From Actinomycetota bacterium (lineage in GTDB: Bacteria > Actinomycetota > Acidimicrobiia > Acidimicrobiales > SZUA-35): a stretch of DNA of 64,000 bases. Under the pieces are notes generated by a model. It was not told where the DNA came from. It worked only from the letters and a program-made list of their open reading frames with translations, and did not search any database. Made by a program: the position numbers and the translations under genes. Positions within the stretch are counted from its first letter, which is position 1. Every line of letters starts with the position of its first letter. Below, piece after piece: positions 1-64,000 of the stretch. The stretch spans positions 12,924-76,923 of the forward strand of contig JBCCFL010000019.1 of the NCBI GenBank assembly GCA_039029735.1, given 5' to 3'.

Positions 1-3000
1 GGTGCTGCGGACCGAGGCGATGTCAATCGTCTCGCTGTCGCCATCTCGGTTGTTCGAAATGTCGATCACCGGGAGGTCCTGGAGCGGCACGTCCTGAAGG
101 ATCTCGCCGCCACTGGTGTTCTCAGTGGCCTCGAGGGTCAGATCCGGCACCTCGGTGGGGTTCAACTGACGCAGCGCCGGCTGATCCGACACCGGCTGGG
201 CCGGTGGCCCGTAGACCACGAGGTCGTAGTCGGCGGGCAGGTCACTGAGCGACACGGCCAGGCGAGCCCCGGCCTGCAGGTCGATCCGGAAGAGATCCAC
301 ATCAGTGTCGCTGGCAATGTGGCTTGCGTAGATCGTGTTCGAGATCGCCGTGATCACGCCTGCGTCGCCGATGTCGTCGTTCGGCTCGAACGCCTGCGAC
401 ACACCGACCGATCCGGTGGCCGTGGCCTGCACGCCAGAGCCGGCGAGGCGACCGGTGGTAGTCACCGTCGACGTGCCGAGCGACAACGAGGGCACGAGAT
501 CGAACGAGACCACGTACTCACCGCCAACGTCCACGCCATTGAGGCTCCAGCTCAGCTGGTTGCCGGTGACGGTCGGCTCGCCAAAGCCATTCGGGCTGGC
601 GTTCGTGCTGATCTCGGTCAGCGTGGCCGTGTTGGGCACGTACTGGGCGTCGAGCGGGATGGTGGTAAAGATGTCGAGCGTGCGGGGCACACCAGAGTCG
701 CCACCGATCTCGAAGCCCGTGGAGAACGTAATCGGAGCCGAGGTCGAGTCGAGCTCGATGGCGCCGAGATCAACTTCAGCCCACTCGTAGGCCTCCACGC
801 CGACGAGGGCGAGGAGCAGATCGCCGAAGGTGAGGTCACCGTCGGTGCCATTGGCTACGAGCAGGTCGATCAGCTCAGCGATCGTGGTGCCGTTGTAGGT
901 GGTGAGCTCTTCGAGCGTGACATCCTGCCAGTCGCTGAAGTCGGCGAGCGTGGCCCCGCCCCAGTCGACGTCGCCTTGGCCGAGCGAGGGGTGGAAGTCG
1001 AGGATGTCGCCGAGGCGCAGCGTGCTGAGTGCGCCGAGATAGGGCCCGACCGGCTGGTTCACCGACGGGAGATCGCCGAGGATCATCCCGTCGAGCGAGC
1101 CGCCCTGGGCCACGAGGTCTTCGAGATCGACGAGGCCCTCAGCGGTCAGTTCGGCCTGAAGATCCGCCTCGTCCTCACCGGTGGCGGCGAGCAGGTCGGC
1201 CAAGGTGATCAGGGCCAGTGCCGCCGCACCAAGCTCGGTAAGCGTGGTGGAGTTGCGCTCCGGCACGCTCGGCAGCTCGGCCAAGGTCATGTCGTCGAAG
1301 GTCAAGAAATCGGCGAGCGTCGCCACCGTGCCCTGGCCGTCGATCTGGGCTCGGAGGTCGGCCTCGGAGAACCCACCGACGCCGACGAGGTCGCCGAACG
1401 TGATGCCGATGTCGAGGCCCTCGAAGTCGCCGATGGTGACCGTGGAGAGCAACGCACCGGCGTCCTGCGCGTCAGCCAAGGTGAAGTCGCCTTCGCAGTC
1501 GATCAGCGAGCAGTCGACGAAGGTGCCGATGGCGCCAACCGGAATCGCACCGACCGGGATCGCACCGACCGGGCTGGCCGCCAGGTCGATTGCGCCAACG
1601 GGAATGGCTCCGACGGGAATCGCGCCAACCGGAATGGCGCCCACAGGAATGGCGCCCACAGGAATGGCGCCCACGGGAATGGCGCCAACCGGAATGGCGC
1701 CCACAGGGATCGCACCCACCGGAATGGCGCCAACCGGGGTGGAGTCGATGTCGATGGCACCAACGGGGATCGCGCCCACGGGCGTGGAGGAGATCTCGGT
1801 GGTCTCGATGTCGATGGCACCAACGGGGATGGCACCAACCGGGATCGCACCAACCGGGATCGCACCAACCGGGATCGCACCGACCGGCGTGCCGGTGATG
1901 TCGATGGCACCAACCGGGATGGCGCCAACTGGTGAGGCGGCGACGCCGCCGTTGGCACTCAGTTCGGAGAGCTGGATGCCGCCGATGGTCTGGCCGGTCG
2001 GGCCAACGGGAATGGCTCCCACCGGCGTGCTGCCGACGTCGATCGCGCCGACGGGAATGGCCCCCACCGGGATCGCACCAACCGGGATCGCACCCACCGG
2101 GATGGCACCAACGGGCGCCCCCTGGATGAGGATGGCGCCAACGGGGATGGCACCCACCGGCGTACCGGCGATGTCGATGGCGCCCACGGGGATGGCCCCC
2201 ACCGGGATCGCACCGACGGGCACGTTGCGGATCGGGATGGCGCCAACGGGGATAGCGCCCACCGGGGTGCCCTGGATGGCGAGATCGATCAACGTGTCGC
2301 TGCTCGTGTCGGCCGCCGGGGTGGTGCTGCAGTTGTAGGTGGGGCTGATGTCGCCGAGCAGCGTGCACCAGTCCAGCCCGTCGGGCAGCGTGAGGTCGTC
2401 GAGCGTGGTGCTGGCCACGGCGATGGCGCCCACGGGGATCGCGCCGACGGGGGTGGCGCTGAGATCGAGCGTGCTGAGCTGGGCGTTGTCGAGATTGCCG
2501 GTGGAGATCGCATCGGCCAGAGTCACGTTCTGCAGCGGCAGGCCCTCGAAGTCGGTGCCGAGCAGCACCGGATCCCAGCCACCATCGATGATCACGTCCG
2601 ACAGCAGGATCGACTCCAGCAGGGGGCCGTCAAGGCCCAGGTCACCGATCGTGGTCTGGTCGAGGATCTCGCTGGGGTTGGTAGCGGTGACCGCGGCGTC
2701 CACCGAGTTGAGCGAGGTGCCCACGATGTTCTGCGAGCCGGTCCCGCCGTAGCCGTCCACCGCCGTTGGCGGCAGATCGGCCACTGAGATGCCAGTGGCG
2801 CCGGCGGTGACCGTTGGTGACCCTGGGGTGACGGTCACGCTGTCGATGGTGGAGACCACCGGCGTGCTGCCAGTCGGAATCGTGGTGGTGTAGGTGTAGG
2901 CGGCGCCACCCCTCTCACCGTTCTCGTTGTCGTCCCAGGGGGCTCCGATCACGATCTCGCCGCCAGTGATCGACACCGAGAAGCCGAAGCGTTGGTCGAA

Positions 3001-5247
3001 CAGGTTCCGGTCAGTCGCCTTGAACTCCGAGTCAAGGCTCCACAGGCCCGTGTCCGGATCACGCTTGATGATCGCGGCGCCACCGGTGCGGCCGTTGAGG
3101 CCGTCACCGTTGCCCTGGCCGGGGTGGCCGGCCACAACGATGTCGGTGTCAATCGAGAGATCGCCGGCTCCGAAGGCGTCAGAAACTCCTGGACTGGCCG
3201 ACTTGATCTTGACCGGGGCCCCGAAGAGGCCTGGGGCGGTCTGCTCATAGATCCACACGGCACCGGAGAAGTCCGCGTTGTCGGAGTCGTGCACGGCGAT
3301 GGCGAGCGTGTCGCCTTCGAGGTCAACGGAGTCGCCGAAGAAGAAGTCTTGGGTGGTGTTGGTGTCGGGGTTGGTCAAGGTGCTGTCGAGCATCCACCCG
3401 TCGATCGGGTCGTCGACGTACACGCCAACGGTGCCGAGGCCGTTGGGGTCGACGAAATCGCGATAGCTCACCACCATCACGTCACCCTCGACAGCGACGT
3501 CGTCGGTCTCCTCGGTCGCCCCGCCCGCGGGAAGCACCAAGGAGGTGTTGGCCACGATGTCGTAGACCCCGAACGAGGAGGTGTTCGAGCTCCCCGCGAC
3601 CAGGGTGGTTCCATCGAGGTCGATGGTGGTGAGATTCGTGCCGCCGCCGAGTGCCACGTTCACGTCGGTGACGAAGGCGTAGTCGCTTCCAGCAGCCGGG
3701 CGCTCGTAGATGTCCACCCGGTTGTCGTTGATCGAGCCCACAGCGAGTCGGTTGCCGTCCGTGGCGAGAAGCCCACCGAAGCGTCCACCGTTGTCGGGGT
3801 TGGGTGGTGTGAGCACCTGCTCGATCACCGTGTAGTTGCCGGCACCGTCGGCCGAGCGCACCTCGACGCGGCCGTCGTCGTCGTTGCCGAAGGGGTCGCC
3901 GACGAGCACCACGCCGTCGGCGGCGGCCACGGCCTGACCGTAGAACCGGCTGAGGGGGCCCTCGGTCGACACCGTCTTGTTGGCGGGCGCCGTGGGCTGG
4001 CGAATGTAGAACGGATACACGGCACCGCCGTTGGACTTCACCGGGTCGCCGGCAACGGGCGGGTCGATGTCGGCACCGATGGCCCCGGCCAGCAGGTACA
4101 CGCCCTCCTCGACGGTGCCGATGGTCTCACTGAAGATGGCGACGCTGTGACCGAGCTGGTCGTTGCTGGCGCCGTCGTAGGCGGTCAGGGCCTCCACCTC
4201 GGTCCACGTTCCGCCCACGTCTTCCATGACGTAGACCACGCCGCCGCCGACAATCGCCGGCGCACCGACGGCCAGCAGCCCCGACCTGGAGTCATAGTCG
4301 ATGTCGCGGCCGTAGGCGCCTTCGGTGGGCAGCGTGCTGGAGACGACCTTCTGCGGCGAGTTCGGCCCGGAACCGTCCACGTCGTAGACCCACACTGCGC
4401 CAGCCCCGGCGTGCCCCACGAAGAGCACGTCGGTGTCAGCGGCCAGTGATCGACCGAACTCATTGCCGGTGGTCGTGGTGGGTTCCGGGTTGGTCAGGGT
4501 GAAGTCGACGGCCGTGTTCCACGTGCCGCCGCTCTTCTTGTAGAAGTAGACGGATCCGTCGCCGTTGTCGGGGGCACCGACGGCGATGAAGGCCTCGTCG
4601 CCGCCACCACCGAAGTCGGGGGAGATCACCACGTCGTTGCGCTCGGTGGTGATCGTGGTGGGCACCACGAGCGTGGCCTCGGAGTTCCAGATGAAGCCCG
4701 TGGTGGTCTTGCGGAAGACCTCGGCCTCGGCCGCGCCCTGGCGCAAGATGACGGCCTCGTCGTCCTCGATGTCGACGGCCTCGGTGTTGCTCCGGGCGTA
4801 GGCCACCACGCTGGTGAACGGCGACGAGGCGTCGGGCCGCTCCCAGAACTGCAGGATGTTGTCGCCAGCCACCACCACGTTGTTGCCACTGATGGCAACG
4901 GCCTGGCCGTACTCGGCCTGATCGGACGGGGTCAGGGTGTCGAAGAACAAGGTCTGGATCACGGTCCAGAAGCCGTCGGTGTTCTGCAGGACGTAGGCCT
5001 CGCCGGGGCTGCCGAAGTTGTCGCGGGCGCCCACCACGGCGAAGTCGCCGTCGATGTCGATGTCTGCGCCGAAGTTGGACGGATCGGTGAAGTCGTTGGT
5101 GATCCGCTCCAGTGGCACCTCCGACGCCTCAACCGCACTGAGCGGCAGCACCGACAGCGTTGACGCGATCAGGGCGAGCGAGGCCCCGATGATCCAGAAC
5201 CGACGGCTACCCGCGCTGCGACGACGCGCACCAAGAACTGCCCTCAT
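1..5247 (-). CDS. Giant secreted/cell-surface protein. N-terminus is complete and the C-terminus runs off the window (>=1749 aa). Contains a signal peptide, FG-GAP/integrin-alpha-like repeats, a PVGAI pentapeptide array and a PPC (pre-peptidase C-terminal) domain
   Basis: Absent from the ORF track because there is no stop inside the window. My manual minus-strand translation from ATG 5247-5245 (GGAAGGG SD-like run ~10 nt upstream) stays open to base 1 (5247 nt = 1749 codons). N-terminus MRAVLGARRRSAGSRRFWIIGASLALIASTLSVLPLSAVEA is signal-peptide-like. FG-GAP-type units occur, e.g. FDQRFGFSVSITGGEIVIGAPWDDNENGERGGAAYTY (from nt 3000 downward). A PPC-like stretch FEPNDDIGDAGVI...DTDVDLFRIDLQAGARLAVSLSDLPADYDLVVYG lies at about nt 395-200. 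Confidence 0.85.
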   Translation of the reverse strand, partial: MRAVLGARRRSAGSRRFWIIGASLALIASTLSVLPLSAVEASEVPLERITNDFTDPSNFGADIDIDGDFAVVGARDNFGSPGEAYVLQNTDGFWTVIQTLFFDTLTPSDQAEYGQAVAISGNNVVVAGDNILQFWERPDASSPFTSVVAYARSNTEAVDIEDDEAVILRQGAAEAEVFRKTTTGFIWNSEATLVVPTTITTERNDVVISPDFGGGGDEAFIAVGAPDNGDGSVYFYKKSGGTWNTAVDFTLTNPEPTTTTGNEFGRSLAADTDVLFVGHAGAGAVWVYDVDGSGPNSPQKVVSSTLPTEGAYGRDIDYDSRSGLLAVGAPAIVGGGVVYVMEDVGGTWTEVEALTAYDGASNDQLGHSVAIFSETIGTVEEGVYLLAGAIGADIDPPVAGDPVKSNGGAVYPFYIRQPTAPANKTVSTEGPLSRFYGQAVAAADGVVLVGDPFGNDDDGRVEVRSADGAGNYTVIEQVLTPPNPDNGGRFGGLLATDGNRLAVGSINDNRVDIYERPAAGSDYAFVTDVNVALGGGTNLTTIDLDGTTLVAGSSNTSSFGVYDIVANTSLVLPAGGATEETDDVAVEGDVMVVSYRDFVDPNGLGTVGVYVDDPIDGWMLDSTLTNPDTNTTQDFFFGDSVDLEGDTLAIAVHDSDNADFSGAVWIYEQTAPGLFGAPVKIKSASPGVSDAFGAGDLSIDTDIVVAGHPGQGNGDGLNGRTGGAAIIKRDPDTGLWSLDSEFKATDRNLFDQRFGFSVSITGGEIVIGAPWDDNENGERGGAAYTYTTTIPTGSTPVVSTIDSVTVTPGSPTVTAGATGISVADLPPTAVDGYGGTGSQNIVGTSLNSVDAAVTATNPSEILDQTTIGDLGLDGPLLESILLSDVIIDGGWDPVLLGTDFEGLPLQNVTLADAISTGNLDNAQLSTLDLSATPVGAIPVGAIAVASTTLDDLTLPDGLDWCTLLGDISPTYNCSTTPAADTSSDTLIDLAIQGTPVGAIPVGAIPIRNVPVGAIPVGAIPVGAIDIAGTPVGAIPVGAILIQGAPVGAIPVGAIPVGAIPVGAIPVGAIDVGSTPVGAIPVGPTGQTIGGIQLSELSANGGVAASPVGAIPVGAIDITGTPVGAIPVGAIPVGAIPVGAIPVGAIDIETTEISSTPVGAIPVGAIDIDSTPVGAIPVGAIPVGAIPVGAIPVGAIPVGAIPVGAIPVGAIPVGAIPVGAIDLAASPVGAIPVGAIPVGAIGTFVDCSLIDCEGDFTLADAQDAGALLSTVTIGDFEGLDIGITFGDLVGVGGFSEADLRAQIDGQGTVATLADFLTFDDMTLAELPSVPERNSTTLTELGAAALALITLADLLAATGEDEADLQAELTAEGLVDLEDLVAQGGSLDGMILGDLPSVNQPVGPYLGALSTLRLGDILDFHPSLGQGDVDWGGATLADFSDWQDVTLEELTTYNGTTIAELIDLLVANGTDGDLTFGDLLLALVGVEAYEWAEVDLGAIELDSTSAPITFSTGFEIGGDSGVPRTLDIFTTIPLDAQYVPNTATLTEISTNASPNGFGEPTVTGNQLSWSLNGVDVGGEYVVSFDLVPSLSLGTSTVTTTGRLAGSGVQATATGSVGVSQAFEPNDDIGDAGVITAISNTIYASHIASDTDVDLFRIDLQAGARLAVSLSDLPADYDLVVYGPPAQPVSDQPALRQLNPTEVPDLTLEATENTSGGEILQDVPLQDLPVIDISNNRDGDSETIDIASVRST
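1528..2456 (-). repeat. Intragenic tandem array with 15-bp period, encoding ~37 copies of the pentapeptide P-V-G-A-I
   Basis: Minus-strand translation gives runs such as TPVGAIPVGAIPVGAIPVGAIPVGAIDIETT, plus one 10-copy run. Blocks of 2-10 units are joined by D-[IVL]-x-x-[ST] linkers. The periodicity also shows in the antisense ORF-track entry 1181..2338 as APTG[IM] repeats. Units differ mostly at synonymous positions (ccggttggcgccatt / cccgtgggcgccatt / ccggtgggtgcgatc). Confidence 0.9.
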
Positions 5248-5358
5248 ACAACAAACGCCCTTCCGCTAGATCGACCGGGGGAAGCCGATCTCGGCACGCA
5301 AGATAGCGGTCACCACCGGGGGTCTGTCCAGTGACGCGCCGTGGTCGGAGGCCACAAC

Positions 5359-5376
5359 GTGCGGATTCTTCCGCAC
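5359..5376 (-). terminator. Candidate hairpin terminator downstream of the MaoC-like gene
   Basis: gtgcgga-ttct-tccgcac forms a perfect 7-bp stem with a 4-nt loop. It lies 47 nt after the stop at 5423. On the minus strand it is followed by GTTGTGG, which is only a weak U-tract. Confidence 0.35.
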
Positions 5377-5422
5377 AAGACCAATCCACCCCTACCAGGG
5401 CAAGCAGCCGAATCTGGCGACG

Positions 5423-6334
5423 TCACGGCCTCGACGAGGTACCGCGGAGGACCACCAGACCGTCACGCACCGCGGTTTCCCCGGCCTGGTTCATCACCTC
5501 GAATGGCACCGTCAATCGGCCGTCTACTGTGGGGTTGGCAGGCCATACCCGCACGGTGAGGGTGTCGGGAAGCCGGACCATTGCGGCGAACCGGCAGGCG
5601 ATCCTGCGCACCCGACGAGGATCGCCTCCCCCGGCGGTGTCGATCACCGCCGTCACGCCGTGGGCGAGGTTGGCGGTGCCGTGAAGGATGATGTCGGGCA
5701 GCCCGGCGTCGAGGGCCACCTGCTTGCTGGTGTGGATCGGGTTCCAGATCCTGGCGCACTCGGTGTAGGTGTGAGCTGCGCCGGCCGGCACCGGGATCGT
5801 GACCTCGGTTGGGGTGCCACGGCGCTCGACGCCCTCGATCGAAGCGGGCGGTTCCGGATCGGGGTGGTCGTCGCCGGCCAGCGGTACCCCGAGGTAGATC
5901 CCGTTCTGGGTGGTGGTCGCCACCGGTTCGCCGGCGGCGTCCACGGTGCGGAGCCGGGTGATCGACATGGCGCCGGGCGATTTCTGCACGAGGCCGACCG
6001 TCTCCATGGTGGTGGTGAGCCGATCGCCGGGCCGGACCAGCCGATGGATCTCGGTGTCGTGGGTGGCGTGCACCGACGTGATCACCTCAGCCGCCGACAC
6101 CCCAGCCGCCTCGGTGGCCGCCCGGCTCGACACGATCACCGGCCATTCGGCGCACACCACGAACACCGGATGGGCCACCACCCCATCAGCACTGGTGGTG
6201 TCGTGATAGGCCGGGCGGCAGTCGTCGAGGGCGGCCGCGTAGGCCATGGTCCATCGGTCGTCCACGTCGTGCACCAGCGGCGGGACGGTCATGTCCACGA
6301 GTTCGGTCGGGATGGCCATGGCCGATCTTTGCAT
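5423..6334 (-). CDS. MaoC-like (R)-hydratase/dehydratase, double hotdog fold
   Basis: Taken from ORF 5423..6562(-). The first 76 codons are Arg-rich and overlap the divergent azlC, so I moved the start to ATG 6334, which has a G-rich SD-like run upstream (alternative ATG 6319). The C-terminal half carries ...YTECARIWNPIHTSKQVALDAGLPDIILHGTANLAHG, a MaoC NPxH-type hydratase motif. Confidence 0.7.
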   Translation of the reverse strand: MQRSAMAIPTELVDMTVPPLVHDVDDRWTMAYAAALDDCRPAYHDTTSADGVVAHPVFVVCAEWPVIVSSRAATEAAGVSAAEVITSVHATHDTEIHRLVRPGDRLTTTMETVGLVQKSPGAMSITRLRTVDAAGEPVATTTQNGIYLGVPLAGDDHPDPEPPASIEGVERRGTPTEVTIPVPAGAAHTYTECARIWNPIHTSKQVALDAGLPDIILHGTANLAHGVTAVIDTAGGGDPRRVRRIACRFAAMVRLPDTLTVRVWPANPTVDGRLTVPFEVMNQAGETAVRDGLVVLRGTSSRP

Positions 6335-6450
6335 CCGCCCCCACCCCACCACCAGTGGGCAGGGCCGAACCAAAGCACAGTCCAATTCGGTTGTTGCCCG
6401 CGGCCGTCGCCAGTACAACCGACGGATCGTGCTCTCCCCTCGCCCGAACC

Positions 6451-7233
6451 ATGGCTGACTCGCTCGACGGCGAACCGTCCGAGGCCGATCACGCCGAGAC
6501 CGACGATTCACCTCGCGGTGCAATCCTGCGGCAGGTCCTGTCGATATCGCTGGCCGTCTCACCGTTCGGCGTGGCGTTCGGCGTCGCTGCCCGCCAGGCC
6601 GGGTTGTCCGTCATCGAGGCGATGGGGTTCTCGTTGCTCGTGTTCACCGGCGGAGCCCAGTTCGCTGCCATCAGCGTGCTCCGTGATGCGGGGCCGGATG
6701 CCCCGCTCGTGGTCACGGTGGCTGCTGCGGTGGGGGCGGCGCTGCTGCTGAACCTGCGCACACTGGCGTTCGGGGTGGTGATGGCCCCTGCGCTGAAGGG
6801 CTCGCTGGGGTTCCGAGCCTTCGCGTCGTTCTTCATGATCGACGAGACCACCGCCGTTGGTTCGGCCCAGGCCGACCGACGATGGCAGCGCTACGGCTAT
6901 CTCGTCTGCGGTGTGATCCTGTTCATCTTCTGGAACACCTCCACCTTGCTGGGTGCGTCGGTGCTCGGCGGGGCGGGGTCGGTGATCGAGACCTACGGGT
7001 TCGACGCCACCATCCCTGCATCGTTCCTTGCGCTGTTATGGCCACGGCTGCACGATCCCCGCCAGCGCCTCATCGCGATCGTGGGCGGGATCATCGCCGT
7101 AGCCGGCGCCCCGGTGCTGCCACCGGGCATGCCGATCATCGCCGCCGGTGCCGCCGTGGTGCTCGTGCGCCCGTGGCGAACCCCCGACGCTGCGCCCGAG
7201 CCGAGCGCCGAGCCCGAGGGGGAGCCGTCATGA
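6451..7233 (+). CDS. azlC: AzlC family branched-chain amino acid exporter subunit
   Basis: The frame of ORF 6355..7233 was trimmed to ATG 6451 (MADSLDGEPSE...). Motif LAVSPFGVAFGVAARQAGLSVIEAMGFSLLVFTGGAQFAA and multiple TM segments are present. The stop overlaps the azlD start (ATGA at 7230-7233). Confidence 0.8.
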   Translation: MADSLDGEPSEADHAETDDSPRGAILRQVLSISLAVSPFGVAFGVAARQAGLSVIEAMGFSLLVFTGGAQFAAISVLRDAGPDAPLVVTVAAAVGAALLLNLRTLAFGVVMAPALKGSLGFRAFASFFMIDETTAVGSAQADRRWQRYGYLVCGVILFIFWNTSTLLGASVLGGAGSVIETYGFDATIPASFLALLWPRLHDPRQRLIAIVGGIIAVAGAPVLPPGMPIIAAGAAVVLVRPWRTPDAAPEPSAEPEGEPS

Positions 7234-7547
7234 GCCTTGCGGTGGTCACCCTCGTGACGTTGGCCATCGGTGCCTACGCCCTCAAGGCGGCTGGACCGCT
7301 GCTGCTGGGCGGGGATCGCCGCCTCCCGCCCGTGGTGGAGCGCATGGCGCTGCTGTTGCCGGCGCCGCTGCTCGCTGCGCTGGTGGCCGTGTCGACCTTC
7401 GTCGCCGATCAGGAGTGGTCGCTCGATGCCAGGGCAGTGGGCATCGTCGCCGCCGGCCTTGCGCTGTGGCGCCGCTTGCCGTTCGTGGTCGTGGTGCTGA
7501 TCGCGGCGGCCGCCACCGCCATCACCCGCGCCCTCGTTGGCGGCTGA
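7230..7547 (+). CDS. azlD: AzlD-like small membrane protein
   Basis: This is the C-terminal part of ORF 6882..7547, starting at ATG 7230 (MSLAVVTLVTLAIGAYALKAAGPLLLGG...). It is ~105 aa and hydrophobic, and is ATGA-coupled to azlC. Confidence 0.7.
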   Translation: MSLAVVTLVTLAIGAYALKAAGPLLLGGDRRLPPVVERMALLLPAPLLAALVAVSTFVADQEWSLDARAVGIVAAGLALWRRLPFVVVVLIAAAATAITRALVGG

Positions 7548-7648
7548 CGCACAGCTCCTCTCGGCCGGGCTCACTCTGCCCGTGGTGCCGGTTGCACTCA
7601 GCCGCATCCACTCCGAGAGCAGGACACGGCGGCACTAGGGTGGCGCCC

Positions 7649-8815
7649 ATGCGGCTCACCCAGCGCACTCTCCAGCTCACGGCGTCGCCCATCGCCGAGG
7701 CGCACGACTGGCTCGCCCACCGCACGAGTACGCGGCCGCTGCTCGACCTCTCTCAAGCGGCCCCGTCGTATCCGACGGCGCCGGAGATCGCGGCCCGTAT
7801 CGCCGAGGTGGCCCACTCCGGTGACGGCGGCCGCTACGCCCCACCGCCCGGGCTCCCCGAGCTCCGCGAGGCGTTCGCCGCCGAGCTGACCACCGACTAC
7901 CGCTCACCCATCAGCCCTGAGCAGATCCTGCCCACCAGCGGATGCAACCAAGCATTCTGTGTGGTGACCTCCGCCCTCACCGAGCCGGGCGACGAGGTGA
8001 TCATGGCGGTGCCGTACTACTTCAACCACGACATGTGGCTGAAGCTCGACGGCGTCACGCCCGTGTACCTCACCCCGGGCGCTGACCTCGTGCCCGACCC
8101 CGAGGCCGCCCGGGCGCTGATCACTGAACGCACGGCAGCGATCGTGATCGTCACGCCCGGCAACCCGACGGGTGTGACGATCCCGCCGCTGGTGATCGAG
8201 GCCTTCGCCGATGTTGCCGTCGAGCACGACATTGCTCTGATCGTGGACGAGACCTACCGGAACTTCCGGGCGGTCACCGACCCACCCCATGCCGTGTTCG
8301 CACGGAGCGCGTGGCCCGATCACGTGGTGAGCCTGCACAGCTTCTCGAAGGATCTGGCCATCCCGGGATACCGGGTGGGGGCGGTCGTCGCTGGGCCAGA
8401 GGTGATCTACGAGGTGCTGAAGCTGGTCGATTGCGTGCAGATCAGCGCGCCCCGCATCGGCCAGGAGGCCGTGATCGCCGGCCTTCGCCACGCCCGCGAC
8501 TGGCGTCGCACCCAAGTGGCACGAATCGCCGCCGCCCAGGCGGTGTTCGAAGCCGTCATGGCCGAGCGGCCAGGTGGGTTCGAGCTGGCGTCAGCCGGTG
8601 CGTTCTTCGGCTGGGCCCGCCATCCCTTCGCCGATATGGACACGGCCGAAGTGATCAAACGGCTCGTACTCGACCACGACGTGCTGGCCATCCCCGGCAC
8701 GGCGTTCACGCCGAGCGACGAGCGCTGGGTGCGGTTCAGCTTCGCCAACCTCGACGAACCCGAGCTCCACGAACTTGGCATCCGCCTCTCCGAGATGGGC
8801 GCCCGGCTGACCTGA
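7649..8815 (+). CDS. PLP-dependent aminotransferase, class I/II
   Basis: The frame of ORF 7148..8815 was trimmed to ATG 7649 (MRLTQRTLQLTASPIAEAHDW...). Motifs: GCNQAF, TPGNPTG, and HSFSKDLAIPGYRVG, which is the SxSK Schiff-base lysine motif. Confidence 0.85.
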   Translation: MRLTQRTLQLTASPIAEAHDWLAHRTSTRPLLDLSQAAPSYPTAPEIAARIAEVAHSGDGGRYAPPPGLPELREAFAAELTTDYRSPISPEQILPTSGCNQAFCVVTSALTEPGDEVIMAVPYYFNHDMWLKLDGVTPVYLTPGADLVPDPEAARALITERTAAIVIVTPGNPTGVTIPPLVIEAFADVAVEHDIALIVDETYRNFRAVTDPPHAVFARSAWPDHVVSLHSFSKDLAIPGYRVGAVVAGPEVIYEVLKLVDCVQISAPRIGQEAVIAGLRHARDWRRTQVARIAAAQAVFEAVMAERPGGFELASAGAFFGWARHPFADMDTAEVIKRLVLDHDVLAIPGTAFTPSDERWVRFSFANLDEPELHELGIRLSEMGARLT

Positions 8816-10042
8816 GTGCCCCACACTCAACGTGGTGAGGGGGTGCCCCTATTGTGGGCGACCCACCCCGACGCCGACGCTTCGGGTATGACCGTCACCG
8901 GGCACTGGCCACCTCCTGTCGCCGACACCGTTTCGGAGTTGGCGCCGTCTGCGCCCATCGATCCCAGGCCACGACATCGCCGGCTGCTCCGTCGACGCCG
9001 GATCGTCGAGGCGGTACTCGTGCTCGGCCTGATAGCAGGCGCGCTCGCGTTCGACCGCTCACCGCTGTTCATCCTGCCGTTCGTGTTCGTGCTGGTGGTG
9101 CCCTTCGAGAAGCTCTTCCCCCGCCACCGGGGCCAACCGGTGCGTCGCCCTCAGGTCACCACGGATCTCAGCTACCTCCTGGCGGCTCCGGCTCTGAACA
9201 TCGCCACCGCGTCGGTCGCCATCGTGATCGGGATCGCATCGCTTGCCTGGATTCCCGGGCTGGCCCTGCGACCGGTGGTGGGGTTGATCCCCACCGTTGC
9301 GCTGCCGTTCGTGGGCTTCGTGCTCTTCGATGCCGTGTTCTACTGGGCGCATCGCTGGTCGCACGAGGTGCCGCTCCTGTGGCGCTTCCACGCCGTGCAC
9401 CACAGCACCGAACACCTCGATTGGGTGAGCGGGTTCCGGGTACATCCCCTCGACGGCGCCCTCGTGGCCCCGCCGTTCGTCTTGCTCGTGGCGGCCGGCT
9501 ACACCCCCGAGGTGGCGGGGGCCCTCGCAGTGATTCAGATCGCGCTCGGCATCTTCCTCCACGCCAACGTGCGATGGCGGCTGCGACCACTCCATCGCGT
9601 GGTGATGACACCCGAGTTCCATCACTGGCACCACACGAACGATCCCCAGGCGATCCACTCGAACTACGCCGCCTTCCTGCCGCTGTGGGATCAGCTGTTC
9701 GGCACCTACTTCATGCCCGCCGATCGACGGCCGCAGAACTACGGGATCGACGAGCCGATGCCGGCGGGGATGGTGGCGCAACTGCGCCACCCGTTCCGGG
9801 GGATCGGCAATCCGCTCGGCGGCATCCGTCGGCCCCTTTCCAGCGCGAGGTGGCTCGCCGGCCAGGTGGCGCTGGTGGTCCGCCAGATCGCCCGGTCGAC
9901 CACCAGGCCCCGCCACCAGCTCCCCACCGTGAGCAGCGCAGCGCGACGGCCCGCCCCGAACGCTGCACAGGCGACAGAGGCAGCACAGGCGACAGCGGCC
10001 ACCACGGCGCCGGAGGCGCTGACCTCAGAAGCTGTCGGGTAG
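8816..10042 (+). CDS. Fatty acid hydroxylase / sterol desaturase family membrane protein
   Basis: His-box motifs HRWSHE, HAVHHS and HHWHH occur in a polytopic membrane protein. The start is uncertain: GTG 8816 directly after the aminotransferase stop, or ATG 8888. The 3' end overlaps the convergent gene by 18 nt. Confidence 0.75.
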   Translation: MPHTQRGEGVPLLWATHPDADASGMTVTGHWPPPVADTVSELAPSAPIDPRPRHRRLLRRRRIVEAVLVLGLIAGALAFDRSPLFILPFVFVLVVPFEKLFPRHRGQPVRRPQVTTDLSYLLAAPALNIATASVAIVIGIASLAWIPGLALRPVVGLIPTVALPFVGFVLFDAVFYWAHRWSHEVPLLWRFHAVHHSTEHLDWVSGFRVHPLDGALVAPPFVLLVAAGYTPEVAGALAVIQIALGIFLHANVRWRLRPLHRVVMTPEFHHWHHTNDPQAIHSNYAAFLPLWDQLFGTYFMPADRRPQNYGIDEPMPAGMVAQLRHPFRGIGNPLGGIRRPLSSARWLAGQVALVVRQIARSTTRPRHQLPTVSSAARRPAPNAAQATEAAQATAATTAPEALTSEAVG

Positions 10043-12118
10043 GTCGCCGTGACCGACTCCCGGATCGGCATGGTCGACCTGGCCTCCGTTGGGCTCGGAC
10101 CGCTCGTCCCGGTTGAGATCGTTGAACTCTTGTTCCCGACGCCGGGCGTCGACCACGTCGGCCTCGCGTTGGCGTCGCTCGGCCTCGGCCTGGGCCTGGC
10201 GTTCTCGCTCCTGTTCGGCCCGTTCGATCTCTTGTGAGAGTTCGAACTCGGCGTCGGCCAGCTCGACCGCCGCCTCCTGTTCAGTGAACACACCGGCTGG
10301 GTCGCCCGTCTCACGAAGCTGCTCGCGGCGCAGCGCGTCGCGCCTGGCCAACAGCTCCTCGATCTCACGACGACGATCGGCGTCGATGGCGTCCGGCCCG
10401 ACGTAGGCGACACCAATGCTGCCGAAGGTGAAGGTGTTGCCGGTGAGGAACGACACGGCGGCATCGAGGCCCTTGGCCCGAGCGCTGGCGACACCGAGCA
10501 GGCTCCCTGCCGCTTCCCCTGCGGTGGTGGTGAGGAACCCGGCGTCGATGTCATCGGCCCGCAGATCGTCGAGATCGGCGATCTCGTTGTTGAGGGCATC
10601 GATGCGCCCTTCGAGCGCTGCGATGTCGTTCTTGGTTTCCTCGTCCAACGCAAAGCCCTCTTCGTCGGCGTCGGCGATCGCCCGGTCGAGCTGTTCCTGG
10701 CGGATCTGCTCCTGTTGGGCCCGGAGTTCGCGTATCTCCTCGTCGTACTCCTCCACCTGAGCGCGGGCCGCATAGTCCTCGGCCACGGCGATCCCGCCGA
10801 CCACCACTGCGGCCGCGACCCCGGGAGGGCCCAGGAACGACGCGCCGAACCCGATCGTGCCGCTGATCACGCCGAACTCGAACGATTCGCCCTCCCGTTC
10901 GCTCCGGGCCGCTGCGGTCGTGTCGATGCCCGCACCGATCTCGCTTAGTTCGTTCGCCAATTCGGCATCGGTCAGGCCACTGAGGCCGGCCGACGGGTCG
11001 GTCGAGGTCTCCGTTGAGGCCGATGCGAGCACCACGGAGCCATCGGTCGTCACGTCCACCGTGCCTGGCCCGGCGAACGCGGGGATTGCGGTGAGATCGA
11101 GCGGCTCGCCGGTCCGGCGGAAACGGGCTTCGGCGGCGATGGCCACGGCCCGGCTCACCTCGGCTTCGGAGAGCCCGGACGCCTCGCTCGTTGCGGCGAT
11201 CGAGATCTCGCCAGAGGCGAACCGGTCGAGGTTGTGATCGATCGCCCGGGTGGTGGCGGTGACGGCCAGCCCCTCATAGAGCCGCCGATTCACGAAGTCG
11301 ACGGCGAACCCAACCGGGGTGCGCCGATTGTCGATGGGCTCGGTTCGCGTCCGTTTCCGGTCCTCCTTGTCGCTACTGCTGTAGTAGGTCTCGGTGAAGG
11401 TGACACGCACCTCACCGCCCCCGAGCGCCCCTGCGAGCAGGCGGAGATCGCGGGCTTGATCGTCGGAGAGTCGGCCTTCGTCGATCGGCGTGCCCGACAG
11501 GAACGCCGGCAGATAGAACGCGTCGAGGCGATCCACCACGTCGGCCGGCAGAGGGGCCCCGGCGAGGTCGAGCAGGTCGGCGGTGGAGTCGATGCGCAGG
11601 TCGTCCACATCTGCGAGCGCGGCGAGCACGTGATCGCGGCGGATCACCCCGTTGAGGGCAAGCGCCTGGATCTGGAGGTTCAGCACCGCTCGGGGTACGC
11701 CGAGGGCGGCGGCGATCTCGTCGAGATCAGCCTCGGCGGCCACCCCTCGGGCGAAGAGCGCATCGAGCAGGGGTGTGGTCTCGTCGGGCCCGGCAGCGAG
11801 GGTGCCGTCTGCGATCGACGTGGCAAGCGCCTCCGCCACGGCCTCGCTCTCCGCGAGGGTCAGACCGAGGCGCACCACGAGATCGGCAGGGTCGACGGTG
11901 AATCCCTCAGCCACGTCGGCCCGCACCGTGAGCACGACCCCGACCCGCTGGAGGCCGAGGCCAACATCGTCGAGCGTGATCGGCACTGCCGACTCCAACT
12001 GCGACAGCGCGAGCGCAGCGGTGACGTCGCGCTGGATGCCGTCAGTCTGCTCCCCGGCTCCGGTCAACGCCGCAGCCAAGGCCCGGGTGGCGACAGGATC
12101 CAATCCGACGAACGCCAT
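10025..12118 (-). CDS. Hypothetical protein (~697 aa) with a central hydrophobic segment and a long acidic/basic coiled-coil C-terminal half
   Basis: ORF 10025..12166(-). I place the start at ATG 12118 because AAGGAG sits 6 nt upstream (cgaacAAGGAGcgcaccATG). N-terminus is MAFVGLDPVATRALAAALTGAG. There is a GFGASFLGPPGVAAAVVVGGIAVA hydrophobic stretch. The C-terminus is E/R/Q/A-rich (EIRELRAQQEQIRQEQLDRA..., ERAEQERERQAQAEAERRQREAD). I recognise no family. Confidence 0.6.
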   Translation of the reverse strand: MAFVGLDPVATRALAAALTGAGEQTDGIQRDVTAALALSQLESAVPITLDDVGLGLQRVGVVLTVRADVAEGFTVDPADLVVRLGLTLAESEAVAEALATSIADGTLAAGPDETTPLLDALFARGVAAEADLDEIAAALGVPRAVLNLQIQALALNGVIRRDHVLAALADVDDLRIDSTADLLDLAGAPLPADVVDRLDAFYLPAFLSGTPIDEGRLSDDQARDLRLLAGALGGGEVRVTFTETYYSSSDKEDRKRTRTEPIDNRRTPVGFAVDFVNRRLYEGLAVTATTRAIDHNLDRFASGEISIAATSEASGLSEAEVSRAVAIAAEARFRRTGEPLDLTAIPAFAGPGTVDVTTDGSVVLASASTETSTDPSAGLSGLTDAELANELSEIGAGIDTTAAARSEREGESFEFGVISGTIGFGASFLGPPGVAAAVVVGGIAVAEDYAARAQVEEYDEEIRELRAQQEQIRQEQLDRAIADADEEGFALDEETKNDIAALEGRIDALNNEIADLDDLRADDIDAGFLTTTAGEAAGSLLGVASARAKGLDAAVSFLTGNTFTFGSIGVAYVGPDAIDADRRREIEELLARRDALRREQLRETGDPAGVFTEQEAAVELADAEFELSQEIERAEQERERQAQAEAERRQREADVVDARRREQEFNDLNRDERSEPNGGQVDHADPGVGHGDLPDSF

Positions 12119-12269
12119 GGTGCGCTCCTTGTTCGTGTTCGTGCCAGGGTTCGAGCCCGATGGCACCAGTTGGTCGAGCCGTTTTCGCCGTCACCGGGGC
12201 GATCGGTTCCCGATTGGTGAGGATCGGCCTCGGATTCACCCCGGGGGCTCCCCGCTAGAGTCCCTCGGC

Positions 12270-12722
12270 GTGAGGCAAGCTGTGCTGCTCTTCGGAGCCC
12301 TGGCTCTGATCGTGGCTGGCTGCGCAGCCAACGACGAGAACGACGGCGATGGCACAGCCAACGTCACTGGGCCCACGTTCGTCGACCTCCGCTTCGATGG
12401 CGTGTTCACACTCGACGAGTTCGTGATCGAGGGCGAGGCGGCGCCCCTCACCGGCACGACCGCCGTCACGTTGGACGCCCAGTTCGGCGAGATCGCAGTG
12501 AGCAGCGCCTGCGGCACCCGGCTCGGCGCCTTCAGCCTCCTGCCAGATGGTCGAGCCGGCGTCACGATCGCCGGTGGTTCCACCCGGGAGTGCGGCGATG
12601 CGGCCGCAGCCCAGGAGGTGGCGCTCACGGCGGCGCTCAGTCGTGTCGACGCCTGGGAGGAATCAGATTCGACGCTGGTGCTTCTCAGCTCGGCTGAGGA
12701 TCAGCTCCGCCTCGTGCGCTGA
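12270..12722 (+). CDS. META-domain (HslJ-like) lipoprotein
   Basis: This is the C-terminal part of ORF 11652..12722, starting at GTG 12270 (VRQAVLLFGALALIVAGC, i.e. a lipobox). META-like features: ACGTRLGAF, STRECGD, and a TLVLLSS...LRLVR ending. Confidence 0.6.
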   Translation: MRQAVLLFGALALIVAGCAANDENDGDGTANVTGPTFVDLRFDGVFTLDEFVIEGEAAPLTGTTAVTLDAQFGEIAVSSACGTRLGAFSLLPDGRAGVTIAGGSTRECGDAAAAQEVALTAALSRVDAWEESDSTLVLLSSAEDQLRLVR

Positions 12723-13956
12723 GCGGATCCATCGGTTCGGCCCGCTCCCCGGGATCGGGCCCACGGAGATCGGGCCCCTCGGAATCGGTCTCAGCCCCAC
12801 GCTCGAACACCTGCACCGACAGCCCGCCGTGGCGAAATCGGGCCACCCGTCGCAGGCGACGATCGGCGGCAGCCGCAAGCTTGGGATCGGGGCACACCAT
12901 GGCCAGGCGCCAGCCGGGGAGGCGGTCACGCAGCACGGCACCGAAACGGCGGTAGAGGCCGTCCAGCGTGCCGTCGCCCAGTCGCTTCCCGTACGGCGGG
13001 TTGGCGGCGACGAGCCCAGGGGCGGGTAGCGCCTTGGTGTGCGACACCACCCTGGTCGAGAACTCGATGTCGCCGGCCACGCCAGCCCGTTCGGCGTTCG
13101 CCTCGGCCATGGCGATCACGGCGGAGTCGCGGTCGGCGCCAGCGATGATGGAGGGCGCCGATGCCGAGGCTCGGGCTGCGATCTCACCTCGAACACTGGC
13201 CCAGGTGCCGGAGTCGAACGTCGGCCACTCCTGGAAGGCGTAGGGCCGATCCCCGCCGGGTGGCAGACCGCGGGCCGCGAGGGCGGCTTCGATGGGGATC
13301 GTGCCGGCGCCGCAGAAGGGGTCGAGCAGGCCGACGTCGCCCGTCCATCCGCAGGCCATGAGCAGACCAGCCGCCATGGTGGTTCGCAGCGGCGCCTCAC
13401 CCAGCTCGGTGCGCCACGGCCGATGGTGGAGGGGCGCGCCGGATGCGTCGATCGACATGGTGACGGTGTTTCGATCGATCCGGACGATCACCAGCTGCTC
13501 GGGCTCGCCAGTGGACGGCGGGCCCACCACCTGATGGAGGCGCTGGGCGATGGCGTCGGTGTGGTAGAGCTTCGAGTCGGACGAGCTCACCCGGAACGAC
13601 GGTGCGTAGCCGGCGGGGAGCCAGCGATCCCACTCGATCTCGCCTGCCCGCTGCTGCAGGTGAGCGAAGTCGGTGGCGCGAAACGTGCCGACGCGAACCA
13701 CCACCCGCACTGCGGACCGGAGCCACACGTTGGCGGCGTAGAGCTGGCGCAGCGTGGGGTTGAACGCAACCGTGCCGGGGCCGGCGGGCTTCGGGCGGCA
13801 TCCGAGCGCCTCCAGCTCCTGGCGGCACACGAACTCCAGCCCGGGGGCGCAGACCGCAGCGGCGCTCAATCGGCGCGCCCCGCCTCGGTTGTTCTTCGCG
13901 CTGCCCGCCGACGCAGGCCGGCCCGGCGTTCGGTCCGATGTAGTGGGCGGTGTCAT
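12685..13956 (-). CDS. THUMP-domain class I SAM-dependent RNA methyltransferase (RlmL/RlmK-like)
   Basis: SAM-binding motif LLDPFCGAGTIPIEAA and catalytic motif NPPYGKR are present, with a THUMP-like N-terminal half. The C-terminal tail overlaps the convergent META gene by 38 nt. Confidence 0.75.
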   Translation of the reverse strand: MTPPTTSDRTPGRPASAGSAKNNRGGARRLSAAAVCAPGLEFVCRQELEALGCRPKPAGPGTVAFNPTLRQLYAANVWLRSAVRVVVRVGTFRATDFAHLQQRAGEIEWDRWLPAGYAPSFRVSSSDSKLYHTDAIAQRLHQVVGPPSTGEPEQLVIVRIDRNTVTMSIDASGAPLHHRPWRTELGEAPLRTTMAAGLLMACGWTGDVGLLDPFCGAGTIPIEAALAARGLPPGGDRPYAFQEWPTFDSGTWASVRGEIAARASASAPSIIAGADRDSAVIAMAEANAERAGVAGDIEFSTRVVSHTKALPAPGLVAANPPYGKRLGDGTLDGLYRRFGAVLRDRLPGWRLAMVCPDPKLAAAADRRLRRVARFRHGGLSVQVFERGAETDSEGPDLRGPDPGERAEPMDPLSARGGADPQPS

Positions 13957-14101
13957 CTCAGCGCCAAGCGTAACGGTCGTGACCCAACCAGCGGATCGTG
14001 CCGCAGACGCCGGCGCCTGCGCCCATGGGCGTCAGCCGTGCCGCGCCCACCGGCGCCACTCCGAGCTGCGTCACCCGGTGCGGCGGCACTCCCGGGCGGC
14101 G

Positions 14102-15121
14102 TCACGCAGACCAGCGGGATCGGCGGGTGGCGTCGGCGCCCAGCGATGCCCGTCGCAGGGCCCGTTCGAGCACATGCGGATCGCCGAGGCGCCGCCGGAG
14201 CTGATGCTCCAGACCGGCGATCGGGTACAGGTTCTGCGGCGCCCGGGCCTCACGGTGCGGCTCGCTGGCGAAACGGGGAAGCGCGGCGCTGATGGCATCG
14301 GCGCGGGCGGCAGCATCGTTGACGCCTGCGCCGTCGACCCTGGGCAGCTCGACGCGCACCACGCCGTCGAGCGCATGGGCCTGGTTCACCGGCAGGCGGA
14401 GATACCACGACCACCGGGGCCTCGGGTCGCCGATGGCGAACAACGGGGTGCGCTCCCCCGGGCCGAGCCGGGCGACCACCGCCTGGGTGGGCCCGTCGAG
14501 ATACTGGATCCGTTGGGTCTTCACGTACCCGGCACCGTTCAGGTGGCGGCGAGAGCGGAGGGGGCCGTCGTAGACGACGAGCTCACCCTCGGTGGCCAAC
14601 GCCTCGGAGACGGCCTCCTCGAGATCGGCCATGGCGTCGTTGATGGCCTGGTAGGTGGCCGACTCCTCCACGCCTCGGACAGGTCGAACCCGGTACCGGA
14701 TGGGTTCACCGGCCCCAGTGGCAGCGAGAACCTCGTCGCCGAGCCCTGGATGGTCACCAGCGCCACCGGGAGCGTCGCGTCGTTGCACGGCTTCCGGTGA
14801 GGTGAACACGGCCCGCTCCACCCGGGTGTCGATCACCTCGGCTCGGCCGGGAATGCACCGCACCGCACCAGCCCCGATCGTGGTGCACAGGCCCAACGCC
14901 GAGCCCTGGGGAGTATCGATCCACAGCCGACAGTCGATGCGTTGCACACCGTCGACGAACACGAGCTCGGAGGGCGCCGATCCCGGGTGCGGCCGGATTG
15001 GGGCCCACGTCTCGGGATCGACCTCGACGGACGCGTCGACCGTCGCTCCTTGGACCTCGTCGAGATCGTCGCGGGAGGCAGAACCGTAACCGGGCTCCCA
15101 GGTCTCAACGGTGAACCCCAT
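14102..15121 (-). CDS. Putative NurA-like nuclease, last gene of the herA-sbcD-sbcC operon
   Basis: 339-aa ORF whose ATG (15121) overlaps the sbcC stop by 1 nt (TGATG). The call rests mainly on operon position. An SELVFVDGVQRID stretch resembles the NurA N-terminal xxDGS acidic motif. The fold was not verified. Confidence 0.4.
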   Translation of the reverse strand: MGFTVETWEPGYGSASRDDLDEVQGATVDASVEVDPETWAPIRPHPGSAPSELVFVDGVQRIDCRLWIDTPQGSALGLCTTIGAGAVRCIPGRAEVIDTRVERAVFTSPEAVQRRDAPGGAGDHPGLGDEVLAATGAGEPIRYRVRPVRGVEESATYQAINDAMADLEEAVSEALATEGELVVYDGPLRSRRHLNGAGYVKTQRIQYLDGPTQAVVARLGPGERTPLFAIGDPRPRWSWYLRLPVNQAHALDGVVRVELPRVDGAGVNDAAARADAISAALPRFASEPHREARAPQNLYPIAGLEHQLRRRLGDPHVLERALRRASLGADATRRSRWSA

Positions 15122-17610
15122 CAGCGATCCACCCGGTCGATGGTCGAGGTGCCGCCGGCTGATCGCACCTCGAATCGCACCGGCATGCGCTCGGCCAGGT
15201 CGCGCACATGGGTGACCACGGTGACGAGTCGGCCTGCCGCCGACAGCTCCTCGATGGCCGAGGCCAACACGTCGAGCGTTTCGGGGTCGAGCGTTCCGAA
15301 TCCCTCGTCGAGGAAGATCGACTCCAGACGAGGGCCGTCGGTGGTGGCCAGCTCAGCGATCGACTCCGCCAACGCCAGCGCCAACGACAACGAGGCGAGG
15401 AAGATCTCGCCGCCCGACAGCGTGCGCACGTCTCGCCGTTCATCGGCGTTGCCGTGGTCGCGCACGGCGAACGAACCGTCGACCACCTCGAGCGAGTAGC
15501 GGCCGTTCGACAGCTCGTGAAGGCGCAACGTGGCGTGATGCACGAGATGGTCGAGCGCCTCCTGCAGCAGCCACCGCTCGAACCCGTTGGCTGCAAGGTG
15601 CCGGCCGAGCGACTCGTGCACCGTCTGCTCCTCGTCGAGCTCGGCGGCCTGACGCTCCAACTCGGTGCGGCGGCCGATGCCAGCATCGAGGGCCGCCATC
15701 TCGGCGTCGAGCCGGGCCCGAGCCGCCGCGGCCAAGGGAGCCAGGCGAGCCACGTCGTCGCTGTCAGCGGTGTCGAGATCGACGTCGGTGTCGAGGCCGG
15801 CGGCCGAGGCCTGAGCCCAGAGATCGGTGGCCAGTTTCGACCGGGCGGCCCGCAGTTCGACGCCGGCCGCCTCGATCTCGGCCAGCTGCTCCCCCAGAGC
15901 GGTCCGTCGGTCGGTCGCCCAGACCGTGAGGCGGGCCCAGGCGTTGGCCAGGGGCTGGTCGGGATCCCAGGCGGGCGCGCCGAGGGCGGTGACACGGTCG
16001 CGCTGGGCCACGAACTGGGGCCGGAGATCGGCCTCGCGGCCACTGATCGCATCGACGGCCGCTCTGGCCCTGCCGGCCGCGGTGTCGGCGCGGTCGACGG
16101 CGGCTGCGGCGGCGGACGATGCGACGGCGGCGGCCTCGGCCCGCTGGAGGTCGCCGGTCACCCGGTCGAGGGTGCTGGCGCCGGCCGCAAGTTCATCCGC
16201 CGTGAGCTGACCGGCAAGGCGCTCGTCGATCTCGGTGAGTTCAGCCCGGTGGCGGACAGCGGCGGCGGCGGCCGCATCAGTGCGCCCGTGCGCCCGAGCC
16301 GCAGCCACCGTGGCATCGTCGAGCGCCACGGCCACCGTGGCCACCAACTCGTCAGCGGTGGCGAGCGCGTCGGGCGAGGCCGTGGCTGGTACCTCGTGCA
16401 CCGTTTGTTCGCACACCGGGCACGCCTCACCGGCTCGTAGCTGATGCACCCACACGGCGGCGTCGGCCGCCTGACGGTGAGCGGCCAGCGCCGCCCGGGC
16501 GACCTCCATCTCCCCGGTGAGCCGGACCTGCTCGGCCTGCGCCGTGGTGGCGTCGGCCTCGGCCGTGCCGCGCTCGGCATCCACGTCGCGAATCTGGCTT
16601 ACGAGCGCCTCCCGCCGCACCAGCAGATCAGCGGTTCGGGCGAGCGTGGCCGCGTCGCCGGCTGCGTCGGCGGCCACCCGACACTCCTGCAGCTCGGTTC
16701 GAGCGGCGGCCAGGTCGGCCTCCGCGGCCACGGCGGCCAGGCGTGCCTGCTCCAGTTCGGTGTGGACGGCCGCCGCATGATCGGGCACGGCAACCGCGGC
16801 GAGGTCGGCGATGGCCGCTTCGGTGGTGCGGTATGTGGCGCGCCGGTCGCTCAGCTCCACATCGTGGCGCTCGATCTCGGCGAGCTGATCGCCGAGCGAG
16901 CCGGCGAACCCGTCGACCCGCTCCCCCTGCTCCGCCAGGGCGAGGCGAGCCGCGGGAGTGGCGGCCGCCAGGCGTTCGAGCTCGGCCCGCTGCGCGTCCA
17001 TCGCGTAGCCCGCACGAGTGGCCCGCTCTCGGGCCTGAGCCGCCATGTCGGCATAGAGGCCGAGATCGAGCAGGCGCCTCAGCAGGCGTTGGCGATTGGC
17101 CGGGTCGTCGGTGAGGAACTCGGCGAAGGCCCCCTGGGGGAGCACGATCGTGCGGGTGAACTGGGAGAAGTCGAGGCCGATCAAGGCTTGGACCTCGGCG
17201 TCCATCTCGCGCACCGATCCGGCGAGCACGGTGGTGGGGCCATCAGGGTCTGGCCCGTGCCAGCGCTCCAACCGAGCTTCCCGGGTCTTCGCTCGGGGTG
17301 GCGACCCTGGCGAGGCGTTCGACTCCGCTCGCCGCACCACCCGCACGGCGCTGTAGCGGGCACCAGCCAGCTCGAAATCGAAGCGCACCCGGGCCTCGAC
17401 CGCCAGCTGGCTGATCACTGGCGCCACCAGTGACGGATTGTCGTAGCGAGCCACGGAGCCGTAGAGGGCGAAGGTGATGGCGTCGATCACCGTGGACTTG
17501 CCCGATCCCGTTGGGCCCACGAGGGCGACGAGATCGAGGCCTGCGAAGTCGATCTCGGTGCGATCCCGGAAGGCACCGAACCCTTCGAGGTCGACTCGGA
17601 GCGGCCTCAC
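15121..17610 (-). CDS. sbcC: SbcC/Rad50-family DNA repair ATPase (829 aa)
   Basis: Walker A LVGPTGSGKST near the N-terminus. Long Ala/Glu/Arg-rich coiled coils with a central CxxC zinc hook (AGEACPVCEQ). C-terminal signature and Walker B: LSGGEIFLASLSLALALAE...IFLDEGFGTLD. The start overlaps the sbcD stop by 4 nt. Confidence 0.9.
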   Translation of the reverse strand: MRPLRVDLEGFGAFRDRTEIDFAGLDLVALVGPTGSGKSTVIDAITFALYGSVARYDNPSLVAPVISQLAVEARVRFDFELAGARYSAVRVVRRAESNASPGSPPRAKTREARLERWHGPDPDGPTTVLAGSVREMDAEVQALIGLDFSQFTRTIVLPQGAFAEFLTDDPANRQRLLRRLLDLGLYADMAAQARERATRAGYAMDAQRAELERLAAATPAARLALAEQGERVDGFAGSLGDQLAEIERHDVELSDRRATYRTTEAAIADLAAVAVPDHAAAVHTELEQARLAAVAAEADLAAARTELQECRVAADAAGDAATLARTADLLVRREALVSQIRDVDAERGTAEADATTAQAEQVRLTGEMEVARAALAAHRQAADAAVWVHQLRAGEACPVCEQTVHEVPATASPDALATADELVATVAVALDDATVAAARAHGRTDAAAAAAVRHRAELTEIDERLAGQLTADELAAGASTLDRVTGDLQRAEAAAVASSAAAAAVDRADTAAGRARAAVDAISGREADLRPQFVAQRDRVTALGAPAWDPDQPLANAWARLTVWATDRRTALGEQLAEIEAAGVELRAARSKLATDLWAQASAAGLDTDVDLDTADSDDVARLAPLAAAARARLDAEMAALDAGIGRRTELERQAAELDEEQTVHESLGRHLAANGFERWLLQEALDHLVHHATLRLHELSNGRYSLEVVDGSFAVRDHGNADERRDVRTLSGGEIFLASLSLALALAESIAELATTDGPRLESIFLDEGFGTLDPETLDVLASAIEELSAAGRLVTVVTHVRDLAERMPVRFEVRSAGGTSTIDRVDR

Positions 17611-18917
17611 AGGCCCATGCTCAGTTGCTCGGCGTCGGCGCTCTCGGCCGCCGACGAGGGGTCGGTGCGCTCGGGCTCGGCTGGTTCCGCCCCGTCGGCC
17701 ACCTCAGGGGTGACGTGCTCGTCGTGGAGCGCAGTGAACGCCGCCACCAGGCGGGGGTCGTTCACCTCTCGCTCGGTGAGGTACTCGGCGAAGAGCTCGG
17801 TGGGGCTCAGCCCATCGCGGCGGGCTCGCACCTGGGCGCGCTGGTCGCCCAACACCCGAGACTCGATCCGTACATCGACCACGGCAGGCCCGATGGCCGC
17901 TCGCACCTCGTCGGCGAGGCCGGCTCGGGCTTGCTCGGTGAGGCGCACCCGAATCCATGGCACGCCGGCATCGCCTCCATTGGCCACCGCCTCCTCGCCC
18001 GCTCCTCCCGAGCCGGAGCCGGGGAAGGCTCCGAGCTCACGAGCCTGCGCTCGCACGTCGTCGAGGGTGCCGACCAAGGTGACGAGCGATCGACCGGACC
18101 GCAGAGGCACCGCTGTCACCTTGGCCGGCAGACCGGGTTCGCAGGTTGCGAGGTTGATCTGCTTGATCTGGGCTTCTTCACCGAAGTCGAGCGCCAACGG
18201 AGAGCCGCAGTAGTGCACGGCCATTGGCGCCGGAAGCTGCTGAGGGCGGTGAAGATGGCCCAGGGCAACGTAGTTCGCCGTGGTGGGGAGATCGGGAATG
18301 GTCACGCCGTACTCGTCGGCCAGGTGGGCCGACCGCTCTCCCCCGCCGGCCTTGGCGCCGGTGACGAACAGGTGGGCGGCGAGCAGATTCACCGAGTCGC
18401 CGTCGAACCCGGTGGCCAGCGCTGCCATCACAGCCCTAATCCGCTCGGCGTAGGTCTGCACGTTCCGGAAGGCGGCCGAGTCCATGAGGTCGGCGGCTCG
18501 GATGATCGCCCGCTGGGACTGGAACGGCAACAGGGCCACGTTCACCGGCACGCCGCCGGCACTGAGCCGCAGCACCCCACCGTCATCGGGGCGCCGCAGG
18601 GCGGCCGCCATCGTGATGCGGCCGAGCTGCAGCGGCCGAGCCACAGCATCGAGGCGCCGCGGGTTGTCGTGATTGCCGGCGACAACCACCACCGGGGCGA
18701 CCTCCGCCAGATCGAGCAGGGCGTCGTAGACGAGCGCCTCACTCTCGGCGGTCGGCGCCGCAGTGTCGAACAGGTCGCCGACCACGAGCGACAGATCGAC
18801 CTCTTCGGCCCGGGCGACCGACACGATCTCGGCGAGCACGGCGCGATGCTCGCCAGCACGACTGTGGCCGCGGATCGCCTTCCCGACGTGCCAGTCAGAG
18901 GTGTGGAGCAGCTTCAT
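17607..18917 (-). CDS. sbcD: SbcD/Mre11-family nuclease
   Basis: MKLLHTSDWHVGK..., VVGDLFD and VVVAGNHDNP are calcineurin-like phosphoesterase motifs. I prefer ATG 18917; the ORF-track start 18926 is a GTG three codons upstream. Confidence 0.9.
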   Translation of the reverse strand: MKLLHTSDWHVGKAIRGHSRAGEHRAVLAEIVSVARAEEVDLSLVVGDLFDTAAPTAESEALVYDALLDLAEVAPVVVVAGNHDNPRRLDAVARPLQLGRITMAAALRRPDDGGVLRLSAGGVPVNVALLPFQSQRAIIRAADLMDSAAFRNVQTYAERIRAVMAALATGFDGDSVNLLAAHLFVTGAKAGGGERSAHLADEYGVTIPDLPTTANYVALGHLHRPQQLPAPMAVHYCGSPLALDFGEEAQIKQINLATCEPGLPAKVTAVPLRSGRSLVTLVGTLDDVRAQARELGAFPGSGSGGAGEEAVANGGDAGVPWIRVRLTEQARAGLADEVRAAIGPAVVDVRIESRVLGDQRAQVRARRDGLSPTELFAEYLTEREVNDPRLVAAFTALHDEHVTPEVADGAEPAEPERTDPSSAAESADAEQLSMGL

Positions 18918-18950
18918 GGCCGCCACCGCACTGCGACGAGGCCGACCATG

Positions 18951-20726
18951 TCATCCGACCAGCCCGGCGAACGGGTCGGCGGTGGCACCGCTCTCGCTGA
19001 GATCGAGCGTGTCGCGATCGCCGTTGGCCACGGCCGCCTCGGCCGACCGGGTGGCCCAGGCCGGGAACGGGAACTCCACGAGCAGTGGCACCGGGAGGCG
19101 GGGCTGGGCCACGTACATCGAGCCCGGCTTGAGGATCGTGGCCCGCTGGCGCTGAACCGCCGGCAGGAACCCGTACTCGTCGCGCCGAGCCTCGGCCGGG
19201 TCGAGCCGGCCCACGACGCGGATGGCGCTGTTGGCCACCACCCGGCGCTCCACCTCGCTCGCCGTCTGTTGGGCGCCGATCAAGATAATGCCGAGGGAGC
19301 GCCCGCGCTCGGCCACGTCGAGCAGGATCTCCTTGATCGGGCTGGACGAGTCGCGCGGGGCGTACTTGTTGAGCTCGTCGAGCACCACGAGCTGGAGGGG
19401 CTTGGCCACCCCGCTCGCCTCTTTGGCCTCGAACGCCTGGCGCAGCACAACACCCACCACGAACCGCTTGGCCCGATCGTGGAGCGCGTGCAGGTCGACC
19501 ACCGTCACCTGGTGCCGATCGAGGTCGAGCCCGTATGAGGTGGCTTCGCTCACGTCGGCCCGGATGAGGTGCTCGACGTGGCGACGGGCTGAGGCGAGAC
19601 GGCGTACGAACGCGCTCACGGTGCCGCCGCTGACGGCCCGGCCCGTCCACCGGCTGGTTTCGGCGGGATCGGCGGAGTCGTCGGGGAGCAGCTTCGCCTC
19701 GATCGCGTCGACCAACTGCCCGAAGGTGCGGATCGTCTGGCCGTCGAGGCGAACGGCTCCGTCGCCGGCATCGCTCAGCTGAGCCAGCTGGGCGGTGACG
19801 GCCTGCACCACGATCGTGTACTGCTGGCGCTCGTCCTCGGCATCGGCGAAGAGGAACGGGAGCAGGCCCTGGCGGCAGAAGTCGGCCACGGTCCACAGGA
19901 ACGGGCTCACGCCGAGGTGGCGCGAGCCGGTGGCCGGCGTTGCGTTGGGGTCGCCCTTGCGGGGAGGGGCCAGGATGCCGACGTCGGCGAAGGGCCGGGG
20001 GGCGAGACCGAGGGCGTCGTAGCGGGCGGCCCGATCGGGGGCGAGGGCGGTGTTGGCGTGATCGAGGAAGAGCAGGTCCTCCCCCTTGACGTTGAAGATC
20101 AGGGCCTTAGTGTTGGCCGCCTCGGCCCCGAGCACGCCGGAGTTGAACATCGAGTAGAGCAGGAAGGTGGCATAGCTGGTTTTCGTGGCAACGCCCGACA
20201 CGCCCGAGATGTTGATGTGGGCGCCCTTGGTGCCGTCGACGAAGTCGAGGTCGAGGAACACGGGCTCCCCGCTGCGGGACAACCCGGCCGGCAGCTTGCG
20301 CTCGACCTCGTCGAACGACAGCGCAAGGTCGCGTTCGGCGTCGGTGGCCAGGCGCACGGCGTTGCCCGGGAGCGGCGGGAGCAGCACCTCCGGCTCGAAG
20401 CGGGTGGGCTGCACGAGCGCTGCTTCGCTCACTTCGGCTGGGAGCACGCCATCATCGATCAGGAACACGTCGCTCTGGAACTTGGCGCCCTCGTGACGGG
20501 CCCGCACCTGGGTGACGATGCCGAAGATCGACAGCCGATCTCCCTCGGGGAGCACCCGGTCCACCGCCACCACGTCGTCGAGCTGGAGGGTGCGGCCGGG
20601 CGCGACGGCAACCCAGAACTCGAGTGGGGTGGCGTCGTCGATGCCCAGCACCAGGCCCACCGCAGGGCCCTCGGAGCCGGACTGGCCCCCGTTCAGCGTG
20701 TGATTCGAGGCATCCGCCATTCCCAT
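18951..20726 (-). CDS. herA: HerA/FtsK-like ATPase (DUF87-type) with an N-terminal HAS-barrel-like region
   Basis: ORF 18951..20783(-) was trimmed to ATG 20726 (alternative 20720). HAS-barrel-like stretch: LEFWVAVAPGRTLQLDDVVAVD...IFGIVTQVRARHEG. The P-loop region ISGVSGVATKTSYATFLL is deviant, with Thr rather than Gly before the Lys. Walker B is LQLVVLDELNKYAP, followed by GRSLGIILIGAQQTASEV. Confidence 0.7.
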   Translation of the reverse strand: MGMADASNHTLNGGQSGSEGPAVGLVLGIDDATPLEFWVAVAPGRTLQLDDVVAVDRVLPEGDRLSIFGIVTQVRARHEGAKFQSDVFLIDDGVLPAEVSEAALVQPTRFEPEVLLPPLPGNAVRLATDAERDLALSFDEVERKLPAGLSRSGEPVFLDLDFVDGTKGAHINISGVSGVATKTSYATFLLYSMFNSGVLGAEAANTKALIFNVKGEDLLFLDHANTALAPDRAARYDALGLAPRPFADVGILAPPRKGDPNATPATGSRHLGVSPFLWTVADFCRQGLLPFLFADAEDERQQYTIVVQAVTAQLAQLSDAGDGAVRLDGQTIRTFGQLVDAIEAKLLPDDSADPAETSRWTGRAVSGGTVSAFVRRLASARRHVEHLIRADVSEATSYGLDLDRHQVTVVDLHALHDRAKRFVVGVVLRQAFEAKEASGVAKPLQLVVLDELNKYAPRDSSSPIKEILLDVAERGRSLGIILIGAQQTASEVERRVVANSAIRVVGRLDPAEARRDEYGFLPAVQRQRATILKPGSMYVAQPRLPVPLLVEFPFPAWATRSAEAAVANGDRDTLDLSESGATADPFAGLVG

Positions 20727-20805
20727 CAACGCTAGGCGGGCCCAGTGACACTCGGGCTGATACTTCCTCCCCAAACTCGCCAAACCCAGGGGCAGTGGCG
20801 ACCGG

Positions 20806-21474
20806 TCAGAGCGAGAACGGCTCGCCGTCGGCCGTCTCGCGCACCACGAACTCCTCCACGGCCACCCGCCGGAGCTTCGTGAGCTGCTTCACGGGCTTGC
20901 CGATCGGCACCAGGGCCGCCACTGCCTCATGCGGTTCGAGGTTGAGCATCTCCTGCACCTCGGGTTCGGCACTGGTGATCAGCGTGGTCATCGTGCCGCC
21001 GAGGCCCTCGTTGCGAGCCGAGAGGATGATGTTCCAGACCAGCGGGTAGATGGAGGCTCCGCTCGCCACCCCGATCCGGTCGAGATGCCAGTCGGTCGAC
21101 GCCACCTTGCGGAGATCCACGGTGACGATCAGCACCACCGGTACCTCCCCCATCGCCCGGAACATGGGCAGGATGTCCGACGGGGTGGCCTTGGCCTTCT
21201 CGAGATCCACCGTGGTGGGCACGATCGTGTTCCACGGGAACTCGCCGGCCTGGCGCTGCTGGTCGTAGATGCGGAGCGCGGGCTCGCACAACAACCCGAG
21301 GCGCTGCTTGCGCTCGGTGTCGCGAACCACGATCACCCGCTGACCCTGCCGGTTCCCGCCTGAGGGGGCGAACCGGGCGTTGTCGAAGATGCGATGGAGT
21401 GTCTCGTCGGTCACCGGGTCGTCGGTGAACTCCCGGGCTGCGAACGTGGTGCGCATGACGTCGTAGAGATCCAT
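20806..21474 (-). CDS. Nitroreductase family protein
   Basis: MDLYDVMRTTFAAREFTDDPVTDETLHRIFDNARFAPSGGNRQGQRVIVV is a typical nitroreductase N-terminus. Confidence 0.8.
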   Translation of the reverse strand: MDLYDVMRTTFAAREFTDDPVTDETLHRIFDNARFAPSGGNRQGQRVIVVRDTERKQRLGLLCEPALRIYDQQRQAGEFPWNTIVPTTVDLEKAKATPSDILPMFRAMGEVPVVLIVTVDLRKVASTDWHLDRIGVASGASIYPLVWNIILSARNEGLGGTMTTLITSAEPEVQEMLNLEPHEAVAALVPIGKPVKQLTKLRRVAVEEFVVRETADGEPFSL

Positions 21475-21538
21475 GTCGGAACCCTGTCACGTGGCCGGGC
21501 CCGAGAAAACTCCGACCCCGGTGCGCAATACTTGGCCG

Positions 21539-21931
21539 ATGAGCGAGGTGACGGTTCATGGCATCGACCACGTGGTGCTGAACGTGGCCGACCCGGAGCG
21601 ATCCATGCGGTGGTACCGCGACGTGCTCGGCCTGCTCCCGGTGGACTACGAGGGGTGGAAGGCGGGCCGCGCCGGGCTGCTCGCCATCCGGATCAACGAC
21701 ACCTCGATCATCGACCTGGTGCCCACCGACGCCGAGCGCACCGGTGAGAACATGAACCACCTTGCGTTCTGGGTCGACGGAGACCTCGACGAGTTCCTCG
21801 CCCGCGACGACGTGGACGTGTGGCGGCGCGACGAGGGGTTCATCGGTGCCCAGGGTGCGGGACCGTCCGCCCAGATCGTGGATCCCGACGGCAACCGCAT
21901 CGAGCTGAAGCAGTACCTGCCGCTGGCGTAG
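21539..21931 (+). CDS. VOC/glyoxalase-bleomycin resistance family protein
   Basis: ORF 21473..21931 was trimmed to ATG 21539 (MSEVTVHGIDHVVLNVADPERSMRWYRDVLGL...). The ending is DPDGNRIELKQY. Confidence 0.75.
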   Translation: MSEVTVHGIDHVVLNVADPERSMRWYRDVLGLLPVDYEGWKAGRAGLLAIRINDTSIIDLVPTDAERTGENMNHLAFWVDGDLDEFLARDDVDVWRRDEGFIGAQGAGPSAQIVDPDGNRIELKQYLPLA

Positions 21932-22214
21932 CTACGACGGCCCTGCGGATCGAATCGCGGCGGCTCGGCCTCGGTCGTCGCTCGATCACGGTTTCGTTGA
22001 CGGGTGGACCGACCTGTTCGACGAGTTCTGGGCTCCAGTGCTCGTCATTGGGCTGAGCTGCGCCCGACACGACCATGTCGCGGATGTCGTCCACCGCGAT
22101 GTGCACCCCTCGGCCGAAGCCTGCAGCGAGCGCCCGACTGGCGGTGCTCTTGCCGACCGCTGGGCTGCCGACCACGACGTACAGCGGCGCGTCCATGTGG
22201 ACCACGCTGCTCAT
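21840..22214 (-). pseudogene. Truncated P-loop kinase/AAA-like gene remnant
   Basis: The N-terminus MDAPLYVVVGSPAVGKSTASRALA...HIAVDDIRDMV is a good P-loop NTPase start. After about 75 codons the sequence turns into Arg/Pro/Ala-rich filler and runs 92 nt into the 3' end of the convergent VOC gene. No other frame continues the homology. Confidence 0.4.
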
Positions 22215-22433
22215 AGCCCGGCAACCCTATGTTGGCGACTCCCGTGGCCCGGGACGACACCGGAATCGCTCGAACTCCCGTCGGCCGCTCCGGGTCGCAA
22301 CCCTCCCCGGCCGCCACCGAACCCAGTGCGGTACCCGTCCCCGATCGGTGCCAGTATCTAGAGCGAACGTTCCGCCCGAGCGCACGCGGCACCACGCGGG
22401 TCCTCCCGCTTCGATGACTGAAGGGATCAACAC

Positions 22434-23753
<1,320 letters not shown>

Positions 23754-23825
23754 CCGAAGCCGAGGCGTCGAGCGATCGCCCGGCTTCTGATCATCCATCA
23801 TTCGCCTGGCCCCAGCCTGGCCGCC

Positions 23826-24248
23826 ATGACCGAGGCGGTCGAGGTTGGGGCCCGCGGCGCGTGTGCGGCGCTCGCCGATGCCGGTGAGGTAGCGCCCAAC
23901 GTGGTGGTGCGAGCTGCATTGGACACCACCGTCGATGACGTGTTGGCGGCCGACGGATACGTGCTCGGCACGCCGGCCAACCTCGGCTACATGAGCGGTG
24001 CGCTCAAGCACGTATTCGATCAGATCTACGAGCCCTGCCTCGATCGCACGGTGGGCCGCCCCTATGGCCTGTATCTCCACGGCCGAACCGACACCGACGG
24101 GGCCCGCCTCGCCATCGAGAAGATCACCACGGGGCTCAAATGGCGTCTGGTTCAGGAGCCCGTATCGTCGCTGGGCCCAACCCGGGCGACCACCACCGAT
24201 GCGTGCTGGGAGCTGGGAGCCGCGCTGGCGGCAACGGTCGCCAGCTGA
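23826..24248 (+). CDS. Flavodoxin-like fold / NAD(P)H-dependent FMN reductase-like protein; the annotated ATG probably truncates the true N-terminus
   Basis: Body contains ADGYVLGTPANLGYMSGALKHVFDQ. The same frame is open back to 23754 and there encodes RLLIIHHSPGPSLAA. That is the expected first beta-strand and phosphate loop, but no ATG/GTG/TTG precedes it. Confidence 0.6.
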   Translation: MTEAVEVGARGACAALADAGEVAPNVVVRAALDTTVDDVLAADGYVLGTPANLGYMSGALKHVFDQIYEPCLDRTVGRPYGLYLHGRTDTDGARLAIEKITTGLKWRLVQEPVSSLGPTRATTTDACWELGAALAATVAS

Positions 24249-24282
24249 GGCGCCGGGTGTGTTCGCACCCGCCCCCGTCGGC

Positions 24283-25158
24283 TCAGACCCCGAGCAACGC
24301 GTCGATCACCTGGGCCACGCCATGCTCGTGGTGGGGTGGGGCCACAGCATCGGCGGCGCCCTTCACGAGGTCGTCGGCCCCGGCCATCGCGTAGCCGGTG
24401 CCGACCCAGCGCAGCATGGAGAGATCATTGGAGTGGTCGCCGAATGCGATCGTGTCCGCCTGGTCGATGCCGAGTGTGGCGCAGAGATCGGCGACGGCCT
24501 GCCCCTTGTTGGCGTCGGCTCGCGTCACCTCGACGAATGCGGCGCCGGAGGTCGAGGCGCTCAGGCCGTGGGGAACGACGGGCGTGAGGGCATCGAGCCA
24601 CTCGTAGGTGCTCAGTCGATCGTGGGCGAGCATGAGCTTCACCAGCTGCTCGGCGTGGGGGTCGAACGGTCGGCGTCGACCCTGGTATTCAAGCGGAATG
24701 GGCCGCCCGAGAGCGGCTCGATTTCGCTCCCATTGCTCGGTGTGATGCACCCCTTCCGGGGTCTCCCAGGAGATGCCCACTTCAGGGAATTCCGCGGTTA
24801 CCGCGGAGACTGTTTCCACAATGTGATCCACCGGGATGAGGCGTCGCTGCACCACTGCGCCCTTCTCCACGTCGAAGAGGGTGGCTCCGTTCGAGCCGAT
24901 CAGCCAGCGGATGCTCTCGGTGGGCAGGATCCTGGGCAGGGCGCTCCAGTGGCTGCGGCCGGTGGCTGCGACCACCTCGATGCCTGCGGCACGGGCCCTC
25001 TTGAGGGCGTCGACGGTGACCGGGGACACCTGGCTGTCGAGGCCCAGCAACGTGCCGTCGAGGTCACTGGCAAGCAGGCGCGGGGCAGGGGTCGGCACGG
25101 CTCGGAACGGTAGCAGTGGCCGCTGCTGGTGCGGGCAGTCGCGCTGTCGACCACGCAC
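24283..25158 (-). CDS. Cof-type HAD-IIB phosphatase
   Basis: Motifs: LLASDLDGTLL, ATGRS, and GDHSNDLSML near the C-terminus. The start is uncertain (ORF-track start 25158, or GTG 25098 closer to the DxDGT motif). Confidence 0.8.
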   Translation of the reverse strand: MRGRQRDCPHQQRPLLPFRAVPTPAPRLLASDLDGTLLGLDSQVSPVTVDALKRARAAGIEVVAATGRSHWSALPRILPTESIRWLIGSNGATLFDVEKGAVVQRRLIPVDHIVETVSAVTAEFPEVGISWETPEGVHHTEQWERNRAALGRPIPLEYQGRRRPFDPHAEQLVKLMLAHDRLSTYEWLDALTPVVPHGLSASTSGAAFVEVTRADANKGQAVADLCATLGIDQADTIAFGDHSNDLSMLRWVGTGYAMAGADDLVKGAADAVAPPHHEHGVAQVIDALLGV

Positions 25159-25225
25159 GGTGTTGCCAGGCAGTTACAACCTCACAACATCGTGATGGCA
25201 GTTCGACAAGCCTGTGCATGAAGCA

Positions 25226-25286
25226 GTGGACAACCGGTGGACGGCCAGGGGAAAGCTGGGGACGGCCGAAAAAACCTGCGGACAAC
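25226..25286 (+). promoter_or_regulatory. Four phased direct repeats GNGGACRRC in a long non-coding region
   Basis: The copies are GTGGACAAC (25226), GTGGACGGC (25237), GGGGACGGC (25258) and GCGGACAAC (25278), with spacings of 11, 21 and 20 nt. Related TTGTCCTG copies lie at 25420 and 25449, and a palindrome TGTCCTG-G-CAGGACA lies at 25450-25464. Confidence 0.35.
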
Positions 25287-25856
25287 TGTGGGGATTTCGC
25301 GAAACGCCTTGACCTGGGCAAATACAGCGTCAAGGATGACGCCCAGGACGACTGATCAAGGCGGAAGTCCAGCGAGGGAGTGGGCGACTTTTACTCCAGT
25401 ACACGGAGTCCGTTTCGTCTTGTCCTGAAGGTGGCCTTCCGCAGCCAGTTGTCCTGGCAGGACATACACCCCATCGGTGCGACGAAGCGGCGGTCGGCAG
25501 CAATGCCGGAATAGTGACGGAGCACCCCAGACCCCGACGGCGGTCCACCCGCTGCCTGAAGGAAAATGGAACAGCTCACCAGCCCTTCTCACTGGTGAGC
25601 AACTGGCGAAGCCATCACCCTCGTTGTGTCAGCACTCGTGAGAGTACGACAGCGGGTCGTGATGGTGGTGGATGTCATTGCCTGTTGCGGTACCCCTGCG
25701 GACGGACAACCCATCGCCGCCGCGGGGGTACCGCCCTCCTCAACGGGTCGGTGTGCGCTCCCGCCTCCCCTCCTCCAAGGGGTGCACACGAGGAGCCGAC
25801 GAGCGCCACCGCACAGCGACGTGGTGGCTCGCCGGCGCGCCTGGTTGAATCCCTTC

Positions 25857-27248
25857 ATGCAGGACTACGACCTCGTCATCGTCGGAACCGGCTCGGGGAA
25901 CAGCATCCCGGGGCCCGAGTTCGACGGTTGGAACATCGCCATCGTTGAGAAGGGGGTGTTCGGCGGCACCTGCCTCAACGTGGGGTGCATTCCGTCCAAG
26001 ATGTTCGTGTACGCCGCCGACGTGGCCGAGACGATCCGCCACGCCTCCACCTACGGCATCACCGCCGAAATGCACCACGTGGACTGGCCCTCGATCCGCG
26101 ACCGGGTGTTCGGCCGGATCGACCCGATCGCGGCCGGCGGCGAGGAGTGGCGGCGGGGTGACGAGAACCCCAACATCACCGTGTACGGCGGCACCGCCCG
26201 CTTCACCGACACCAAGACGCTCACGGTCGACATGAATGACGGCGGCACCGAGACGATCTCGGGGCGCCACATCGTGCTCGGCGCTGGGGCCCGGCCCTGG
26301 GTGCCGCCGTGGAAGGGCATCGAGGACGTGGCCTACCACACGTCCGACACGATCATGCGGCTGCCGGCACTCCCGGAGCGGCTGATCGTGATGGGAGGCG
26401 GTTACATCGCCTCGGAGCTCGGCCACGTGTTCGCCAGCCTCGGATCGCACGTGACGATGATCAACCGCAGCAACGCCCTGTTGCGGGCCGAGGACGAGGA
26501 GATCTCGCACCGGTTCACCACCGTGTTCGGGCGTCGGGTGGACCTGCGCTGCGGGTCCGACGTGGAGGAGGTGACCCAGGACGACCAGGGCGTGCACGTA
26601 CGGCTGTTCCGCAACGGCGAAGAGGAGACCGTGCACGGCGACGTGCTCCTCGTGGCCACCGGGCGCCGCCCCAACGGCGACGTGCTCGACGTCGAGGCCG
26701 CCGGCATCGAGCACGACATGCACCGGGTTCTGGTGGACGAGCACTTCCGCACCAACGTGGACGGCATCTGGGCCTTCGGCGACCTGTCGAACACCTACCA
26801 GCTCAAGCACCTGGCCAACGCCGAGGTACGGGTGCTGCGCCACAACCTCCTGGTGGCCGATGGGCGCCTCGACGAGCCCATGCGCACCGTCGACACCAGG
26901 TTCGTGCCCCACGCCGTGTTCGGGAACCCGCAGGTGGCCTCTGTGGGCCTCACCGAGGCCGAAGCCCGCATGGCCGGCCGCAACATCGTGGTGGCCACGA
27001 AGGACTACGGCTCCACCGCCTACGGCTGGGCCATGGAGGACTCAGACGCTTTCGCCAAACTGATCGCGGATGCCGACACCCGGCAGCTGATAGGGGCCCA
27101 CATCATCGGCGCCCAGGCGTCTTCGCTGATCCAGCAGCTCATCCAGGGCATGCAGTTCGGTCAGACGGTCGACGAGATGGCTCACGGCCAGTTCTACATC
27201 CACCCCGCCCTGCCCGAGGTGATCGAGAACGCCCTCCTCGACTTGTGA
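25857..27248 (+). CDS. mtr: Mycothione reductase (pyridine nucleotide-disulfide oxidoreductase)
   Basis: ORF 25626..27248 was trimmed to ATG 25857. MQDYDLVIVGTGSGNSI...GGTCLNVGCIPSKMFVYAADVA matches the GTGSGN + CxxxxC N-terminus I know from mycobacterial Mtr, rather than the Lpd-type GAGPGGY. Confidence 0.85.
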   Translation: MQDYDLVIVGTGSGNSIPGPEFDGWNIAIVEKGVFGGTCLNVGCIPSKMFVYAADVAETIRHASTYGITAEMHHVDWPSIRDRVFGRIDPIAAGGEEWRRGDENPNITVYGGTARFTDTKTLTVDMNDGGTETISGRHIVLGAGARPWVPPWKGIEDVAYHTSDTIMRLPALPERLIVMGGGYIASELGHVFASLGSHVTMINRSNALLRAEDEEISHRFTTVFGRRVDLRCGSDVEEVTQDDQGVHVRLFRNGEEETVHGDVLLVATGRRPNGDVLDVEAAGIEHDMHRVLVDEHFRTNVDGIWAFGDLSNTYQLKHLANAEVRVLRHNLLVADGRLDEPMRTVDTRFVPHAVFGNPQVASVGLTEAEARMAGRNIVVATKDYGSTAYGWAMEDSDAFAKLIADADTRQLIGAHIIGAQASSLIQQLIQGMQFGQTVDEMAHGQFYIHPALPEVIENALLDL

Positions 27249-27257
27249 GCCCCGGTC

Positions 27258-27481
27258 TCACCGGTTCTCGACGGTCGCCACCCCTGCAGTTCGAACCACC
27301 GTCTGATCCTGCCGAAGGCTGTATCCCTCGAAGGTGACGACATCGACGACGAGCCCCGGCTGGTAGTAGATCGAGCCGGATCATGGCAGCACGCCACCAC
27401 CGTCCGGAGGATCGCGTCGAAGTCCTCGCCGAAGCGCACCGAATGGGCCGATCCGAGGACATGGAGTTGTGCCGAACTCAA
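27258..27481 (-). pseudogene. Possible frameshifted small ORF downstream of the 81-aa ORF
   Basis: ORF 27194..27481(-) starts at TTG, overlapping the upstream stop. After ...AILRTVVACCH its frame becomes Ser/Arg-rich and runs 55 nt into mtr. A different frame from about 27380 encodes SIYYQPGLVVDVVTFEGYSLRQDQTVVRTAGVATVENR. That frame has GC-rich third positions and stops at 27258, clear of mtr. Confidence 0.25.
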
Positions 27482-27723
27482 ACTGAGTGCTCGTCCCTCA
27501 CTGGCGAGTTGTCGGCAACGAACGCTGCGATGAGATCAGAGTCGCCTTCGGCGAGAGCACACAGATCGGGGTGCGGTTCTCGTCCGAGCGCGCGCAATCC
27601 ACGTGCGGCGCGCACCGCGTCGGCCACGGCGATCACGGCGAGCGACTTGGCGTCGAGCCCGAGATCCTCGAGACGTACCGGACCGCTCCTGTCGATCGGC
27701 TCGCCGGTACGTTTCAGGACCAT
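27478..27723 (-). CDS. Hypothetical 81-aa protein immediately downstream of the FDH operon
   Basis: ATG 27723 lies 43 nt after the stop of the Fe-S subunit gene on the same strand. Third codon positions are GC-rich. Sequence is MVLKRTGEPIDRSGPVRLEDLGLDAKSLAVIAVADAVRAARGLRALG.... No family recognised. Confidence 0.45.
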   Translation of the reverse strand: MVLKRTGEPIDRSGPVRLEDLGLDAKSLAVIAVADAVRAARGLRALGREPHPDLCALAEGDSDLIAAFVADNSPVRDEHSV

Positions 27724-27766
27724 TCACGCAACGTAGCGCACCGGTGTGACAGGGGGCGGCGCTGGC

Positions 27767-28660
27767 TCAGGAGCCGTGGACGTAGCCCCAGCCGAAGCGG
27801 CCCTTGATGCACAGATGCCCCGACGTCACCGAGTGATCCGCCGGTGAGGTCACCTTGACGATCTGCTCGTCCTGCACGTGCAGTTCGAGGTTGCACCCCA
27901 CACCGCAGTACGAGCACACCGTCTGGGTCACGGTCTGCTCCTCGGGCCGCCACTTGGCCGCCTCCCGCAAGTCGAACTCGGTCTTGAACTGCAGCGCGTT
28001 GGTGGGGCAGACCGCCACGCAGTTGCCGCAGTAGACGCAGGCCGAGTCGGGCAGTTCGGCGTCGAACTCGGTTCGGATCCTCGCGTCGAAACCTCGGCCC
28101 GCCACGGCGATCGCGTAGGTGTGCTGTGCATCGTCGCCGCACGCCTCCACGCACTTGTAGCAGAGCACGCACTTGTCGTAGTCACGAATGTAGAGGTCGT
28201 CCTCGATCCGGACCGGCTCGTCCATGCGGGCCCGGTCCACGCCGTAGCGATCGGGGTCGGCGCCGTAGGCCTCGATCCAGGTGTTGATGTCGTCGGCCTG
28301 GCTCAGGTCGACGCCGGTGGCGAGGAACTCCAGCACCATCTTGCGACTGTGGCGCACGCGCTCGGAGTCGGTCTGGATCTCCATGCCAGCCTCGGCGGGC
28401 CGGGAGCACGCGGGTACCAACGTGCGCGAGCCCTCCATCTCCACCACGCACACCCGGCAGGCGTTCACCGGTGTGAGGTTCTCGGCATAGCAGATCGTTG
28501 GCGTGTCGACGCCGGCCGCCGTACACGCATCGAGCACCGATGCGCCGGCGGGCACCTCGACGGCCTGGCCATCGATCGTGAGCGACACCGGGGTCTCCAC
28601 CGCATCACCGCCACCGGCCGGGGCCGAGCCGTTCGTGTTGGGGGTCATCGACGTGGTCAT
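27767..28660 (-). CDS. Formate dehydrogenase Fe-S module: a NuoG/FdsA N-terminal-like [2Fe-2S] and 2x[4Fe-4S] region, plus the Mo-bisPGD-type [4Fe-4S] motif, encoded as a separate polypeptide
   Basis: ORF 27767..28855(-) was trimmed to ATG 28660 (GGGAGGG SD; ATGA overlap with the upstream stop). Motifs: SLTIDGQAVEVP...ICY...NACRVCVVE (2Fe-2S), CVLCYKCVEAC and CVYCGNCVAVCP (4Fe-4S). It ends ...TVCSYCGVGCNLELHV...HLCIKGRFGWGYVHGS*, which is exactly where canonical FdsA/FdhF continues with RLT.PL.R. Confidence 0.8.
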   Translation of the reverse strand: MTTSMTPNTNGSAPAGGGDAVETPVSLTIDGQAVEVPAGASVLDACTAAGVDTPTICYAENLTPVNACRVCVVEMEGSRTLVPACSRPAEAGMEIQTDSERVRHSRKMVLEFLATGVDLSQADDINTWIEAYGADPDRYGVDRARMDEPVRIEDDLYIRDYDKCVLCYKCVEACGDDAQHTYAIAVAGRGFDARIRTEFDAELPDSACVYCGNCVAVCPTNALQFKTEFDLREAAKWRPEEQTVTQTVCSYCGVGCNLELHVQDEQIVKVTSPADHSVTSGHLCIKGRFGWGYVHGS

Positions 28661-30402
28661 GATTGCCCTCCCACGAGGCCAAGATCGATCGCCGACCGCA
28701 CGGCGGTGGCCGCAGTGTGTCCGAGCCCGCAGATCGACGCATCCTTCATGGCCTGATCCATCTCGGCCAGCAGCGCCACTGGGGTTGCGCCCGGCGCCGC
28801 GAGCAACTCGTGCTGGCGGATCGTGCCCACCCGACACGGCACGCATTGGCCGCACGACTCGTCGCGGAAGAACTCGGCGATCCTGGTGACGACGGGCTCC
28901 ATGTCGATCGTGTGGTCGAAGGCCATCACCACCCCCGAGCCGAGCGACACCCCGGCAGCCCGGGTGTCTTCGAACGTGAGTGGCAGATCGAGGGAGCTGG
29001 CGTCCACGAACGAACCGGCCGCCCCACCCAGCAGCACGGCCTGCAGGTCGCCAGCCACACCACCGGCGAGGTCGAGCAGCTCACGGAGCGTCATGCCGAA
29101 CGGCACCTCGTACAACCCGGGGCTGGCCACCCGGCCCGACACGCAGAACAGCTTCGTGCCAGTCGAGCCGTCGGTGCCCACCGAGGCGTAGGCCTCTCCC
29201 CCGTCGGTCACGATGTCGAGCACGTTCAGCAACGTCTCGGGGTTGTTGACCACGGTGGGGGCGTCGAACAGGCCGTTCGTGGTGGGGAACGGCGGCTTCT
29301 GCCGTGGCTCGCCCCTGAACCCTTCGAGGGAGTTGAACAGCGCCGTCTCCTCCCCACAGATGTAGGCGCCGGCACCACGGCGGATCTCGATATCGAACGA
29401 GAACGACGACCGGGCAATCCGCTCTCCCAGGAAGCCAGCCTCGCGAGCCTGGTCGATGGCACCCTGCAACCGGGCGGTCGCCAACGGATACTCGCCCCGG
29501 ATGTAGATCCAGCCCTTGGTCGCCCCGACGGCGAAGCCGGCGATCGTGGCGGCCTCGATCACGGCGAACGGATCGTTCTCCATCACGATGCGGTCTTTGA
29601 ACGTGCCGGGCTCCGACTCATCGGCGTTGACCACCACGTGTTTCGGGCCTGCCTCGTCGGCAACGGCCCGCCACTTGATCCCGGTAGGGAACGCGGCGCC
29701 GCCCCGGCCCATCAGCCGGGCCGCCTGCACCTCGGCAATCACCCCGTCGGCCCCGCTGGTGAACGCCTCGGCGAGGGCCTTGTAGCCGCCAGCACCGACG
29801 TAGCTCTGCAGGTCGGTGGGGTCGACCACACCAACGCGGCGAAGGAGCCGGAGGCGAGGGTCGGCCCGCTGGGGCACGAGCGGGGCCGGGGGCGTGTCGG
29901 CGGCGACATCGACCGGCACCCAGTCGGCCTTGGCTCGGCCCTGGACGAACTGGGCCACCGGCCGCTCGCACTGCCCGAGGCAGGGGCTCCGGTGGACGTG
30001 GCGGCCGGCCGCTTCGGCCTCGGCGATCACCTCGGCCGCACCGGCGATCTGGCAGGCCGCGTCGACACACACGTGCACCACGTCGTCGCTGTGGCCGGGG
30101 TCGTCCACCCGGAACAGGTCGTAGAAGGTGGCCACGCCGTAGGCCTCGGCCGGTGGCACGCCGAGCACCTCGGCGATGTGGTTGAGGCCACCCGGACTGA
30201 TCCATCCTGCCTCACGCTGCAGGGCGTGGAGGCACGGGAGCAGCAGGTGACGCCGCTCGTTGCGGCGGCTCACACCACCGAGCACGAGCCGCTCGTTGGC
30301 CACCACCACGGTGGGGCCGGCAGCCGAAGCCGCGACAACAGCGTCGATCGCCGCCGCCTCCGCCTCCGTCGCCTGGTCGGCGGAGATGTGCAGATCGGTC
30401 AC
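28657..30402 (-). CDS. NuoE-NuoF fusion-like diaphorase subunit (FdsG/FdsB-like; FMN, NAD, Fe-S)
   Basis: The N-terminal part is thioredoxin-like [2Fe-2S] (CVDAAC...SPCLGQCE). The NuoF-like part has GRGGAAFPTGIKW, NADESEPGTFKDR, and ESCGQCVPCR...CGLG. The GTG start overlaps the upstream stop (GTGA). Confidence 0.85.
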   Translation of the reverse strand: MTDLHISADQATEAEAAAIDAVVAASAAGPTVVVANERLVLGGVSRRNERRHLLLPCLHALQREAGWISPGGLNHIAEVLGVPPAEAYGVATFYDLFRVDDPGHSDDVVHVCVDAACQIAGAAEVIAEAEAAGRHVHRSPCLGQCERPVAQFVQGRAKADWVPVDVAADTPPAPLVPQRADPRLRLLRRVGVVDPTDLQSYVGAGGYKALAEAFTSGADGVIAEVQAARLMGRGGAAFPTGIKWRAVADEAGPKHVVVNADESEPGTFKDRIVMENDPFAVIEAATIAGFAVGATKGWIYIRGEYPLATARLQGAIDQAREAGFLGERIARSSFSFDIEIRRGAGAYICGEETALFNSLEGFRGEPRQKPPFPTTNGLFDAPTVVNNPETLLNVLDIVTDGGEAYASVGTDGSTGTKLFCVSGRVASPGLYEVPFGMTLRELLDLAGGVAGDLQAVLLGGAAGSFVDASSLDLPLTFEDTRAAGVSLGSGVVMAFDHTIDMEPVVTRIAEFFRDESCGQCVPCRVGTIRQHELLAAPGATPVALLAEMDQAMKDASICGLGHTAATAVRSAIDLGLVGGQS

Positions 30403-32402
30403 GTGACAGCTGCCCCTTCCAGCTCATCGGTGCTGGTGTGCTGCGCGGCTGGGTCGAGCTTCTCCACCCGGATGGCGGCCGCCTTGAACTCGGCCGTGCC
30501 GGACCGCTTGTCCCAGGCGTCGTTGGTCAACACGTTGGCATCCACCAGTTCGGGAAAGTGGAAGGTGGTGAAGGTCAAGCCCCGAGGCAGGTCGGGCTGG
30601 ATCCGTACCGCCATCTCCACCGAACCCCGCGGCGAGCTGACGAGCACCCGCTCTCCGTCACCGATGCCGAGCGCCTGGGCGTCGTCGGGATTGACGTCGA
30701 GCGCCTCGCCGTAACGAATGGGCGACGAGAGGGACCCCGACTGCACGCCCGTGTTGTAGGAGTCGAGCGATCGGCCCGTGGTGAGGCGCAGGGGGAAGTC
30801 TGGGGTGAGCGCCTCCTTCGGGCCCTCGTGCTCCACGACGCTGAACGGGGCGGGGTCACGGCCCTCACGATCGGCGGCCCAGAGCCAGCCGTGGAGGAAT
30901 GGGCTGCCGGGATGATCCTCGGACGGGCAGGGCCACTGGAGCCCACCCTCGGACTCCAGCCGATCCCAGGTCATCCCCTGATGCAGCGGCGAGAGCGAGC
31001 GCAGCTCGTCCCACAGCTCGTGCGGGGTCGGAGTGCCCCAGCCGGCGCCCATGCGGTTGGCGAGGTCGGCCAGGATGTCGATGTCGTGGCGGGCCTCGCC
31101 CGGCGGCGGCACGGCGGCCCGTACCCGCTGCACCCGGCGCTCGCTGGAGGTCACGGTGCCGTCGGACTCCGCCCACGCCACCGAGGCGGGAAGCACCACG
31201 TCGGCCAGTTCGGCGGTGCGGGTCAGGAAGATGTCCTGCACAACGAGGAGGTCGAGGCCCTCCAGCAGATCGCGGGCGTGGGCCACGTCGGCCTCGGAGT
31301 CGGCCGGGTTCTCACCGATGCAGTAGACGGCCCGCAGCTCGCCGGCCTTCATTGCCTCGAACATGAGTGTGAGGTGGAGCCCGGGCTCGGGGTTGAGCTC
31401 CACCCCCCAGGCGGCCTCGAACTTGGCCCGGGCGGCGGGATCGACCACGTCCTGGAAGCCGGGGAACTTGTTGGGCAGCGCGCCCATGTCGCCCCCGCCC
31501 TGCACGTTGTTCTGCCCCCGCAGGGGGACGAGCCCCGAACCCCAGCGGCCGACGTGGCCGGTGAGCAACGCGAGGTTGCACAGCGACAACACGTTGTCGA
31601 CGGCGTTGTGGTGCTCGGTGATGCCCAGCGTCCAGAGGATCTGCGCCTTGTCGGCGGTGGCGTAGGCCTCGGCCAACTCGGCGATGGCGGCCGCCGGCAC
31701 GCCGGTGATCTCCTCAGCCACCTCGAGCGTGTAGGGCTCGACAGCATCGACGTAGGCGTCGAAGCCCTGGGTGGCGTGGGCGATGAACTCTGCGTTGTGC
31801 CAGCCGTTGGCGATGATGTGGCGACCAACGGCGTTGGCGAGGGCGATGTCGGTGCCCACGTTCAGGCCGAGCCAGGCGTCGGCGAACTTCGCCGACGAGG
31901 TGCGGCGCGGGTCGACGGCGAACATCTGAGCGCCGTTGTCCAACCCCTTCATGAGGTGATGGAAGAAGATCGGGTGGGCCTCTCGGGCGTTGGAGCCCCA
32001 GAGCACGATCACATCAGTTTCGTGGATCTCCTGGTAGGAGCAGGTGCCGCCGCCGGCACCGAACACTGTCGCCAGACCGACGACGGAGGGAGCGTGTCAA
32101 GTTCGGTTGCAGGAGTCGATGTTGTTCGACCCCAGCACGGTGCGAGCAAACTTCTGGGCGGCGAAGTTCATCTCGTTCGTCGCCTTCGAGCAGCTGAACA
32201 TGCCCACTGCCCGGGGGCCGTGCTCGTCGACGGTGGCTCGCAGGCCAGTGGCCACCCGGTCGAGGGCCTCGTCCCACGTGGCGGGCCTGAGCTCGCCGTT
32301 GTCGCGCACGAGGGGCTGGGTGAGGCGCGGACGCTGTCGAGCCAGCCGACCCCGGCGACGGCCCGAGCGGGAGGAGCCGTTGGTGTGGGTGGGAGCAGTC
32401 AT
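30399..32402 (-). CDS. Formate dehydrogenase catalytic (molybdopterin bis-PGD) subunit, read through an in-frame UGA (selenocysteine candidate); lacks the usual N-terminal Fe-S module
   Basis: ORFs 32097..32477(-) and 30399..32066(-) share a frame and are separated only by TGA 32099-32097. The joined sequence reads ...SNNIDSCNRT-U-HAPSVVGLATVFGAGGGTCSYQEIHETDVIVLWGSN.... I place the start at ATG 32402 (MTAPTHTNG...RLTQPLVRDNGELRPATWDEALDRV). Confidence 0.8.
32068..32084 (-). other. Candidate SECIS apical hairpin
   Basis: The mRNA reads UGA CAC GCU CCC UCC GUCGUC-GGUCU-GGCGAC. This gives a 6-bp stem (one G-U pair) and a GGUCU loop starting 13 nt after the UGA. It occupies the same V/A-G-L codon context as the GGUC loop of the E. 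coli fdhF SECIS. Confidence 0.5.
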
Positions 32403-32470
32403 GGGTGCCGAACCTCGTCTGGACGTGGGTAGTGATCTGGGGCCGCAGGATTGTCCCACGAAGCGGAACA

Positions 32471-32486
32471 GTTCCACTCTGCGGAT
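32471..32486 (-). promoter_or_regulatory. Weaker copy (12/16) of the C1-cluster 16-mer, 69 nt upstream of the FDH operon start
   Basis: The minus strand reads ATCCGCAGAGTGGAAC, against TTCTGCATCGTGGAAC at 56348 and 61113. It overlaps the palindrome GGAAC-A-GTTCC. Confidence 0.3.
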
Positions 32487-32595
32487 CCCCTAATGGTAGC
32501 CGCCCCCACGCAGCGGAGCCCGGCCGAACCAGGCCATACACCCGAGTCGCAAAACCGGGAGATGCGCACCATTGAGAGGGATAGCGTGAGTTGCG

Positions 32596-34302
32596 ATGCG
32601 ATGGTCCAAGTTGTTCATCCCCACCCTGCGTGATGCGCCGGGTGACGCCGAAGCGATCAGCCACGCCCTGTTGGTGAAGGGCGGGTTCATCCGCCAGCTC
32701 CACAGTGGCCACTACTCGCTTCTCCCGTTGGGGTGGCGCGTGCACCAGAAGGTGGAAGAGGTGGTCCGCCAGGAGATGGACGCCATCGGCGGCCAGGAGT
32801 TCCTCCTGCCGACGATGCACCCTGCCGGCATCTGGCAGCAGTCCGGCCGGTGGGACACGATGGGCGAGATCATGTTCCGCCTCACCGACCGGCGGCACAA
32901 CGACCTGGCGCTCGGCATCACCCACGAGGAGATCTTCGCCACCGTCGCCACGGAGCTCTCGTCCTACAAGGAACTCCCCCAGGTCTGGTATCAGGTCCAG
33001 ACGAAGTTCCGCGACGAGGCGCGGCCCAAGTCGGGCCTGCTGCGCGTTCGTGAGTTCGCGATGAAGGACTCCTACTCGTTCGACCTCGACTGGGACGGGC
33101 TCGACGAATCGTTCCAGGCCCACCACGACGCCTACGTGCGGATCTTCCAGCGCTTCGGCCTGAAGGCCATGCCGGTGCAGGCATCGAGCGGCGCGATGGG
33201 CGGCAACACCTCCACCGAGTTCATGGTCCCCTGCGACGCAGGGGAGGACGACGTGATCGTGTGCCCCAACTGTGGCTACGCCGCCAACATCGAGAAGGCC
33301 ACATCCACACTGCCCGCCGTCAACGACGAGCCCGGCCCCGACGCCCCCGAGCGGTTCGCAACGCCCGGCGTGCGCACGATCGCGGCGCTTGAGAGCTTCG
33401 AGGGTGGGGCGGCGGCCGACCGCCAGATCAAGACGATGGTGATGGTCACCGACGGCGAGGTCACGCTCGCCCTGCTCCGAGGCGATCACCAGCTCAACCT
33501 CCAGAAGCTCATCGACGCCACCGGCACCATCGAGCTGCGACCAGCCGAGGCGGCGGAGACGCTGTCGAACCTCGGGGCCAACCCCGGGTCGCTCGGGGCG
33601 GTGGGCGTCAAGGGCCTCCGCATCGTGGCCGACGAGGCGCTGCGAGGGCGGACGAACCTCACCACCGGCGCCAACGAGGACGACTGGCACTTCCGTGGCG
33701 TTGACATCGAACGCGACATCGACGTCGACCTCTGGGCCGACCTTCGCGAGGTGTCGGCCGGCGAGGCCTGCCCGCAGTGCGGCACGGCCGTGGGGATGGT
33801 GCGCTGCGTCGAGGCCGGCCACATCTTCAAGCTCGGAACCGGCTACGCCGAGAAGTTCAACGTCACGGTGAGCGACGCCGACGGCAAACCCCGACCTGTG
33901 GTGATGGGCAGCTACGGCATCGGCATCGGCCGCAACATGGCTGTGATCGCCGAGAGCCACAACGACGACCGCGGCATCATCTGGCCCGTCGCTGTTGCGC
34001 CGTACGAGGTTGTGATCACCCCCCTCAAGCTCGACGCCGACACGATGGCAGCCGCCGAAGGCGTGTACGACGCCCTGCGCGCCCGGGGCGTCGACGTGCT
34101 CCTCGACGATCGCGACGCCCGAGCCGGCGTGAAGTTCGCCGACGCCGAACTGATCGGTGTGCCCTACCGAATCACACTCGGCCCGAAGGGCCTCGCCAAC
34201 CGCGAGGTGGAGTTCACTCCGCGGGCCACCGGCGACACCGAGATGGTGTCACTCGACGGTGTCGCGGGGCGCGTGGCCGACGAGGTGGTCGCCGCCCGCT
34301 GA
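32596..34302 (+). CDS. proS: Proline--tRNA ligase
   Basis: MRWSKLFIPTLRDAPGDAEAISHALLVKGGFIRQL..., FRDEARPKSGLLRVREFAMKDSYSF, and a class II aaRS plus anticodon-binding C-terminus. Confidence 0.95.
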   Translation: MRWSKLFIPTLRDAPGDAEAISHALLVKGGFIRQLHSGHYSLLPLGWRVHQKVEEVVRQEMDAIGGQEFLLPTMHPAGIWQQSGRWDTMGEIMFRLTDRRHNDLALGITHEEIFATVATELSSYKELPQVWYQVQTKFRDEARPKSGLLRVREFAMKDSYSFDLDWDGLDESFQAHHDAYVRIFQRFGLKAMPVQASSGAMGGNTSTEFMVPCDAGEDDVIVCPNCGYAANIEKATSTLPAVNDEPGPDAPERFATPGVRTIAALESFEGGAAADRQIKTMVMVTDGEVTLALLRGDHQLNLQKLIDATGTIELRPAEAAETLSNLGANPGSLGAVGVKGLRIVADEALRGRTNLTTGANEDDWHFRGVDIERDIDVDLWADLREVSAGEACPQCGTAVGMVRCVEAGHIFKLGTGYAEKFNVTVSDADGKPRPVVMGSYGIGIGRNMAVIAESHNDDRGIIWPVAVAPYEVVITPLKLDADTMAAAEGVYDALRARGVDVLLDDRDARAGVKFADAELIGVPYRITLGPKGLANREVEFTPRATGDTEMVSLDGVAGRVADEVVAAR

Positions 34303-34310
34303 GCGGAGCA

Positions 34311-34328
34311 GAGCGCCCCGTGGCGCTC
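34311..34328 (+). terminator. Candidate hairpin terminator after proS
   Basis: gagcgcc-ccgt-ggcgctc forms a 7-bp stem with a 4-nt loop, 9 nt after the stop. There is no U-tract. Confidence 0.4.
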
Positions 34329-34390
34329 ATCACTGTCAACCCGTCAGCCGATCGGCACTACGATGGACCGCTCCACCACGAAGGGCGCGT

Positions 34391-35137
34391 ATGTCGGGTG
34401 TGCAATCGATCGAACGGGCTTTCGCGTTGCTGCGAGCGCTCGCCGTCGGCTCTGCCGGTGTCACCGACCTGGCCGAGCGGGCTGATCTCCCGAAGAGCAC
34501 TGTGTCGCGCCTGCTCGCTGCACTCGAGCAGGAAGGGGCGGTCGAACAGGAGGAGATCGGGGGCGAGTACCGCCTCGGGAGTGCGCTCGCCGATCTTGCC
34601 GGTGCTGCCGGCCCCGGGTACAACCTCGTTACCGCCGCCCGCCCTCACCTGATCGAACTCACCGCCCAGACCGGCGAGTCGAGTGGCCTGGCCGTGCTCG
34701 AAGACGGGATGGTGTACTACCTCGATCACGTCGACGCCGAGGAGAACGTGATGGTGCGGAGCTGGACCGGGGAGCAGATCCCGTTCCACGTCGTACCCTC
34801 CGGCTTGGCGCTCCTGGCCGCCGCCCGCCCGTCGGTGATCGAGGACCATCTGCGCCAGCCGCTCGAACCGAGCACCGAGCGGACAGCGATCGACCCGATC
34901 GAGATCCGCCGGAGGATCGAGCACGTGTCGCGCGCCGGTTACCTCTGGTTCCATCGGGAGTACGACGACGAGATCTCCTCGGTGGCGGCTCCGGTGTGGG
35001 GGCCGGGGCGACGCGAGGTTCTCGCGGCAGTACACGTGCACGGTCCGGCCTACCGATTTCCTGGAGACGGCTCGGCCGACGAGATCGGCGCCCTGGTGAG
35101 CGATGCGGCATCCCGTCTCGCTGATCAGTTGCACTGA
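34391..35137 (+). CDS. IclR family transcriptional regulator
   Basis: ORF 34157..35137 was trimmed to ATG 34391 (MSGVQSIERAFALLRALAVGSAGVTDLAERADLPKSTVSRLLAALE), followed by an IclR effector domain. Confidence 0.85.
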   Translation: MSGVQSIERAFALLRALAVGSAGVTDLAERADLPKSTVSRLLAALEQEGAVEQEEIGGEYRLGSALADLAGAAGPGYNLVTAARPHLIELTAQTGESSGLAVLEDGMVYYLDHVDAEENVMVRSWTGEQIPFHVVPSGLALLAAARPSVIEDHLRQPLEPSTERTAIDPIEIRRRIEHVSRAGYLWFHREYDDEISSVAAPVWGPGRREVLAAVHVHGPAYRFPGDGSADEIGALVSDAASRLADQLH

Positions 35138-35153
35138 TCAAACCCGGCCTCAC

Positions 35154-35885
35154 ATGGAGTTTCTCGGCCTCTCGGCCGCTGCCTGGGCCGTCGCCGTCGG
35201 CATCGTGTTCGTCGGGGCGGTGATCCAGAGTTCAGCCGGCTTCGGGTTCGGAATCGTGTCGGCGCCGGTGCTGGTGGTGCTCGATCCTGCGCTGGTGCCG
35301 GCTGTAGTGATCGGAATGGGAGTACCGGCGAGCCTGCTCGTCATCTGGCGGGAGCGGGCGAACGTCCGATTGGCCACCGTGCAATGGGTGCTGCTCGGCC
35401 GGCTGCCCGGGAGTTACCTGGGGGCGCTCGCCGTGGTGGCCCTCGGCGATCGGGCCCTGGCGCTCATGTTCGCCGTGTCGCTGCTCACCGCCGTTGGCCT
35501 GAGTGTGGCTGGCCTCCAGGTGCGGCACACGGCGCCGAACATGGCCGCCGTGGGGCTCGTCTCGGGGGCCATGGGCACGGCCACGTCCATCGGCGGGCCC
35601 CCGCTGGCGCTGCTCTACCAACGCGAGTCCGGCCCCGATCTGCGGGCCGCGATGTCGGTGTTGTTGGCCACGGGCAGCGTGATGTCGCTCAGCTTTCTCG
35701 CCCTCGGGGGCGCCTACTCGTGGTTCGACGCCCAGCGGACCATCGCCTTCTACCCGGTGGTGCTGCTCGGCTTCGCGGCATCTCGCTGGACCGTTCGGTG
35801 GCTCGACGGTGGCTACACCCGCGCTGCGGTGCTCGTGTTCGCAGCCGGGGCCGCGCTGCTGATCGGGGCACGAGCCCTGTTCTGA
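35154..35885 (+). CDS. TauE/SafE (DUF81) family anion exporter
   Basis: ORF 35103..35885 was trimmed to ATG 35154. It is polytopic and carries VGAVIQSSAGFGFGIVSAPVL and GTATSIGGPPLALL. Confidence 0.7.
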   Translation: MEFLGLSAAAWAVAVGIVFVGAVIQSSAGFGFGIVSAPVLVVLDPALVPAVVIGMGVPASLLVIWRERANVRLATVQWVLLGRLPGSYLGALAVVALGDRALALMFAVSLLTAVGLSVAGLQVRHTAPNMAAVGLVSGAMGTATSIGGPPLALLYQRESGPDLRAAMSVLLATGSVMSLSFLALGGAYSWFDAQRTIAFYPVVLLGFAASRWTVRWLDGGYTRAAVLVFAAGAALLIGARALF

Positions 35886-35947
35886 CCCCTCGACGACCAC
35901 TAGTGTTCGCGACGGGTAGACAAACACACATGGAAGGGGAGGGTTCG

Positions 35948-36361
35948 ATGGATGTCATCGTGCTCATTGGACGGATCGTGTTCTCGCTGCTGTTTCTCGG
36001 CTCGGGCGTAGGGCACCTCATGCAAACAGCGCAGACCGCAGCGACAGCAGCCGAGAAGGGCCTACCGCAACCAGAGCTCATGGCTCGCCTCAGCGGCGTG
36101 GCCTGGCTGGCCGGCGGCCTCGGCGTGGTGCTCGGCATCTGGCCCGACCTGGCCGTGGCCGGCCTCGCCCTGCTGCTGGTGATCGTGAACGCCACGATGC
36201 ACCGCTTCTGGGAAGAGACCGACGCCGAGCGCCAGCAGTGGGAGATGTCGCAGTTCATGAAGAACCTCTCCATCGCCGGTGCCTGCATCGTGATGTTCGG
36301 CATCTTCGCCTACGGCAACGACGCGCTGCAGCTCGTCGGGCCCGCCCTCAACCTGAGTTGA
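35948..36361 (+). CDS. DoxX family membrane protein
   Basis: This is the C-terminal part of ORF 35384..36361. ATG 35948 is preceded by GGAAGGGGAGGG (alternative ATG 35930). Four hydrophobic segments are present, beginning MDVIVLIGRIVFSLLFLGSGVGHL. Confidence 0.55.
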   Translation: MDVIVLIGRIVFSLLFLGSGVGHLMQTAQTAATAAEKGLPQPELMARLSGVAWLAGGLGVVLGIWPDLAVAGLALLLVIVNATMHRFWEETDAERQQWEMSQFMKNLSIAGACIVMFGIFAYGNDALQLVGPALNLS

Positions 36362-36371
36362 CGGTCAGCAC

Positions 36372-36401
36372 GGGGTCGGTCGACTAGGCTCGACCGACCC
36401 C
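36372..36401 (+). terminator. Strong hairpin after the DoxX gene
   Basis: ggggtcggtcga-ctaggc-tcgaccgacccc forms a perfect 12-bp stem with a 6-nt loop, 11 nt after the stop. Confidence 0.6.
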
Positions 36402-36422
36402 AGTGATCGAGAGGCGAGACGG

Positions 36423-36803
36423 ATGGACGAGCGGCTGACAGGCGCACCACTGTTCGATGGGATGAGCGACGCCGAGCGGGAGACGGCGGCCGCGCTGTTC
36501 CAGCCGGTACGCGTGCTCATGGGCGAACAACTCACCTCCGAGGGCGACTTCGGCTACTCGTTCTTCGTGGTGTTGGCGGGCCGGGTCAAGGTGGACGTCG
36601 GCCCCGACGAGCCCGTCGAACTCGGCCCCGGCGATCACTTCGGTGAGGTGTCACTCGTGACGGGCAACCGTCGCAACGCCACCGTCACCGCGTTGGAAGG
36701 CTGCGAGTTGGCCAAGATCATGACCTGGGACTTCCCGGAGCTCATGAACCAGCACCCTGCGCTCGCATCACGGATCCAGGCCAGCGCCGACGAGCGCGGC
36801 TGA
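36423..36803 (+). CDS. Stand-alone cyclic-nucleotide-binding domain protein (126 aa)
   Basis: Contains LFDGMSDAERE..., GDHFGEVSLV...RRNATVTA (the FGE...R[ST]A phosphate-binding cassette). Confidence 0.75.
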   Translation: MDERLTGAPLFDGMSDAERETAAALFQPVRVLMGEQLTSEGDFGYSFFVVLAGRVKVDVGPDEPVELGPGDHFGEVSLVTGNRRNATVTALEGCELAKIMTWDFPELMNQHPALASRIQASADERG

Positions 36804-36828
36804 TCCCTCACCTGTCATCCGAACCGAC

Positions 36829-37260
36829 GTGGCTGGCGAGACCGATCTCGACGCGATGCTTCGCACCCTCCAGGTCGAACGCCGGCCGGGCGTCTTCGCA
36901 TTCCTGACGCTGGGGCCCGATGCCGCTGAGCGCTGGCGGGCCCAGAGCCTGGCCACGATCACCGAGACCGAGGGCATCACGGTGGTTGTGCCGGCCGACA
37001 CCGCCCGGGCCGCCGGCCACGGTGATGCGTTCGAAGCTGCCTGGCTCACACTCACGGTGCACAGCTCGCTGGACGCGGTGGGGTTGACGGCTGCGGTGTC
37101 CACGGCGCTGGCGGAGGCGGGGATCGCCTGCAACATGATCGCCGGCTTCTACCACGACCATCTCCTCGTGCCGGTCGACCGGGCGGCGGAGGCCGCAGCG
37201 TTGCTCACGAGTCGTTGGCGGCCCGATACTGAGGGCCATGTCGACCATCCCTCAGGCTGA
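36829..37260 (+). CDS. ACT-domain-containing small protein
   Basis: AWLTLTVHSSLDAVGLTAAVSTALAEAGIACNMIAGFYHDHLLVP resembles the ACT_7-type family. Confidence 0.55.
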   Translation: MAGETDLDAMLRTLQVERRPGVFAFLTLGPDAAERWRAQSLATITETEGITVVVPADTARAAGHGDAFEAAWLTLTVHSSLDAVGLTAAVSTALAEAGIACNMIAGFYHDHLLVPVDRAAEAAALLTSRWRPDTEGHVDHPSG

Positions 37261-38245
37261 GATCGCTGTTCCCTTCCCCGACGAGCTGCCCCCCGGCTAC
37301 GCCTGGCTGCCGGACGAGCCGGCGTTCGACGCCGATCGCCATCTCGCGCTGGAGGTGCCGGCCTCCGCGCTCACACTGTCGGATCTGGGCTACGACGACG
37401 CCGAGATCGCCACCAAGGCCACGCCGTTCGCAGCGTCGGCCCCGTTCCGGGTGCTGTCCGACGAGGGCGCCGAGATCATGCTCGACGTGGCTCGGCGGCT
37501 GAAGCAGTTCGTGCGGCCGGCCGGTGATCGCATCGAGAACACGGTGCGGGGTGGGGTGTACCGGTCACGATGGCTGGCCGACCTCTCGATCAGCCCCGAG
37601 CTGACGGCGCACTTCGCCTCGATCTACGGCGTGTCGGTGGCGCCCCATCCGATGCCGGTTCACCTGGCCCACCTGAACTACGAGCCGACCACCCTCGACA
37701 CCGCCGTCGACAAGTGGCATCACGACACGATCCCGCTCGACATGGTGATGATGGTGACCGATCCGACCACTACCCCAGGTGGGCAGTTCGAGTACTTCCT
37801 CGGCACGAAGGCGGAGATGGCCGAGTTGCGGGCCAACGGTGAGCTGCCGCCGCTCGATCGGGTGGTGGCCCCGCCCTTCGACGGGCCTGGCTACGCCATT
37901 GCGCTCCACGGCGACATGGTGGTGCACCGCGGTGCGCCGCTCGACGCGCCGGCCGAGCGGATCACGATGGTGAACGGCTACGTGGCCGCCGACACCTCAA
38001 CCGACGAGCAGAGCCGCTCTCGCGACCTGATCGGGATCGACGACAACAACACGCTCTACACCGAGTGGGCCAAGTTCGTGGCGTGGCGGTCGAGGGGCCG
38101 TCTCGACCAATTGATCGCCGACCTCGACTTCACGCCCAACGTCGACTCCGTCACCGCGGAGTTGGAGAACGCGATCGCCGACGTACGCCAGGCGATCGAC
38201 GAGATGCGCGCCGGCCCCCGCCCCGCCGAACACTACGAACGCTGA
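37238..38245 (+). CDS. Hypothetical protein, possibly Fe(II)/2-oxoglutarate-dioxygenase-like
   Basis: 335 aa. A possible facial triad is formed by WHHDTIPLD ... HGDMVVHRG. The 5' end overlaps the ACT gene by 23 nt. The call is weak. Confidence 0.35.
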   Translation: MSTIPQAEIAVPFPDELPPGYAWLPDEPAFDADRHLALEVPASALTLSDLGYDDAEIATKATPFAASAPFRVLSDEGAEIMLDVARRLKQFVRPAGDRIENTVRGGVYRSRWLADLSISPELTAHFASIYGVSVAPHPMPVHLAHLNYEPTTLDTAVDKWHHDTIPLDMVMMVTDPTTTPGGQFEYFLGTKAEMAELRANGELPPLDRVVAPPFDGPGYAIALHGDMVVHRGAPLDAPAERITMVNGYVAADTSTDEQSRSRDLIGIDDNNTLYTEWAKFVAWRSRGRLDQLIADLDFTPNVDSVTAELENAIADVRQAIDEMRAGPRPAEHYER

Positions 38246-38287
38246 ACGGCCGAGCCTCTCCGGCGTCACGCCGACTCGCTGATCAGC

Positions 38288-38333
38288 TTTCGTTCAGAGA
38301 GGCGAACGAAACCCGAAAGACTTCAGGGTTTCG
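38288..38333 (+). terminator. Two overlapping, mutually exclusive 8-bp hairpins downstream of 37238..38245
   Basis: Hairpin 1 is tttcgttc-agagaggc-gaacgaaa (38288-38311). Hairpin 2 is cgaaaccc-gaaagacttca-gggtttcg (38307-38333). They share nucleotides 38307-38311. Confidence 0.35.
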
Positions 38334-38469
38334 ATCAAATCAGGGCAGTTTTCCTGGCCCTGACCAGTCGGCGAATCTACGCTCCGCTGGCAACGCGGGA
38401 CACGAATCACGGTATGGACCATCAACGAGTTGTGGGCTGGCGAGCCGGCCCACAGAAAGAGTGGGAACC

Positions 38470-38853
38470 ATGTCGATATCGAAAGTGCTGTGCGGCCTCA
38501 TGTTGACGGCCGTCATGACCTTCGGGTTCGTTCCGTCCGCCGTCACTCCATCAGCGCTCGAGGCGCCGCCGGCCGAGGCCGGACCAGGCGACTTCCAGGG
38601 TGGCTGTGCTGTCGCGTTCGGATCGATCTTCGTTCCGTGGGCCCGGGCCGGAGGCTGGGTGGCCAAGTGGTTGGGCAACAGGTGGGTGGCGTCGGGAACG
38701 ACCGCAGCCACGCTCTTCTCATGTCAGAAGTTCCCGCCGAGCTACCCGAACGGACCGTGCGTCTCCTGGAACGGGCCACGAGGGCGATGTAGCCATTACG
38801 CCAACGGCTGTATGCGATTCGGCACGCCATACCAGCGGAGCCTCTGCAAGTAA
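38470..38853 (+). CDS. Small secreted Cys- and Trp-rich protein (127 aa)
   Basis: This is the C-terminal part of ORF 38065..38853. ATG 38470 is preceded by GAAAGAGTGGGA. Signal peptide is MSISKVLCGLMLTAVMTFGFVPSAVTPSALEA. The mature part has six Cys and the segment FVPWARAGGWVAKWLGNRWV. It uses a TAA stop and sits in locally lower GC. Confidence 0.6.
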   Translation: MSISKVLCGLMLTAVMTFGFVPSAVTPSALEAPPAEAGPGDFQGGCAVAFGSIFVPWARAGGWVAKWLGNRWVASGTTAATLFSCQKFPPSYPNGPCVSWNGPRGRCSHYANGCMRFGTPYQRSLCK

Positions 38854-38865
38854 ATCGTCCGCATT

Positions 38866-38895
38866 GGTGCCGATCGCGAAGACGCGGTCGGCACC
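38866..38895 (+). terminator. Hairpin after the small secreted-protein gene
   Basis: ggtgccgatcgcg-aaga-cgcggtcggcacc forms a 13-bp stem (one T-G pair) with a 4-nt loop, 13 nt after the TAA stop. Confidence 0.5.
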
Positions 38896-38943
38896 AAGCC
38901 ACCTTCACAGTTTCTTCACGGCGCTCGACATACCGTCGGCGTC

Positions 38944-40698
38944 GTGCTCAGGTCTCCAGCCCCAGTCCGATTCCTCGGCTCGACGATCATGGTGGTATCG
39001 CTGCTCGCCGCATCGTGTTCGTCAGGATCAGCGCCGGCCCTGCCATCGGAGGACACGACGTCGATCCCGGAGGCCGCCACAACGCCAGCTGGGGCCGCCG
39101 CTGCACCAACCGTCGCTGCCGGCGACGAGGAGTGGCTCCTGACGTCGTTCACCTACTACCCGATCGAGCAGGCCCAGCCCACCGATGCCAACGCTGGCTT
39201 CTCGATGTATGTGGCGGCATGGCCGTTCCAACAGACCTACCCCGGTGCCGAGTACCAGACTGGTCTCCCGAGCACCTGGCTGAAGCCTGCGAATCTCGAC
39301 GGCGACGAGCGAGAGCTCTACTCGACCATCGAAGGCGGGCTCGGCTGGTGGACCGACACCCGCTTCGCCACGGAAACCCCGAAGTTCATCATGGGTGGGG
39401 TGTCGCTCGACTTCACCGAGTGGGCCAACGGGCCGGGGGCGGGAGCCGGCTTGGCCGACGTGGACCGGCGCGACTGGGATCAACCTCAGGGGAAGTACGG
39501 GGTGGCCCAGCTGAGCCCCAACGTGCTCTGGGCCCCCGACGGACTCAACCTGGCCGAGGGCACGAACGGTGAGCTCTTCGGCTACGGCTACCACCCACTC
39601 CCGATCATCGACGCCCAGACCACCTCGCGTGGCGATGCCGTGCCCACCGGTGACAACAGCTGGACGCTGTTCCTCAGCACGGCCAACTTCCAGGGCCCGG
39701 TCAGCTTCTTCATTCCGAACTTCTTCACCAAGCCCGCGGTCGGTGACCCGAGCCTGGAGGGGCTGTTCTTCGATACGAGCGGTACCGACTACGGCCGGGC
39801 GATCGGCCTCGAGACGCAGGTGATCCCGGCGGTGCACGCCACGGTCGACGGCGTGTCGTACGCAAGGGTGACCCGCATGCAATACCCGGCCACCGACGAC
39901 GTGTCATCGGTGGTGCTGCACCGCATCACCTCCTACCGCGACGACGCCCTGGCCGACGACGTCGGCTCGTGGTTCGAGGGCGGACCGCCGCCCTCGGGCG
40001 AGTTCGACCCGGCTGCCGCCCACCTCAGCCCGTTCACCGACGCTGATGCCGGTGACGATGTGTTCATGACCTTCGTCGGCGAGAACATGGGCGAGGACGA
40101 CGAGTACCCCGTCGACTTCGGGGCCCTGGCCGACGTCGACGTCAGTGACCCCGCCACGTTCCGGTACGCATGGAACCTCGATCTCGTCGACCGAGTCGGT
40201 GACTCGTTCGTCCTGCCCGACTACTACCGGCTCGAACCGGACGCCGACGGCATGATTTGGCGACCGGTCGACCCATCGGAAGTACCGCCGGAGTCGGGGC
40301 TGCAGTCACACGTGTTCGAGGAGTTGGGCACCCGCAACGACAGCGAGCCCTTCGTTACCCCGGATGAGTCGGACAGCCTGTGGCGCTCGCCAGGCCCTGC
40401 AGCCGGTCCCTTCACCGCCGACCTCGGTGACGGCAGCACGGTGACCTATCACTGGTACCGGTTCGTCGACCAGCCGGCCATCCGGTACTGGGAGTTCAGC
40501 AACGCCGAACTGGCCACGATCCAGGCTCGGGTCGAGGCGATCCACCGGGAGTGGACCCCTGATCGGAGCTACCTCGCCCCGCCCGCCGTCGGCGAGCTCG
40601 CACGCCTCGATCCAGCCATCGTCGTGGAGCCACCTGCTGGTCTGGAGATCGGCTACGTCCCGATCGTCACCCGCCAGGAGCGCACTGCGATGCCCTAG
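38944..40698 (+). CDS. Lipoprotein of unknown function (584 aa)
   Basis: GTG start. Lipobox-like VVSLLAASCSSGS is followed by a Pro/Ala/Thr linker and a large domain that I do not recognise. Confidence 0.65.
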   Translation: MLRSPAPVRFLGSTIMVVSLLAASCSSGSAPALPSEDTTSIPEAATTPAGAAAAPTVAAGDEEWLLTSFTYYPIEQAQPTDANAGFSMYVAAWPFQQTYPGAEYQTGLPSTWLKPANLDGDERELYSTIEGGLGWWTDTRFATETPKFIMGGVSLDFTEWANGPGAGAGLADVDRRDWDQPQGKYGVAQLSPNVLWAPDGLNLAEGTNGELFGYGYHPLPIIDAQTTSRGDAVPTGDNSWTLFLSTANFQGPVSFFIPNFFTKPAVGDPSLEGLFFDTSGTDYGRAIGLETQVIPAVHATVDGVSYARVTRMQYPATDDVSSVVLHRITSYRDDALADDVGSWFEGGPPPSGEFDPAAAHLSPFTDADAGDDVFMTFVGENMGEDDEYPVDFGALADVDVSDPATFRYAWNLDLVDRVGDSFVLPDYYRLEPDADGMIWRPVDPSEVPPESGLQSHVFEELGTRNDSEPFVTPDESDSLWRSPGPAAGPFTADLGDGSTVTYHWYRFVDQPAIRYWEFSNAELATIQARVEAIHREWTPDRSYLAPPAVGELARLDPAIVVEPPAGLEIGYVPIVTRQERTAMP

Positions 40699-41150
40699 GA
40701 GCCGCGCTGTTCATTGCGGGAGAAGAGAGCAACGAGCCCGTCGAGACAGGCCCCCCATCCCATCTGGGTGTTGGCGACTCGGCCAGGGTCGGTGATGCGC
40801 TGGTGCGAGACCACGACTTCGGTGCCGTCGGCGTGCGCCTTGAACTGGACGGTGACCAGCTCTTCCGGCCCTTCGACGGGGCCGGTCGCCCACGTGTAGC
40901 TCAGCCGATCGGGCGGGCCGACATCGACGAAGTGCCCCGTGATCGACACGATCGAGCCGTCGGGCAGCTCGTTCACGATCTCGTAGCGGCCGCCGACCCG
41001 TAGATCGACCTCGGCGCCACGACACCGGCCCCCCGGCGGACCCCACCACTGCACCAACTGATCGGGCGAGGTCCAGGCCGCGAACGTGCGCTCCGGAGTT
41101 GCCGGCACGACCCGACGCACCTCGAGTTCTGCTCGCTCAGTCGGTTCCAC
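40695..41150 (-). CDS. SRPBCC / AHSA1 (Aha1-like) domain protein
   Basis: Contains RVVPATPERTFAAWTSPDQLVQWWGPPG...GGRYEI...ITGHFVDVGPPDRLSYTW. Confidence 0.75.
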   Translation of the reverse strand: MEPTERAELEVRRVVPATPERTFAAWTSPDQLVQWWGPPGGRCRGAEVDLRVGGRYEIVNELPDGSIVSITGHFVDVGPPDRLSYTWATGPVEGPEELVTVQFKAHADGTEVVVSHQRITDPGRVANTQMGWGACLDGLVALFSRNEQRGS

Positions 41151-41505
41151 GGGTGTCGTCCTTGCTCAGATGCGAAGCCAGCGAGTCGAGTTGGTGCTCC
41201 CAAAACCGCTGGTTGCGGGTGATCCAGGCATCGGCCTGTTCGAGGCCCTCCGGCTGGAGCGTGCACCGATGGATTCGGCCATCGACCCGGCGCCGCACGA
41301 GCCCGGCCCCTTCGAGTACGCGTACGTGCTTCGAGGCACCAGGCAGCGACATCTCGAATGGCTCAGCCAGGTCGCTGATCGTGGAGGGCCCCGTCATCAA
41401 CCGATCCAGCATTGCGCGCCGCGTGCGGTTGGCGAGCGCGTTGAAGATGCGATCCAGGTCGTCGTCCGATGGCTCGGGGACGGACGCGACTTCGACGGTT
41501 GACAT
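41137..41505 (-). CDS. ArsR/SmtB family transcriptional regulator
   Basis: ORF 41137..41565(-) was trimmed to ATG 41505. Contains IFNALANRTRRAMLDRLMTGPSTISDLAEPFEMSLPGASKHVRVLEGAGLV. Confidence 0.85.
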   Translation of the reverse strand: MSTVEVASVPEPSDDDLDRIFNALANRTRRAMLDRLMTGPSTISDLAEPFEMSLPGASKHVRVLEGAGLVRRRVDGRIHRCTLQPEGLEQADAWITRNQRFWEHQLDSLASHLSKDDTRGTD

Positions 41506-41524
41506 CACCACGAATCCAAATATA

Positions 41525-41538
41525 AAACCGAGTGGTTT
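41525..41538. promoter_or_regulatory. Inverted repeat AAACC-GAGT-GGTTT in the AT-rich divergent promoter region (candidate ArsR-type operator)
   Basis: The 53-bp intergenic region 41506-41558 reads caccacgaatccaaatataAAACCgagtGGTTTactattcaaggaggaatgcg. Confidence 0.35.
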
Positions 41539-41558
41539 ACTATTCAAGGAGGAATGCG

Positions 41559-41954
41559 ATGTCAACGCGAATTCAGCAATCCGAGGTCATCCCGGCCGAG
41601 CCGGCTGTCGTCTACGAGCTCCTCACATCGAGCGAGCGCTTCAGCGAGATGACTGGCGGTGCCCCGGCCAACATCGACGCTGCCGCTGGCGGCGCGATCT
41701 CGCTGTTCGGCGGGATGATCACCGGCCAAACGATCGAGGCGGTCGACGGCAAACGGTTGGTGCAGGCCTGGCGCCCGCAACCGTGGGCCGACGGCACCTA
41801 TTCGATCGTCCGCTTCGACATTGCACCCGAGGGTGTCGACTCCAGCCGGGTGACGCTCGAACACGTCGGCTTCCCCGACGACGAACTCGACCACCTCACG
41901 CAGGGATGGATCGACAACTACTGGAACCCGATGCGAGCGCTCGTGGGCCCCTGA
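41559..41954 (+). CDS. SRPBCC superfamily protein
   Basis: ORF 41532..41954 was trimmed to ATG 41559 (AAGGAGG SD 6 nt upstream). Sequence begins MSTRIQQSEVIPAEPAVVYELLTSSERFSEMTGG.... Confidence 0.7.
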   Translation: MSTRIQQSEVIPAEPAVVYELLTSSERFSEMTGGAPANIDAAAGGAISLFGGMITGQTIEAVDGKRLVQAWRPQPWADGTYSIVRFDIAPEGVDSSRVTLEHVGFPDDELDHLTQGWIDNYWNPMRALVGP

Positions 41955-41982
41955 CCGCCGACAGCGCCCTAACGTCACCCGC

Positions 41983-42909
41983 ATGGGATGCGACGTCAGA
42001 GCGGCCCGACACTTCATCCAGGCCAATGCCCGGCTGCTCGATCAACGGCTGGCCTCGGTTGTCCTCGACGGGGGCGAACCGGAGGGCATCGTGTCGGCTC
42101 TGAAGGCCTACCAGAACGCTGATGGCGGATTCGGGCATGGCCTGGAGCCCGACAAGCGGGCCCCGGCGAGTCAACCTCTCGACGTCGAGATCGCCTTCGA
42201 GTACCTGGCCACTGCGGGAGTGCAGGCGACGGCGCTCACGACGCCGGCCTGCGACTGGTTGGACTCGATCGCCGCCGCGTCGGGCGCCGTGCCGGTGCTC
42301 CTGCCTTCCGTCGCGGGGTTCCCTCGGGCAGCCCACTGGGAGCCCACCCGCTACGAGCCCAGCCTGAACCCGACCGCCGCCATTGTGGCCCACGCCCATG
42401 CGTTGGGCGTCAATCATCCGTGGGTCGGTCGGGCGACCGCCTGGTGCTTCGGCCAGATCACGCAGGGTCGAGTGCCGTCATCAGCCGTGACGCTGCTCAC
42501 CGTGGCCAAGCTGGTGAGCGCCCAGCGCGAGCAGCCCGAGGCCGCAGCAGCAGCCCGCCTCGCTGCCGCCGCCATCCCGACCGCCGAGTGGATGATGCTC
42601 GATGCCGAGGCGACCGACTACGGCGTCACACCGCTCGACTTCGCGCCAACGCCGTCCTCAGTGGCGCGTGACTGGTTCAGCGACGACGTGATGGCGGCGC
42701 ACCTCGATCGACTCGAACGCGACCAGCAGCCCGACGGCGGATGGCCGCTGCTCTGGACGCCTCCGAGCCAGGCGGCGACCTGCGAGTGGCGGGCGATACG
42801 CACACTGGCGGCCCTCCGCACCCTCGTGGCCTACGGCCGAACGTCGGTGCGGTCGACCCTGCCATCGCCCGGCAACCCTGATGCGAAGCCGGATCCCGCC
42901 GTGCGGTAG
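41983..42909 (+). CDS. Hypothetical protein with prenyltransferase/terpene-cyclase-like alpha-alpha toroid repeats
   Basis: Contains the YQNADGGFGHG and QQPDGGWPLLW repeat signatures. Confidence 0.4.
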   Translation: MGCDVRAARHFIQANARLLDQRLASVVLDGGEPEGIVSALKAYQNADGGFGHGLEPDKRAPASQPLDVEIAFEYLATAGVQATALTTPACDWLDSIAAASGAVPVLLPSVAGFPRAAHWEPTRYEPSLNPTAAIVAHAHALGVNHPWVGRATAWCFGQITQGRVPSSAVTLLTVAKLVSAQREQPEAAAAARLAAAAIPTAEWMMLDAEATDYGVTPLDFAPTPSSVARDWFSDDVMAAHLDRLERDQQPDGGWPLLWTPPSQAATCEWRAIRTLAALRTLVAYGRTSVRSTLPSPGNPDAKPDPAVR

Positions 42910-43241
42910 GCGTCACGGGGTGGGGCCAAGATGTCCATCACCGTTGCCCCTTCGGGCCCGGCGGTGAACCCGTGATCGACTCCGCCGGGTGTGAGCCAGA
43001 AGTCGCCGTTGGTGACCGGCACCGATTCTCCGCCCTGGATGCGAACACTCCCGGCAATGAGCACACCCCATTGCTCTTCGGGATGGCTGTGGATCGTGCC
43101 AACGCTGTCGGGCTCGAAGCTCACCACCGAGATCATCGCCTGCTCACCGGCGAAGATCGACGTGCTGATTCCCGGCGACAAGGTGCGGGCGATGCCAGCG
43201 CTGAGGTCGGCAAGGTTGAAGAACGTGTCGGGTCGGCTCAT
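42831..43241 (-). CDS. Cupin domain protein
   Basis: Contains GTIHSHPEEQWGVLIAGSVRIQ...GDFWLTPGGVDHGF. The 3' end overlaps the convergent gene by 79 nt. Confidence 0.7.
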   Translation of the reverse strand: MSRPDTFFNLADLSAGIARTLSPGISTSIFAGEQAMISVVSFEPDSVGTIHSHPEEQWGVLIAGSVRIQGGESVPVTNGDFWLTPGGVDHGFTAGPEGATVMDILAPPRDAYRTAGSGFASGLPGDGRVDRTDVRP

Positions 43242-44068
43242 CGGGCGGTGCCCTCCTGCGGTTCTGGTGTCGACGCATCGCAGCGGTCGAGGAACTCGGC
43301 CATCACCGCCCAGAGCTCAACCGGGTTCGAGTACATCGGGAAGTGGCCGGCGAACTGGATCTCGGCGGTTTCCACGCCGATCCCCGGCAGCCCGTCGAGA
43401 TATGACAGGTGGCGGTTCTGCTCGCCGTACACGAACACCCGGGGGCACCTCAGGCCGGCCATGAGGTCGAGCAGTGGCATGGTGTCGGACAGCTCCACCA
43501 TTGAGGTGAAGATCGGGTGCACCACCGACGGGCGCACCTTCAGCGGCAACGAAGTGGCATACAGCCGGGAGGCGAACTCGGGCCGCTCGGCCACCCGCTC
43601 CACGAATGCGTCGAAGAAGGTCTTCTCGTCGTCAGCCGGAAAGTCGATGATCTGGCGCGACAAGAAGCAGTCCTCCGGCGCGAGGTTCCCCTCGATGTCG
43701 ACGAAGCTCAGCACCCGTTCCGGCCGGGCGTTCGCCAACAGAAGCGCCGTGAGGCCGCCCATGGAGTGGCCACTCAGATGGAATCGATCCAGCCCGAGGG
43801 CGTCGCAGGCGCCGGCGGCCACCTCGACCAGGAACGGGATCGTGACCGCGGCGGGTTCATCGACCGTGGAGGCCCCGCACCCGGGGGCGTCGAGGAGCAC
43901 CAGGCCCCGATCGGCGAAGGCAGGATGGAGGGCGAGGTCGGCGTAGTCCTCCTTGGTCGAACCGAAGCCGTGCAGGCACACGAGCGGGGGCCGCGAGCCG
44001 CCGCGCTGCAACACCGCAAGCTGCACGGTGGTGCCGCCCGTGGCCAACGTCACCGTCGATTCGTCCAT
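43238..44068 (-). CDS. Alpha/beta hydrolase
   Basis: Contains LVCLHGFGSTKEDY and the nucleophile elbow LSGHSMGG. The stop overlaps the cupin start by 4 nt. Confidence 0.8.
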   Translation of the reverse strand: MDESTVTLATGGTTVQLAVLQRGGSRPPLVCLHGFGSTKEDYADLALHPAFADRGLVLLDAPGCGASTVDEPAAVTIPFLVEVAAGACDALGLDRFHLSGHSMGGLTALLLANARPERVLSFVDIEGNLAPEDCFLSRQIIDFPADDEKTFFDAFVERVAERPEFASRLYATSLPLKVRPSVVHPIFTSMVELSDTMPLLDLMAGLRCPRVFVYGEQNRHLSYLDGLPGIGVETAEIQFAGHFPMYSNPVELWAVMAEFLDRCDASTPEPQEGTAR

Positions 44069-44128
44069 TGGCCACCCGTCTCCGCTGCTCTTGGTGTGCT
44101 ACTGAACCGCCTCCGAAACGGCTACTGT

Positions 44129-44143
44129 ATCGATGATTCATCG
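44129..44143. promoter_or_regulatory. Perfect palindrome TCGATGA-T-TCATCGA 22 nt upstream of the Lrp/AsnC gene
   Basis: Seen in ...ctactgtaTCGATGATTCATCGAcaacagtgaaagaacaacgcATG. Its right half (GATTCATCGACAACAGT) also resembles the C1-cluster motif GATTCTGCATCGTGGAAC when gapped. Confidence 0.35.
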
Positions 44144-44164
44144 ACAACAGTGAAAGAACAACGC

Positions 44165-44659
44165 ATGATCGACGGCATCGATCGGGAGATACTGACGATC
44201 CTACGCAACGACGCCTCCACTACGAAGGCGGAGATCGCCCGCCGTGTCGGGCTGGTGGCATCCGCGGTGTCGGAACGGGTGCGTCGCCTGGAGGCCGATG
44301 GAGTGATCGCGGGATACGAGGCCCGGCTCGACCCGCATCTGCTCGGCAAGCCACTCTTGGCCTTCGTGTTCGTCACCGACGCCAAACCCAACCACGGCTT
44401 CGACGTGGCCGCTGCCCTCACTGGCGTCACCGGCCTGGAAGAGCTCCACAAGATCGCCGGCGACGACTGTTACTTGTTGAAGATCCGGGCCGCCGACACC
44501 GACGAGCTGAACTCGATCATCGAGCGCGAGATCAACGTGGTCGAGGCCGTGACCCGGGTGCGTACCACGATCGTGTTGCGCCCCGTGACCGAGCGTCCAC
44601 CGCTCGCTGGCCACGATCTCCAGCAACCCGAGGCCGTCGGCCGGGCAGCCACCCCATGA
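44165..44659 (+). CDS. Lrp/AsnC family transcriptional regulator
   Basis: ORF 43517..44659 was trimmed to ATG 44165 (MIDGIDREILTILRNDASTTKAEIARRVGLVASAVSERVRRLEADGVI). The stop is ATGA-coupled to the next gene. Confidence 0.85.
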   Translation: MIDGIDREILTILRNDASTTKAEIARRVGLVASAVSERVRRLEADGVIAGYEARLDPHLLGKPLLAFVFVTDAKPNHGFDVAAALTGVTGLEELHKIAGDDCYLLKIRAADTDELNSIIEREINVVEAVTRVRTTIVLRPVTERPPLAGHDLQQPEAVGRAATP

Positions 44660-46161
44660 CTCGACGGAGGAGCCGCACCCGGCCCGCCCCGCCGCCGCGT
44701 CCGCTCGTCACCCCTCCCCCACTCGGCGGTTCGTATCGCCCCTTGTCGGCCGCCGACGCCGACCGGATCGTCGACCACGCCTTCGACATGCTCGGCGCCG
44801 TCGGCATGGCCGGCGCTCCCGTGCGCCATGCCGACCTGTTGCTCGCGGCCGGCGCCTCCCGGCGCGACGACGGGCGGCTCCTGTTCCCGCGCCCGATGGT
44901 GGAGGCGGCGTTGCGTCGATCACCGTCGGCGGTGCAGCTCCCCGGGTTCATCGAGGATCGAGGCGTGACCATTGGCGGCGGCCGCGTGCACATCGGCACC
45001 GGCGGGGCCGCCGTGCAGGTGCTGGACGCCGCCACGGGAACCTATCGCGACTCCAAGCTGCGTGACCTCTGGACGATGATGCGGGTGCTCGACGAGATGG
45101 CGAACATCCACTACGGGCTTCGGCCTCTCGTGGCCCGCGACGTGGTGGATCCGCTCGAACTCGATCTCAACACGGCCTTCGCCGTCACGGCGGCAACGGC
45201 TAAGCCCACCGGGGTGAGCTTCACCTCGGCCGCCACCGTCGACCCGGTGGTTGACCTGTTCGACGCCGCCCTCGGCGGTGAAGGGCGCTTCGCCCGCCAA
45301 CCGTTCTCGATGGCCGTGGTGGTGCACGTGGTGCCGCCGCTGCGCTTCTCGCCGGAGGGCTGCGAAATCATGGAGCGGGCGATCGAGCGCGGCATGATCG
45401 TGCAGACGTGCTCGGCCGGGCAGGCCGGCGCCACCTCTCCCCCGTCACTCGCTGGCAGCCTGGCTCAGGGCCTGGCCGAGATCCTGGCGGGCGTGGTGTT
45501 GGCCGACGCAATCAAGCCCGGCCATCCCTGCATCCACGCCTTCATGCCCTTCGTGTCCGACCTGCGCACCGGCGCCATGACCGGCGGTAGCGGCGAGGCC
45601 GCCGTGACCAGCGCCGCTGCGGCCCAGCTGCTGCGGCAGCTGGAGATTCCCCACGCCGTATCGGCCGGAATCACCGAGGCGAAGGAGGCCGACAACCAGG
45701 CCGGATACGAGAAGGGCTACACCGTGGCCCTGGCAGCCCAAGCAGGAGCGGAGATGGTGCAGCTGTCGGTGGGCATGCTCGGCTCGATCATGGTGGCGAG
45801 CCCCGAGACTCTCGTGATCGACAGTGACATGTGTGGCGCCATCCTCCGCTCCGTTCGGGGCGTGGAGGTGGACATCGGGTACCTCGACATGGCGATCATC
45901 GAAGAGGTGGTGGGCGGCGACGGTCACTACCTGGGCTCGGCCCAAACGCTGGAGCTGATGCGCAGCGAGTACGTGTATCCCGACCTGGGCGACCGGCAGT
46001 CGGTCGACGAGTGGGTGTCGGCCGGCAGCCCGGCCCTGTGGGCCCGGGCTTCGGCCCAGGTTGCCGACATCGTTGCCGGAGGACGGGCTGGCCATCTCTC
46101 CGTCGATGCCGAGGCGGCGATCCGCTCCCGCTTCCCGATTCGTCTGGAGGCCACACCATGA
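44656..46161 (+). CDS. MttB-superfamily methyltransferase homolog (non-pyrrolysine; glycine betaine/quaternary amine type)
   Basis: 501 aa with no in-frame TAG. Contains YRPLSAADADRIVDHAFDMLGAVGM..., GGGRVHIGTGGAAVQVLD, QTCSAGQAGATSP, and VIDSDMCGAILRSVRG. Confidence 0.75.
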   Translation: MTRRRSRTRPAPPPRPLVTPPPLGGSYRPLSAADADRIVDHAFDMLGAVGMAGAPVRHADLLLAAGASRRDDGRLLFPRPMVEAALRRSPSAVQLPGFIEDRGVTIGGGRVHIGTGGAAVQVLDAATGTYRDSKLRDLWTMMRVLDEMANIHYGLRPLVARDVVDPLELDLNTAFAVTAATAKPTGVSFTSAATVDPVVDLFDAALGGEGRFARQPFSMAVVVHVVPPLRFSPEGCEIMERAIERGMIVQTCSAGQAGATSPPSLAGSLAQGLAEILAGVVLADAIKPGHPCIHAFMPFVSDLRTGAMTGGSGEAAVTSAAAAQLLRQLEIPHAVSAGITEAKEADNQAGYEKGYTVALAAQAGAEMVQLSVGMLGSIMVASPETLVIDSDMCGAILRSVRGVEVDIGYLDMAIIEEVVGGDGHYLGSAQTLELMRSEYVYPDLGDRQSVDEWVSAGSPALWARASAQVADIVAGGRAGHLSVDAEAAIRSRFPIRLEATP

Positions 46162-48626
46162 GCGACGACCGGTTCGAGATCGTTGTGATCGGCGGCGGCG
46201 CCGTCGGTACCGCGATCCAATGGCATCTGGCGATGGCGGGCCGGACCGACTCGGTACTGATCGAGAAGCACGAGCTCACCGCCGGTTCCACGTGGCACGC
46301 CGCCGGCAACGTGCCGACGTTCTCGAACAGCTGGCTCGGCCAGCGGGCCGGCAACTACGCCTGGCGGCTCTACTCCGAGCTGGCCGCCGATCCCGACGAT
46401 CCGATCACGTATCGCCACACCCGAGCCTTCTGGCCGGGGCACACGCCGGAACGCATCGATCACTTCCATCACCTCCTGGCGATCGCCACCGGGCTCGGGT
46501 TCGATCTGCAGCTCGTGTCGCCGTCTGAGATGGAGGCGATGCACCCGTTCTGGCACGACGACGGCTCGGTGATCGCTGGCCTCCTCGACCCCTACGAGGG
46601 CGACATCGACCCAAGCGGCCTCACCCAATCGCTCGCCCGTCGCTCCCGCGCCCTCGGCGCCGAGGTGCGCCGCCACACCCGGGTGGTTGGCATCGACCGG
46701 CTGAACGGCGGCGACGCGCGATGGCGGGTGCACGTTCACACTGCGGCCGGAGCCGGCTTCATCGACTGCGACATCGTGATCAACGCGGCCGGGTTCTACG
46801 GTGCCGACGTCTCCGCGATGGTGGGCGTCGAGGTGCCGCTCGCCGTGCTCGAACACCAGTACCTCGTCACGGGGCCCGTGCCAGAGCTGAAGGCTCACGA
46901 CGAGGTGTTCCCCCTCGTGCGCGACCCGGAGATCATGTTCTACCTCCGGCGAGAGAACGACCGGCTGCTCTTCGGCAACTACGGCCACGAGGGCCGAACC
47001 GTGTGGGAGGACGGTCGGCCCGACGTGTTCGACTCGTCACTCTTCGCCGCCGACGACGAAGGCATCGCCGAGGTGGCCGAACAGGCCATGGCCCACCTGC
47101 CGATTCTGGGCGAAGTCGGGATCGCCGAGTTCGTGAACGGGCCGATCACCTACACCCCCGATATGAACCCGCTGATCGGTCCGGCGGCCGGCGTCGATGG
47201 CTTCTATCAGGCGATCGGGGTGCAGATCGGCATCACCCACGCGGCGGCAGCAGGCAAGGTGCTCACCGAGCTGATCACGGCCGGCGACACCGAATGGGAC
47301 GTGTGGCCCTGGGATCCCCGTCGCTTCGGCCGGTGGTCGCTCGCCGGACAGGGGCGGGACTCCTACGCCAACGCCCGAGTGCGGGAGATGTACGAGCACC
47401 AGTACGGCGCGCCGTTCCCGCACCGGCTGTGGACGACGGCCCGCCCCGTACAGCAGACGCCGCTGTATGAGACGTTGGCGGCCAAGGGCGCCCGCTTCGG
47501 GCAGATCGCCGGCTGGGAGCGGGCGTTCTGGTTCGGCGCCGAGGAGTACAGCCACCGCACGTTGAGCTACCGCGACGAACACTGGCACGATGCCGTGGCT
47601 GGGGAGTGCGCCGCCGTTCGCGATCACGTCGGGGTGATGGACCACGGGGGCTTCACTCGCTTCGAGGTGTCGGGGCCTGGGGCCGAGGCCTTCCTGGACC
47701 GGATGTTCTGCACGAGGCTGCCCAACCCCGGCCGGGTGCGGCTGTCGTACATGCTCCGCCCAAACGGCACGGTGTGGAGCGAGGCCACGATCGGTCGGCT
47801 CGGTGAGGATCACTTCCTGCTCCTCGGCCCGACGGCGGCCCGCGAACGCGACTTCGACTGGCTCGATCGCCACCTGCCCCGCAACGGCTCAGTCGAGCTC
47901 CGCTACGGCGTCGACCGCACATCGACGCTGATGGTGATGGGGCCTCGGTCGCGTGAGCTGTTGGGACGGCTCACCGACGCCGATCTGTCGAAGGAGGCGG
48001 CACCGTGGATGTCGCTGCGGGAGATCGAGATCGCCGGGGCGATGGTGACCGCGTTGCGGGTGAGCTTCGTCGGTGAGCTCGGCTGGGAGCTGCACTGCGA
48101 TGATGCCGACCTCGTGGCGCTCTATCGCGCCATCCACGATGCCGGCACCGACCTCGGGATCAGGGACTTCGGCTCCTACGCGCTCAACGCGATGCGCGTC
48201 GAGAAGGGCTACCACGGCTGGGGCAGCGAGTTCGGCGTGGAGTACACGCCCTACGACGTGGGGCTCGAACGCTTCCTCGCCCTCGACAAGGGCGACTTCG
48301 TGGGGCGGGATGCAGCGCTCAGGGCCGGCGCGGCGCCGGCCGAGTGGAGCTACGGCGTGTGGACGGTGGACACCTCCGGTGTCGACGGGCCAGCCGGCGA
48401 TCCGCCACCGTCGGCGCCAATCCGGGTCGATGGCAAGGCGGTGGGGTTCGTAACGTCGGCGTCGATGGGCTTCCGGATCGGCGGCCGGGTGTGTCTGGGC
48501 TACGTGGAGGGCGCCGTCGCTCACCAGATGGACGGCTTCACGATCGACGCCTATGGCGCCGACTGCCCGGCCCAACGCCACCCCCACGGCGTGTACGACC
48601 CCGACCACGAACGCCCCCGCAGCTGA
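46158..48626 (+). CDS. Dimethylglycine/sarcosine dehydrogenase-family enzyme (FAD DAO domain + GcvT folate-binding domain, 822 aa)
   Basis: ORF 45831..48626 was trimmed to ATG 46158, which is ATGA-coupled to the MttB stop. Contains MSDDRFEIVVIGGGAVGTAIQWHLA...GSTWHAAGNVP. The C-terminal GcvT-like part has GVMDHGGFTRFEVSGPGA...VSFVGELGWELH. Confidence 0.85.
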   Translation: MSDDRFEIVVIGGGAVGTAIQWHLAMAGRTDSVLIEKHELTAGSTWHAAGNVPTFSNSWLGQRAGNYAWRLYSELAADPDDPITYRHTRAFWPGHTPERIDHFHHLLAIATGLGFDLQLVSPSEMEAMHPFWHDDGSVIAGLLDPYEGDIDPSGLTQSLARRSRALGAEVRRHTRVVGIDRLNGGDARWRVHVHTAAGAGFIDCDIVINAAGFYGADVSAMVGVEVPLAVLEHQYLVTGPVPELKAHDEVFPLVRDPEIMFYLRRENDRLLFGNYGHEGRTVWEDGRPDVFDSSLFAADDEGIAEVAEQAMAHLPILGEVGIAEFVNGPITYTPDMNPLIGPAAGVDGFYQAIGVQIGITHAAAAGKVLTELITAGDTEWDVWPWDPRRFGRWSLAGQGRDSYANARVREMYEHQYGAPFPHRLWTTARPVQQTPLYETLAAKGARFGQIAGWERAFWFGAEEYSHRTLSYRDEHWHDAVAGECAAVRDHVGVMDHGGFTRFEVSGPGAEAFLDRMFCTRLPNPGRVRLSYMLRPNGTVWSEATIGRLGEDHFLLLGPTAARERDFDWLDRHLPRNGSVELRYGVDRTSTLMVMGPRSRELLGRLTDADLSKEAAPWMSLREIEIAGAMVTALRVSFVGELGWELHCDDADLVALYRAIHDAGTDLGIRDFGSYALNAMRVEKGYHGWGSEFGVEYTPYDVGLERFLALDKGDFVGRDAALRAGAAPAEWSYGVWTVDTSGVDGPAGDPPPSAPIRVDGKAVGFVTSASMGFRIGGRVCLGYVEGAVAHQMDGFTIDAYGADCPAQRHPHGVYDPDHERPRS

Positions 48627-48668
48627 GGCCGGGCGCGCCCATCGAGGAGTTGTCGAGCCCTCGACGCG

Positions 48669-49106
48669 TCACCCTTTTCGATACCAGGTCGTTTCTTCGG
48701 TGACGATGTTCTCGCCGTAGTGGCAGCGACGGGTCACCGCGCAGTAGGGGCCCACGCCAAAGACATCAACCAGATCGCATTGGGAACTGCTCTTGGGCTG
48801 GTTGTCAGACACCATCTTCAGGGTGAGAAGGGCGACCAGTGACGAAATCCCGGTGTCGGTCGGCGCCTCCGATGAGGCGTCGAGATCTACGTGCCCGAGC
48901 GCAGCCGACTCCAGCACCTTTGCGGCGAGTTCGTATCCGACCTCGTGCCCTCCAGCAATCAGATCCCGTGCGAGCTGGAGCTGTTCGTCCGGGCTCATCC
49001 GAGTCCGCTCCCCGATACTTTCTCCCCATGGGGTCGAAACACCCGTCTTGCTCTGATTCACTAAAGTCACTTGCGGCTCTCCTTTCGACTTGGAGAGTTG
49101 TACCAC
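48669..49106 (-). CDS. Hypothetical protein (145 aa; possibly 109 aa from an internal ATG)
   Basis: Located in the lower-GC island. Sequence includes MSPDEQLQLARDLIAGGHEVGYELAAKVLESAALG...CAVTRRCHYGENIVTEETTWYRKG. No family recognised. Confidence 0.45.
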   Translation of the reverse strand: MVQLSKSKGEPQVTLVNQSKTGVSTPWGESIGERTRMSPDEQLQLARDLIAGGHEVGYELAAKVLESAALGHVDLDASSEAPTDTGISSLVALLTLKMVSDNQPKSSSQCDLVDVFGVGPYCAVTRRCHYGENIVTEETTWYRKG

Positions 49107-49161
49107 ACAAGCTCTATTGACGTATATGTAGAACGATTCACATCATCAAAACTGACGCTCC

Positions 49162-51129
49162 ATGCACCGAGCTCTAGCAACTGCGGTTCTTGTAACCGCC
49201 GGCATAGGCATCCTTTTCGGCATCGTGCTCAACCTGAGGTCGATACGCCCAGCCGACGCTGCACGGCTGCACGCCGCAGCCCGACACTCCTCGATCGAAA
49301 TCATCCCCCTCACCGGCGATCAGAACGACCTGACCCCGAGGCGCGTGTCAGTCTCCTTGTCCTTCCACATCGACAGGCCCCGCGATCTCGTACTGCGATT
49401 GTCCGGCGATCCGGGCCAGCGTGTGGCCATGATCTTCTCGACTACCCGTATCGTCGATGCCCGGGGTCTCAGCGCAGCGCTGTCACAACCCGCGCCTGAG
49501 CCGCTGCCACTGGTGTATCCCGGTGACGCCACGATGCTTGACGGCGATCAACTCGACCGATTTCGAGTCCTACGCTGCCAATCCGGGCCGGCAGGGGTCC
49601 CGCCAAACAGTCGATTGTGTCAAGAGTCAGCGTGGGCGATCGTCGTGTTTCTCGAAACGCCACCGGCACGATCCAACCAGATCGGTGAGCCGTTCACAGA
49701 GGCCGAGTTCACACTCGGGGTGGCCCCCGTTGCCTCCGGATCCGAGACAATGGCTGCGCTGATGCCCAACGTGACCCTGGGAACGCCGGTCACAGGCGTG
49801 TTTGACGCCGGGCCCACGACACCACCCAACCTGACAGTTCCGGAGGAGCTGAGCGCGCTGCCGACATCTGACGGAACAGATCTGTGGCGGGACGCCGTAC
49901 CGCTCCAGGAGGGCTCGCGCCTCACGATCACGGTGGAGAGTGGAGCGGCCGATCGGCTCATCGGAGGTTCCACGGCCACGACGGTCGGGGAGTTTGCTGA
50001 GACGGTGTCCTCGAGTCGGTACCGCGTGGTCGGGGAAATCGCTGACGAGGAGAGCGATGGGTACTCAGACACGAGTCCAGTCGTCGCAACGGGCGTGTCG
50101 GAGGCCATCTTCGAGTTGACCGGACGGTCGCGTGAGATGCGGGCCAGGATTGTGTTCGGTAGCGCGTTGATCGGCACGGCCGCTTCCCTTCTCGCCAGTG
50201 CTCTGCTGCAGCTCATCAGCTCACAACAGGCGACATCTGCGCTGCCGACCATCCTGCCTCGTGTCGAACGCCAGAGCACGAACGGCCGCAGGGTCGACGC
50301 AGCGCACGGCCCGAGATCAACAGTCCGGCTGGCAGTGTGGAGCCTTGCCCCACCTGAGAAAGCTCCTTACACGACCTATGCGCAGGCGGCGCACGCCGTA
50401 GTCGCTTTGGATCCTGATCTGTTGGTGATCACAGACCTCGCCCCAACGTTCGACCTTTTGGAGCTCGAGCGACATCTACGAGAATGCTCTGGCCTGGCGT
50501 ATCGGGGCGAGATATGCGATGCCTCACTCGGAAATGACCCATCAGCGAGGATCGCCATTCTGTGTCGGACTGAAGTGTGGATAGAACAGTTTGAGCGATT
50601 CCGTTCATTCGATCTGGCGCAAGGTCGCACCCGCTTCATGATCGCGATCAACGCTGAAGTCAGCGACCTCGAGTTCAAGGTCGCAGTATCCGGGGTCGAT
50701 CTCGCCTTGCAGGACCACAACTTGCCTCCTAGTAGGGTGGCGTCGGCGCCCGACTCGGATCCGTACGATGCGCTGCGGGCGTGGGTGGCGTCAGGTGAGA
50801 AGGTGCTTCTCTTCGCCGACTCGGCCTTCCAGATGGACGGCACGCTGAATCACGTGTCGGCCTGGGAGCGAAACAGCAGATCGATGCCCAGGCTTGGGGG
50901 CGACGACGGCCCGGCGGTGAGCAACTTCGCCATCAGTCCGAACATGTCGACCCGATACGTCAGAGGCAGCCTCCAACGAGTGCCGCTCCATTGGGCGCTG
51001 AACATGGGCCGTCGGAGGTTCGAGAGGTCGATCTCATCTCACACTCCCCTCGTTGCCTCCGTCCTCATCAGGTTGCCGCCCACCGCGGCACCTCGTCATC
51101 GAACGGAGGAGAAGCGTCGTCGCAAGTAG
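49162..51129 (+). CDS. Two-TM membrane protein (655 aa) with a C-terminal region resembling a degenerate endonuclease/exonuclease/phosphatase (EEP) fold
   Basis: TM1 is ALATAVLVTAGIGILFGIVLNL. A ~300-aa domain follows, then TM2 IVFGSALIGTAASLLASALLQLI. The C-terminal blocks occur in EEP order but with substituted catalytic positions: VRLAVWSL, DPDLLVITDL, ARIAILCR, KVAVSGVDL, VLLFADSAF, ISSHTPLVASV. Confidence 0.55.
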   Translation: MHRALATAVLVTAGIGILFGIVLNLRSIRPADAARLHAAARHSSIEIIPLTGDQNDLTPRRVSVSLSFHIDRPRDLVLRLSGDPGQRVAMIFSTTRIVDARGLSAALSQPAPEPLPLVYPGDATMLDGDQLDRFRVLRCQSGPAGVPPNSRLCQESAWAIVVFLETPPARSNQIGEPFTEAEFTLGVAPVASGSETMAALMPNVTLGTPVTGVFDAGPTTPPNLTVPEELSALPTSDGTDLWRDAVPLQEGSRLTITVESGAADRLIGGSTATTVGEFAETVSSSRYRVVGEIADEESDGYSDTSPVVATGVSEAIFELTGRSREMRARIVFGSALIGTAASLLASALLQLISSQQATSALPTILPRVERQSTNGRRVDAAHGPRSTVRLAVWSLAPPEKAPYTTYAQAAHAVVALDPDLLVITDLAPTFDLLELERHLRECSGLAYRGEICDASLGNDPSARIAILCRTEVWIEQFERFRSFDLAQGRTRFMIAINAEVSDLEFKVAVSGVDLALQDHNLPPSRVASAPDSDPYDALRAWVASGEKVLLFADSAFQMDGTLNHVSAWERNSRSMPRLGGDDGPAVSNFAISPNMSTRYVRGSLQRVPLHWALNMGRRRFERSISSHTPLVASVLIRLPPTAAPRHRTEEKRRRK

Positions 51130-51133
51130 CCGC

Positions 51134-51487
51134 CTACTCGTCGCAGGACCAGCGATCCCACCGCCCCGGGCCCACCAGGCCGTACTGCACGCACCCACCA
51201 ACGGGGTCGTCCCAGCCGACTGTGCACCCGCCATGCGCCTCAGCAAGCGTTTTCGCTGGCATGGCCTCGACTCTGAGTTCGGCGTCATCCGGTGTCGGCA
51301 CGGCCGCGGTGGCCTCCCACTGCTGAGCGCACCACGCAGCGTCGGCCGGTGCCGGCGTCCAGCGCTGCGCCGCCTTCACGGCGCCGAACCCGCCGACGAC
51401 CACAACGGCGATGCCGACGAAGGCAATGCCGGCGACGTCCAACACTCGACCACCGAAGGTCTGGACTCCGTTCAGGCGAAGAACCAA
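51134..51487 (-). CDS. Small membrane-anchored protein (117 aa) with 4 Cys in the extracytoplasmic part
   Basis: TM segment is VAGIAFVGIAVVVVGGFGAV. The tail is ...WCAQQW...GGCTVGWDDPVGGCVQYG...WSCDE. Confidence 0.45.
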   Translation of the reverse strand: MVLRLNGVQTFGGRVLDVAGIAFVGIAVVVVGGFGAVKAAQRWTPAPADAAWCAQQWEATAAVPTPDDAELRVEAMPAKTLAEAHGGCTVGWDDPVGGCVQYGLVGPGRWDRWSCDE

Positions 51488-51747
51488 CTGAAGAGGCCGA
51501 GCACGAGGGGGAGGATGATCACGCCGACGAGCAGCACCACCAGCACGATGCGGGCCATGCGCCGCGCCGGCCGCGAGCCTCCGGCGTAGGCCGAGCCGAT
51601 CACCCCGGCGCCATACACGTCGGGGGCGGCCCAGCGCACGCTGTCGTCCATGTGATCGTCGTGGCCGGCGAACCCGGGCTCGCCCGTCATCTCGTCGGGG
51701 AACTCGTCGGTCTCGTGATCGATGTCGTCCTGTCCCATACCCGCCAC
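51472..51747 (-). CDS. Small tail-anchored membrane protein with an acidic N-terminus (91 aa)
   Basis: Sequence is MGQDDIDHETDEFPDEMTGEPGFAGHDDHMDD... followed by the C-terminal TM IVLVVLLVGVIILPLVLGLFSWFF. It overlaps the downstream ORF by 16 nt. Confidence 0.45.
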   Translation of the reverse strand: MAGMGQDDIDHETDEFPDEMTGEPGFAGHDDHMDDSVRWAAPDVYGAGVIGSAYAGGSRPARRMARIVLVVLLVGVIILPLVLGLFSWFFA

Positions 51748-51780
51748 GCTAGAAGAACGGAGGGGCGCCGTCCGGTCGCG

Positions 51781-52758
51781 TCAGGCGCCGCGGCGGCGTC
51801 GGATCTCGGCTGAGATCGCCGGAACCACCTTGTGGAGATCGGCGATCACGGCGTAGTCGGCCTTCGACACCATGTTGGCTTCCGGGTCGGTGTTGATGGC
51901 CAGGATGCGCTTGGAGGCCATGGCCCCCACCCAGTGCTGGATGGCACCCGAGATGCCGGTGGCGATGTAGATCTCAGGCGCGATCCTCGTGCCGGTCTGA
52001 CCCACCTGATCGCTGTGGGGCCGCCAGCCGTTGTTGGTGACGGCTCGGGAGCACCCCACCACACCGCCGAGCAGCTCGGCGAGCTCCTCCAGGGGAGCGA
52101 ATGCGTCGGCCGAACCGACGCCACGACCGCCCGACACCACCACCGGTGAGGTCGACAGGGTGATGCCCTGACTGAGCACGTCGCGGTCGGCGATCATCGT
52201 GACGGTGACCGACTCGTCCAGGTCGGGCTCGAAGGTCTCCACGGTGGCATCACCGGCGGCGTCGGCCGGTTCGGCGGCCACCGCGTGATGGGCGTAGGTG
52301 ACGAGCTTGCGGTCGGCGGTGAGCGTCACATCTTCGAGCAGCGAGCCGCCCCACTGCACCCGGGTGACCGACCACGGGTCGTCGTCGGTGTCGATCTCGG
52401 TGCAGTTGGCCACGAACGGGGCGTCGATGCGGGCCGCCATCTGGGCCATCACCTCGTTGCCACGGTCGGTGCCGACCGACATCACCACATCGGCATCGGC
52501 GTCGTCAGCCAGCTGGGCCAGGGCCTCGGCCCAGGCGTCGGGCCCGTAGTCGGTGAGCAGGTCGTGGCTCACCACGTGCACGGTGTCGGCACCGAAGCGG
52601 CCGGCTTCGTCCACCACATCATCGGCCCCGGCACCGATGGCGACGGCGTCGATCGACTCGCCGAGCGAGTCACCCAGGATCCGAGCCGCAGTCAGCGCCT
52701 CACGCGCCGCCTCAGTGATCTCGCCGCAATCATGTTCGAGGAGAACCAGCATCGTCAT
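51781..52758 (-). CDS. etfA: Electron transfer flavoprotein alpha subunit
   Basis: Contains VVSGGRGVGS...GCSRAVTNNGW...QVGQTGTRIAPEIYIATGISGAIQH. The start overlaps the etfB stop by 4 nt. Confidence 0.9.
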   Translation of the reverse strand: MTMLVLLEHDCGEITEAAREALTAARILGDSLGESIDAVAIGAGADDVVDEAGRFGADTVHVVSHDLLTDYGPDAWAEALAQLADDADADVVMSVGTDRGNEVMAQMAARIDAPFVANCTEIDTDDDPWSVTRVQWGGSLLEDVTLTADRKLVTYAHHAVAAEPADAAGDATVETFEPDLDESVTVTMIADRDVLSQGITLSTSPVVVSGGRGVGSADAFAPLEELAELLGGVVGCSRAVTNNGWRPHSDQVGQTGTRIAPEIYIATGISGAIQHWVGAMASKRILAINTDPEANMVSKADYAVIADLHKVVPAISAEIRRRRGA

Positions 52759-53546
52759 TGGGTACCCCCGAGCACGCCGATCTCTTCGAGCAGGTCGACG
52801 ATGGCAGCGGCAGCGGTCTCGTCGGTACCGAGGATCCGGGTTTCCTTCACGGTCTCGGCCGGGCGCTTGAGCTGCACCATGGCCTGACCACCGGCACCAG
52901 CTGCGATGTCACGCACCTGCATGTCGGCCTTCTTCGACGCCAACCGGCCCTTCATCGTGGGGTAGCGCGGGAGGTTGATGCCCTCTTTCACGCCGAGCAC
53001 CGCAGGGCGGGGCAGCCGGTAGACCTCGAACCCACCATCGATGGCCCGACGGGCGACGATCTGGTCACCGTCGAGTTCAGTGCCCTTGATGCCGTTCACG
53101 ATCGGTCGGCCGAGGGCCCGGGCCACGCGAACGCCGACCTGGAACCCACCCGAGTCGGCCGACTCGTTGCCGAACATGATCAGATCGAACGGCCCACCGT
53201 CGGCCTCGATGGCCTGGATCGCATCAGCAAGGGCCGAGGCTGTGCGCTGGGGATCCCACGCTGCGAGCCCGTCCTCGATGGGCACAAGCACGAGATCGGT
53301 GGCGCCGACACTGGCGGCGTAGCGGAGCTGCTCCTCGGCCTCGGGCGGGCCGAGGGTGAGCACGGTCACCGCGCCGCCGTTGGTCTCCACGAGCTGCACC
53401 GCCTCTTCGACGGCGCACTCCTCGTGGGGGCTGGTGGTGAACCCGAGATGCGCCGTCTCCACGGCCTGCCCATCATCGGTCACGTTGATCCGCGCCCCGG
53501 GCGCCGGCACCCGTTTCACACAGCAGAGGACCCTGAGTTCGCTCAT
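52755..53546 (-). CDS. etfB: Electron transfer flavoprotein beta subunit
   Basis: ORF 52755..53633(-) was trimmed to ATG 53546 (MSELRVLCCVKRVPAPGARI...NPHEECAVEEAV...). Confidence 0.9.
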   Translation of the reverse strand: MSELRVLCCVKRVPAPGARINVTDDGQAVETAHLGFTTSPHEECAVEEAVQLVETNGGAVTVLTLGPPEAEEQLRYAASVGATDLVLVPIEDGLAAWDPQRTASALADAIQAIEADGGPFDLIMFGNESADSGGFQVGVRVARALGRPIVNGIKGTELDGDQIVARRAIDGGFEVYRLPRPAVLGVKEGINLPRYPTMKGRLASKKADMQVRDIAAGAGGQAMVQLKRPAETVKETRILGTDETAAAAIVDLLEEIGVLGGTQ

Positions 53547-53653
53547 CGATCTCCTCGGGGGACGTTCGCCAGGGTGGCCCCCGGCCAGCCTGCGAACTCC
53601 AGGTGGCGCTCGCGCCACACCTTCACGCAGCACAGAATGCGCAGTTCGCTCAC
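53543..53653 (-). CDS. 36-codon upstream ORF whose first 11 codons duplicate the EtfB N-terminus; it bridges the upstream stop and the etfB start
   Basis: The GTG at 53653 overlaps the TGA of the upstream dehydrogenase gene (GTGA). It encodes VSELRILCCVKVWRERHLEFAGWPGATLANVPRGDR*. Its TGA overlaps the etfB ATG (ATGA). The true EtfB begins MSELRVLCCVKRVP. Confidence 0.4.
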   Translation of the reverse strand: MSELRILCCVKVWRERHLEFAGWPGATLANVPRGDR

Positions 53654-56196
53654 GACTTCATCCGGGCGTCATCGGGATCGAACAACGGCTGTGACCCCAC
53701 CCGGGCAACGGTGACAGGGAACATCTCGTTCATGTACATCACCTGCAGCTTCGTGCCCTCCACCGCCTGCGCCGGCGGGAGGTACGACATGAGCAGGTAC
53801 TGGCCCAACGACGGAGCCATGCCGGCCGTGGTCACCCGGCTCACGCGGCCCTTGCGGTCCACGATGCGGTCACCGTCGAGGGTGAGGATCGGCTCGTTGC
53901 CACCGGTCATGTACCGCGTCCGCCCTTGGGCGTCGGTGTGGTCGTCGACGGTGAGCGTGCACAGCGTGGCCGCCGGAGTCTCCTCGTCGCGGGCAGCCAG
54001 GTATGCCTCCTTGCCCATGAAGTCGGCCTTCTTCACCTTCGGACGGGCGAGCCCGGCCTCCACCGGCGTGTACTCGCTCTCGAGCTCAGCACCCATCAGG
54101 CGGTACCCCTTCTCGATGCGGCCCGAGGTGCCGTACACCCCGATGCCGACGGGAACCACGCCGTGGTTCTGACCCTCGTTCCAGAGGGCGTCCCACACGG
54201 CCGGGGCCTCGTCCCAGGGGATGTAGATCTCCCAGCCGGTGTCGCCAACATAGGAAATCCGGAACGCCCGGCACGCAACGCCCGCGATCGTCAGTTCAGC
54301 GGTGGAGCCGTAGGGGAACGCGTCCTGGCTCATGTCCGCCCCGGACACCGCGGCGACGAGCGCCGGGGCGTTCGGACCCCACACGCCGATCGTCGAGATG
54401 TCCGTCGTCCGGTTGGCGAAGGTCACCGAGCCGTCGGCCGGCAGGTAGCGGTTGATCCAGAACTCATCGCGCCCACCATCGAAGGCGCCAGTGACGACGC
54501 GGAAGTGATCGTCGGCGAGGCGGAGGACCGTGAGGTCGGAGTGGAAGCCGCCGCCCTGGGTGAGGAACGGGGTGTAGATGGAGCGGCCGACGGCCACGTC
54601 GCACTGGTTGACGGCCAGGTACTGCACGTAGTCGAGCGCGCCCGGACCGGTGAGATCGAAGATCTGGAACGCCGACAGATCCACCATGCCAACGTTCTCA
54701 CGCATGGCGAGGTGCTCGGCCTCCTGGATGGGAGACCACCAGCGATCGTCCCACTCGGCGTCACGCTGCGGCGCGATGCCGTAGGTCTCGACGAGCGCGG
54801 CGTTGTGCTCGTACCACTGCGGGCGCTCCCAGCCCCGGGCGTCGTAGAACTCGGCGCCCAAGGCCTCCTGGCGGGAGTAGAAGGGCGTCTTGTGGTGGCC
54901 TCGCTCGCTGGCCCACTGCTCGCGGGGGTGGACGATGCCGTAGGTCTTGTTGAAGTGTTCCGAGCAGCGGGCGTCGATGTGGTCCCAGGTGCGCTCGTGG
55001 GCGTAGAGCCGGGCGATGTCAGAGCCCTCGGGGTCGCAGATGTGGGGATAGCCGTAGGTCATCCACTCGGCAACGAGCTGGGCGATACCGGGCCCCTCCT
55101 TCACCCACACCGCGGCCGCCGACCAGAGGTCGCGCACCTCGGTCTCACCAAGCACCGGCATGGCGTCGGGGGTGAGCGAGAGCAGGCCATTGATGGCGTA
55201 CTTGATCTCGGCATCGTCGAGGATGTCGCCCATCAACTCCAGCGCCTGCTCCAGCTGGAGATCGAAGTCGTCCGGGGTGAAGGGCATCTCGGTAGGCGAG
55301 AGCGCGGCCTCCTCGTTGGAGGGGATCTCCTCCGGGCGGTGCAGGATCGGACGGTGGGCGTAGGAGCCGACCTCCATCGACCCAGCGCTCTGCCGCTCGT
55401 AACAGAAGGTGTCCATGTCACGGACGATCGGGTACCCGATCTCGTTGTTGGTCTCCTGGAGGATGTCGATCGGGCCGACGTCGGCCATCTGGTGCACGGC
55501 CGGCGTGAGCGGGATCGTCGCTCCTGCCATCTCGGCCAGCTTCGGGCTCCACACGCCACAGGCGATGGCCACGGTGTCGCAGGTGATGCGGCCCTTGTCG
55601 GTGACCACTGCGGTCACCTTCGAAAAGCCGTTGCCGTCGTCGGTGGTCTCGATGTCGAGCACCTCGGTGTTGGCGAACACCTTGAGCACACCCTTGTCCT
55701 GGGCCTTCTTGCGCATGACGGTGCCGGTCTCCAGCGAGTCGACCACCGACACACTCGGCGTGTAGAAGCCGCCGAGGAGGATGTCGGCGTTGATGAAGGG
55801 CACCTTCTCCTTGATCTGAGCGGGGGTGAGCAGCTCGGCCTCCACGCCCCAGGCCTTGGCCGAGGTCATGCGGCGACGAAGTTCCTCCATCCGCTCCTCG
55901 GTCCGGGCCACCTCGATGCCACCACAGGTGGTGTTCATGCCCAGCTCTTCGTACTGGCGCTGGCTCTCAGCGGTGAGGAACGCCATCTCCTTGTTGTGGT
56001 CGACGGGGAAGATGAAGTTCGAGGCGTGACCGGTGGAGCCGCCCGGGTTGGGCAGCGGGCCTTTGTCGAGCAGGACCATGTCGTCCCAGCCGAGGTCGGC
56101 CAGGTGCCCGACCAGGCAGTTTCCGACGATTCCGGCACCGATGACGATGCACTTCGCGTGCTCAGGCACCGCAGGGGTGGAAGCCGTGTCACTCAT
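53650..56196 (-). CDS. Dimethylglycine oxidase / sarcosine dehydrogenase-family enzyme (FAD + GcvT domains, 848 aa)
   Basis: Contains KCIVIGAGIVGNCLVGHLA...GGSTGHASNF (covalent-flavin His context). The C-terminal GcvT-like part has GMVDLSAFQIFDLTGPGA...ISYVGDTGWEIY. Confidence 0.85.
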   Translation of the reverse strand: MSDTASTPAVPEHAKCIVIGAGIVGNCLVGHLADLGWDDMVLLDKGPLPNPGGSTGHASNFIFPVDHNKEMAFLTAESQRQYEELGMNTTCGGIEVARTEERMEELRRRMTSAKAWGVEAELLTPAQIKEKVPFINADILLGGFYTPSVSVVDSLETGTVMRKKAQDKGVLKVFANTEVLDIETTDDGNGFSKVTAVVTDKGRITCDTVAIACGVWSPKLAEMAGATIPLTPAVHQMADVGPIDILQETNNEIGYPIVRDMDTFCYERQSAGSMEVGSYAHRPILHRPEEIPSNEEAALSPTEMPFTPDDFDLQLEQALELMGDILDDAEIKYAINGLLSLTPDAMPVLGETEVRDLWSAAAVWVKEGPGIAQLVAEWMTYGYPHICDPEGSDIARLYAHERTWDHIDARCSEHFNKTYGIVHPREQWASERGHHKTPFYSRQEALGAEFYDARGWERPQWYEHNAALVETYGIAPQRDAEWDDRWWSPIQEAEHLAMRENVGMVDLSAFQIFDLTGPGALDYVQYLAVNQCDVAVGRSIYTPFLTQGGGFHSDLTVLRLADDHFRVVTGAFDGGRDEFWINRYLPADGSVTFANRTTDISTIGVWGPNAPALVAAVSGADMSQDAFPYGSTAELTIAGVACRAFRISYVGDTGWEIYIPWDEAPAVWDALWNEGQNHGVVPVGIGVYGTSGRIEKGYRLMGAELESEYTPVEAGLARPKVKKADFMGKEAYLAARDEETPAATLCTLTVDDHTDAQGRTRYMTGGNEPILTLDGDRIVDRKGRVSRVTTAGMAPSLGQYLLMSYLPPAQAVEGTKLQVMYMNEMFPVTVARVGSQPLFDPDDARMKS

Positions 56197-56326
56197 GTGG
56201 AGGTTCCTCGTGATGGCGTGGATTCGGATCGATGTGGGCGGAGCCCGATCGGCACCCTAGAACGGGGCCGGCTCGTCCACGACCATCACCAGGTGCGCTG
56301 CGTCATGAGGTGCAGTTGCCTGCCCT

Positions 56327-56363
56327 CTGTTCTGCATTGCGGAATGATTCTGCATCGTGGAAC
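56327..56363 (+). promoter_or_regulatory. Conserved 37-nt motif (copy 1) in the divergent promoter region between the dehydrogenase-etfBA operon and the lipoprotein-coxL operon
   Basis: The sequence is CTGTTCTGCATTGCGGAATGATTCTGCATCGTGGAAC. It matches copy 2 at 28/37 positions, including an identical 16-mer. It contains two RTTCTGYAT units 18 nt apart. An inverted ATTCTGCA unit lies at 56382-56389. Confidence 0.55.
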
Positions 56364-56487
56364 GACGGTCTCTGAGCGTATTGCAGAATCGCCACGACTG
56401 TCGAGTAGTAGGTGTCAACGCGCCACCGCGTCCGCCGCTGGCGCCGAAGGGCTCACGGCGGCATCCGGCGATCCGATACGAAGCGTC

Positions 56488-57060
56488 ATGGCCTGGGCCC
56501 GCCACGCTCTCCTCCGCCGGCTCGTCGGCGCACTTGCCATCGTCGCGCTGGTCGCCATCAGCGGGTGCGGAGGCGACGGCGAGGAGACCACCTCGGCCAC
56601 GTTCTGGGTGTTCCGGGACGACGGCATCCGCCCCCCGTCGCGGGGCACCGAGCCGGCACCGGACGCACCCCCCGACAGCGTGCTCCGCTTTGCCACCACA
56701 ACCACGTTCGGCACACTGCCCCCGCTGCCGATGAGCGAGTTCGACGGCGCGTACTGCGCGGCCCTCACCGAGATGTGGGAGCGAACGTTCCTCGTGTTCA
56801 TCGGCCGCAACACCGACGGCACCTGGCCCACGTTCTCCGAGGACCTGAACGGCTTGGCCGACGTGGTGGACACAGCCGCCGATCTGGCACCGCTGCCCCA
56901 TCGCCCGCATCTCACCGGCAGCGCCGACGACTACCGCCGCATTGCGGCCAAGCCGTGGGTCGAGGCCCAGTACGAACCGCTGTTCAACGGCGGAGCCAAC
57001 CTGGAGTACGCCACCGACGCCTACTTCAACCAGGTGTGCCTCGGCCAGCCACCAGGCTGA
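56488..57060 (+). CDS. Lipoprotein of unknown function (190 aa)
   Basis: This is the real 3' part of the artefactual 1044-aa ORF 53926..57060. ATG 56488 gives MAWARHALLRRLVGALAIVALVAISGCGGDG, which contains a lipobox. Confidence 0.6.
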   Translation: MAWARHALLRRLVGALAIVALVAISGCGGDGEETTSATFWVFRDDGIRPPSRGTEPAPDAPPDSVLRFATTTTFGTLPPLPMSEFDGAYCAALTEMWERTFLVFIGRNTDGTWPTFSEDLNGLADVVDTAADLAPLPHRPHLTGSADDYRRIAAKPWVEAQYEPLFNGGANLEYATDAYFNQVCLGQPPG

Positions 57061-57091
57061 CCCTCGCCGTTGAGCCCACTAGGTTGGCCCC

Positions 57092-59515
57092 GTGGTGGCG
57101 CACACCCCCTCGAACGCAGCCGACGCGCCCTTCGTCGGTCGACCACTCCCCGCCGTCGACCGAGCGCTCCTCGACGGCACGGCCCGATTCGCCGCCGACA
57201 CCGTTCCGGCTGCTGGTGCATTGGAGCTGGCCCTCGTACGCACGGCGCAGGCCCACGCCGACATTCACCACATCGATACGGCGGAGGCGCAACGACGTCC
57301 GGGAGTGGAGGCGGTGATGACCGGTGCCCAGTTGGCCGAGCGCTGCCGCCCTCTCGGCAACATCCTCACGGCGGACGCACCGTTCTACCCGCTGGCGGTC
57401 GATCGCATCCGGTACTGGGGCGAGCCGGTCGCAGCCGTGGTCGCCAATACCCGAGCGCTCGCCGAGGACGGGGCCGACGCCGTGACGGTGGACGCAGCAC
57501 CGCTCCCGGTTCTCGTCGACCCGGTCGAGGCCGCCGAGCCCGGAGCCCCGACCCTCCACACGGCGCTGGCCACGAACGTGGTCCACGATCGGTCGTTCAC
57601 CTACGGGCAACCCGATGATGCGTTCGCAACGGCGGCCCACGTGGTTCGCTACGAGGCGACCTTCCCCCGCAGCTCAGCGTTTCCGCTCGAACCTTTCGTG
57701 GCCTGCGCCGAGTACGACCCCGACCTCGACCGCACCACGGTGTGGGCCAACTACGGCGGCCCGCTGGCGCTTCACGCCGTGGTGGCCGGTGCGCTCGGTG
57801 TTGGCCTCGACCGGCTGCGGCTGGTCGTACCCGACCGTATCGGCGGGAACTTCGGGCTGAAGCAGGCCCTGTATCCCGCCCTCGTGCTGGTTGCCGTGCT
57901 CGCTCGCACGACCGGCCGACCGGTCCGCTGGGTGGAGGACCGCAACGAGCACCTCGTTGCGTCCTCGGCTGGAAGCCAGCGGGTCACATCGATGGACGGG
58001 GCATTCAGCTCCGATGGCCGACTGCTCGCCCTCCGAATCGACCAGCTGGAGAACACCGGCGCCTACGTCCGCACGCCGGAACCAGCCGGCCTGTATCGGA
58101 TGCACGGAACGCTGAACGGCCCCTACGACGTGGACCACGTCGCCGTCCGCAACCGCGTGGTACTCACCAACCAGGTGCCGAGCGGGCTGAACCGCGGGTT
58201 CGGAGGGCCGCCGTTCTTCCATGCGCTGGAGTCGATGCTCGACACCGCAGCGCGCGAGCTTGGGCTGGACCGAGCCGACCTGCGGCGGCGCAACCTCGTC
58301 ACGACCTTCCCGTACTCGTGCCCCTCGGGTTCGACCCTCGATCACAGCGACTACCGAGCCGTGCTGGATCGGGCTCTCGACCTGGCTGGATACGTCAGCG
58401 CAACCGACGCGGCGACCGCGGCTCGAACGGAGGGTCGCCTCGTCGGTGTGGGCCTCGGCTGCTCGGTGGAGAGTTCGGGCAACAACCTCGGGTACATGAA
58501 CCTGGCCGGTGATCCAAGCCTCGGGGCGGCCCGCTCCCCGCGGTCGGGGGCCGGCGCCACCGCCACGGTCGCGATCGATCCCTTCGGTGCGGTGTCGCTC
58601 CAGCTCGACAGCCCCGACTGCGGCCAGGGGTACCGAACCGTGGCGGCCCAGGTGGTGGCTGACGAGTTGGGGCTCGACCCGAGCCGCATCACGGTCCGCA
58701 CCGCCCTGGACACTGCGACCGACGGCTGGACCCTCACGTCGGGCAACTACGCCAACCGGTTCTCGACGGCCGTGGCGTCGGCCGCCGCCCGGGCGGCCCG
58801 TCGCGCCGGAGCCAAGCTCCGGACCCTGGCCGGTGCTGAGCTCGAGGTCGAGGCCGATCAGCTGGAGCTGCGCGACGGGCAGATCATCGACCCGGTCTCG
58901 GGCCGATCGCTTCCACTCGGGCGTCTTGCCGGTCAGCTCCATTGGGATCTGGCGAACCGGGCCGAAGGTGTCGGTGGGCCGATCCGGGAAACGGCGGTGT
59001 ACGCTCCATCCGAACTCGGATCGCCAGACGAACTCGGCCGGATCTCCACATCGTTCACATTCAGCGTCCAGTGCGATCTCGCGATCGTCGAGATCGACCC
59101 TGCCACCGGTGAGATCGACGTCGACCGCTACGTCACGGTGCATGATGCGGGCACCATCTTGAATCCCGGCTTGTTCGAGGGTCAGGTACGAGGCGGGTTC
59201 GCCCACGGATTCGGAGCTGCGATGCGCGAAGCGCTGATCTACCGGCCCGATGGGGTACCGAACGCACGGGATCTGCGCGCCTATGGCCCCGTGCTCGCCA
59301 CCGATCTCCCTCCGCTCATCATCGACCACCTCGTGAGCCCGTCCCCGAACACCGAGCTGGGGGCCAAGGGTCTTGGCGACGGCTGCGCCATCCTCGCTCC
59401 CACCGTGATGGCGTCAGCCATCGCCGATGCGCTGGAGCTGCGGCGGCCGCCCGTCCCTCCTTTCACTCCGGCTCGGGTGTGGCGACTGGCTGCCCACACA
59501 AGCGGAGAGCGATGA
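57092..59515 (+). CDS. Xanthine dehydrogenase/CoxL-family molybdopterin-binding large subunit
   Basis: 807 aa with a GTG start. Contains RIGGNFGLKQ (the GGGFGxK-type motif) and GLNRGFGGPPFFHALE. The typical C-terminus is ELGAKGLGDGCAI. I see neither the form-I CODH loop VAYRCSFR nor AYRGAGR. Confidence 0.8.
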   Translation: MVAHTPSNAADAPFVGRPLPAVDRALLDGTARFAADTVPAAGALELALVRTAQAHADIHHIDTAEAQRRPGVEAVMTGAQLAERCRPLGNILTADAPFYPLAVDRIRYWGEPVAAVVANTRALAEDGADAVTVDAAPLPVLVDPVEAAEPGAPTLHTALATNVVHDRSFTYGQPDDAFATAAHVVRYEATFPRSSAFPLEPFVACAEYDPDLDRTTVWANYGGPLALHAVVAGALGVGLDRLRLVVPDRIGGNFGLKQALYPALVLVAVLARTTGRPVRWVEDRNEHLVASSAGSQRVTSMDGAFSSDGRLLALRIDQLENTGAYVRTPEPAGLYRMHGTLNGPYDVDHVAVRNRVVLTNQVPSGLNRGFGGPPFFHALESMLDTAARELGLDRADLRRRNLVTTFPYSCPSGSTLDHSDYRAVLDRALDLAGYVSATDAATAARTEGRLVGVGLGCSVESSGNNLGYMNLAGDPSLGAARSPRSGAGATATVAIDPFGAVSLQLDSPDCGQGYRTVAAQVVADELGLDPSRITVRTALDTATDGWTLTSGNYANRFSTAVASAAARAARRAGAKLRTLAGAELEVEADQLELRDGQIIDPVSGRSLPLGRLAGQLHWDLANRAEGVGGPIRETAVYAPSELGSPDELGRISTSFTFSVQCDLAIVEIDPATGEIDVDRYVTVHDAGTILNPGLFEGQVRGGFAHGFGAAMREALIYRPDGVPNARDLRAYGPVLATDLPPLIIDHLVSPSPNTELGAKGLGDGCAILAPTVMASAIADALELRRPPVPPFTPARVWRLAAHTSGER

Positions 59516-61044
59516 AGCCGGCGCCCTTCGGGTACGTCCGACCCTCCTCGATCGAGGAGGTGACGACCATCCTGGCCGAGCGCGGCGCCACCGCATCAGT
59601 GATCGCCGGCGGTCAGTCGCTGATGCCGCTGCTGGCCCAGCGCCAGCGACGCCCTGCGATCGTGGTGGACCTGGCCGCAATCAACGAGCTTCGCCGGGCC
59701 GTGATCACCCCCGAGGCCGTCGAACTGGGCGCCCTGGTCGGCCAGGCCCTCGGGCCAGAGCTGACCGAGGCCCTCCCGCTCCTGGCTCTGGCGCTCCCCA
59801 ACGTCGGCCACGCCCAGACGAGGAACCGAGGCACGATCGCCGGCTCGGTCGCCCACGGCGATCCGCTGGCCGAGATTCCCCTGGCACTGCTGGTGGGCGG
59901 AGGGGAGGTGGAACTCGCCTCGGCGCGCGGGCGGCGCCGCGTCCCGATCGACGCCTTCCTCGACCGGGCGTTCGCTCCGGCACGCATGGACGACGAGTTG
60001 GTCGTGGCAACCCACTGGGCCCGGCCGAGCCCCGGCGCCGGACATGCGTTTCTCGAGATCACGTCGGGCACTACCGTGGCGGCAGCAGCCGCGGTCGTGA
60101 CGGTCGACAACGGGCAGGTGACCTCGGCTCGGGTCGGGGTGATCGGTCCTGGTGAGCGTCCTGTGTGCATGGGGGTGGGCACCGCGCCGGCGGTCGATCC
60201 GACCAGCCGAGCTCGGGGTGAGGCGGTGGAACTGGCCGCAGCACGGCAACATGAAGAGGTCCTCGCGTTGAGCCACCAGCTGGCGACGCGCCTCGTCGAT
60301 GGCGTGGTGTTCGTCGATGATGCGGCGTCGGACCCCGAGCACCGGCGAGCAGTGGCAATCGAGCTGGCAATCCGGGCACTCGTGGCCGCCGTCGCCGACA
60401 GTGCGGATCGCGGCGCTGAGGCCAATGCAGCCCGCAACGCACCTGATCCGCCACTTGCTCCGGGCGAGGCGCTCGGCGCCGATGGACACCGGCCGCGCAG
60501 CCCAGCATTCGACGAAGCGGTGGAGATCGATCCCGCCCAGCGTGTTGCCGTGACCCTCGACGTCGACGGCCGAGCGCACGCCACGGTGATCGAACCGCGA
60601 ACGAGTCTGACTGACGCCCTTCGTGAGGTGGGCGTGACCGGAGTGAAGGTCGGCTGCGAACAGGGCGTGTGTGGCTCGTGCACCGTGCTGCTGGACGGGA
60701 CGAGTCAGCGCTCGTGCCTCGTGCTGGCCGTCCAGGTCGACGGCGTCGAGATCACCACTGCGGCGGGGCTGACGGCACCAATCGAGGAGTTGCGCACGGC
60801 GTTCGTCGACCACTTCGCGGTGCAATGCGGCTTCTGCGCGTCCGGCGTGTTGGTCACCGCCGCAGCCGAGCTCGCCGAGCGCCAACGCGCCGGAACGCTC
60901 GACAGCCTCGACCGGCCGACGATCTCCCGCTTGTTGTCCGGCAACGTCTGTCGCTGCACGGGCTACGCCTCGATGGTGACCGCCATCGAACAGGCGGCCG
61001 AGCGCCTGGGCGCCGCATCCGCCCACCCGACCTCGGACCCCTGA
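59512..61044 (+). CDS. Fused CoxM-like FAD-binding subunit and CoxS-like [2Fe-2S] subunit (510 aa)
   Basis: ATG 59512 is ATGA-coupled to the large-subunit stop. The N-terminus is MKPAPFGYVRPSSIEEVTTILAERGATASVIAGGQSLMPLL. The C-terminus is ...GCEQGVCGSCTVLLDG...QCGFCASG...CRCTGY. Confidence 0.75.
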   Translation: MKPAPFGYVRPSSIEEVTTILAERGATASVIAGGQSLMPLLAQRQRRPAIVVDLAAINELRRAVITPEAVELGALVGQALGPELTEALPLLALALPNVGHAQTRNRGTIAGSVAHGDPLAEIPLALLVGGGEVELASARGRRRVPIDAFLDRAFAPARMDDELVVATHWARPSPGAGHAFLEITSGTTVAAAAAVVTVDNGQVTSARVGVIGPGERPVCMGVGTAPAVDPTSRARGEAVELAAARQHEEVLALSHQLATRLVDGVVFVDDAASDPEHRRAVAIELAIRALVAAVADSADRGAEANAARNAPDPPLAPGEALGADGHRPRSPAFDEAVEIDPAQRVAVTLDVDGRAHATVIEPRTSLTDALREVGVTGVKVGCEQGVCGSCTVLLDGTSQRSCLVLAVQVDGVEITTAAGLTAPIEELRTAFVDHFAVQCGFCASGVLVTAAAELAERQRAGTLDSLDRPTISRLLSGNVCRCTGYASMVTAIEQAAERLGAASAHPTSDP

Positions 61045-61091
61045 CCCCTCGTGGTTCGAGATCTGCCCCGTGCCTCTGTACCCGGGCGAAC

Positions 61092-61128
61092 CTGTTCTGT
61101 ATGATGGGCCAGTTCTGCATCGTGGAAC
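61092..61128 (+). promoter_or_regulatory. Conserved 37-nt motif (copy 2), 52 nt upstream of fhs
   Basis: The sequence is CTGTTCTGTATGATGGGCCAGTTCTGCATCGTGGAAC. It has the same orientation and the same 18-nt unit spacing as copy 1. Confidence 0.55.
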
Positions 61129-61179
61129 AGTCTTGATCAGCCAGGGACCTCTGATCCCCGAACCCGGAAGCAGCCGCGA

Positions 61180-62877
61180 ATGCCTTTCCCCAGCGACCTC
61201 GAGATCGCCACCGGTGCCAACCTGCAATCGATCCCCGAGATTGCCGACCGCGCCGGTATCCCTGCTGAGCACCTCGAGCCCTACGGTTCGGGCGCGGCGA
61301 AGATCTCGCTCGACGCCGTCGAGGCCATGTCCGACCGCCCTGACGCCCGCTACGTGGTGGTCACGGCGATCACCCCCACCCCTCTCGGCGAGGGCAAGAC
61401 CACCACCACCGTCGGCCTGGGTCAGGGCTTCAGCCACATCGGCAAGAACGCCACGATCGCAATCCGCCAGCCCTCGATGGGCCCGACCTTCGGCATCAAG
61501 GGTGGCGCCGCCGGTGGCGGCTACAGCCAGGTGGTGCCGATGGAGCTGCTCAACCTCCATCTCACCGGCGACATGCACGCCGTGACCGCGGCCCACAACC
61601 TCTGCTCGGCGATGCTCGACGCCCACCTCTACCACGGCAATACCGCCGGGTTCGACATGCACAACATCACATGGCGCCGCGTGGTCGACGTGAACGACCG
61701 GGCGCTGCGCAACATCGTGGTGGGCATGGGTGGCCGCCTCGACGGCATCCCCCGTGAGACCGGGTTCGACATCACCGCCGCCTCCGAGGTGATGGCCGCC
61801 CTGGCCCTGTGCACCTCGCTCCAGGATCTCCGGGCCCGGATGGGGCGCATCGTGCTCGGCTACACCAAGAGCGGAGACCCGATCACCGCCGAGGAGATCG
61901 GCGCCGCCGGGGCCATGACCGTGATCCTGCGCGAGGCCATCAAGCCCAACCTGATGCAAACGCTGGAGAACACACCGGCCCTGGTCCACACCGGCCCCTT
62001 CGGCAACATCGCCACGGGCAACTCGTCGATCGTGGCCGACATGGTGGGCATCAAGTCGGGCGACTTCCTGATCACCGAGGCCGGCTTCGGGGCCGACATG
62101 GGCGCCGAGCGCTTCTTCAACATCAAGTGCCGCAACTCGGGCCTCACCCCGGATGCCGCCGTGGTGGTCGCCACCGTGCGCGGCCTCAAGGCGCACTCCG
62201 GCAACCACAAGATCGTGGCCGGCAAGCCGCTGCCCGATGCCCTCCTCGCCCAGAACCCCGACGAGGTGCACCAGGGCGGCGACAACCTGCGCAAGCAGCT
62301 CGAGAACATGAAGATCCACGGCGTGACCCCCGTGGTGGCGATCAACATCTTCCCCGGCGACCACGAGGGCGACATCGCCGCCATCGGTGAGATCGCCGAG
62401 GAGTACGGGGCCCGCTGGGCCCGGGCCACCCACTTCGCCGACGGGGGCAAGGGGGCAGCCGAGCTCGCAACGGCAGTGGCCGAGGCCGCCGAGGAGCCGA
62501 GCAACTTCGCCGTGCTCTACCCCGACGACGCCCCGCTCACCACCAAGATCGAGACCGTGGCGGAGAAGGTCTACGGCGCCGACGGCGTTGACTACTCCCC
62601 GACGGCCACCAAGCAACTCGCCACCTACACCGCAGCCGGATTCGACAACCTTCCGGTGTGCATCGCCAAGACCCACCTGTCGATCTCGTCCGACGCCAAA
62701 CTCAAGGGCGCCCCAACGGGCTGGCGTCTGCCCGTGCGCGAGGTGCGCGCCTCGGTTGGTGCCGGCTTCGTCTACCCGATCTGCGGCGACATGCGCACGA
62801 TGCCCGGCCTCGGCACCGCCCCGGCTGCGCTCGGTATCGACATCGACGCCAACGGCGACATCGTGGGGCTCAGCTGA
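61180..62877 (+). CDS. fhs: Formate--tetrahydrofolate ligase
   Basis: Contains VVVTAITPTPLGEGKTTTTVGL...IRQPSMGPTFGIKGGAAGGGYSQV...NLHLTGDMHA. Confidence 0.95.
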   Translation: MPFPSDLEIATGANLQSIPEIADRAGIPAEHLEPYGSGAAKISLDAVEAMSDRPDARYVVVTAITPTPLGEGKTTTTVGLGQGFSHIGKNATIAIRQPSMGPTFGIKGGAAGGGYSQVVPMELLNLHLTGDMHAVTAAHNLCSAMLDAHLYHGNTAGFDMHNITWRRVVDVNDRALRNIVVGMGGRLDGIPRETGFDITAASEVMAALALCTSLQDLRARMGRIVLGYTKSGDPITAEEIGAAGAMTVILREAIKPNLMQTLENTPALVHTGPFGNIATGNSSIVADMVGIKSGDFLITEAGFGADMGAERFFNIKCRNSGLTPDAAVVVATVRGLKAHSGNHKIVAGKPLPDALLAQNPDEVHQGGDNLRKQLENMKIHGVTPVVAINIFPGDHEGDIAAIGEIAEEYGARWARATHFADGGKGAAELATAVAEAAEEPSNFAVLYPDDAPLTTKIETVAEKVYGADGVDYSPTATKQLATYTAAGFDNLPVCIAKTHLSISSDAKLKGAPTGWRLPVREVRASVGAGFVYPICGDMRTMPGLGTAPAALGIDIDANGDIVGLS

Positions 62878-63749
62878 TGGCGAGCCGGTTCACCGCCCGG
62901 GTCAAGGAGACTCCCCAGAGCGAGCAGTACCGCCTCGACCTGATTGCCGGGCTCACCCACGAGCTCATCCCGCTCAAGTCGGTGGACGCTGCCATCGAGG
63001 CGCTGCCACCGTCGTCGAAGGTGTCGGTCACCTGCTCACCGGTGAAGGGCATCGACACCACGATTGAGCTGACCGACCGGATACGGGCCGCCGGGCACAT
63101 GGCGATTCCCCACATCTCGGCCCGCATGGTGGAAGACGCCGACCACGTGGCTCGGATCGCGGCCTGGCTACGTACCGAAGACGTGGGCACGATGTTCCTC
63201 GTCGGCGGCGACGCCGATCCACCCGGCGCCTATCCCGATGCGATCTCGTTCCTGCGAGATCTGCTGGACGCCGACCCCGGGCTGCGCACCATCGGCGTGA
63301 CCGCCTACCCAGACAGCCATCCGCTCATCGACACCGACGTGTTGCACGAGGCGCTCCACGCCAAGCAGGCCCTGCTCGCGGAGGCGGGCGTCGCCGGCTA
63401 CGCCAGTACCCAGATGTGCTTCGACTCGGGCAAGATCGTGAGCTGGCTCGAACGCGAACGTGCCGCTGGGCTCACGCTGCCGATCCACCTGGGCGTCGCC
63501 GGTGTGGTCGATCGATCGAAGCTGATGACGATGGGCGTGCGCCTCGGCATCGGTTCGTCGCTGCGATATCTGAAGAAGAACCGCAATGCCATCGGCCGAC
63601 TCCTCACGTCGGCGAGCTTCGACCCGAATAAGCTTCTTGTACCACTGAGCCCTCACCTCGAGCCGTTGGCCGTCGAGGGGCTGCACTGTTTCACGTTCAA
63701 TCAGGTCGACGCCACGGTGTCGTGGCAGAAGCGAGTTTTGGAGAGCTGA
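62877..63749 (+). CDS. metF: Methylenetetrahydrofolate reductase family protein
   Basis: ORF 62658..63749 was trimmed to ATG 62877, which overlaps the fhs stop (TGATG). Contains IGVTAYPDSHP, STQMCFD, and AGLTLPIHLGVAG. Confidence 0.65.
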   Translation: MASRFTARVKETPQSEQYRLDLIAGLTHELIPLKSVDAAIEALPPSSKVSVTCSPVKGIDTTIELTDRIRAAGHMAIPHISARMVEDADHVARIAAWLRTEDVGTMFLVGGDADPPGAYPDAISFLRDLLDADPGLRTIGVTAYPDSHPLIDTDVLHEALHAKQALLAEAGVAGYASTQMCFDSGKIVSWLERERAAGLTLPIHLGVAGVVDRSKLMTMGVRLGIGSSLRYLKKNRNAIGRLLTSASFDPNKLLVPLSPHLEPLAVEGLHCFTFNQVDATVSWQKRVLES

Positions 63750-64000
63750 TGCACAATCCGGATCTCGTGTCCCGGACCGTTCCGGAGGGGCACGAGATTC
63801 CGGGCCTCCCCCTCCTGGAGGCCCCCGTCGTCACCGAGACGACCCCTGAGGTGGACCCCGGTTCCGACTACGCTGGTCCACTCCTCGATGCGAGGAGGAA
63901 CACCGCCGCCGCAACGTGGGCGCTGTTCCTCGGCATCGGACTGCTGATGTTGGGCAACGGCCTCCAGGCCACGCTCATCGGCGTGCGCACCCAGGTGGAG
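63749..64000 (+). CDS. MFS-type transporter, 5' fragment (runs off the window)
   Basis: ATG 63749 overlaps the metF stop (TGATG). Sequence is MHNPDLVS...AATWALFLGIGLLMLGNGLQATLIGVRTQVE. Only about 84 codons are visible. Confidence 0.45.
   Translation, partial: MHNPDLVSRTVPEGHEIPGLPLLEAPVVTETTPEVDPGSDYAGPLLDARRNTAAATWALFLGIGLLMLGNGLQATLIGVRTQVE

What the first reader, a model, noticed from the sequence alone, without database searches (positions are those of the whole stretch)
32068..32099. Selenocysteine-type UGA in the formate dehydrogenase catalytic gene, with an fdhF-like SECIS loop
The ORF track splits the catalytic gene into 32097..32477 and 30399..32066. Both pieces are in one frame and are separated only by TGA (32099-32097). 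Reading through gives SNNIDSCNRT-[UGA]-HAPSVVGLATVFGAGGG. This is the conserved Mo/W-bisPGD formate dehydrogenase active-site segment, in which E. coli FdhF has Sec (CARV-U-HGPSVAGL) and many homologs have Cys.

Thirteen nucleotides downstream, GUCGUC-GGUCU-GGCGAC can form a hairpin. Its GGUCU loop falls on the same Gly-Leu codons as the GGUC apical loop of the E. coli fdhF SECIS.

This implies that the organism has a selenoprotein and the sel machinery. I believe that is uncommon in this kind of high-GC lineage.
Basis: partly seen in the sequence, partly recalled or inferred. Interest (0 to 1): 0.7.

Follow-up and report, generated by a model that had tools for sequence, protein, structure and literature searches.

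The report
Selenocysteine codon in formate dehydrogenase gene
The in-frame TGA is a genuine selenocysteine codon, with its RNA hairpin signal, in the catalytic subunit of an NAD-linked formate dehydrogenase; the call is correct, but this kind of gene is ordinary and already documented, and gene callers routinely cut it in two.

Summary
On the minus strand, TGA (32099-32097) joins two in-frame pieces of one 667-codon Mo/W-bisPGD formate dehydrogenase gene. It sits in the Sec/Cys metal-ligand column, followed by the catalytic His.

- **Conservation:** the same TGA occurs in 80/80 orthologous loci from six phyla.
- **Translation continues:** the codons just after it vary synonymously, including TCN/AGY serine switches.
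- **Hairpin:** GUCGUC-GGUCU-GGCGAC (32084-32068) shows the lowest third-codon-position entropy (taken as a proxy for synonymous variation) of the whole gene. It pairs in 99.8% of cells, has one compensatory pair, and places GGUCUG in the same register as E. coli fdhF.
- **Sel genes:** selD-selA-selB and tRNA-Sec adjoin the operon in six Chloroflexota loci (complete in two) and one Pseudonocardia locus. None lies in this window.
- **Published support:** Ilumatobacter nonamiensis, which carries this operon, is listed as SelD+/SelA+/SelB+ with 10 selenoproteins.

The alpha subunit is also split. The catalytic gene lacks the Fe4S4 domain, which sits on a separate FeS protein encoded after a NuoE/NuoF fusion gene. 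This three-gene "FDH3" layout was described in Actinomycetospora in 2020.

Verdict: a new member of a known kind, of low interest.

The parts
30399..32402 (-). Catalytic subunit gene of a Mo/W-bisPGD formate dehydrogenase (FdhA3-like). It has 667 codons including one Sec codon. The ATG start at 32402 is inferred; GAGG lies about 10 nt upstream. Its own stop is the TGA at 30401-30399.
   Evidence: Pfam Molybdopterin and Molydop_binding domains, with no Molybdop_Fe4S4. TIGR01591 profile positions 48-672, 658 bits. PDB matches begin after the Fe4S4 domain of FdhF-type chains and at residue 295 of R. capsulatus FdsA. Stop and start context.
32097..32099 (-). In-frame UGA read as selenocysteine (codon 102). 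It sits in the metal-ligand Sec/Cys column and is followed by the catalytic His.
   Evidence: sequence. (TGA in 81/81). (aligned to the C/X in CARLCHAP / CARLXHS). (Cys in Nonomuraea-type homologs: CNRT-C-HAPSVAGL).
32068..32084 (-). SECIS-type hairpin. The stem pairs 32084-32079 with 32073-32068. The apical loop GGUCU is at 32078-32074.
   Evidence: third-codon positions invariant only here. (99.8% paired; C-G to G-C compensatory change; U-G to C-G and U-A). (RNAalifold consensus). (same register as E. coli fdhF). (-8.3 kcal/mol).
28657..30402 (-). Beta (diaphorase) subunit, a NuoE-NuoF fusion with a 2Fe-2S domain, an FMN/NAD(H) site and a 4Fe-4S domain. Its GTG start overlaps the catalytic gene's TGA stop (GTGA).
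   Evidence: Pfam 2Fe-2S_thioredx, Complex1_51K, SLBB and NADH_4Fe-4S. Full-length match to the M. extorquens tungsten FDH1 beta subunit, 7e5z_B residues 44-556. Overlap shown.
27767..28660 (-). Separate FeS subunit of 297 aa (FdhC3-like). It is NuoG/HoxU-like (2Fe-2S plus 4Fe-4S domains) and ends with the Molybdop_Fe4S4 (FS0) domain that the catalytic subunit lacks. Its ATG overlaps the upstream TGA stop (ATGA).
   Evidence: Pfam Fer2_4, Fer4 and Molybdop_Fe4S4, ending 2 aa before the stop. C-terminal residues 247-295 match TIGR01591 positions 1-49. It aligns to R. capsulatus FdsA residues 22-303. Frames are shown.

Best explanation
The TGA at 32099-32097 is a selenocysteine codon. During translation of the catalytic-subunit mRNA, SelB carrying Sec-tRNA(Sec) binds the hairpin GUCGUC-GGUCU-GGCGAC. 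That hairpin starts 12 nt after the UGA and presents G23/U24 in its apical loop, as the E. coli fdhF SECIS does. SelB delivers Sec to the ribosome instead of allowing termination. The product is a ~71-kDa Mo/W-bisPGD subunit whose selenol ligates the metal, next to the catalytic His and Arg.

The subunit has no FeS cluster of its own. It assembles with two proteins made from the same translationally coupled operon:
- a 297-aa FeS protein that carries the proximal Fe4S4 (FS0) domain plus NuoG-like clusters;
- a NuoE/NuoF fusion carrying FMN.

Electrons from formate therefore pass Mo/W -> FS0 -> FeS chain -> FMN -> NAD+. This is a cytoplasmic NAD-linked formate dehydrogenase of the 'FDH3' type.

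The operon probably disposes of formate produced by the tetrahydrofolate-linked oxidation of methyl groups. Dimethylglycine/sarcosine dehydrogenase-like genes and formate-THF ligase lie in the same window.

Shown here: the codon, its conservation, translation across it, the RNA constraint, the domain split and the gene order. Inferred: actual Sec insertion, complex assembly, NAD+ as acceptor and the physiological role.
For: **The codon**
- TGA is present in 81/81 orthologs at 64-86% protein identity, from Acidimicrobiales, Thermoleophilia, Pseudonocardia, Chloroflexota, Acidobacteriota, Isosphaeraceae and Spirochaetia.
- Of the 120 closest database proteins, 115 begin just after this codon and none contains the active-site motif. 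Gene callers are stopped at the same place everywhere.

**Translation through it**
- Codons +1 to +4 (H A P S) keep their amino acids while third positions use all four bases, and Ser switches between TCN and AGY.
- The first possible restart codon, Val +11, is GTG/GTC/GTA/GTT and so is not conserved as a start.

**Position**
- The TGA aligns with the Cys/Sec ligand of solved formate dehydrogenases. The His and the RGQNNVQG arginine are present.
- Cys homologs exist with the same N-terminus.

**RNA signal**
- Third-position entropy is zero only over the hairpin, and Gly +7 is GGT in 72/72 distinct sequences.
- The hairpin is 99.8% paired, with one compensatory and three one-sided pair-preserving changes.
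- RNAalifold finds the same helix, and its register is identical to real E. coli fdhF.

**UGA is not reassigned**
- 20 of 24 genes in the window end in TGA, including this one.

**Sec machinery**
- selD, selA, selB and tRNA-Sec adjoin the operon in L053 and L079. One or more of these genes adjoin it in L064, L068, L069, L071 and L077. NCBIfam equivalog cut-offs were checked and passed for L079 SelD/SelA/SelB and L053 SelB.
- Peng 2016 Tables S1/S2 list I. nonamiensis YM16-303 (our locus L013), I. coccineus and Ca. Microthrix as SelD+ SelA+ SelB+ with 10, 15 and 7 selenoproteins.

**Enzyme type**
- The FeS protein and the catalytic subunit together tile fused FdsA, at residues 22-303 and 295-933, and TIGR01591, at positions 1-49 and 48-672.
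- The beta subunit matches Fdh1B over its full length.
- The identical three-subunit FDH3 was described in Actinomycetospora: FdhA3 640 aa with U80, FdhB3 614 aa, FdhC3 316 aa. All three subunits were detected by proteomics, and formate removal depended on selenium.
- fhs and folD adjoin the operon in 19 and 13 loci, and fhs is in this window.
Against: - No selA, selB, selD or tRNA-Sec lies in the 64-kb window or within 10 kb of the operon in any Acidimicrobiales locus. The machinery is therefore unverified for this genome.
- One Acidimicrobiia MAG that carries the operon (bin134, our L041, about 90% complete) is tabulated with SelD but without SelA or SelB.
- The hairpin's folding energy alone is not significant, and the single-sequence MFE of the 63-nt region prefers a different structure.
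- No Rfam SECIS family matches. Bacterial fdhF-type elements are poorly represented in Rfam.
- No experimental data exist for this organism. NAD+ as the acceptor is inferred from homology only.
Confidence: 0.92

Rival explanations
1. The gene is a pseudogene, or the TGA is a sequencing or assembly error. Under this reading the TGA is a nonsense mutation or a miscalled TGC/TGT, and the gene is dead or mis-sequenced.
For: Gene callers split the gene. The N-terminal FeS domain seems to be 'missing', which at first sight looks like truncation.
Against: The same TGA occurs in 80 independent assemblies across phyla. Both flanks stay in frame and conserved. The 'missing' domain is encoded by a conserved separate gene in essentially all loci whose contigs extend that far.
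Confidence: 0.01
2. The TGA is a genuine stop, and the gene makes two polypeptides: a ~100-aa N-terminal piece and a ~555-aa piece restarted downstream, which assemble without selenocysteine.
For: A GTG lies 11 codons downstream in the window, and databases list the 540-560-aa product. This family already tolerates one fission of the alpha subunit.
Against: The ten codons between the TGA and that GTG encode the catalytic His and conserved residues. Their synonymous variation is typical of translated sequence. The GTG is not conserved as a start, being GTC/GTA/GTT in many loci. Such an enzyme would lack its metal ligand. The hairpin constraint and the adjacent sel clusters would go unexplained.
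Confidence: 0.02
3. The UGA is read through with a standard amino acid (Cys, Trp or Arg via a near-cognate or suppressor tRNA), independently of the Sec machinery. The hairpin merely stimulates read-through.
For: Sel genes could not be checked in this genome. One related MAG is tabulated without SelA or SelB. Cys works at this position in homologs.
Against: The hairpin keeps the SelB-contacting GGUC loop in the E. coli register. Sel clusters with tRNA-Sec adjoin the operon in seven loci. Ilumatobacter and Microthrix genomes are published as SelA+/SelB+/SelD+. If Cys were the product, a TGA-to-TGY change would be expected somewhere among 80 loci, and none is seen.
Confidence: 0.04

Closest known systems
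Escherichia coli FdhF (formate dehydrogenase H) Sec140 codon and the fdhF SECIS element
   Same: The UGA sits in the same active-site column (CARV-U-HGPSVAGL against CNRT-U-HAPSVVGL). The hairpin starts at the same distance from the UGA. GGUCUG falls on the same Gly-Leu codons, at positions 22-27.
   Different: The stem sequence differs: there are 6 continuous pairs without the E. coli bulged U, and a 5-nt loop (GGUCU) instead of 4 nt in the MFE fold. The protein lacks FdhF's own N-terminal Fe4S4 domain. Its partners are NuoEF/NuoG-like proteins rather than hydrogenase 3.
FDH3 of Actinomycetospora chiangmaiensis DSM 45062 (FdhA3/FdhB3/FdhC3; Rohwerder et al. 2020, PMC7176365)
   Same: The architecture is the same three-subunit one:
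- a Sec-containing ~640-aa alpha subunit homologous only to the metallopterin part of FdsA;
- a ~600-aa NuoE/NuoF fusion beta subunit;
- a ~300-aa separate FeS protein replacing the alpha N-terminal domain.

That enzyme is predicted to be cytoplasmic and NAD+-dependent. All three subunits were detected by proteomics, and formate removal was selenium-dependent. An ortholog from a Pseudonocardia MAG (L079) is 64% identical to the window protein and sits next to selD-selA-selB and tRNA-Sec.
   Different: The class differs: Acidimicrobiia here, Actinomycetes there. The window protein has a longer, unconserved N-terminal tail, so Sec is residue 102 rather than 80. No direct alignment with the published proteins was possible, because their sequences were not retrievable here.
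Fused NAD+-dependent metal formate dehydrogenases: Rhodobacter capsulatus / Cupriavidus necator FdsABG and Methylorubrum extorquens Fdh1AB
   Same: The cofactor chain is the same. The FeS protein and the catalytic subunit together align end to end with FdsA, at residues 22-303 and 295-933. The beta subunit aligns over its full length with Fdh1B.
   Different: Those enzymes carry Cys, not Sec, and have one fused alpha polypeptide. Here the alpha subunit is split at the Fe4S4/Mo boundary, and the two parts are encoded in permuted order around the beta gene.
Mycobacterial Sec-containing formate dehydrogenase (FdhA/FdoG type) with adjacent selABCD (PMC13449736)
   Same: It is a high-GC actinobacterial Sec-FDH with a SECIS just after the UGA, and it is often the reason the sel genes are kept.
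   Different: That enzyme is the membrane/periplasm-oriented FDH-N/O type. The window protein scores only 165 bits against NF041513, whose cut-off is 1400.

Membership tests
Bacterial selenoprotein gene (SelB/SECIS-dependent UGA recoding) | An in-frame UGA at a position where homologs carry Sec or Cys | tested here: met
   Cys homologs are shown.
Bacterial selenoprotein gene (SelB/SECIS-dependent UGA recoding) | The reading frame is conserved and under protein-level selection on both sides of the UGA | tested here: met
   Codons +1 to +4 vary synonymously, and both flanks are conserved in 80 loci.
Bacterial selenoprotein gene (SelB/SECIS-dependent UGA recoding) | A stem-loop starting about 11-13 nt after the UGA with G/U in the apical loop, conserved at the RNA level | tested here: met
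   No Rfam model matches.
Bacterial selenoprotein gene (SelB/SECIS-dependent UGA recoding) | selA, selB, selC (tRNA-Sec) and selD present in the same genome | not testable with these tools
   All are absent from the 64-kb window, and the rest of the genome is not available. In relatives they lie adjacent to the operon in 7 loci. They are published for Ilumatobacter and Ca. Microthrix. One related MAG lists SelD only.
Bacterial selenoprotein gene (SelB/SECIS-dependent UGA recoding) | Selenium actually incorporated at the UGA | not testable with these tools
   This needs 75Se labelling or mass spectrometry.
Mo/W-bisPGD formate dehydrogenase alpha subunit (TIGR01591, FdhF/FdsA type) | Molybdopterin and Molydop_binding domains, with the Sec/Cys-His pair and the conserved Arg | tested here: met
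   The motifs are U-H at 102-103 and LRGQNNVQG.
Mo/W-bisPGD formate dehydrogenase alpha subunit (TIGR01591, FdhF/FdsA type) | An N-terminal Fe4S4 (FS0) domain on the same polypeptide, and a full-length model score above the cut-off | tested here: not met
   The protein matches profile positions 48-672 only, scoring 658.3 bits against a cut-off of 666.25. Positions 1-49 lie at the C-terminus of the separate FeS protein.
FDH3-type three-subunit cytoplasmic NAD+-linked formate dehydrogenase (Rohwerder et al. 2020) | A Sec alpha subunit without an FeS domain, a NuoE/NuoF fusion, and a separate ~300-aa FeS protein, all in one operon | tested here: met
.
FDH3-type three-subunit cytoplasmic NAD+-linked formate dehydrogenase (Rohwerder et al. 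2020) | Direct sequence orthology to the A. chiangmaiensis FdhA3/B3/C3 proteins | not tested
   The published accessions could not be fetched. The only link is indirect, through the Pseudonocardia locus L079.
FDH3-type three-subunit cytoplasmic NAD+-linked formate dehydrogenase (Rohwerder et al. 2020) | Formate:NAD+ oxidoreductase activity of the assembled complex | not testable with these tools
   No enzyme of this split type has been purified, according to the papers read.

The most novel reading that the evidence does not exclude
This split, gene-order-permuted Sec-FDH is one coherent and widely transferred module. It consists of the catalytic domain, a NuoEF fusion, and an FeS protein that carries the proximal Fe4S4 cluster in trans. 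It occurs in at least six phyla with an almost invariant SECIS, and annotation systematically truncates it.

The gene order suggests an origin by tandem duplication of an fdsGB-A operon followed by complementary deletions. In aerobic heterotrophs such as Ilumatobacter it would be an oxygen-exposed, NAD+-linked selenoenzyme. That is a class with no purified representative, and it could be a useful CO2/formate catalyst.
Probability: 0.45. Interest if true: 0.4.

Novelty: new member of a known kind. Interest (0 to 1): 0.2.

Why it matters
The main value is for annotation. In this window, and in at least 115 of the 120 closest database entries, the gene is recorded as a ~100-aa fragment plus a ~550-aa protein that lacks its active-site residue. 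Metabolic reconstructions of Acidimicrobiales and other MAGs will therefore misjudge it.

Recognising the gene as one Sec protein, with its two partner subunits, restores a complete cytoplasmic formate-oxidising step. That step fits the methyl-group/THF genes nearby.

The recoding itself adds nothing new to Sec biology. The mechanism, the enzyme family, the split FDH3 layout and the Sec trait of this lineage are all already published.

Tried and rejected
- **Rfam.** Neither gathering thresholds on the whole window nor permissive thresholds on 31900-32250 gave a SECIS or tRNA-Sec match. This is uninformative, because fdhF-type bacterial SECIS elements are poorly modelled.
- **Sel genes in the window.** ARAGORN found no tRNA. 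The seven loci where it did find hits had representative hits checked with NCBIfam (L079 SelD/SelA/SelB and L053 SelB).
- **Sel genes in Acidimicrobiales chromosomes.** I searched the protein database with the L079 SelA. All 120 listed hits were Pseudonocardia-like.
- **A contig-length coincidence.** P0020 and P0213 both had a longest contig of 13804 bases. The P0020 contig carries no sel gene.
- **Exact look-up of the window's ProS.** It is not on record, so the source genome could not be identified.
- **The single-sequence MFE structure** of the 63-nt region.
- **Small ORFs downstream of the FeS gene** (27478-27723 and 27139-27462). They have no counterpart in any of the 80 loci, so they are not part of the operon.
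- **A second in-frame-TGA candidate at 51781-51783.** It is the boundary between ETF-alpha and an unrelated ORF.
- **The split alpha subunit as a possible novelty.** I rejected this after finding the published FDH3 description.
Full report
**1. The observation**

The window has about 68% GC. On the minus strand, the ORF list gives 32097..32477 and 30399..32066. Reading the strand shows the two are in one frame and separated only by TGA at 32099-32097. The translation is ...SNNIDSCNRT*HAPSVVGLATVFGAGGG....

The proposed hairpin GUCGUC-GGUCU-GGCGAC lies at 32084-32068, after a 12-nt spacer. It folds at -8.3 kcal/mol.

**2. What the gene is**

Read through the TGA from ATG 32402, the gene encodes 667 residues. 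They carry the Pfam Molybdopterin and Molydop_binding domains. The best solved relatives are all formate dehydrogenases:
- T. kivui HDCR FdhF (E = 2e-158);
- the F420-dependent FDH;
- R. capsulatus FdsA;
- E. coli FDH-H.

The TGA column is the Cys/Sec metal-ligand column (CARL-C-HAP, CARL-X-HS). The next residue is the catalytic His, and the RGQNNVQG arginine is present.

**3. Is the TGA more than an accident?**

A scan of one genome per species returned 80 orthologous loci at 64-82% identity. They come from Acidimicrobiales/Ilumatobacter/Microthrix, Thermoleophilia/Gaiella, a Pseudonocardia MAG, Chloroflexota, Acidobacteriota, Isosphaeraceae and Spirochaetia.

All 80, plus the window, have TGA at this codon. 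In the protein database, 115 of the 120 nearest entries begin a few residues after it, and none contains the active-site motif. Gene callers are therefore stopped at the same place everywhere.

Translation clearly continues across the codon:
- Codons +1 to +4 keep His-Ala-Pro-Ser while their third positions use all four bases.
- Ser alternates between TCN and AGY.
- The Val codon that callers use as a restart is GTG, GTC, GTA or GTT in different loci.

UGA is not reassigned in this organism. Twenty of 24 confident genes in the window end in TGA. This gene itself does, in a GTGA overlap with the next gene's start.

**4. The RNA signal**

In the codon alignment, third-position entropy falls to 0.000 bits for the five codons Val-Val-Gly-Leu-Ala at +5 to +9. 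This holds in the 44 Acidimicrobiales-like sequences, where it is the lowest of 109 windows against a gene mean of 0.99 bits. Across all 81 sequences the value is 0.069, the lowest of 71 windows. Gly +7 is GGT in 72 of 72 distinct sequences, whereas the four Gly codons further on use every base.

- It is paired in 99.8% of cells.
- It has one compensatory change (C-G to G-C, two sequences, both changes synonymous).
- It has one-sided changes that keep pairing (U-G to C-G in nine sequences, U-G to U-A in five, U-A to U-G in six).

RNAalifold recovers the same helix without prompting. The alternative long stem in the single-sequence MFE is only 83% paired and shows no covariation.

Real E. coli fdhF sequence, fetched from a RefSeq genome, reads TGA CAC GGC CCA TCG GTT GCA GGT CTG. 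The GGUCUG of the apical region therefore occupies exactly the same positions as in the window.

Energy alone would not have been convincing, since 13 of 200 shuffles fold as well. Rfam has no matching family.

**5. The Sec machinery**

The window holds no tRNA and no SelA/B/D homolog. The same is true of the 10-kb flanks of the Acidimicrobiales loci. For this genome the machinery is therefore unverified.

In relatives the link is direct:
- In six Chloroflexota loci (L053, L064, L068, L069, L071, L077) and the Pseudonocardia locus L079, sel genes lie immediately beside the operon. All three of selD, selA and selB are there in most of them, and tRNA-Sec in six of the seven.
- The L079 SelD, SelA and SelB hits and the L053 SelB hit pass the NCBIfam equivalog cut-offs.

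The published survey of Peng et al. 2016 adds more:
- Ilumatobacter nonamiensis YM16-303, whose contig is our locus L013 with the TGA, is listed as SelD+, SelA+, SelB+.
- Ilumatobacter coccineus and Ca. Microthrix parvicella are listed the same way.
- Their selenoprotein counts are 10, 15 and 7, far above the usual 1 for Actinobacteria.

A 2026 preprint reports the full machinery in all Actinomarina genomes.

There is one caution. The sponge MAG bin134 (our L041, about 90% complete) is tabulated with SelD but without SelA or SelB.

**6. What else is there: a split alpha subunit**

The catalytic protein has no Molybdop_Fe4S4 domain. Its alignment to FdhF-type chains starts at about residue 60, and to R. 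capsulatus FdsA at residue 295.

The operon continues with two further genes:
- 30402-28657 encodes a NuoE/NuoF fusion. It matches the M. extorquens tungsten FDH1 beta subunit over its full length.
- 28660-27767 encodes a 297-aa FeS protein with Fer2_4, two Fer4 domains and a terminal Molybdop_Fe4S4 domain.

The FeS protein's last 49 residues match TIGR01591 positions 1-49, and the catalytic protein matches positions 48-672. Against FdsA, the two proteins cover residues 22-303 and 295-933.

The alpha subunit is thus cleanly cut at the Fe4S4/Mo boundary, and its two halves are encoded in permuted order around the beta gene. Start and stop codons overlap (GTGA, ATGA), which suggests translational coupling.

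The order is conserved in essentially all 80 loci whose contigs extend that far. The nearest relatives of the FeS protein are all short stand-alone proteins, and fused alphas appear only at 35-43% identity. Cys-type versions with the same N-terminus exist in Nonomuraea and Streptomyces.

**7. Comparison with what is known**

I first took the split for a possible novelty. It has in fact been published. Rohwerder et al. 2020 described 'FDH3' of Actinomycetospora chiangmaiensis as follows:
- FdhA3: 640 aa, Sec at U80, homologous only to the metallopterin part of FdsA/Fdh1A.
- FdhB3: 614 aa, a NuoE/NuoF fusion.
- FdhC3: 316 aa, a separate FeS protein that replaces the alpha N-terminal domain.

That work predicted the SECIS, detected all three subunits by proteomics and showed selenium-dependent formate removal. 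The window operon fits that description feature by feature, although I could not align it to the published proteins directly.

Formate dehydrogenase alpha is also the most widespread bacterial selenoprotein, found in 822 organisms in Peng et al.. GC content had no effect on Sec use in that study. About 40% of mycobacteria carry a Sec-FDH.

**8. Likely role**

Several genes for methyl-group and C1 metabolism lie nearby:
- Formate-THF ligase adjoins the operon in 19 related loci, and FolD in 13.
- FdhD sits next to it in at least some Thermoleophilia and Chloroflexota loci (confirmed for L054).
- The window itself holds two dimethylglycine/sarcosine-dehydrogenase-like genes, an ETF subunit and formate-THF ligase.

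The simplest reading is oxidation of formate released from THF-bound C1 units to CO2, with reduction of NAD+. This is an inference from homology and context.

**9. Verdict**

The supporting claim of rarity is wrong, and the gene is one third of a split enzyme rather than a whole FdhF. It is a new member of a known kind. Its practical value is in correcting a systematic annotation error.

Noticed in passing
window 27767-32402 (minus strand): The FDH alpha subunit is split at the Fe4S4/Mo-domain boundary, and its halves are encoded in permuted order: catalytic part, then the NuoE/F fusion, then the FeS part ending in the Fe4S4 domain. Start and stop codons overlap (GTGA, ATGA). The layout is conserved in about 80 loci from six phyla and was already described as FDH3 in Actinomycetospora.
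   Followed up: yes
window 45828-48626 (+), 53650-56256 (-), 51781-52908 (-), 57083-59515 (+), 61105-62877 (+): This part of the window carries several genes for methyl-group and C1 metabolism. There are two DAO+GCV_T proteins (dimethylglycine/sarcosine dehydrogenase-like), an ETF alpha subunit and formate-THF ligase. A xanthine/CO-dehydrogenase-type molybdenum subunit also lies among them. These suggest a source for the formate that the FDH would oxidise.
   Followed up: partly
L053:640-4965, L064, L068, L069, L071, L077, L079:5550-9302: In six Chloroflexota loci and one Pseudonocardia locus, selD, selA, selB and tRNA-Sec (some or all of the four) sit directly beside the orthologous FDH operon. 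This may point to transfer as one selenium-utilisation module. In Acidimicrobiales the sel genes lie elsewhere.
   Followed up: partly
window 51781-51783 (minus strand): This is the only other TGA in the window flanked by high-GC3 coding sequence in the same frame on both sides. It separates the ETF-alpha ORF from a 102-aa ORF with no family match. I judged it an ordinary gene boundary, but did not test it comparatively.
   Followed up: partly
P0401 (Nonomuraea polychroma, 245 aa): This protein begins as a Cys-type FdhA3 homolog (...CNRTCHAPSVAGL...) and, after about 165 residues, continues as the C-terminal part of FdhD. It looks like the scar of a deletion that removed most of an FDH3 operon.
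   Followed up: no
PMC5649159 Table S4, bin134 (= locus L041, MPNQ01000054.1): This sponge-associated Acidimicrobiia MAG carries the TGA-containing operon. It is tabulated with SelD but with no SelA or SelB. The cause could be the missing ~10% of the genome or a real gap, and this remains unresolved.
   Followed up: partly
L076:3059-3156 and L045:10964-11053: ARAGORN reports unusually long 'tRNAs' of 90-98 nt (Asp-atc, Gly-gcc) inside the FDH coding sequence. In L076 the call starts just after the Sec codon. These are probably false positives.
   Followed up: no
window 1-5265 (minus strand): A very long ORF of more than 1755 codons runs off the window end. It has FG-GAP repeats and no other Pfam match. 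The neighbouring large ORFs 10025-12190 and 18951-20888 have no Pfam family at all.
   Followed up: no

Follow-up and report, generated by a model that had tools for sequence, protein, structure and literature searches.

A 35-bp element that stands in two promoter regions of a one-carbon gene cluster in a member of an uncultured Acidimicrobiales group is, as far as its sequence can tell, an IclR-family tandem operator of group 1, predicted to be bound by the IclR protein encoded at 34391-35134 of the stretch of DNA analysed (64,000 nucleotides, contig C19:12924-76923, hereafter the window), and to this reading we give a probability of about 0.8. That the shared motif is real, and far beyond what chance would produce, is clear. 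The proposal that it is a cis-regulatory element common to promoters of the one-carbon cluster is borne out, the motif being specific, intergenic and conserved. The source assembly is a 6,047,524 bp draft (6.05-Mb) of 68% G+C, and among public genomes its closest relatives are metagenome-assembled ones of the Acidimicrobiales and Ilumatobacteraceae.

Predicted operator sites in the genome

The two 37-mers reported in a first-pass annotation, at 56327-56363 and 61092-61128, were verified letter for letter; they agree at 28/37 positions and share the 16-mer TTCTGCATCGTGGAAC at their 3' ends. Even with one mismatch allowed this 16-mer occurs only twice in the 6,047,524-bp genome, and the wider layout, TTCTGYAW followed after 10 nt by TTCTGYAW, has seven genome matches at up to one mismatch per unit, the two copies in the window being the only clean ones. 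Between the end of the second copy and the fhs ATG (61180) there are 51 nt. When the two intergenic regions were aligned locally, the likeness covered the motif (37-39 bp) and no more. The similarity of the copies therefore does not extend into the genes, and a paralogous duplication that runs on into coding sequence, which the first-pass annotation had raised as another origin, is not what the alignment finds.

A genome-wide matrix scan had been proposed at the same time. With a box matrix built from the sites of other genomes only, and summed over two boxes 18 nt apart, the top four matches in the whole genome all fall on contig C19, all in intergenic DNA and all within 42 kb (Table 1), while the best match off C19, on contig C76, scores 12.3 and the maximum in a reversed-genome control is 11.9. 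The motif is not scattered, and its strong matches are confined to intergenic DNA. Besides the two known copies the scan returned site 3, between a gene for a 145-aa protein and a corrinoid methyltransferase operon, and site 4, between fdhA and the divergent proS-iclR, of which proS is the first gene, so that the site is upstream of the pair. Site 4 is found only in the source genome, with no counterpart in the fdhA-proS-iclR regions of two relatives (G005 and G036), and no operator was found before a second MttB/DMGDH pair (about 44100-44700).

From site centre to start codon the distances are −69 for fhs, −68 for fdhA and about −73 for the 145-aa gene, −150 for DMGDH, −142 for the lipoprotein gene and −109 for the corrinoid gene, with 126 nt to proS (32596). 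Since IclR sites are typically centred −20 to −80 from the gene start (PMC8222616), the sites at −68/−69 lie inside the usual zone, and sites 1 and 3 are farther from start codons. The inverted third unit that had been described beside site 1, TGCAGAAT at 56382-56389, is indeed present, and makes part of an inverted half-site, ATTCTGCAA, at 56381..56389 on the minus strand and 18 nt after the site. RTTCTGCAW has 58 occurrences in the genome, or about 0.0006 expected per 60-bp flank, so an inverted half-site ATTCTGCAA at this place is unlikely by chance. Taken as a full 17-mer it has a box score of 0.5, and its flank is unique to the source genome; it may serve as a third box, or as an auxiliary one of the PcaU/PobR kind.

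Table 1. Predicted operator sites, target genes and the candidate regulator (positions in the window unless a contig is named)
Feature	Position	Strand	Score and remarks
Site 1 (rank 1)	56329..56363	+	52.9; DMGDH-etfBA (minus) / lipoprotein-coxLMS (plus) spacer
Site 1, box 1	56329-56345		GTTCTGCATTGCGGAAT; 15/17 to consensus; model R1 E = 5.7e-7 for the site
Site 1, box 2	56347-56363		ATTCTGCATCGTGGAAC; 14/17 to consensus
Site 2 (rank 2)	61094..61128	+	45.3; E = 4.6e-7; upstream of fhs
Site 2, box 1	61094-61110		GTTCTGTATGATGGGCC, with −10-like TATGAT
Site 2, box 2	61112-61128		GTTCTGCATCGTGGAAC
Site 3 (rank 3)	C19:87323-87357		26.1; about 10.4 kb past the window end
Site 4 (rank 4, weaker)	32453..32487	-	23.9; E = 3.6e-5; GATCCGCAGAGTGGAAC-T-GTTCCGCTTCGTGGGAC
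DMGDH/sarcosine-dehydrogenase-like FAD+GcvT enzyme	53650-56196	-	target operon 51781..56196
etfB	52755-53633	-	same operon as DMGDH
etfA	51781-52758	-	same operon as DMGDH
Lipoprotein	56488-57060	+	lipobox AISGC; operon 56488..61044
CoxL-type molybdenum hydroxylase	57092-59515	+
Fused CoxM-CoxS	to 61044	+
fhs (formate-THF ligase)	61180-62877	+	target operon
metF-like gene	to 63749	+	target operon, with fhs
fdhA, selenocysteine formate dehydrogenase	30399-32402	-	in-frame TGA 32097-32099; ATG at 32402
NuoF-like diaphorase	28657-30423	-	with fdhA
IclR-family transcription factor, 248 aa	34391..35134	+	Pfam HTH_IclR 5.8e-15, IclR_C 1.4e-28

Architecture of the boxes

The element had been read as a direct repeat of the unit RTTCTGYAT, and of this reading the sequence and the 18-nt spacing hold but the 9-nt unit does not, as the true unit is a 17-bp pseudo-palindrome, GTTC-N9-GAAC, that occurs twice. 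Each copy of the motif is made of two such pseudo-palindromes, GTTCyGyATnryGGAAy, in tandem and with an 18-bp period; with 18 bp between their centres, the two palindromic boxes present four half-sites that alternate in direction. The 18-nt period is kept in 4/4 sites of the source genome and in all the orthologous sites, and at one locus (L032) they are mutually inverted. The consensus from orthologous sites of other genomes is GTTCTGTATGATGGAAT-C-GTTCTGCATnGyGGAAC, and variants such as GTTCCGCATCGTGGAAC expose the GTTCC...GGAAC dyad clearly.

This form is known from the IclR family. A comparison of 1,340 IclR-family regulators describes a main motif subgroup GTT-11-AAC with the consensus GTTYCRYW3RYGRAAC (group 1), and predicts for more than half of the ortholog groups studied tandem palindromes 18-22 nt apart, which were ascribed to tetramer binding (Suvorova & Gelfand 2021, PMC8222616). 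Set against this consensus the eight boxes of the four sites agree at 13-15 of 17 positions each. Agreement at 15/17 is reached at 44 of about 12 million genome positions (both strands) and 16/17 at none, and 10 of these 44 positions are accounted for by five boxes, counted on both strands, within the four operators. The present element has the same 17-bp palindrome form as the published subgroup, the same tandem pairing and the same alternating half-sites, the spacing of its centres, 18 bp, is the lower limit of the published range, and the linked protein of about 250 aa with HTH_IclR and IclR_C domains fits the family. It differs in having T and not C at position 5 and, often, ATC or ATG as the central W3, and neither an Acidimicrobiia host nor the present regulon appears in the main text of that survey (PMC8222616).

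Conservation in relatives

A sequence-only model made from 16 sites was run against whole genomes, and the orthologous 35-mer was found upstream of fhs in G003, G004, G005, G006, G024, G035 and G036; at the loci L023, L032, L046 and L058 it stands upstream of fhs as well. Nine of these 11 fhs-upstream sites are in the region between the divergent DMGDH and fhs genes; in G024 a GntR/FCD gene lies between the two, and in G004 fhs alone was identified. A metF-like gene takes the position of fhs in G010, and has the motif upstream. The second site, upstream of the corrinoid operon, is seen in G000, G003, G005, G006, G010, G024, G035 and G036, and further sites at E <= 0.01 are carried by G008, G023 and G058. 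The check on conservation that was suggested at the outset therefore finds the motif kept at orthologous promoters. Intergenic DNA outside of the 35-mer cannot be aligned among the orthologous regions, and flanks that are not alignable while the 35-mer is kept argue for selection on the motif itself.

The candidate regulator

When the open reading frames of twelve motif-bearing loci were clustered, the IclR type was the sole regulator family common to the loci. The first-pass annotation had seen no suitable regulator next to either copy, and for the immediate neighbours this stands: among the ORFs at 38854-51780 and those beyond fhs, a Pfam search showed no regulator adjoining the sites, and the sole regulator it returned was a MerR-DUF3291 protein. 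It does not stand for the window as a whole, where the IclR gene is located 21 kb upstream of site 1, nor for the relatives, where linkage is tight: in G004, G005, G010, G023, G024, G035, G036 and G058 the motif and the IclR ortholog share a contig and are 2.7-12.5 kb apart. The nearest solved relative of the IclR protein is 3r4k, and it scores under every NCBIfam equivalog cut-off.

Co-occurrence was counted over 61 related genomes, with an IclR ortholog defined by at least 50% identity. Motif and IclR ortholog occur together in 11 genomes, the IclR ortholog only in 3, the motif only in 2 and neither in 45, for a Fisher p of 6e-8 that ignores phylogeny and is inflated by shared ancestry. Both motif-only genomes have a more distant IclR homolog on the contig of the motif, and G004, which was counted as IclR-only, has a weaker site (E = 0.057) upstream of fhs and 3.7 kb from iclR. 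Autoregulation is common in the IclR family, and in L030, L032, L064, L052 and G035 boxes stand some 10-35 nt ahead of the start of iclR itself (in the last a single box, at 32 nt); none was found in the proS-iclR spacer of the source genome (best score −0.9). Of 80 DMGDH loci, 48 gave no motif and no IclR gene, and most of these have a divergent GntR/FCD gene in its place; it seems, then, that the motif follows the IclR gene and not the target genes. Nine loci have a distant IclR homolog (37-52% identity) and no strong match to the matrix. Different-looking palindromes, TTCCC-N7-GGGAA, are seen with distant IclR homologs of marine lineages.

Other readings of the motif

That the 35-mer is the operator of some other factor, be it the MerR-DUF3291 protein, a GntR/FCD protein or an unlinked regulator, is unlikely. 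It gains something from the IclR gene not being adjacent to the motif in the source genome, and from both named candidates being near at hand somewhere, the MerR-DUF3291 gene past the window and about 5 kb downstream of fhs (L022:5762-6742), and a GntR/FCD gene, in G024 and L060, immediately beside the motif. Yet the source genome has no GntR/FCD ortholog, the best matches being on other contigs at up to 31% identity; the gene is also missing from most motif-bearing loci and occurs in dozens of motif-less ones, a distribution across genomes on which it was rejected as the binder. MerR-DUF3291 is not among the families common to motif-bearing loci, and the shape of the boxes fits the IclR consensus and not MerR sites, which are single dyads inside the promoter spacer. 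The original suggestion of RTTCTGYAT direct repeats for an activator of the AraC/GbdR type, or for a response regulator, is very unlikely. Read naively the two left half-sites do form a direct repeat with an 18-nt spacing, and the AraC-family GbdR governs betaine catabolism in Pseudomonas (reference listed in PMC12478193). Each unit is palindromic, however (GTTC-N9-GAAC), the units at L032 are mutually inverted, and no AraC or response-regulator family is common to the motif-bearing loci. The 18-bp period is also unlike the 10-11 bp repeats of regulators of the OmpR/PhoB type, and operators made of asymmetric direct repeats would have a period of 10-11 or 21 bp. Dyad symmetry, period and the lack of a shared regulator gene together tell against this suggestion.

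Highly improbable, too, is a promoter element with no factor site, in which GGAAC would be an ECF −35, as had been offered as an alternative, or TATGAT a bare −10. GGAAC does resemble ECF −35 cores and TATGAT/TATAAT is conserved in box 1 of the fhs-type sites, but GGAAC is the right half-site of each box, where it mirrors GTTC. Among orthologous sites the sequence after it is not conserved, and it lies a variable 5 to 17 nt from a CGT-like −10, where an ECF promoter would have its −10 at a fixed 16-17 nt, so that with no −10-like element at a fixed distance the ECF proposal falls away. Site 1 is without TATGAT and yet keeps all of its half-sites, and a promoter alone accounts neither for the boxes before iclR nor for conservation and dyad symmetry over 35 bp. 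Strict sigma-70 promoter and terminator scans of three intergenic regions gave no match, which is uninformative for a high-GC actinobacterium. There is likewise very little to be said for the two copies being a non-functional scar of cassette insertion, att-like or a duplication junction, even though the cassette that they exactly bracket (4.7 kb) is without a close ortholog in 13 relatives and has a GC3 below that of its neighbours. The motif is single-copy at the uninterrupted DMGDH-fhs region of relatives, and is present at other promoters, so a duplication accounts for the copy number and not for the identity of the sequence; the differences between the copies are mostly at degenerate positions of the consensus, and both copies score high. 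An RNA element (riboswitch or leader, such as ZTP before fhs) was also considered and rejected, as Rfam gave no match at E <= 1 over 50000-64000 and conservation stops at the 35-mer.

Predicted target genes and the cox cassette

Taking the 35-mer as the predicted IclR operator, the genes beside its four copies make up a candidate regulon. Past the window end the fhs-metF operon goes on with genes for an MFS transporter and a PLP-dependent enzyme; its metF-like gene is a weak match to methylene-THF reductase. The operon at site 3 encodes a B12-binding corrinoid protein, DUF1638, a pterin-binding methyltransferase, a RACo-type activase and an MttB homolog, and fdhA with its diaphorase (28657..32402) is a probable further target. 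The four operators would join these genes into one regulon for the oxidation of methyl groups from a betaine-like quaternary amine. At the start of the route MttB, the corrinoid protein and the pterin methyltransferase would pass a methyl group of the quaternary amine to tetrahydrofolate, and further members would be the metF-like gene, the DMGDH-like enzyme with ETF, formate-THF ligase and formate dehydrogenase.

In the relatives one operator serves both the DMGDH and the fhs operons. In the source genome the lipoprotein-coxL-coxMS cassette (4.7 kb) stands between DMGDH and fhs and has an operator copy on each side. No close ortholog of coxL was found in 13 relatives, where the best match has 35% identity, and GC3 is 0.82 for coxL and coxMS against 0.91-0.93 for DMGDH and fhs. 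The copy on the fhs side keeps TATGAT in box 1 and 7 more nt of the ancestral left flank and has a degraded right half-site (GGGCC), and the copy on the DMGDH side has its four half-sites intact and has lost TATGAT. We infer that the operator was duplicated on insertion of the cassette, by which the cassette was drawn into the regulon. The widest form of the proposal, that an undescribed Acidimicrobiales IclR group runs a whole regulon of aerobic methyl oxidation (corrinoid/MttB, DMGDH-type and methylene-THF steps, and formate to CO2 via the selenocysteine formate dehydrogenase), together with a foreign cox cassette captured through operator duplication, is held tentatively, at somewhat under even odds.

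Proposed mode of action

The IclR protein would bind each 35-mer as two dimers, probably as a tetramer, and would repress until a metabolite of the pathway releases it from the DNA, the candidate effectors being betaine, dimethylglycine, sarcosine and formate. We lean towards repression rather than activation on the geometry of the sites, in that box 1 of the fhs-type sites always holds a TAnnnT hexamer (TATGAT, TATAAT or TATGGT), box 2 having CATCGT or CAATGC. If TAnnnT is the −10, transcription would begin within box 2, some 68 nt ahead of the fhs start codon; the likely −10 and the start would then both be covered by a bound tetramer, and transcription occluded.

Relation to known systems

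TtgV and E. coli IclR each bind as a tetramer to a long operator that overlaps the promoter and are released by a small-molecule effector. They belong to the same family as the present protein, from which they are distant (TtgV, 2xrn/2xro, and IclR, 1td5/2o99; E 5e-15 to 2e-10), and their mechanism is the one proposed here, although the operator sequences differ. PcaU, PobR and HmgR, also of the IclR family, have operators of the form GTNCG-N5-6-CGNAC with an external half-site, where the present site 1 has four half-sites and one more; the added half-site (inverted, 18 nt downstream) is a point of likeness, and for PcaU the extra half-site is required for binding (summarised in PMC8222616). 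These three are activators of aromatic catabolism whose genes are divergent from and beside their targets, in contrast to the methyl-group oxidation proposed here. In role the closest counterparts are GbdR and SouR of Pseudomonas, where likewise one factor stands over the successive demethylations of glycine betaine, dimethylglycine and sarcosine. Those are AraC-family proteins with another site architecture, and the first demethylation there is made by a Rieske oxygenase as opposed to the corrinoid MttB-type system here.

The element itself is a standard IclR tandem operator, by its sequence, with a textbook mechanism. New are the ortholog group, the host clade and what the regulon contains, namely corrinoid/MttB aerobic methyl oxidation, a selenocysteine formate dehydrogenase and the captured cox-type enzyme. 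A literature search found no paper in which betaine, MttB or corrinoid genes are placed under an IclR regulator. In the portion of the supplementary regulated-COG table of PMC8222616 available to us, adjacent rows name BetT, FolD, PurU, SoxD/G, MetF, FTHFS, ETF and ProV/X, which hints that some IclR-controlled C1/sarcosine regulog had already been predicted elsewhere.

Implications

For readers of sequence there is a caution here, as what look to be direct repeats 18 nt apart may be two palindromic IclR boxes. Sister lineages with a GntR/FCD gene beside the same DMGDH gene, and without the motif, point to a turnover of regulators at these loci. In an uncultured group the four operators and one candidate regulator mark genes for methylated-amine and C1 metabolism that would act jointly, and the regulon takes in genes to which no role is assigned, those for the lipoprotein, the cox-type molybdoenzyme, the 145-aa protein and DUF1638. 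If the proposal is true it would be a clean natural case of a regulon that grew through operator duplication, and the predicted co-regulation would tie a cox-type enzyme functionally to betaine/C1 catabolism.

The cassette between two operator copies

For the block of lipoprotein, CoxL and CoxM-CoxS genes in the one-carbon region, 13 relatives contain no close ortholog, 35% being the best identity; the block is also lower in GC3 than the neighbouring genes, and the two operator copies lie one on either side of it as 37-bp imperfect direct repeats. The cassette seems to have been inserted into a divergent promoter region in the recent past. Its lipoprotein gene (56488-57060), which uses the reading frame set by the ATG at 56488, encodes 190 aa with a signal peptide carrying the lipobox AISGC, and Pfam and NCBIfam give no match for the product. 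A 301-aa ORF (56412-57317) from the mechanical ORF list was rejected as the lipoprotein gene, the correct frame being that of ATG 56488.

Features of the operator-associated loci
Feature	Location	Remark
Lipoprotein / CoxL / CoxM-CoxS cassette	window 56364-61091	
TAnnnT hexamer in this genome	window 61100-61105	box 1, fhs-side operator
DMGDH loci with GntR/FCD neighbour	L041, L062, L070 and about 50 others; L019:9262-9870	
Corrinoid methyltransferase operon, complete	L022:12451-18793 = C19:87450-93792	10.5-17 kb past window end
Predicted IclR-type operator of the corrinoid operon	L022:12325-12359	

Operators, promoters and outlying sites

In the alignment of operator sites from orthologous loci, a −10-like hexamer TAnnnT (TATGAT, TATAAT or TATGGT) occupies columns 7-12, within box 1, of every fhs-type operator and is never seen in box 2, which suggests that promoter and predicted operator overlap. 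At the DMGDH-side copy in this genome the hexamer has been lost and reads CATTGC.

Operator site 4 is located 50 nt upstream of the formate dehydrogenase catalytic gene, in which an in-frame TGA (minus strand, 32097-32099) is followed by HAPSVVG, the selenocysteine context of FdhF-type enzymes. In the related genome G036, iclR is preceded at a distance of about 265 nt by an AT-rich sequence (L135:7944-7978; …TGTGGAACTGTTTCGCTTTTTGG…). Since this sequence and site 4 have in common the box-junction core GTGGAAC-T-GTTyCGCTT, there is a hint that site 4 originated as an iclR-associated site.

In AT-rich marine Acidimicrobiia of the MedAcidi type, TTCCC-N7-GGGAA palindromes are seen in the spacer upstream of the IclR homolog (L025:8980-9120 and L026:8960-9110), which has 37-42% identity and directly adjoins DMGDH. 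The palindromes may be a diverged form of the predicted IclR-type operator.

Genes and regulators of the pathway

The corrinoid operon encodes a B12-binding protein, DUF1638, a pterin-binding methyltransferase, a RACo-type reductive activase and a non-pyrrolysine MttB homolog, and its host is apparently an aerobic actinobacterium. It provides the corrinoid protein that had been reported missing for the MttB homolog at 44656-48626.

Both GntR/FCD and IclR regulators are present in genome G024 and at locus L060. In most motif-less Ilumatobacteraceae lineages a GntR/FCD-family regulator gene adjoins DMGDH and is divergent from it, and no ortholog of that regulator was found in the genome studied here; sister lineages therefore seem to have this one catabolic gene beside regulators of differing families.
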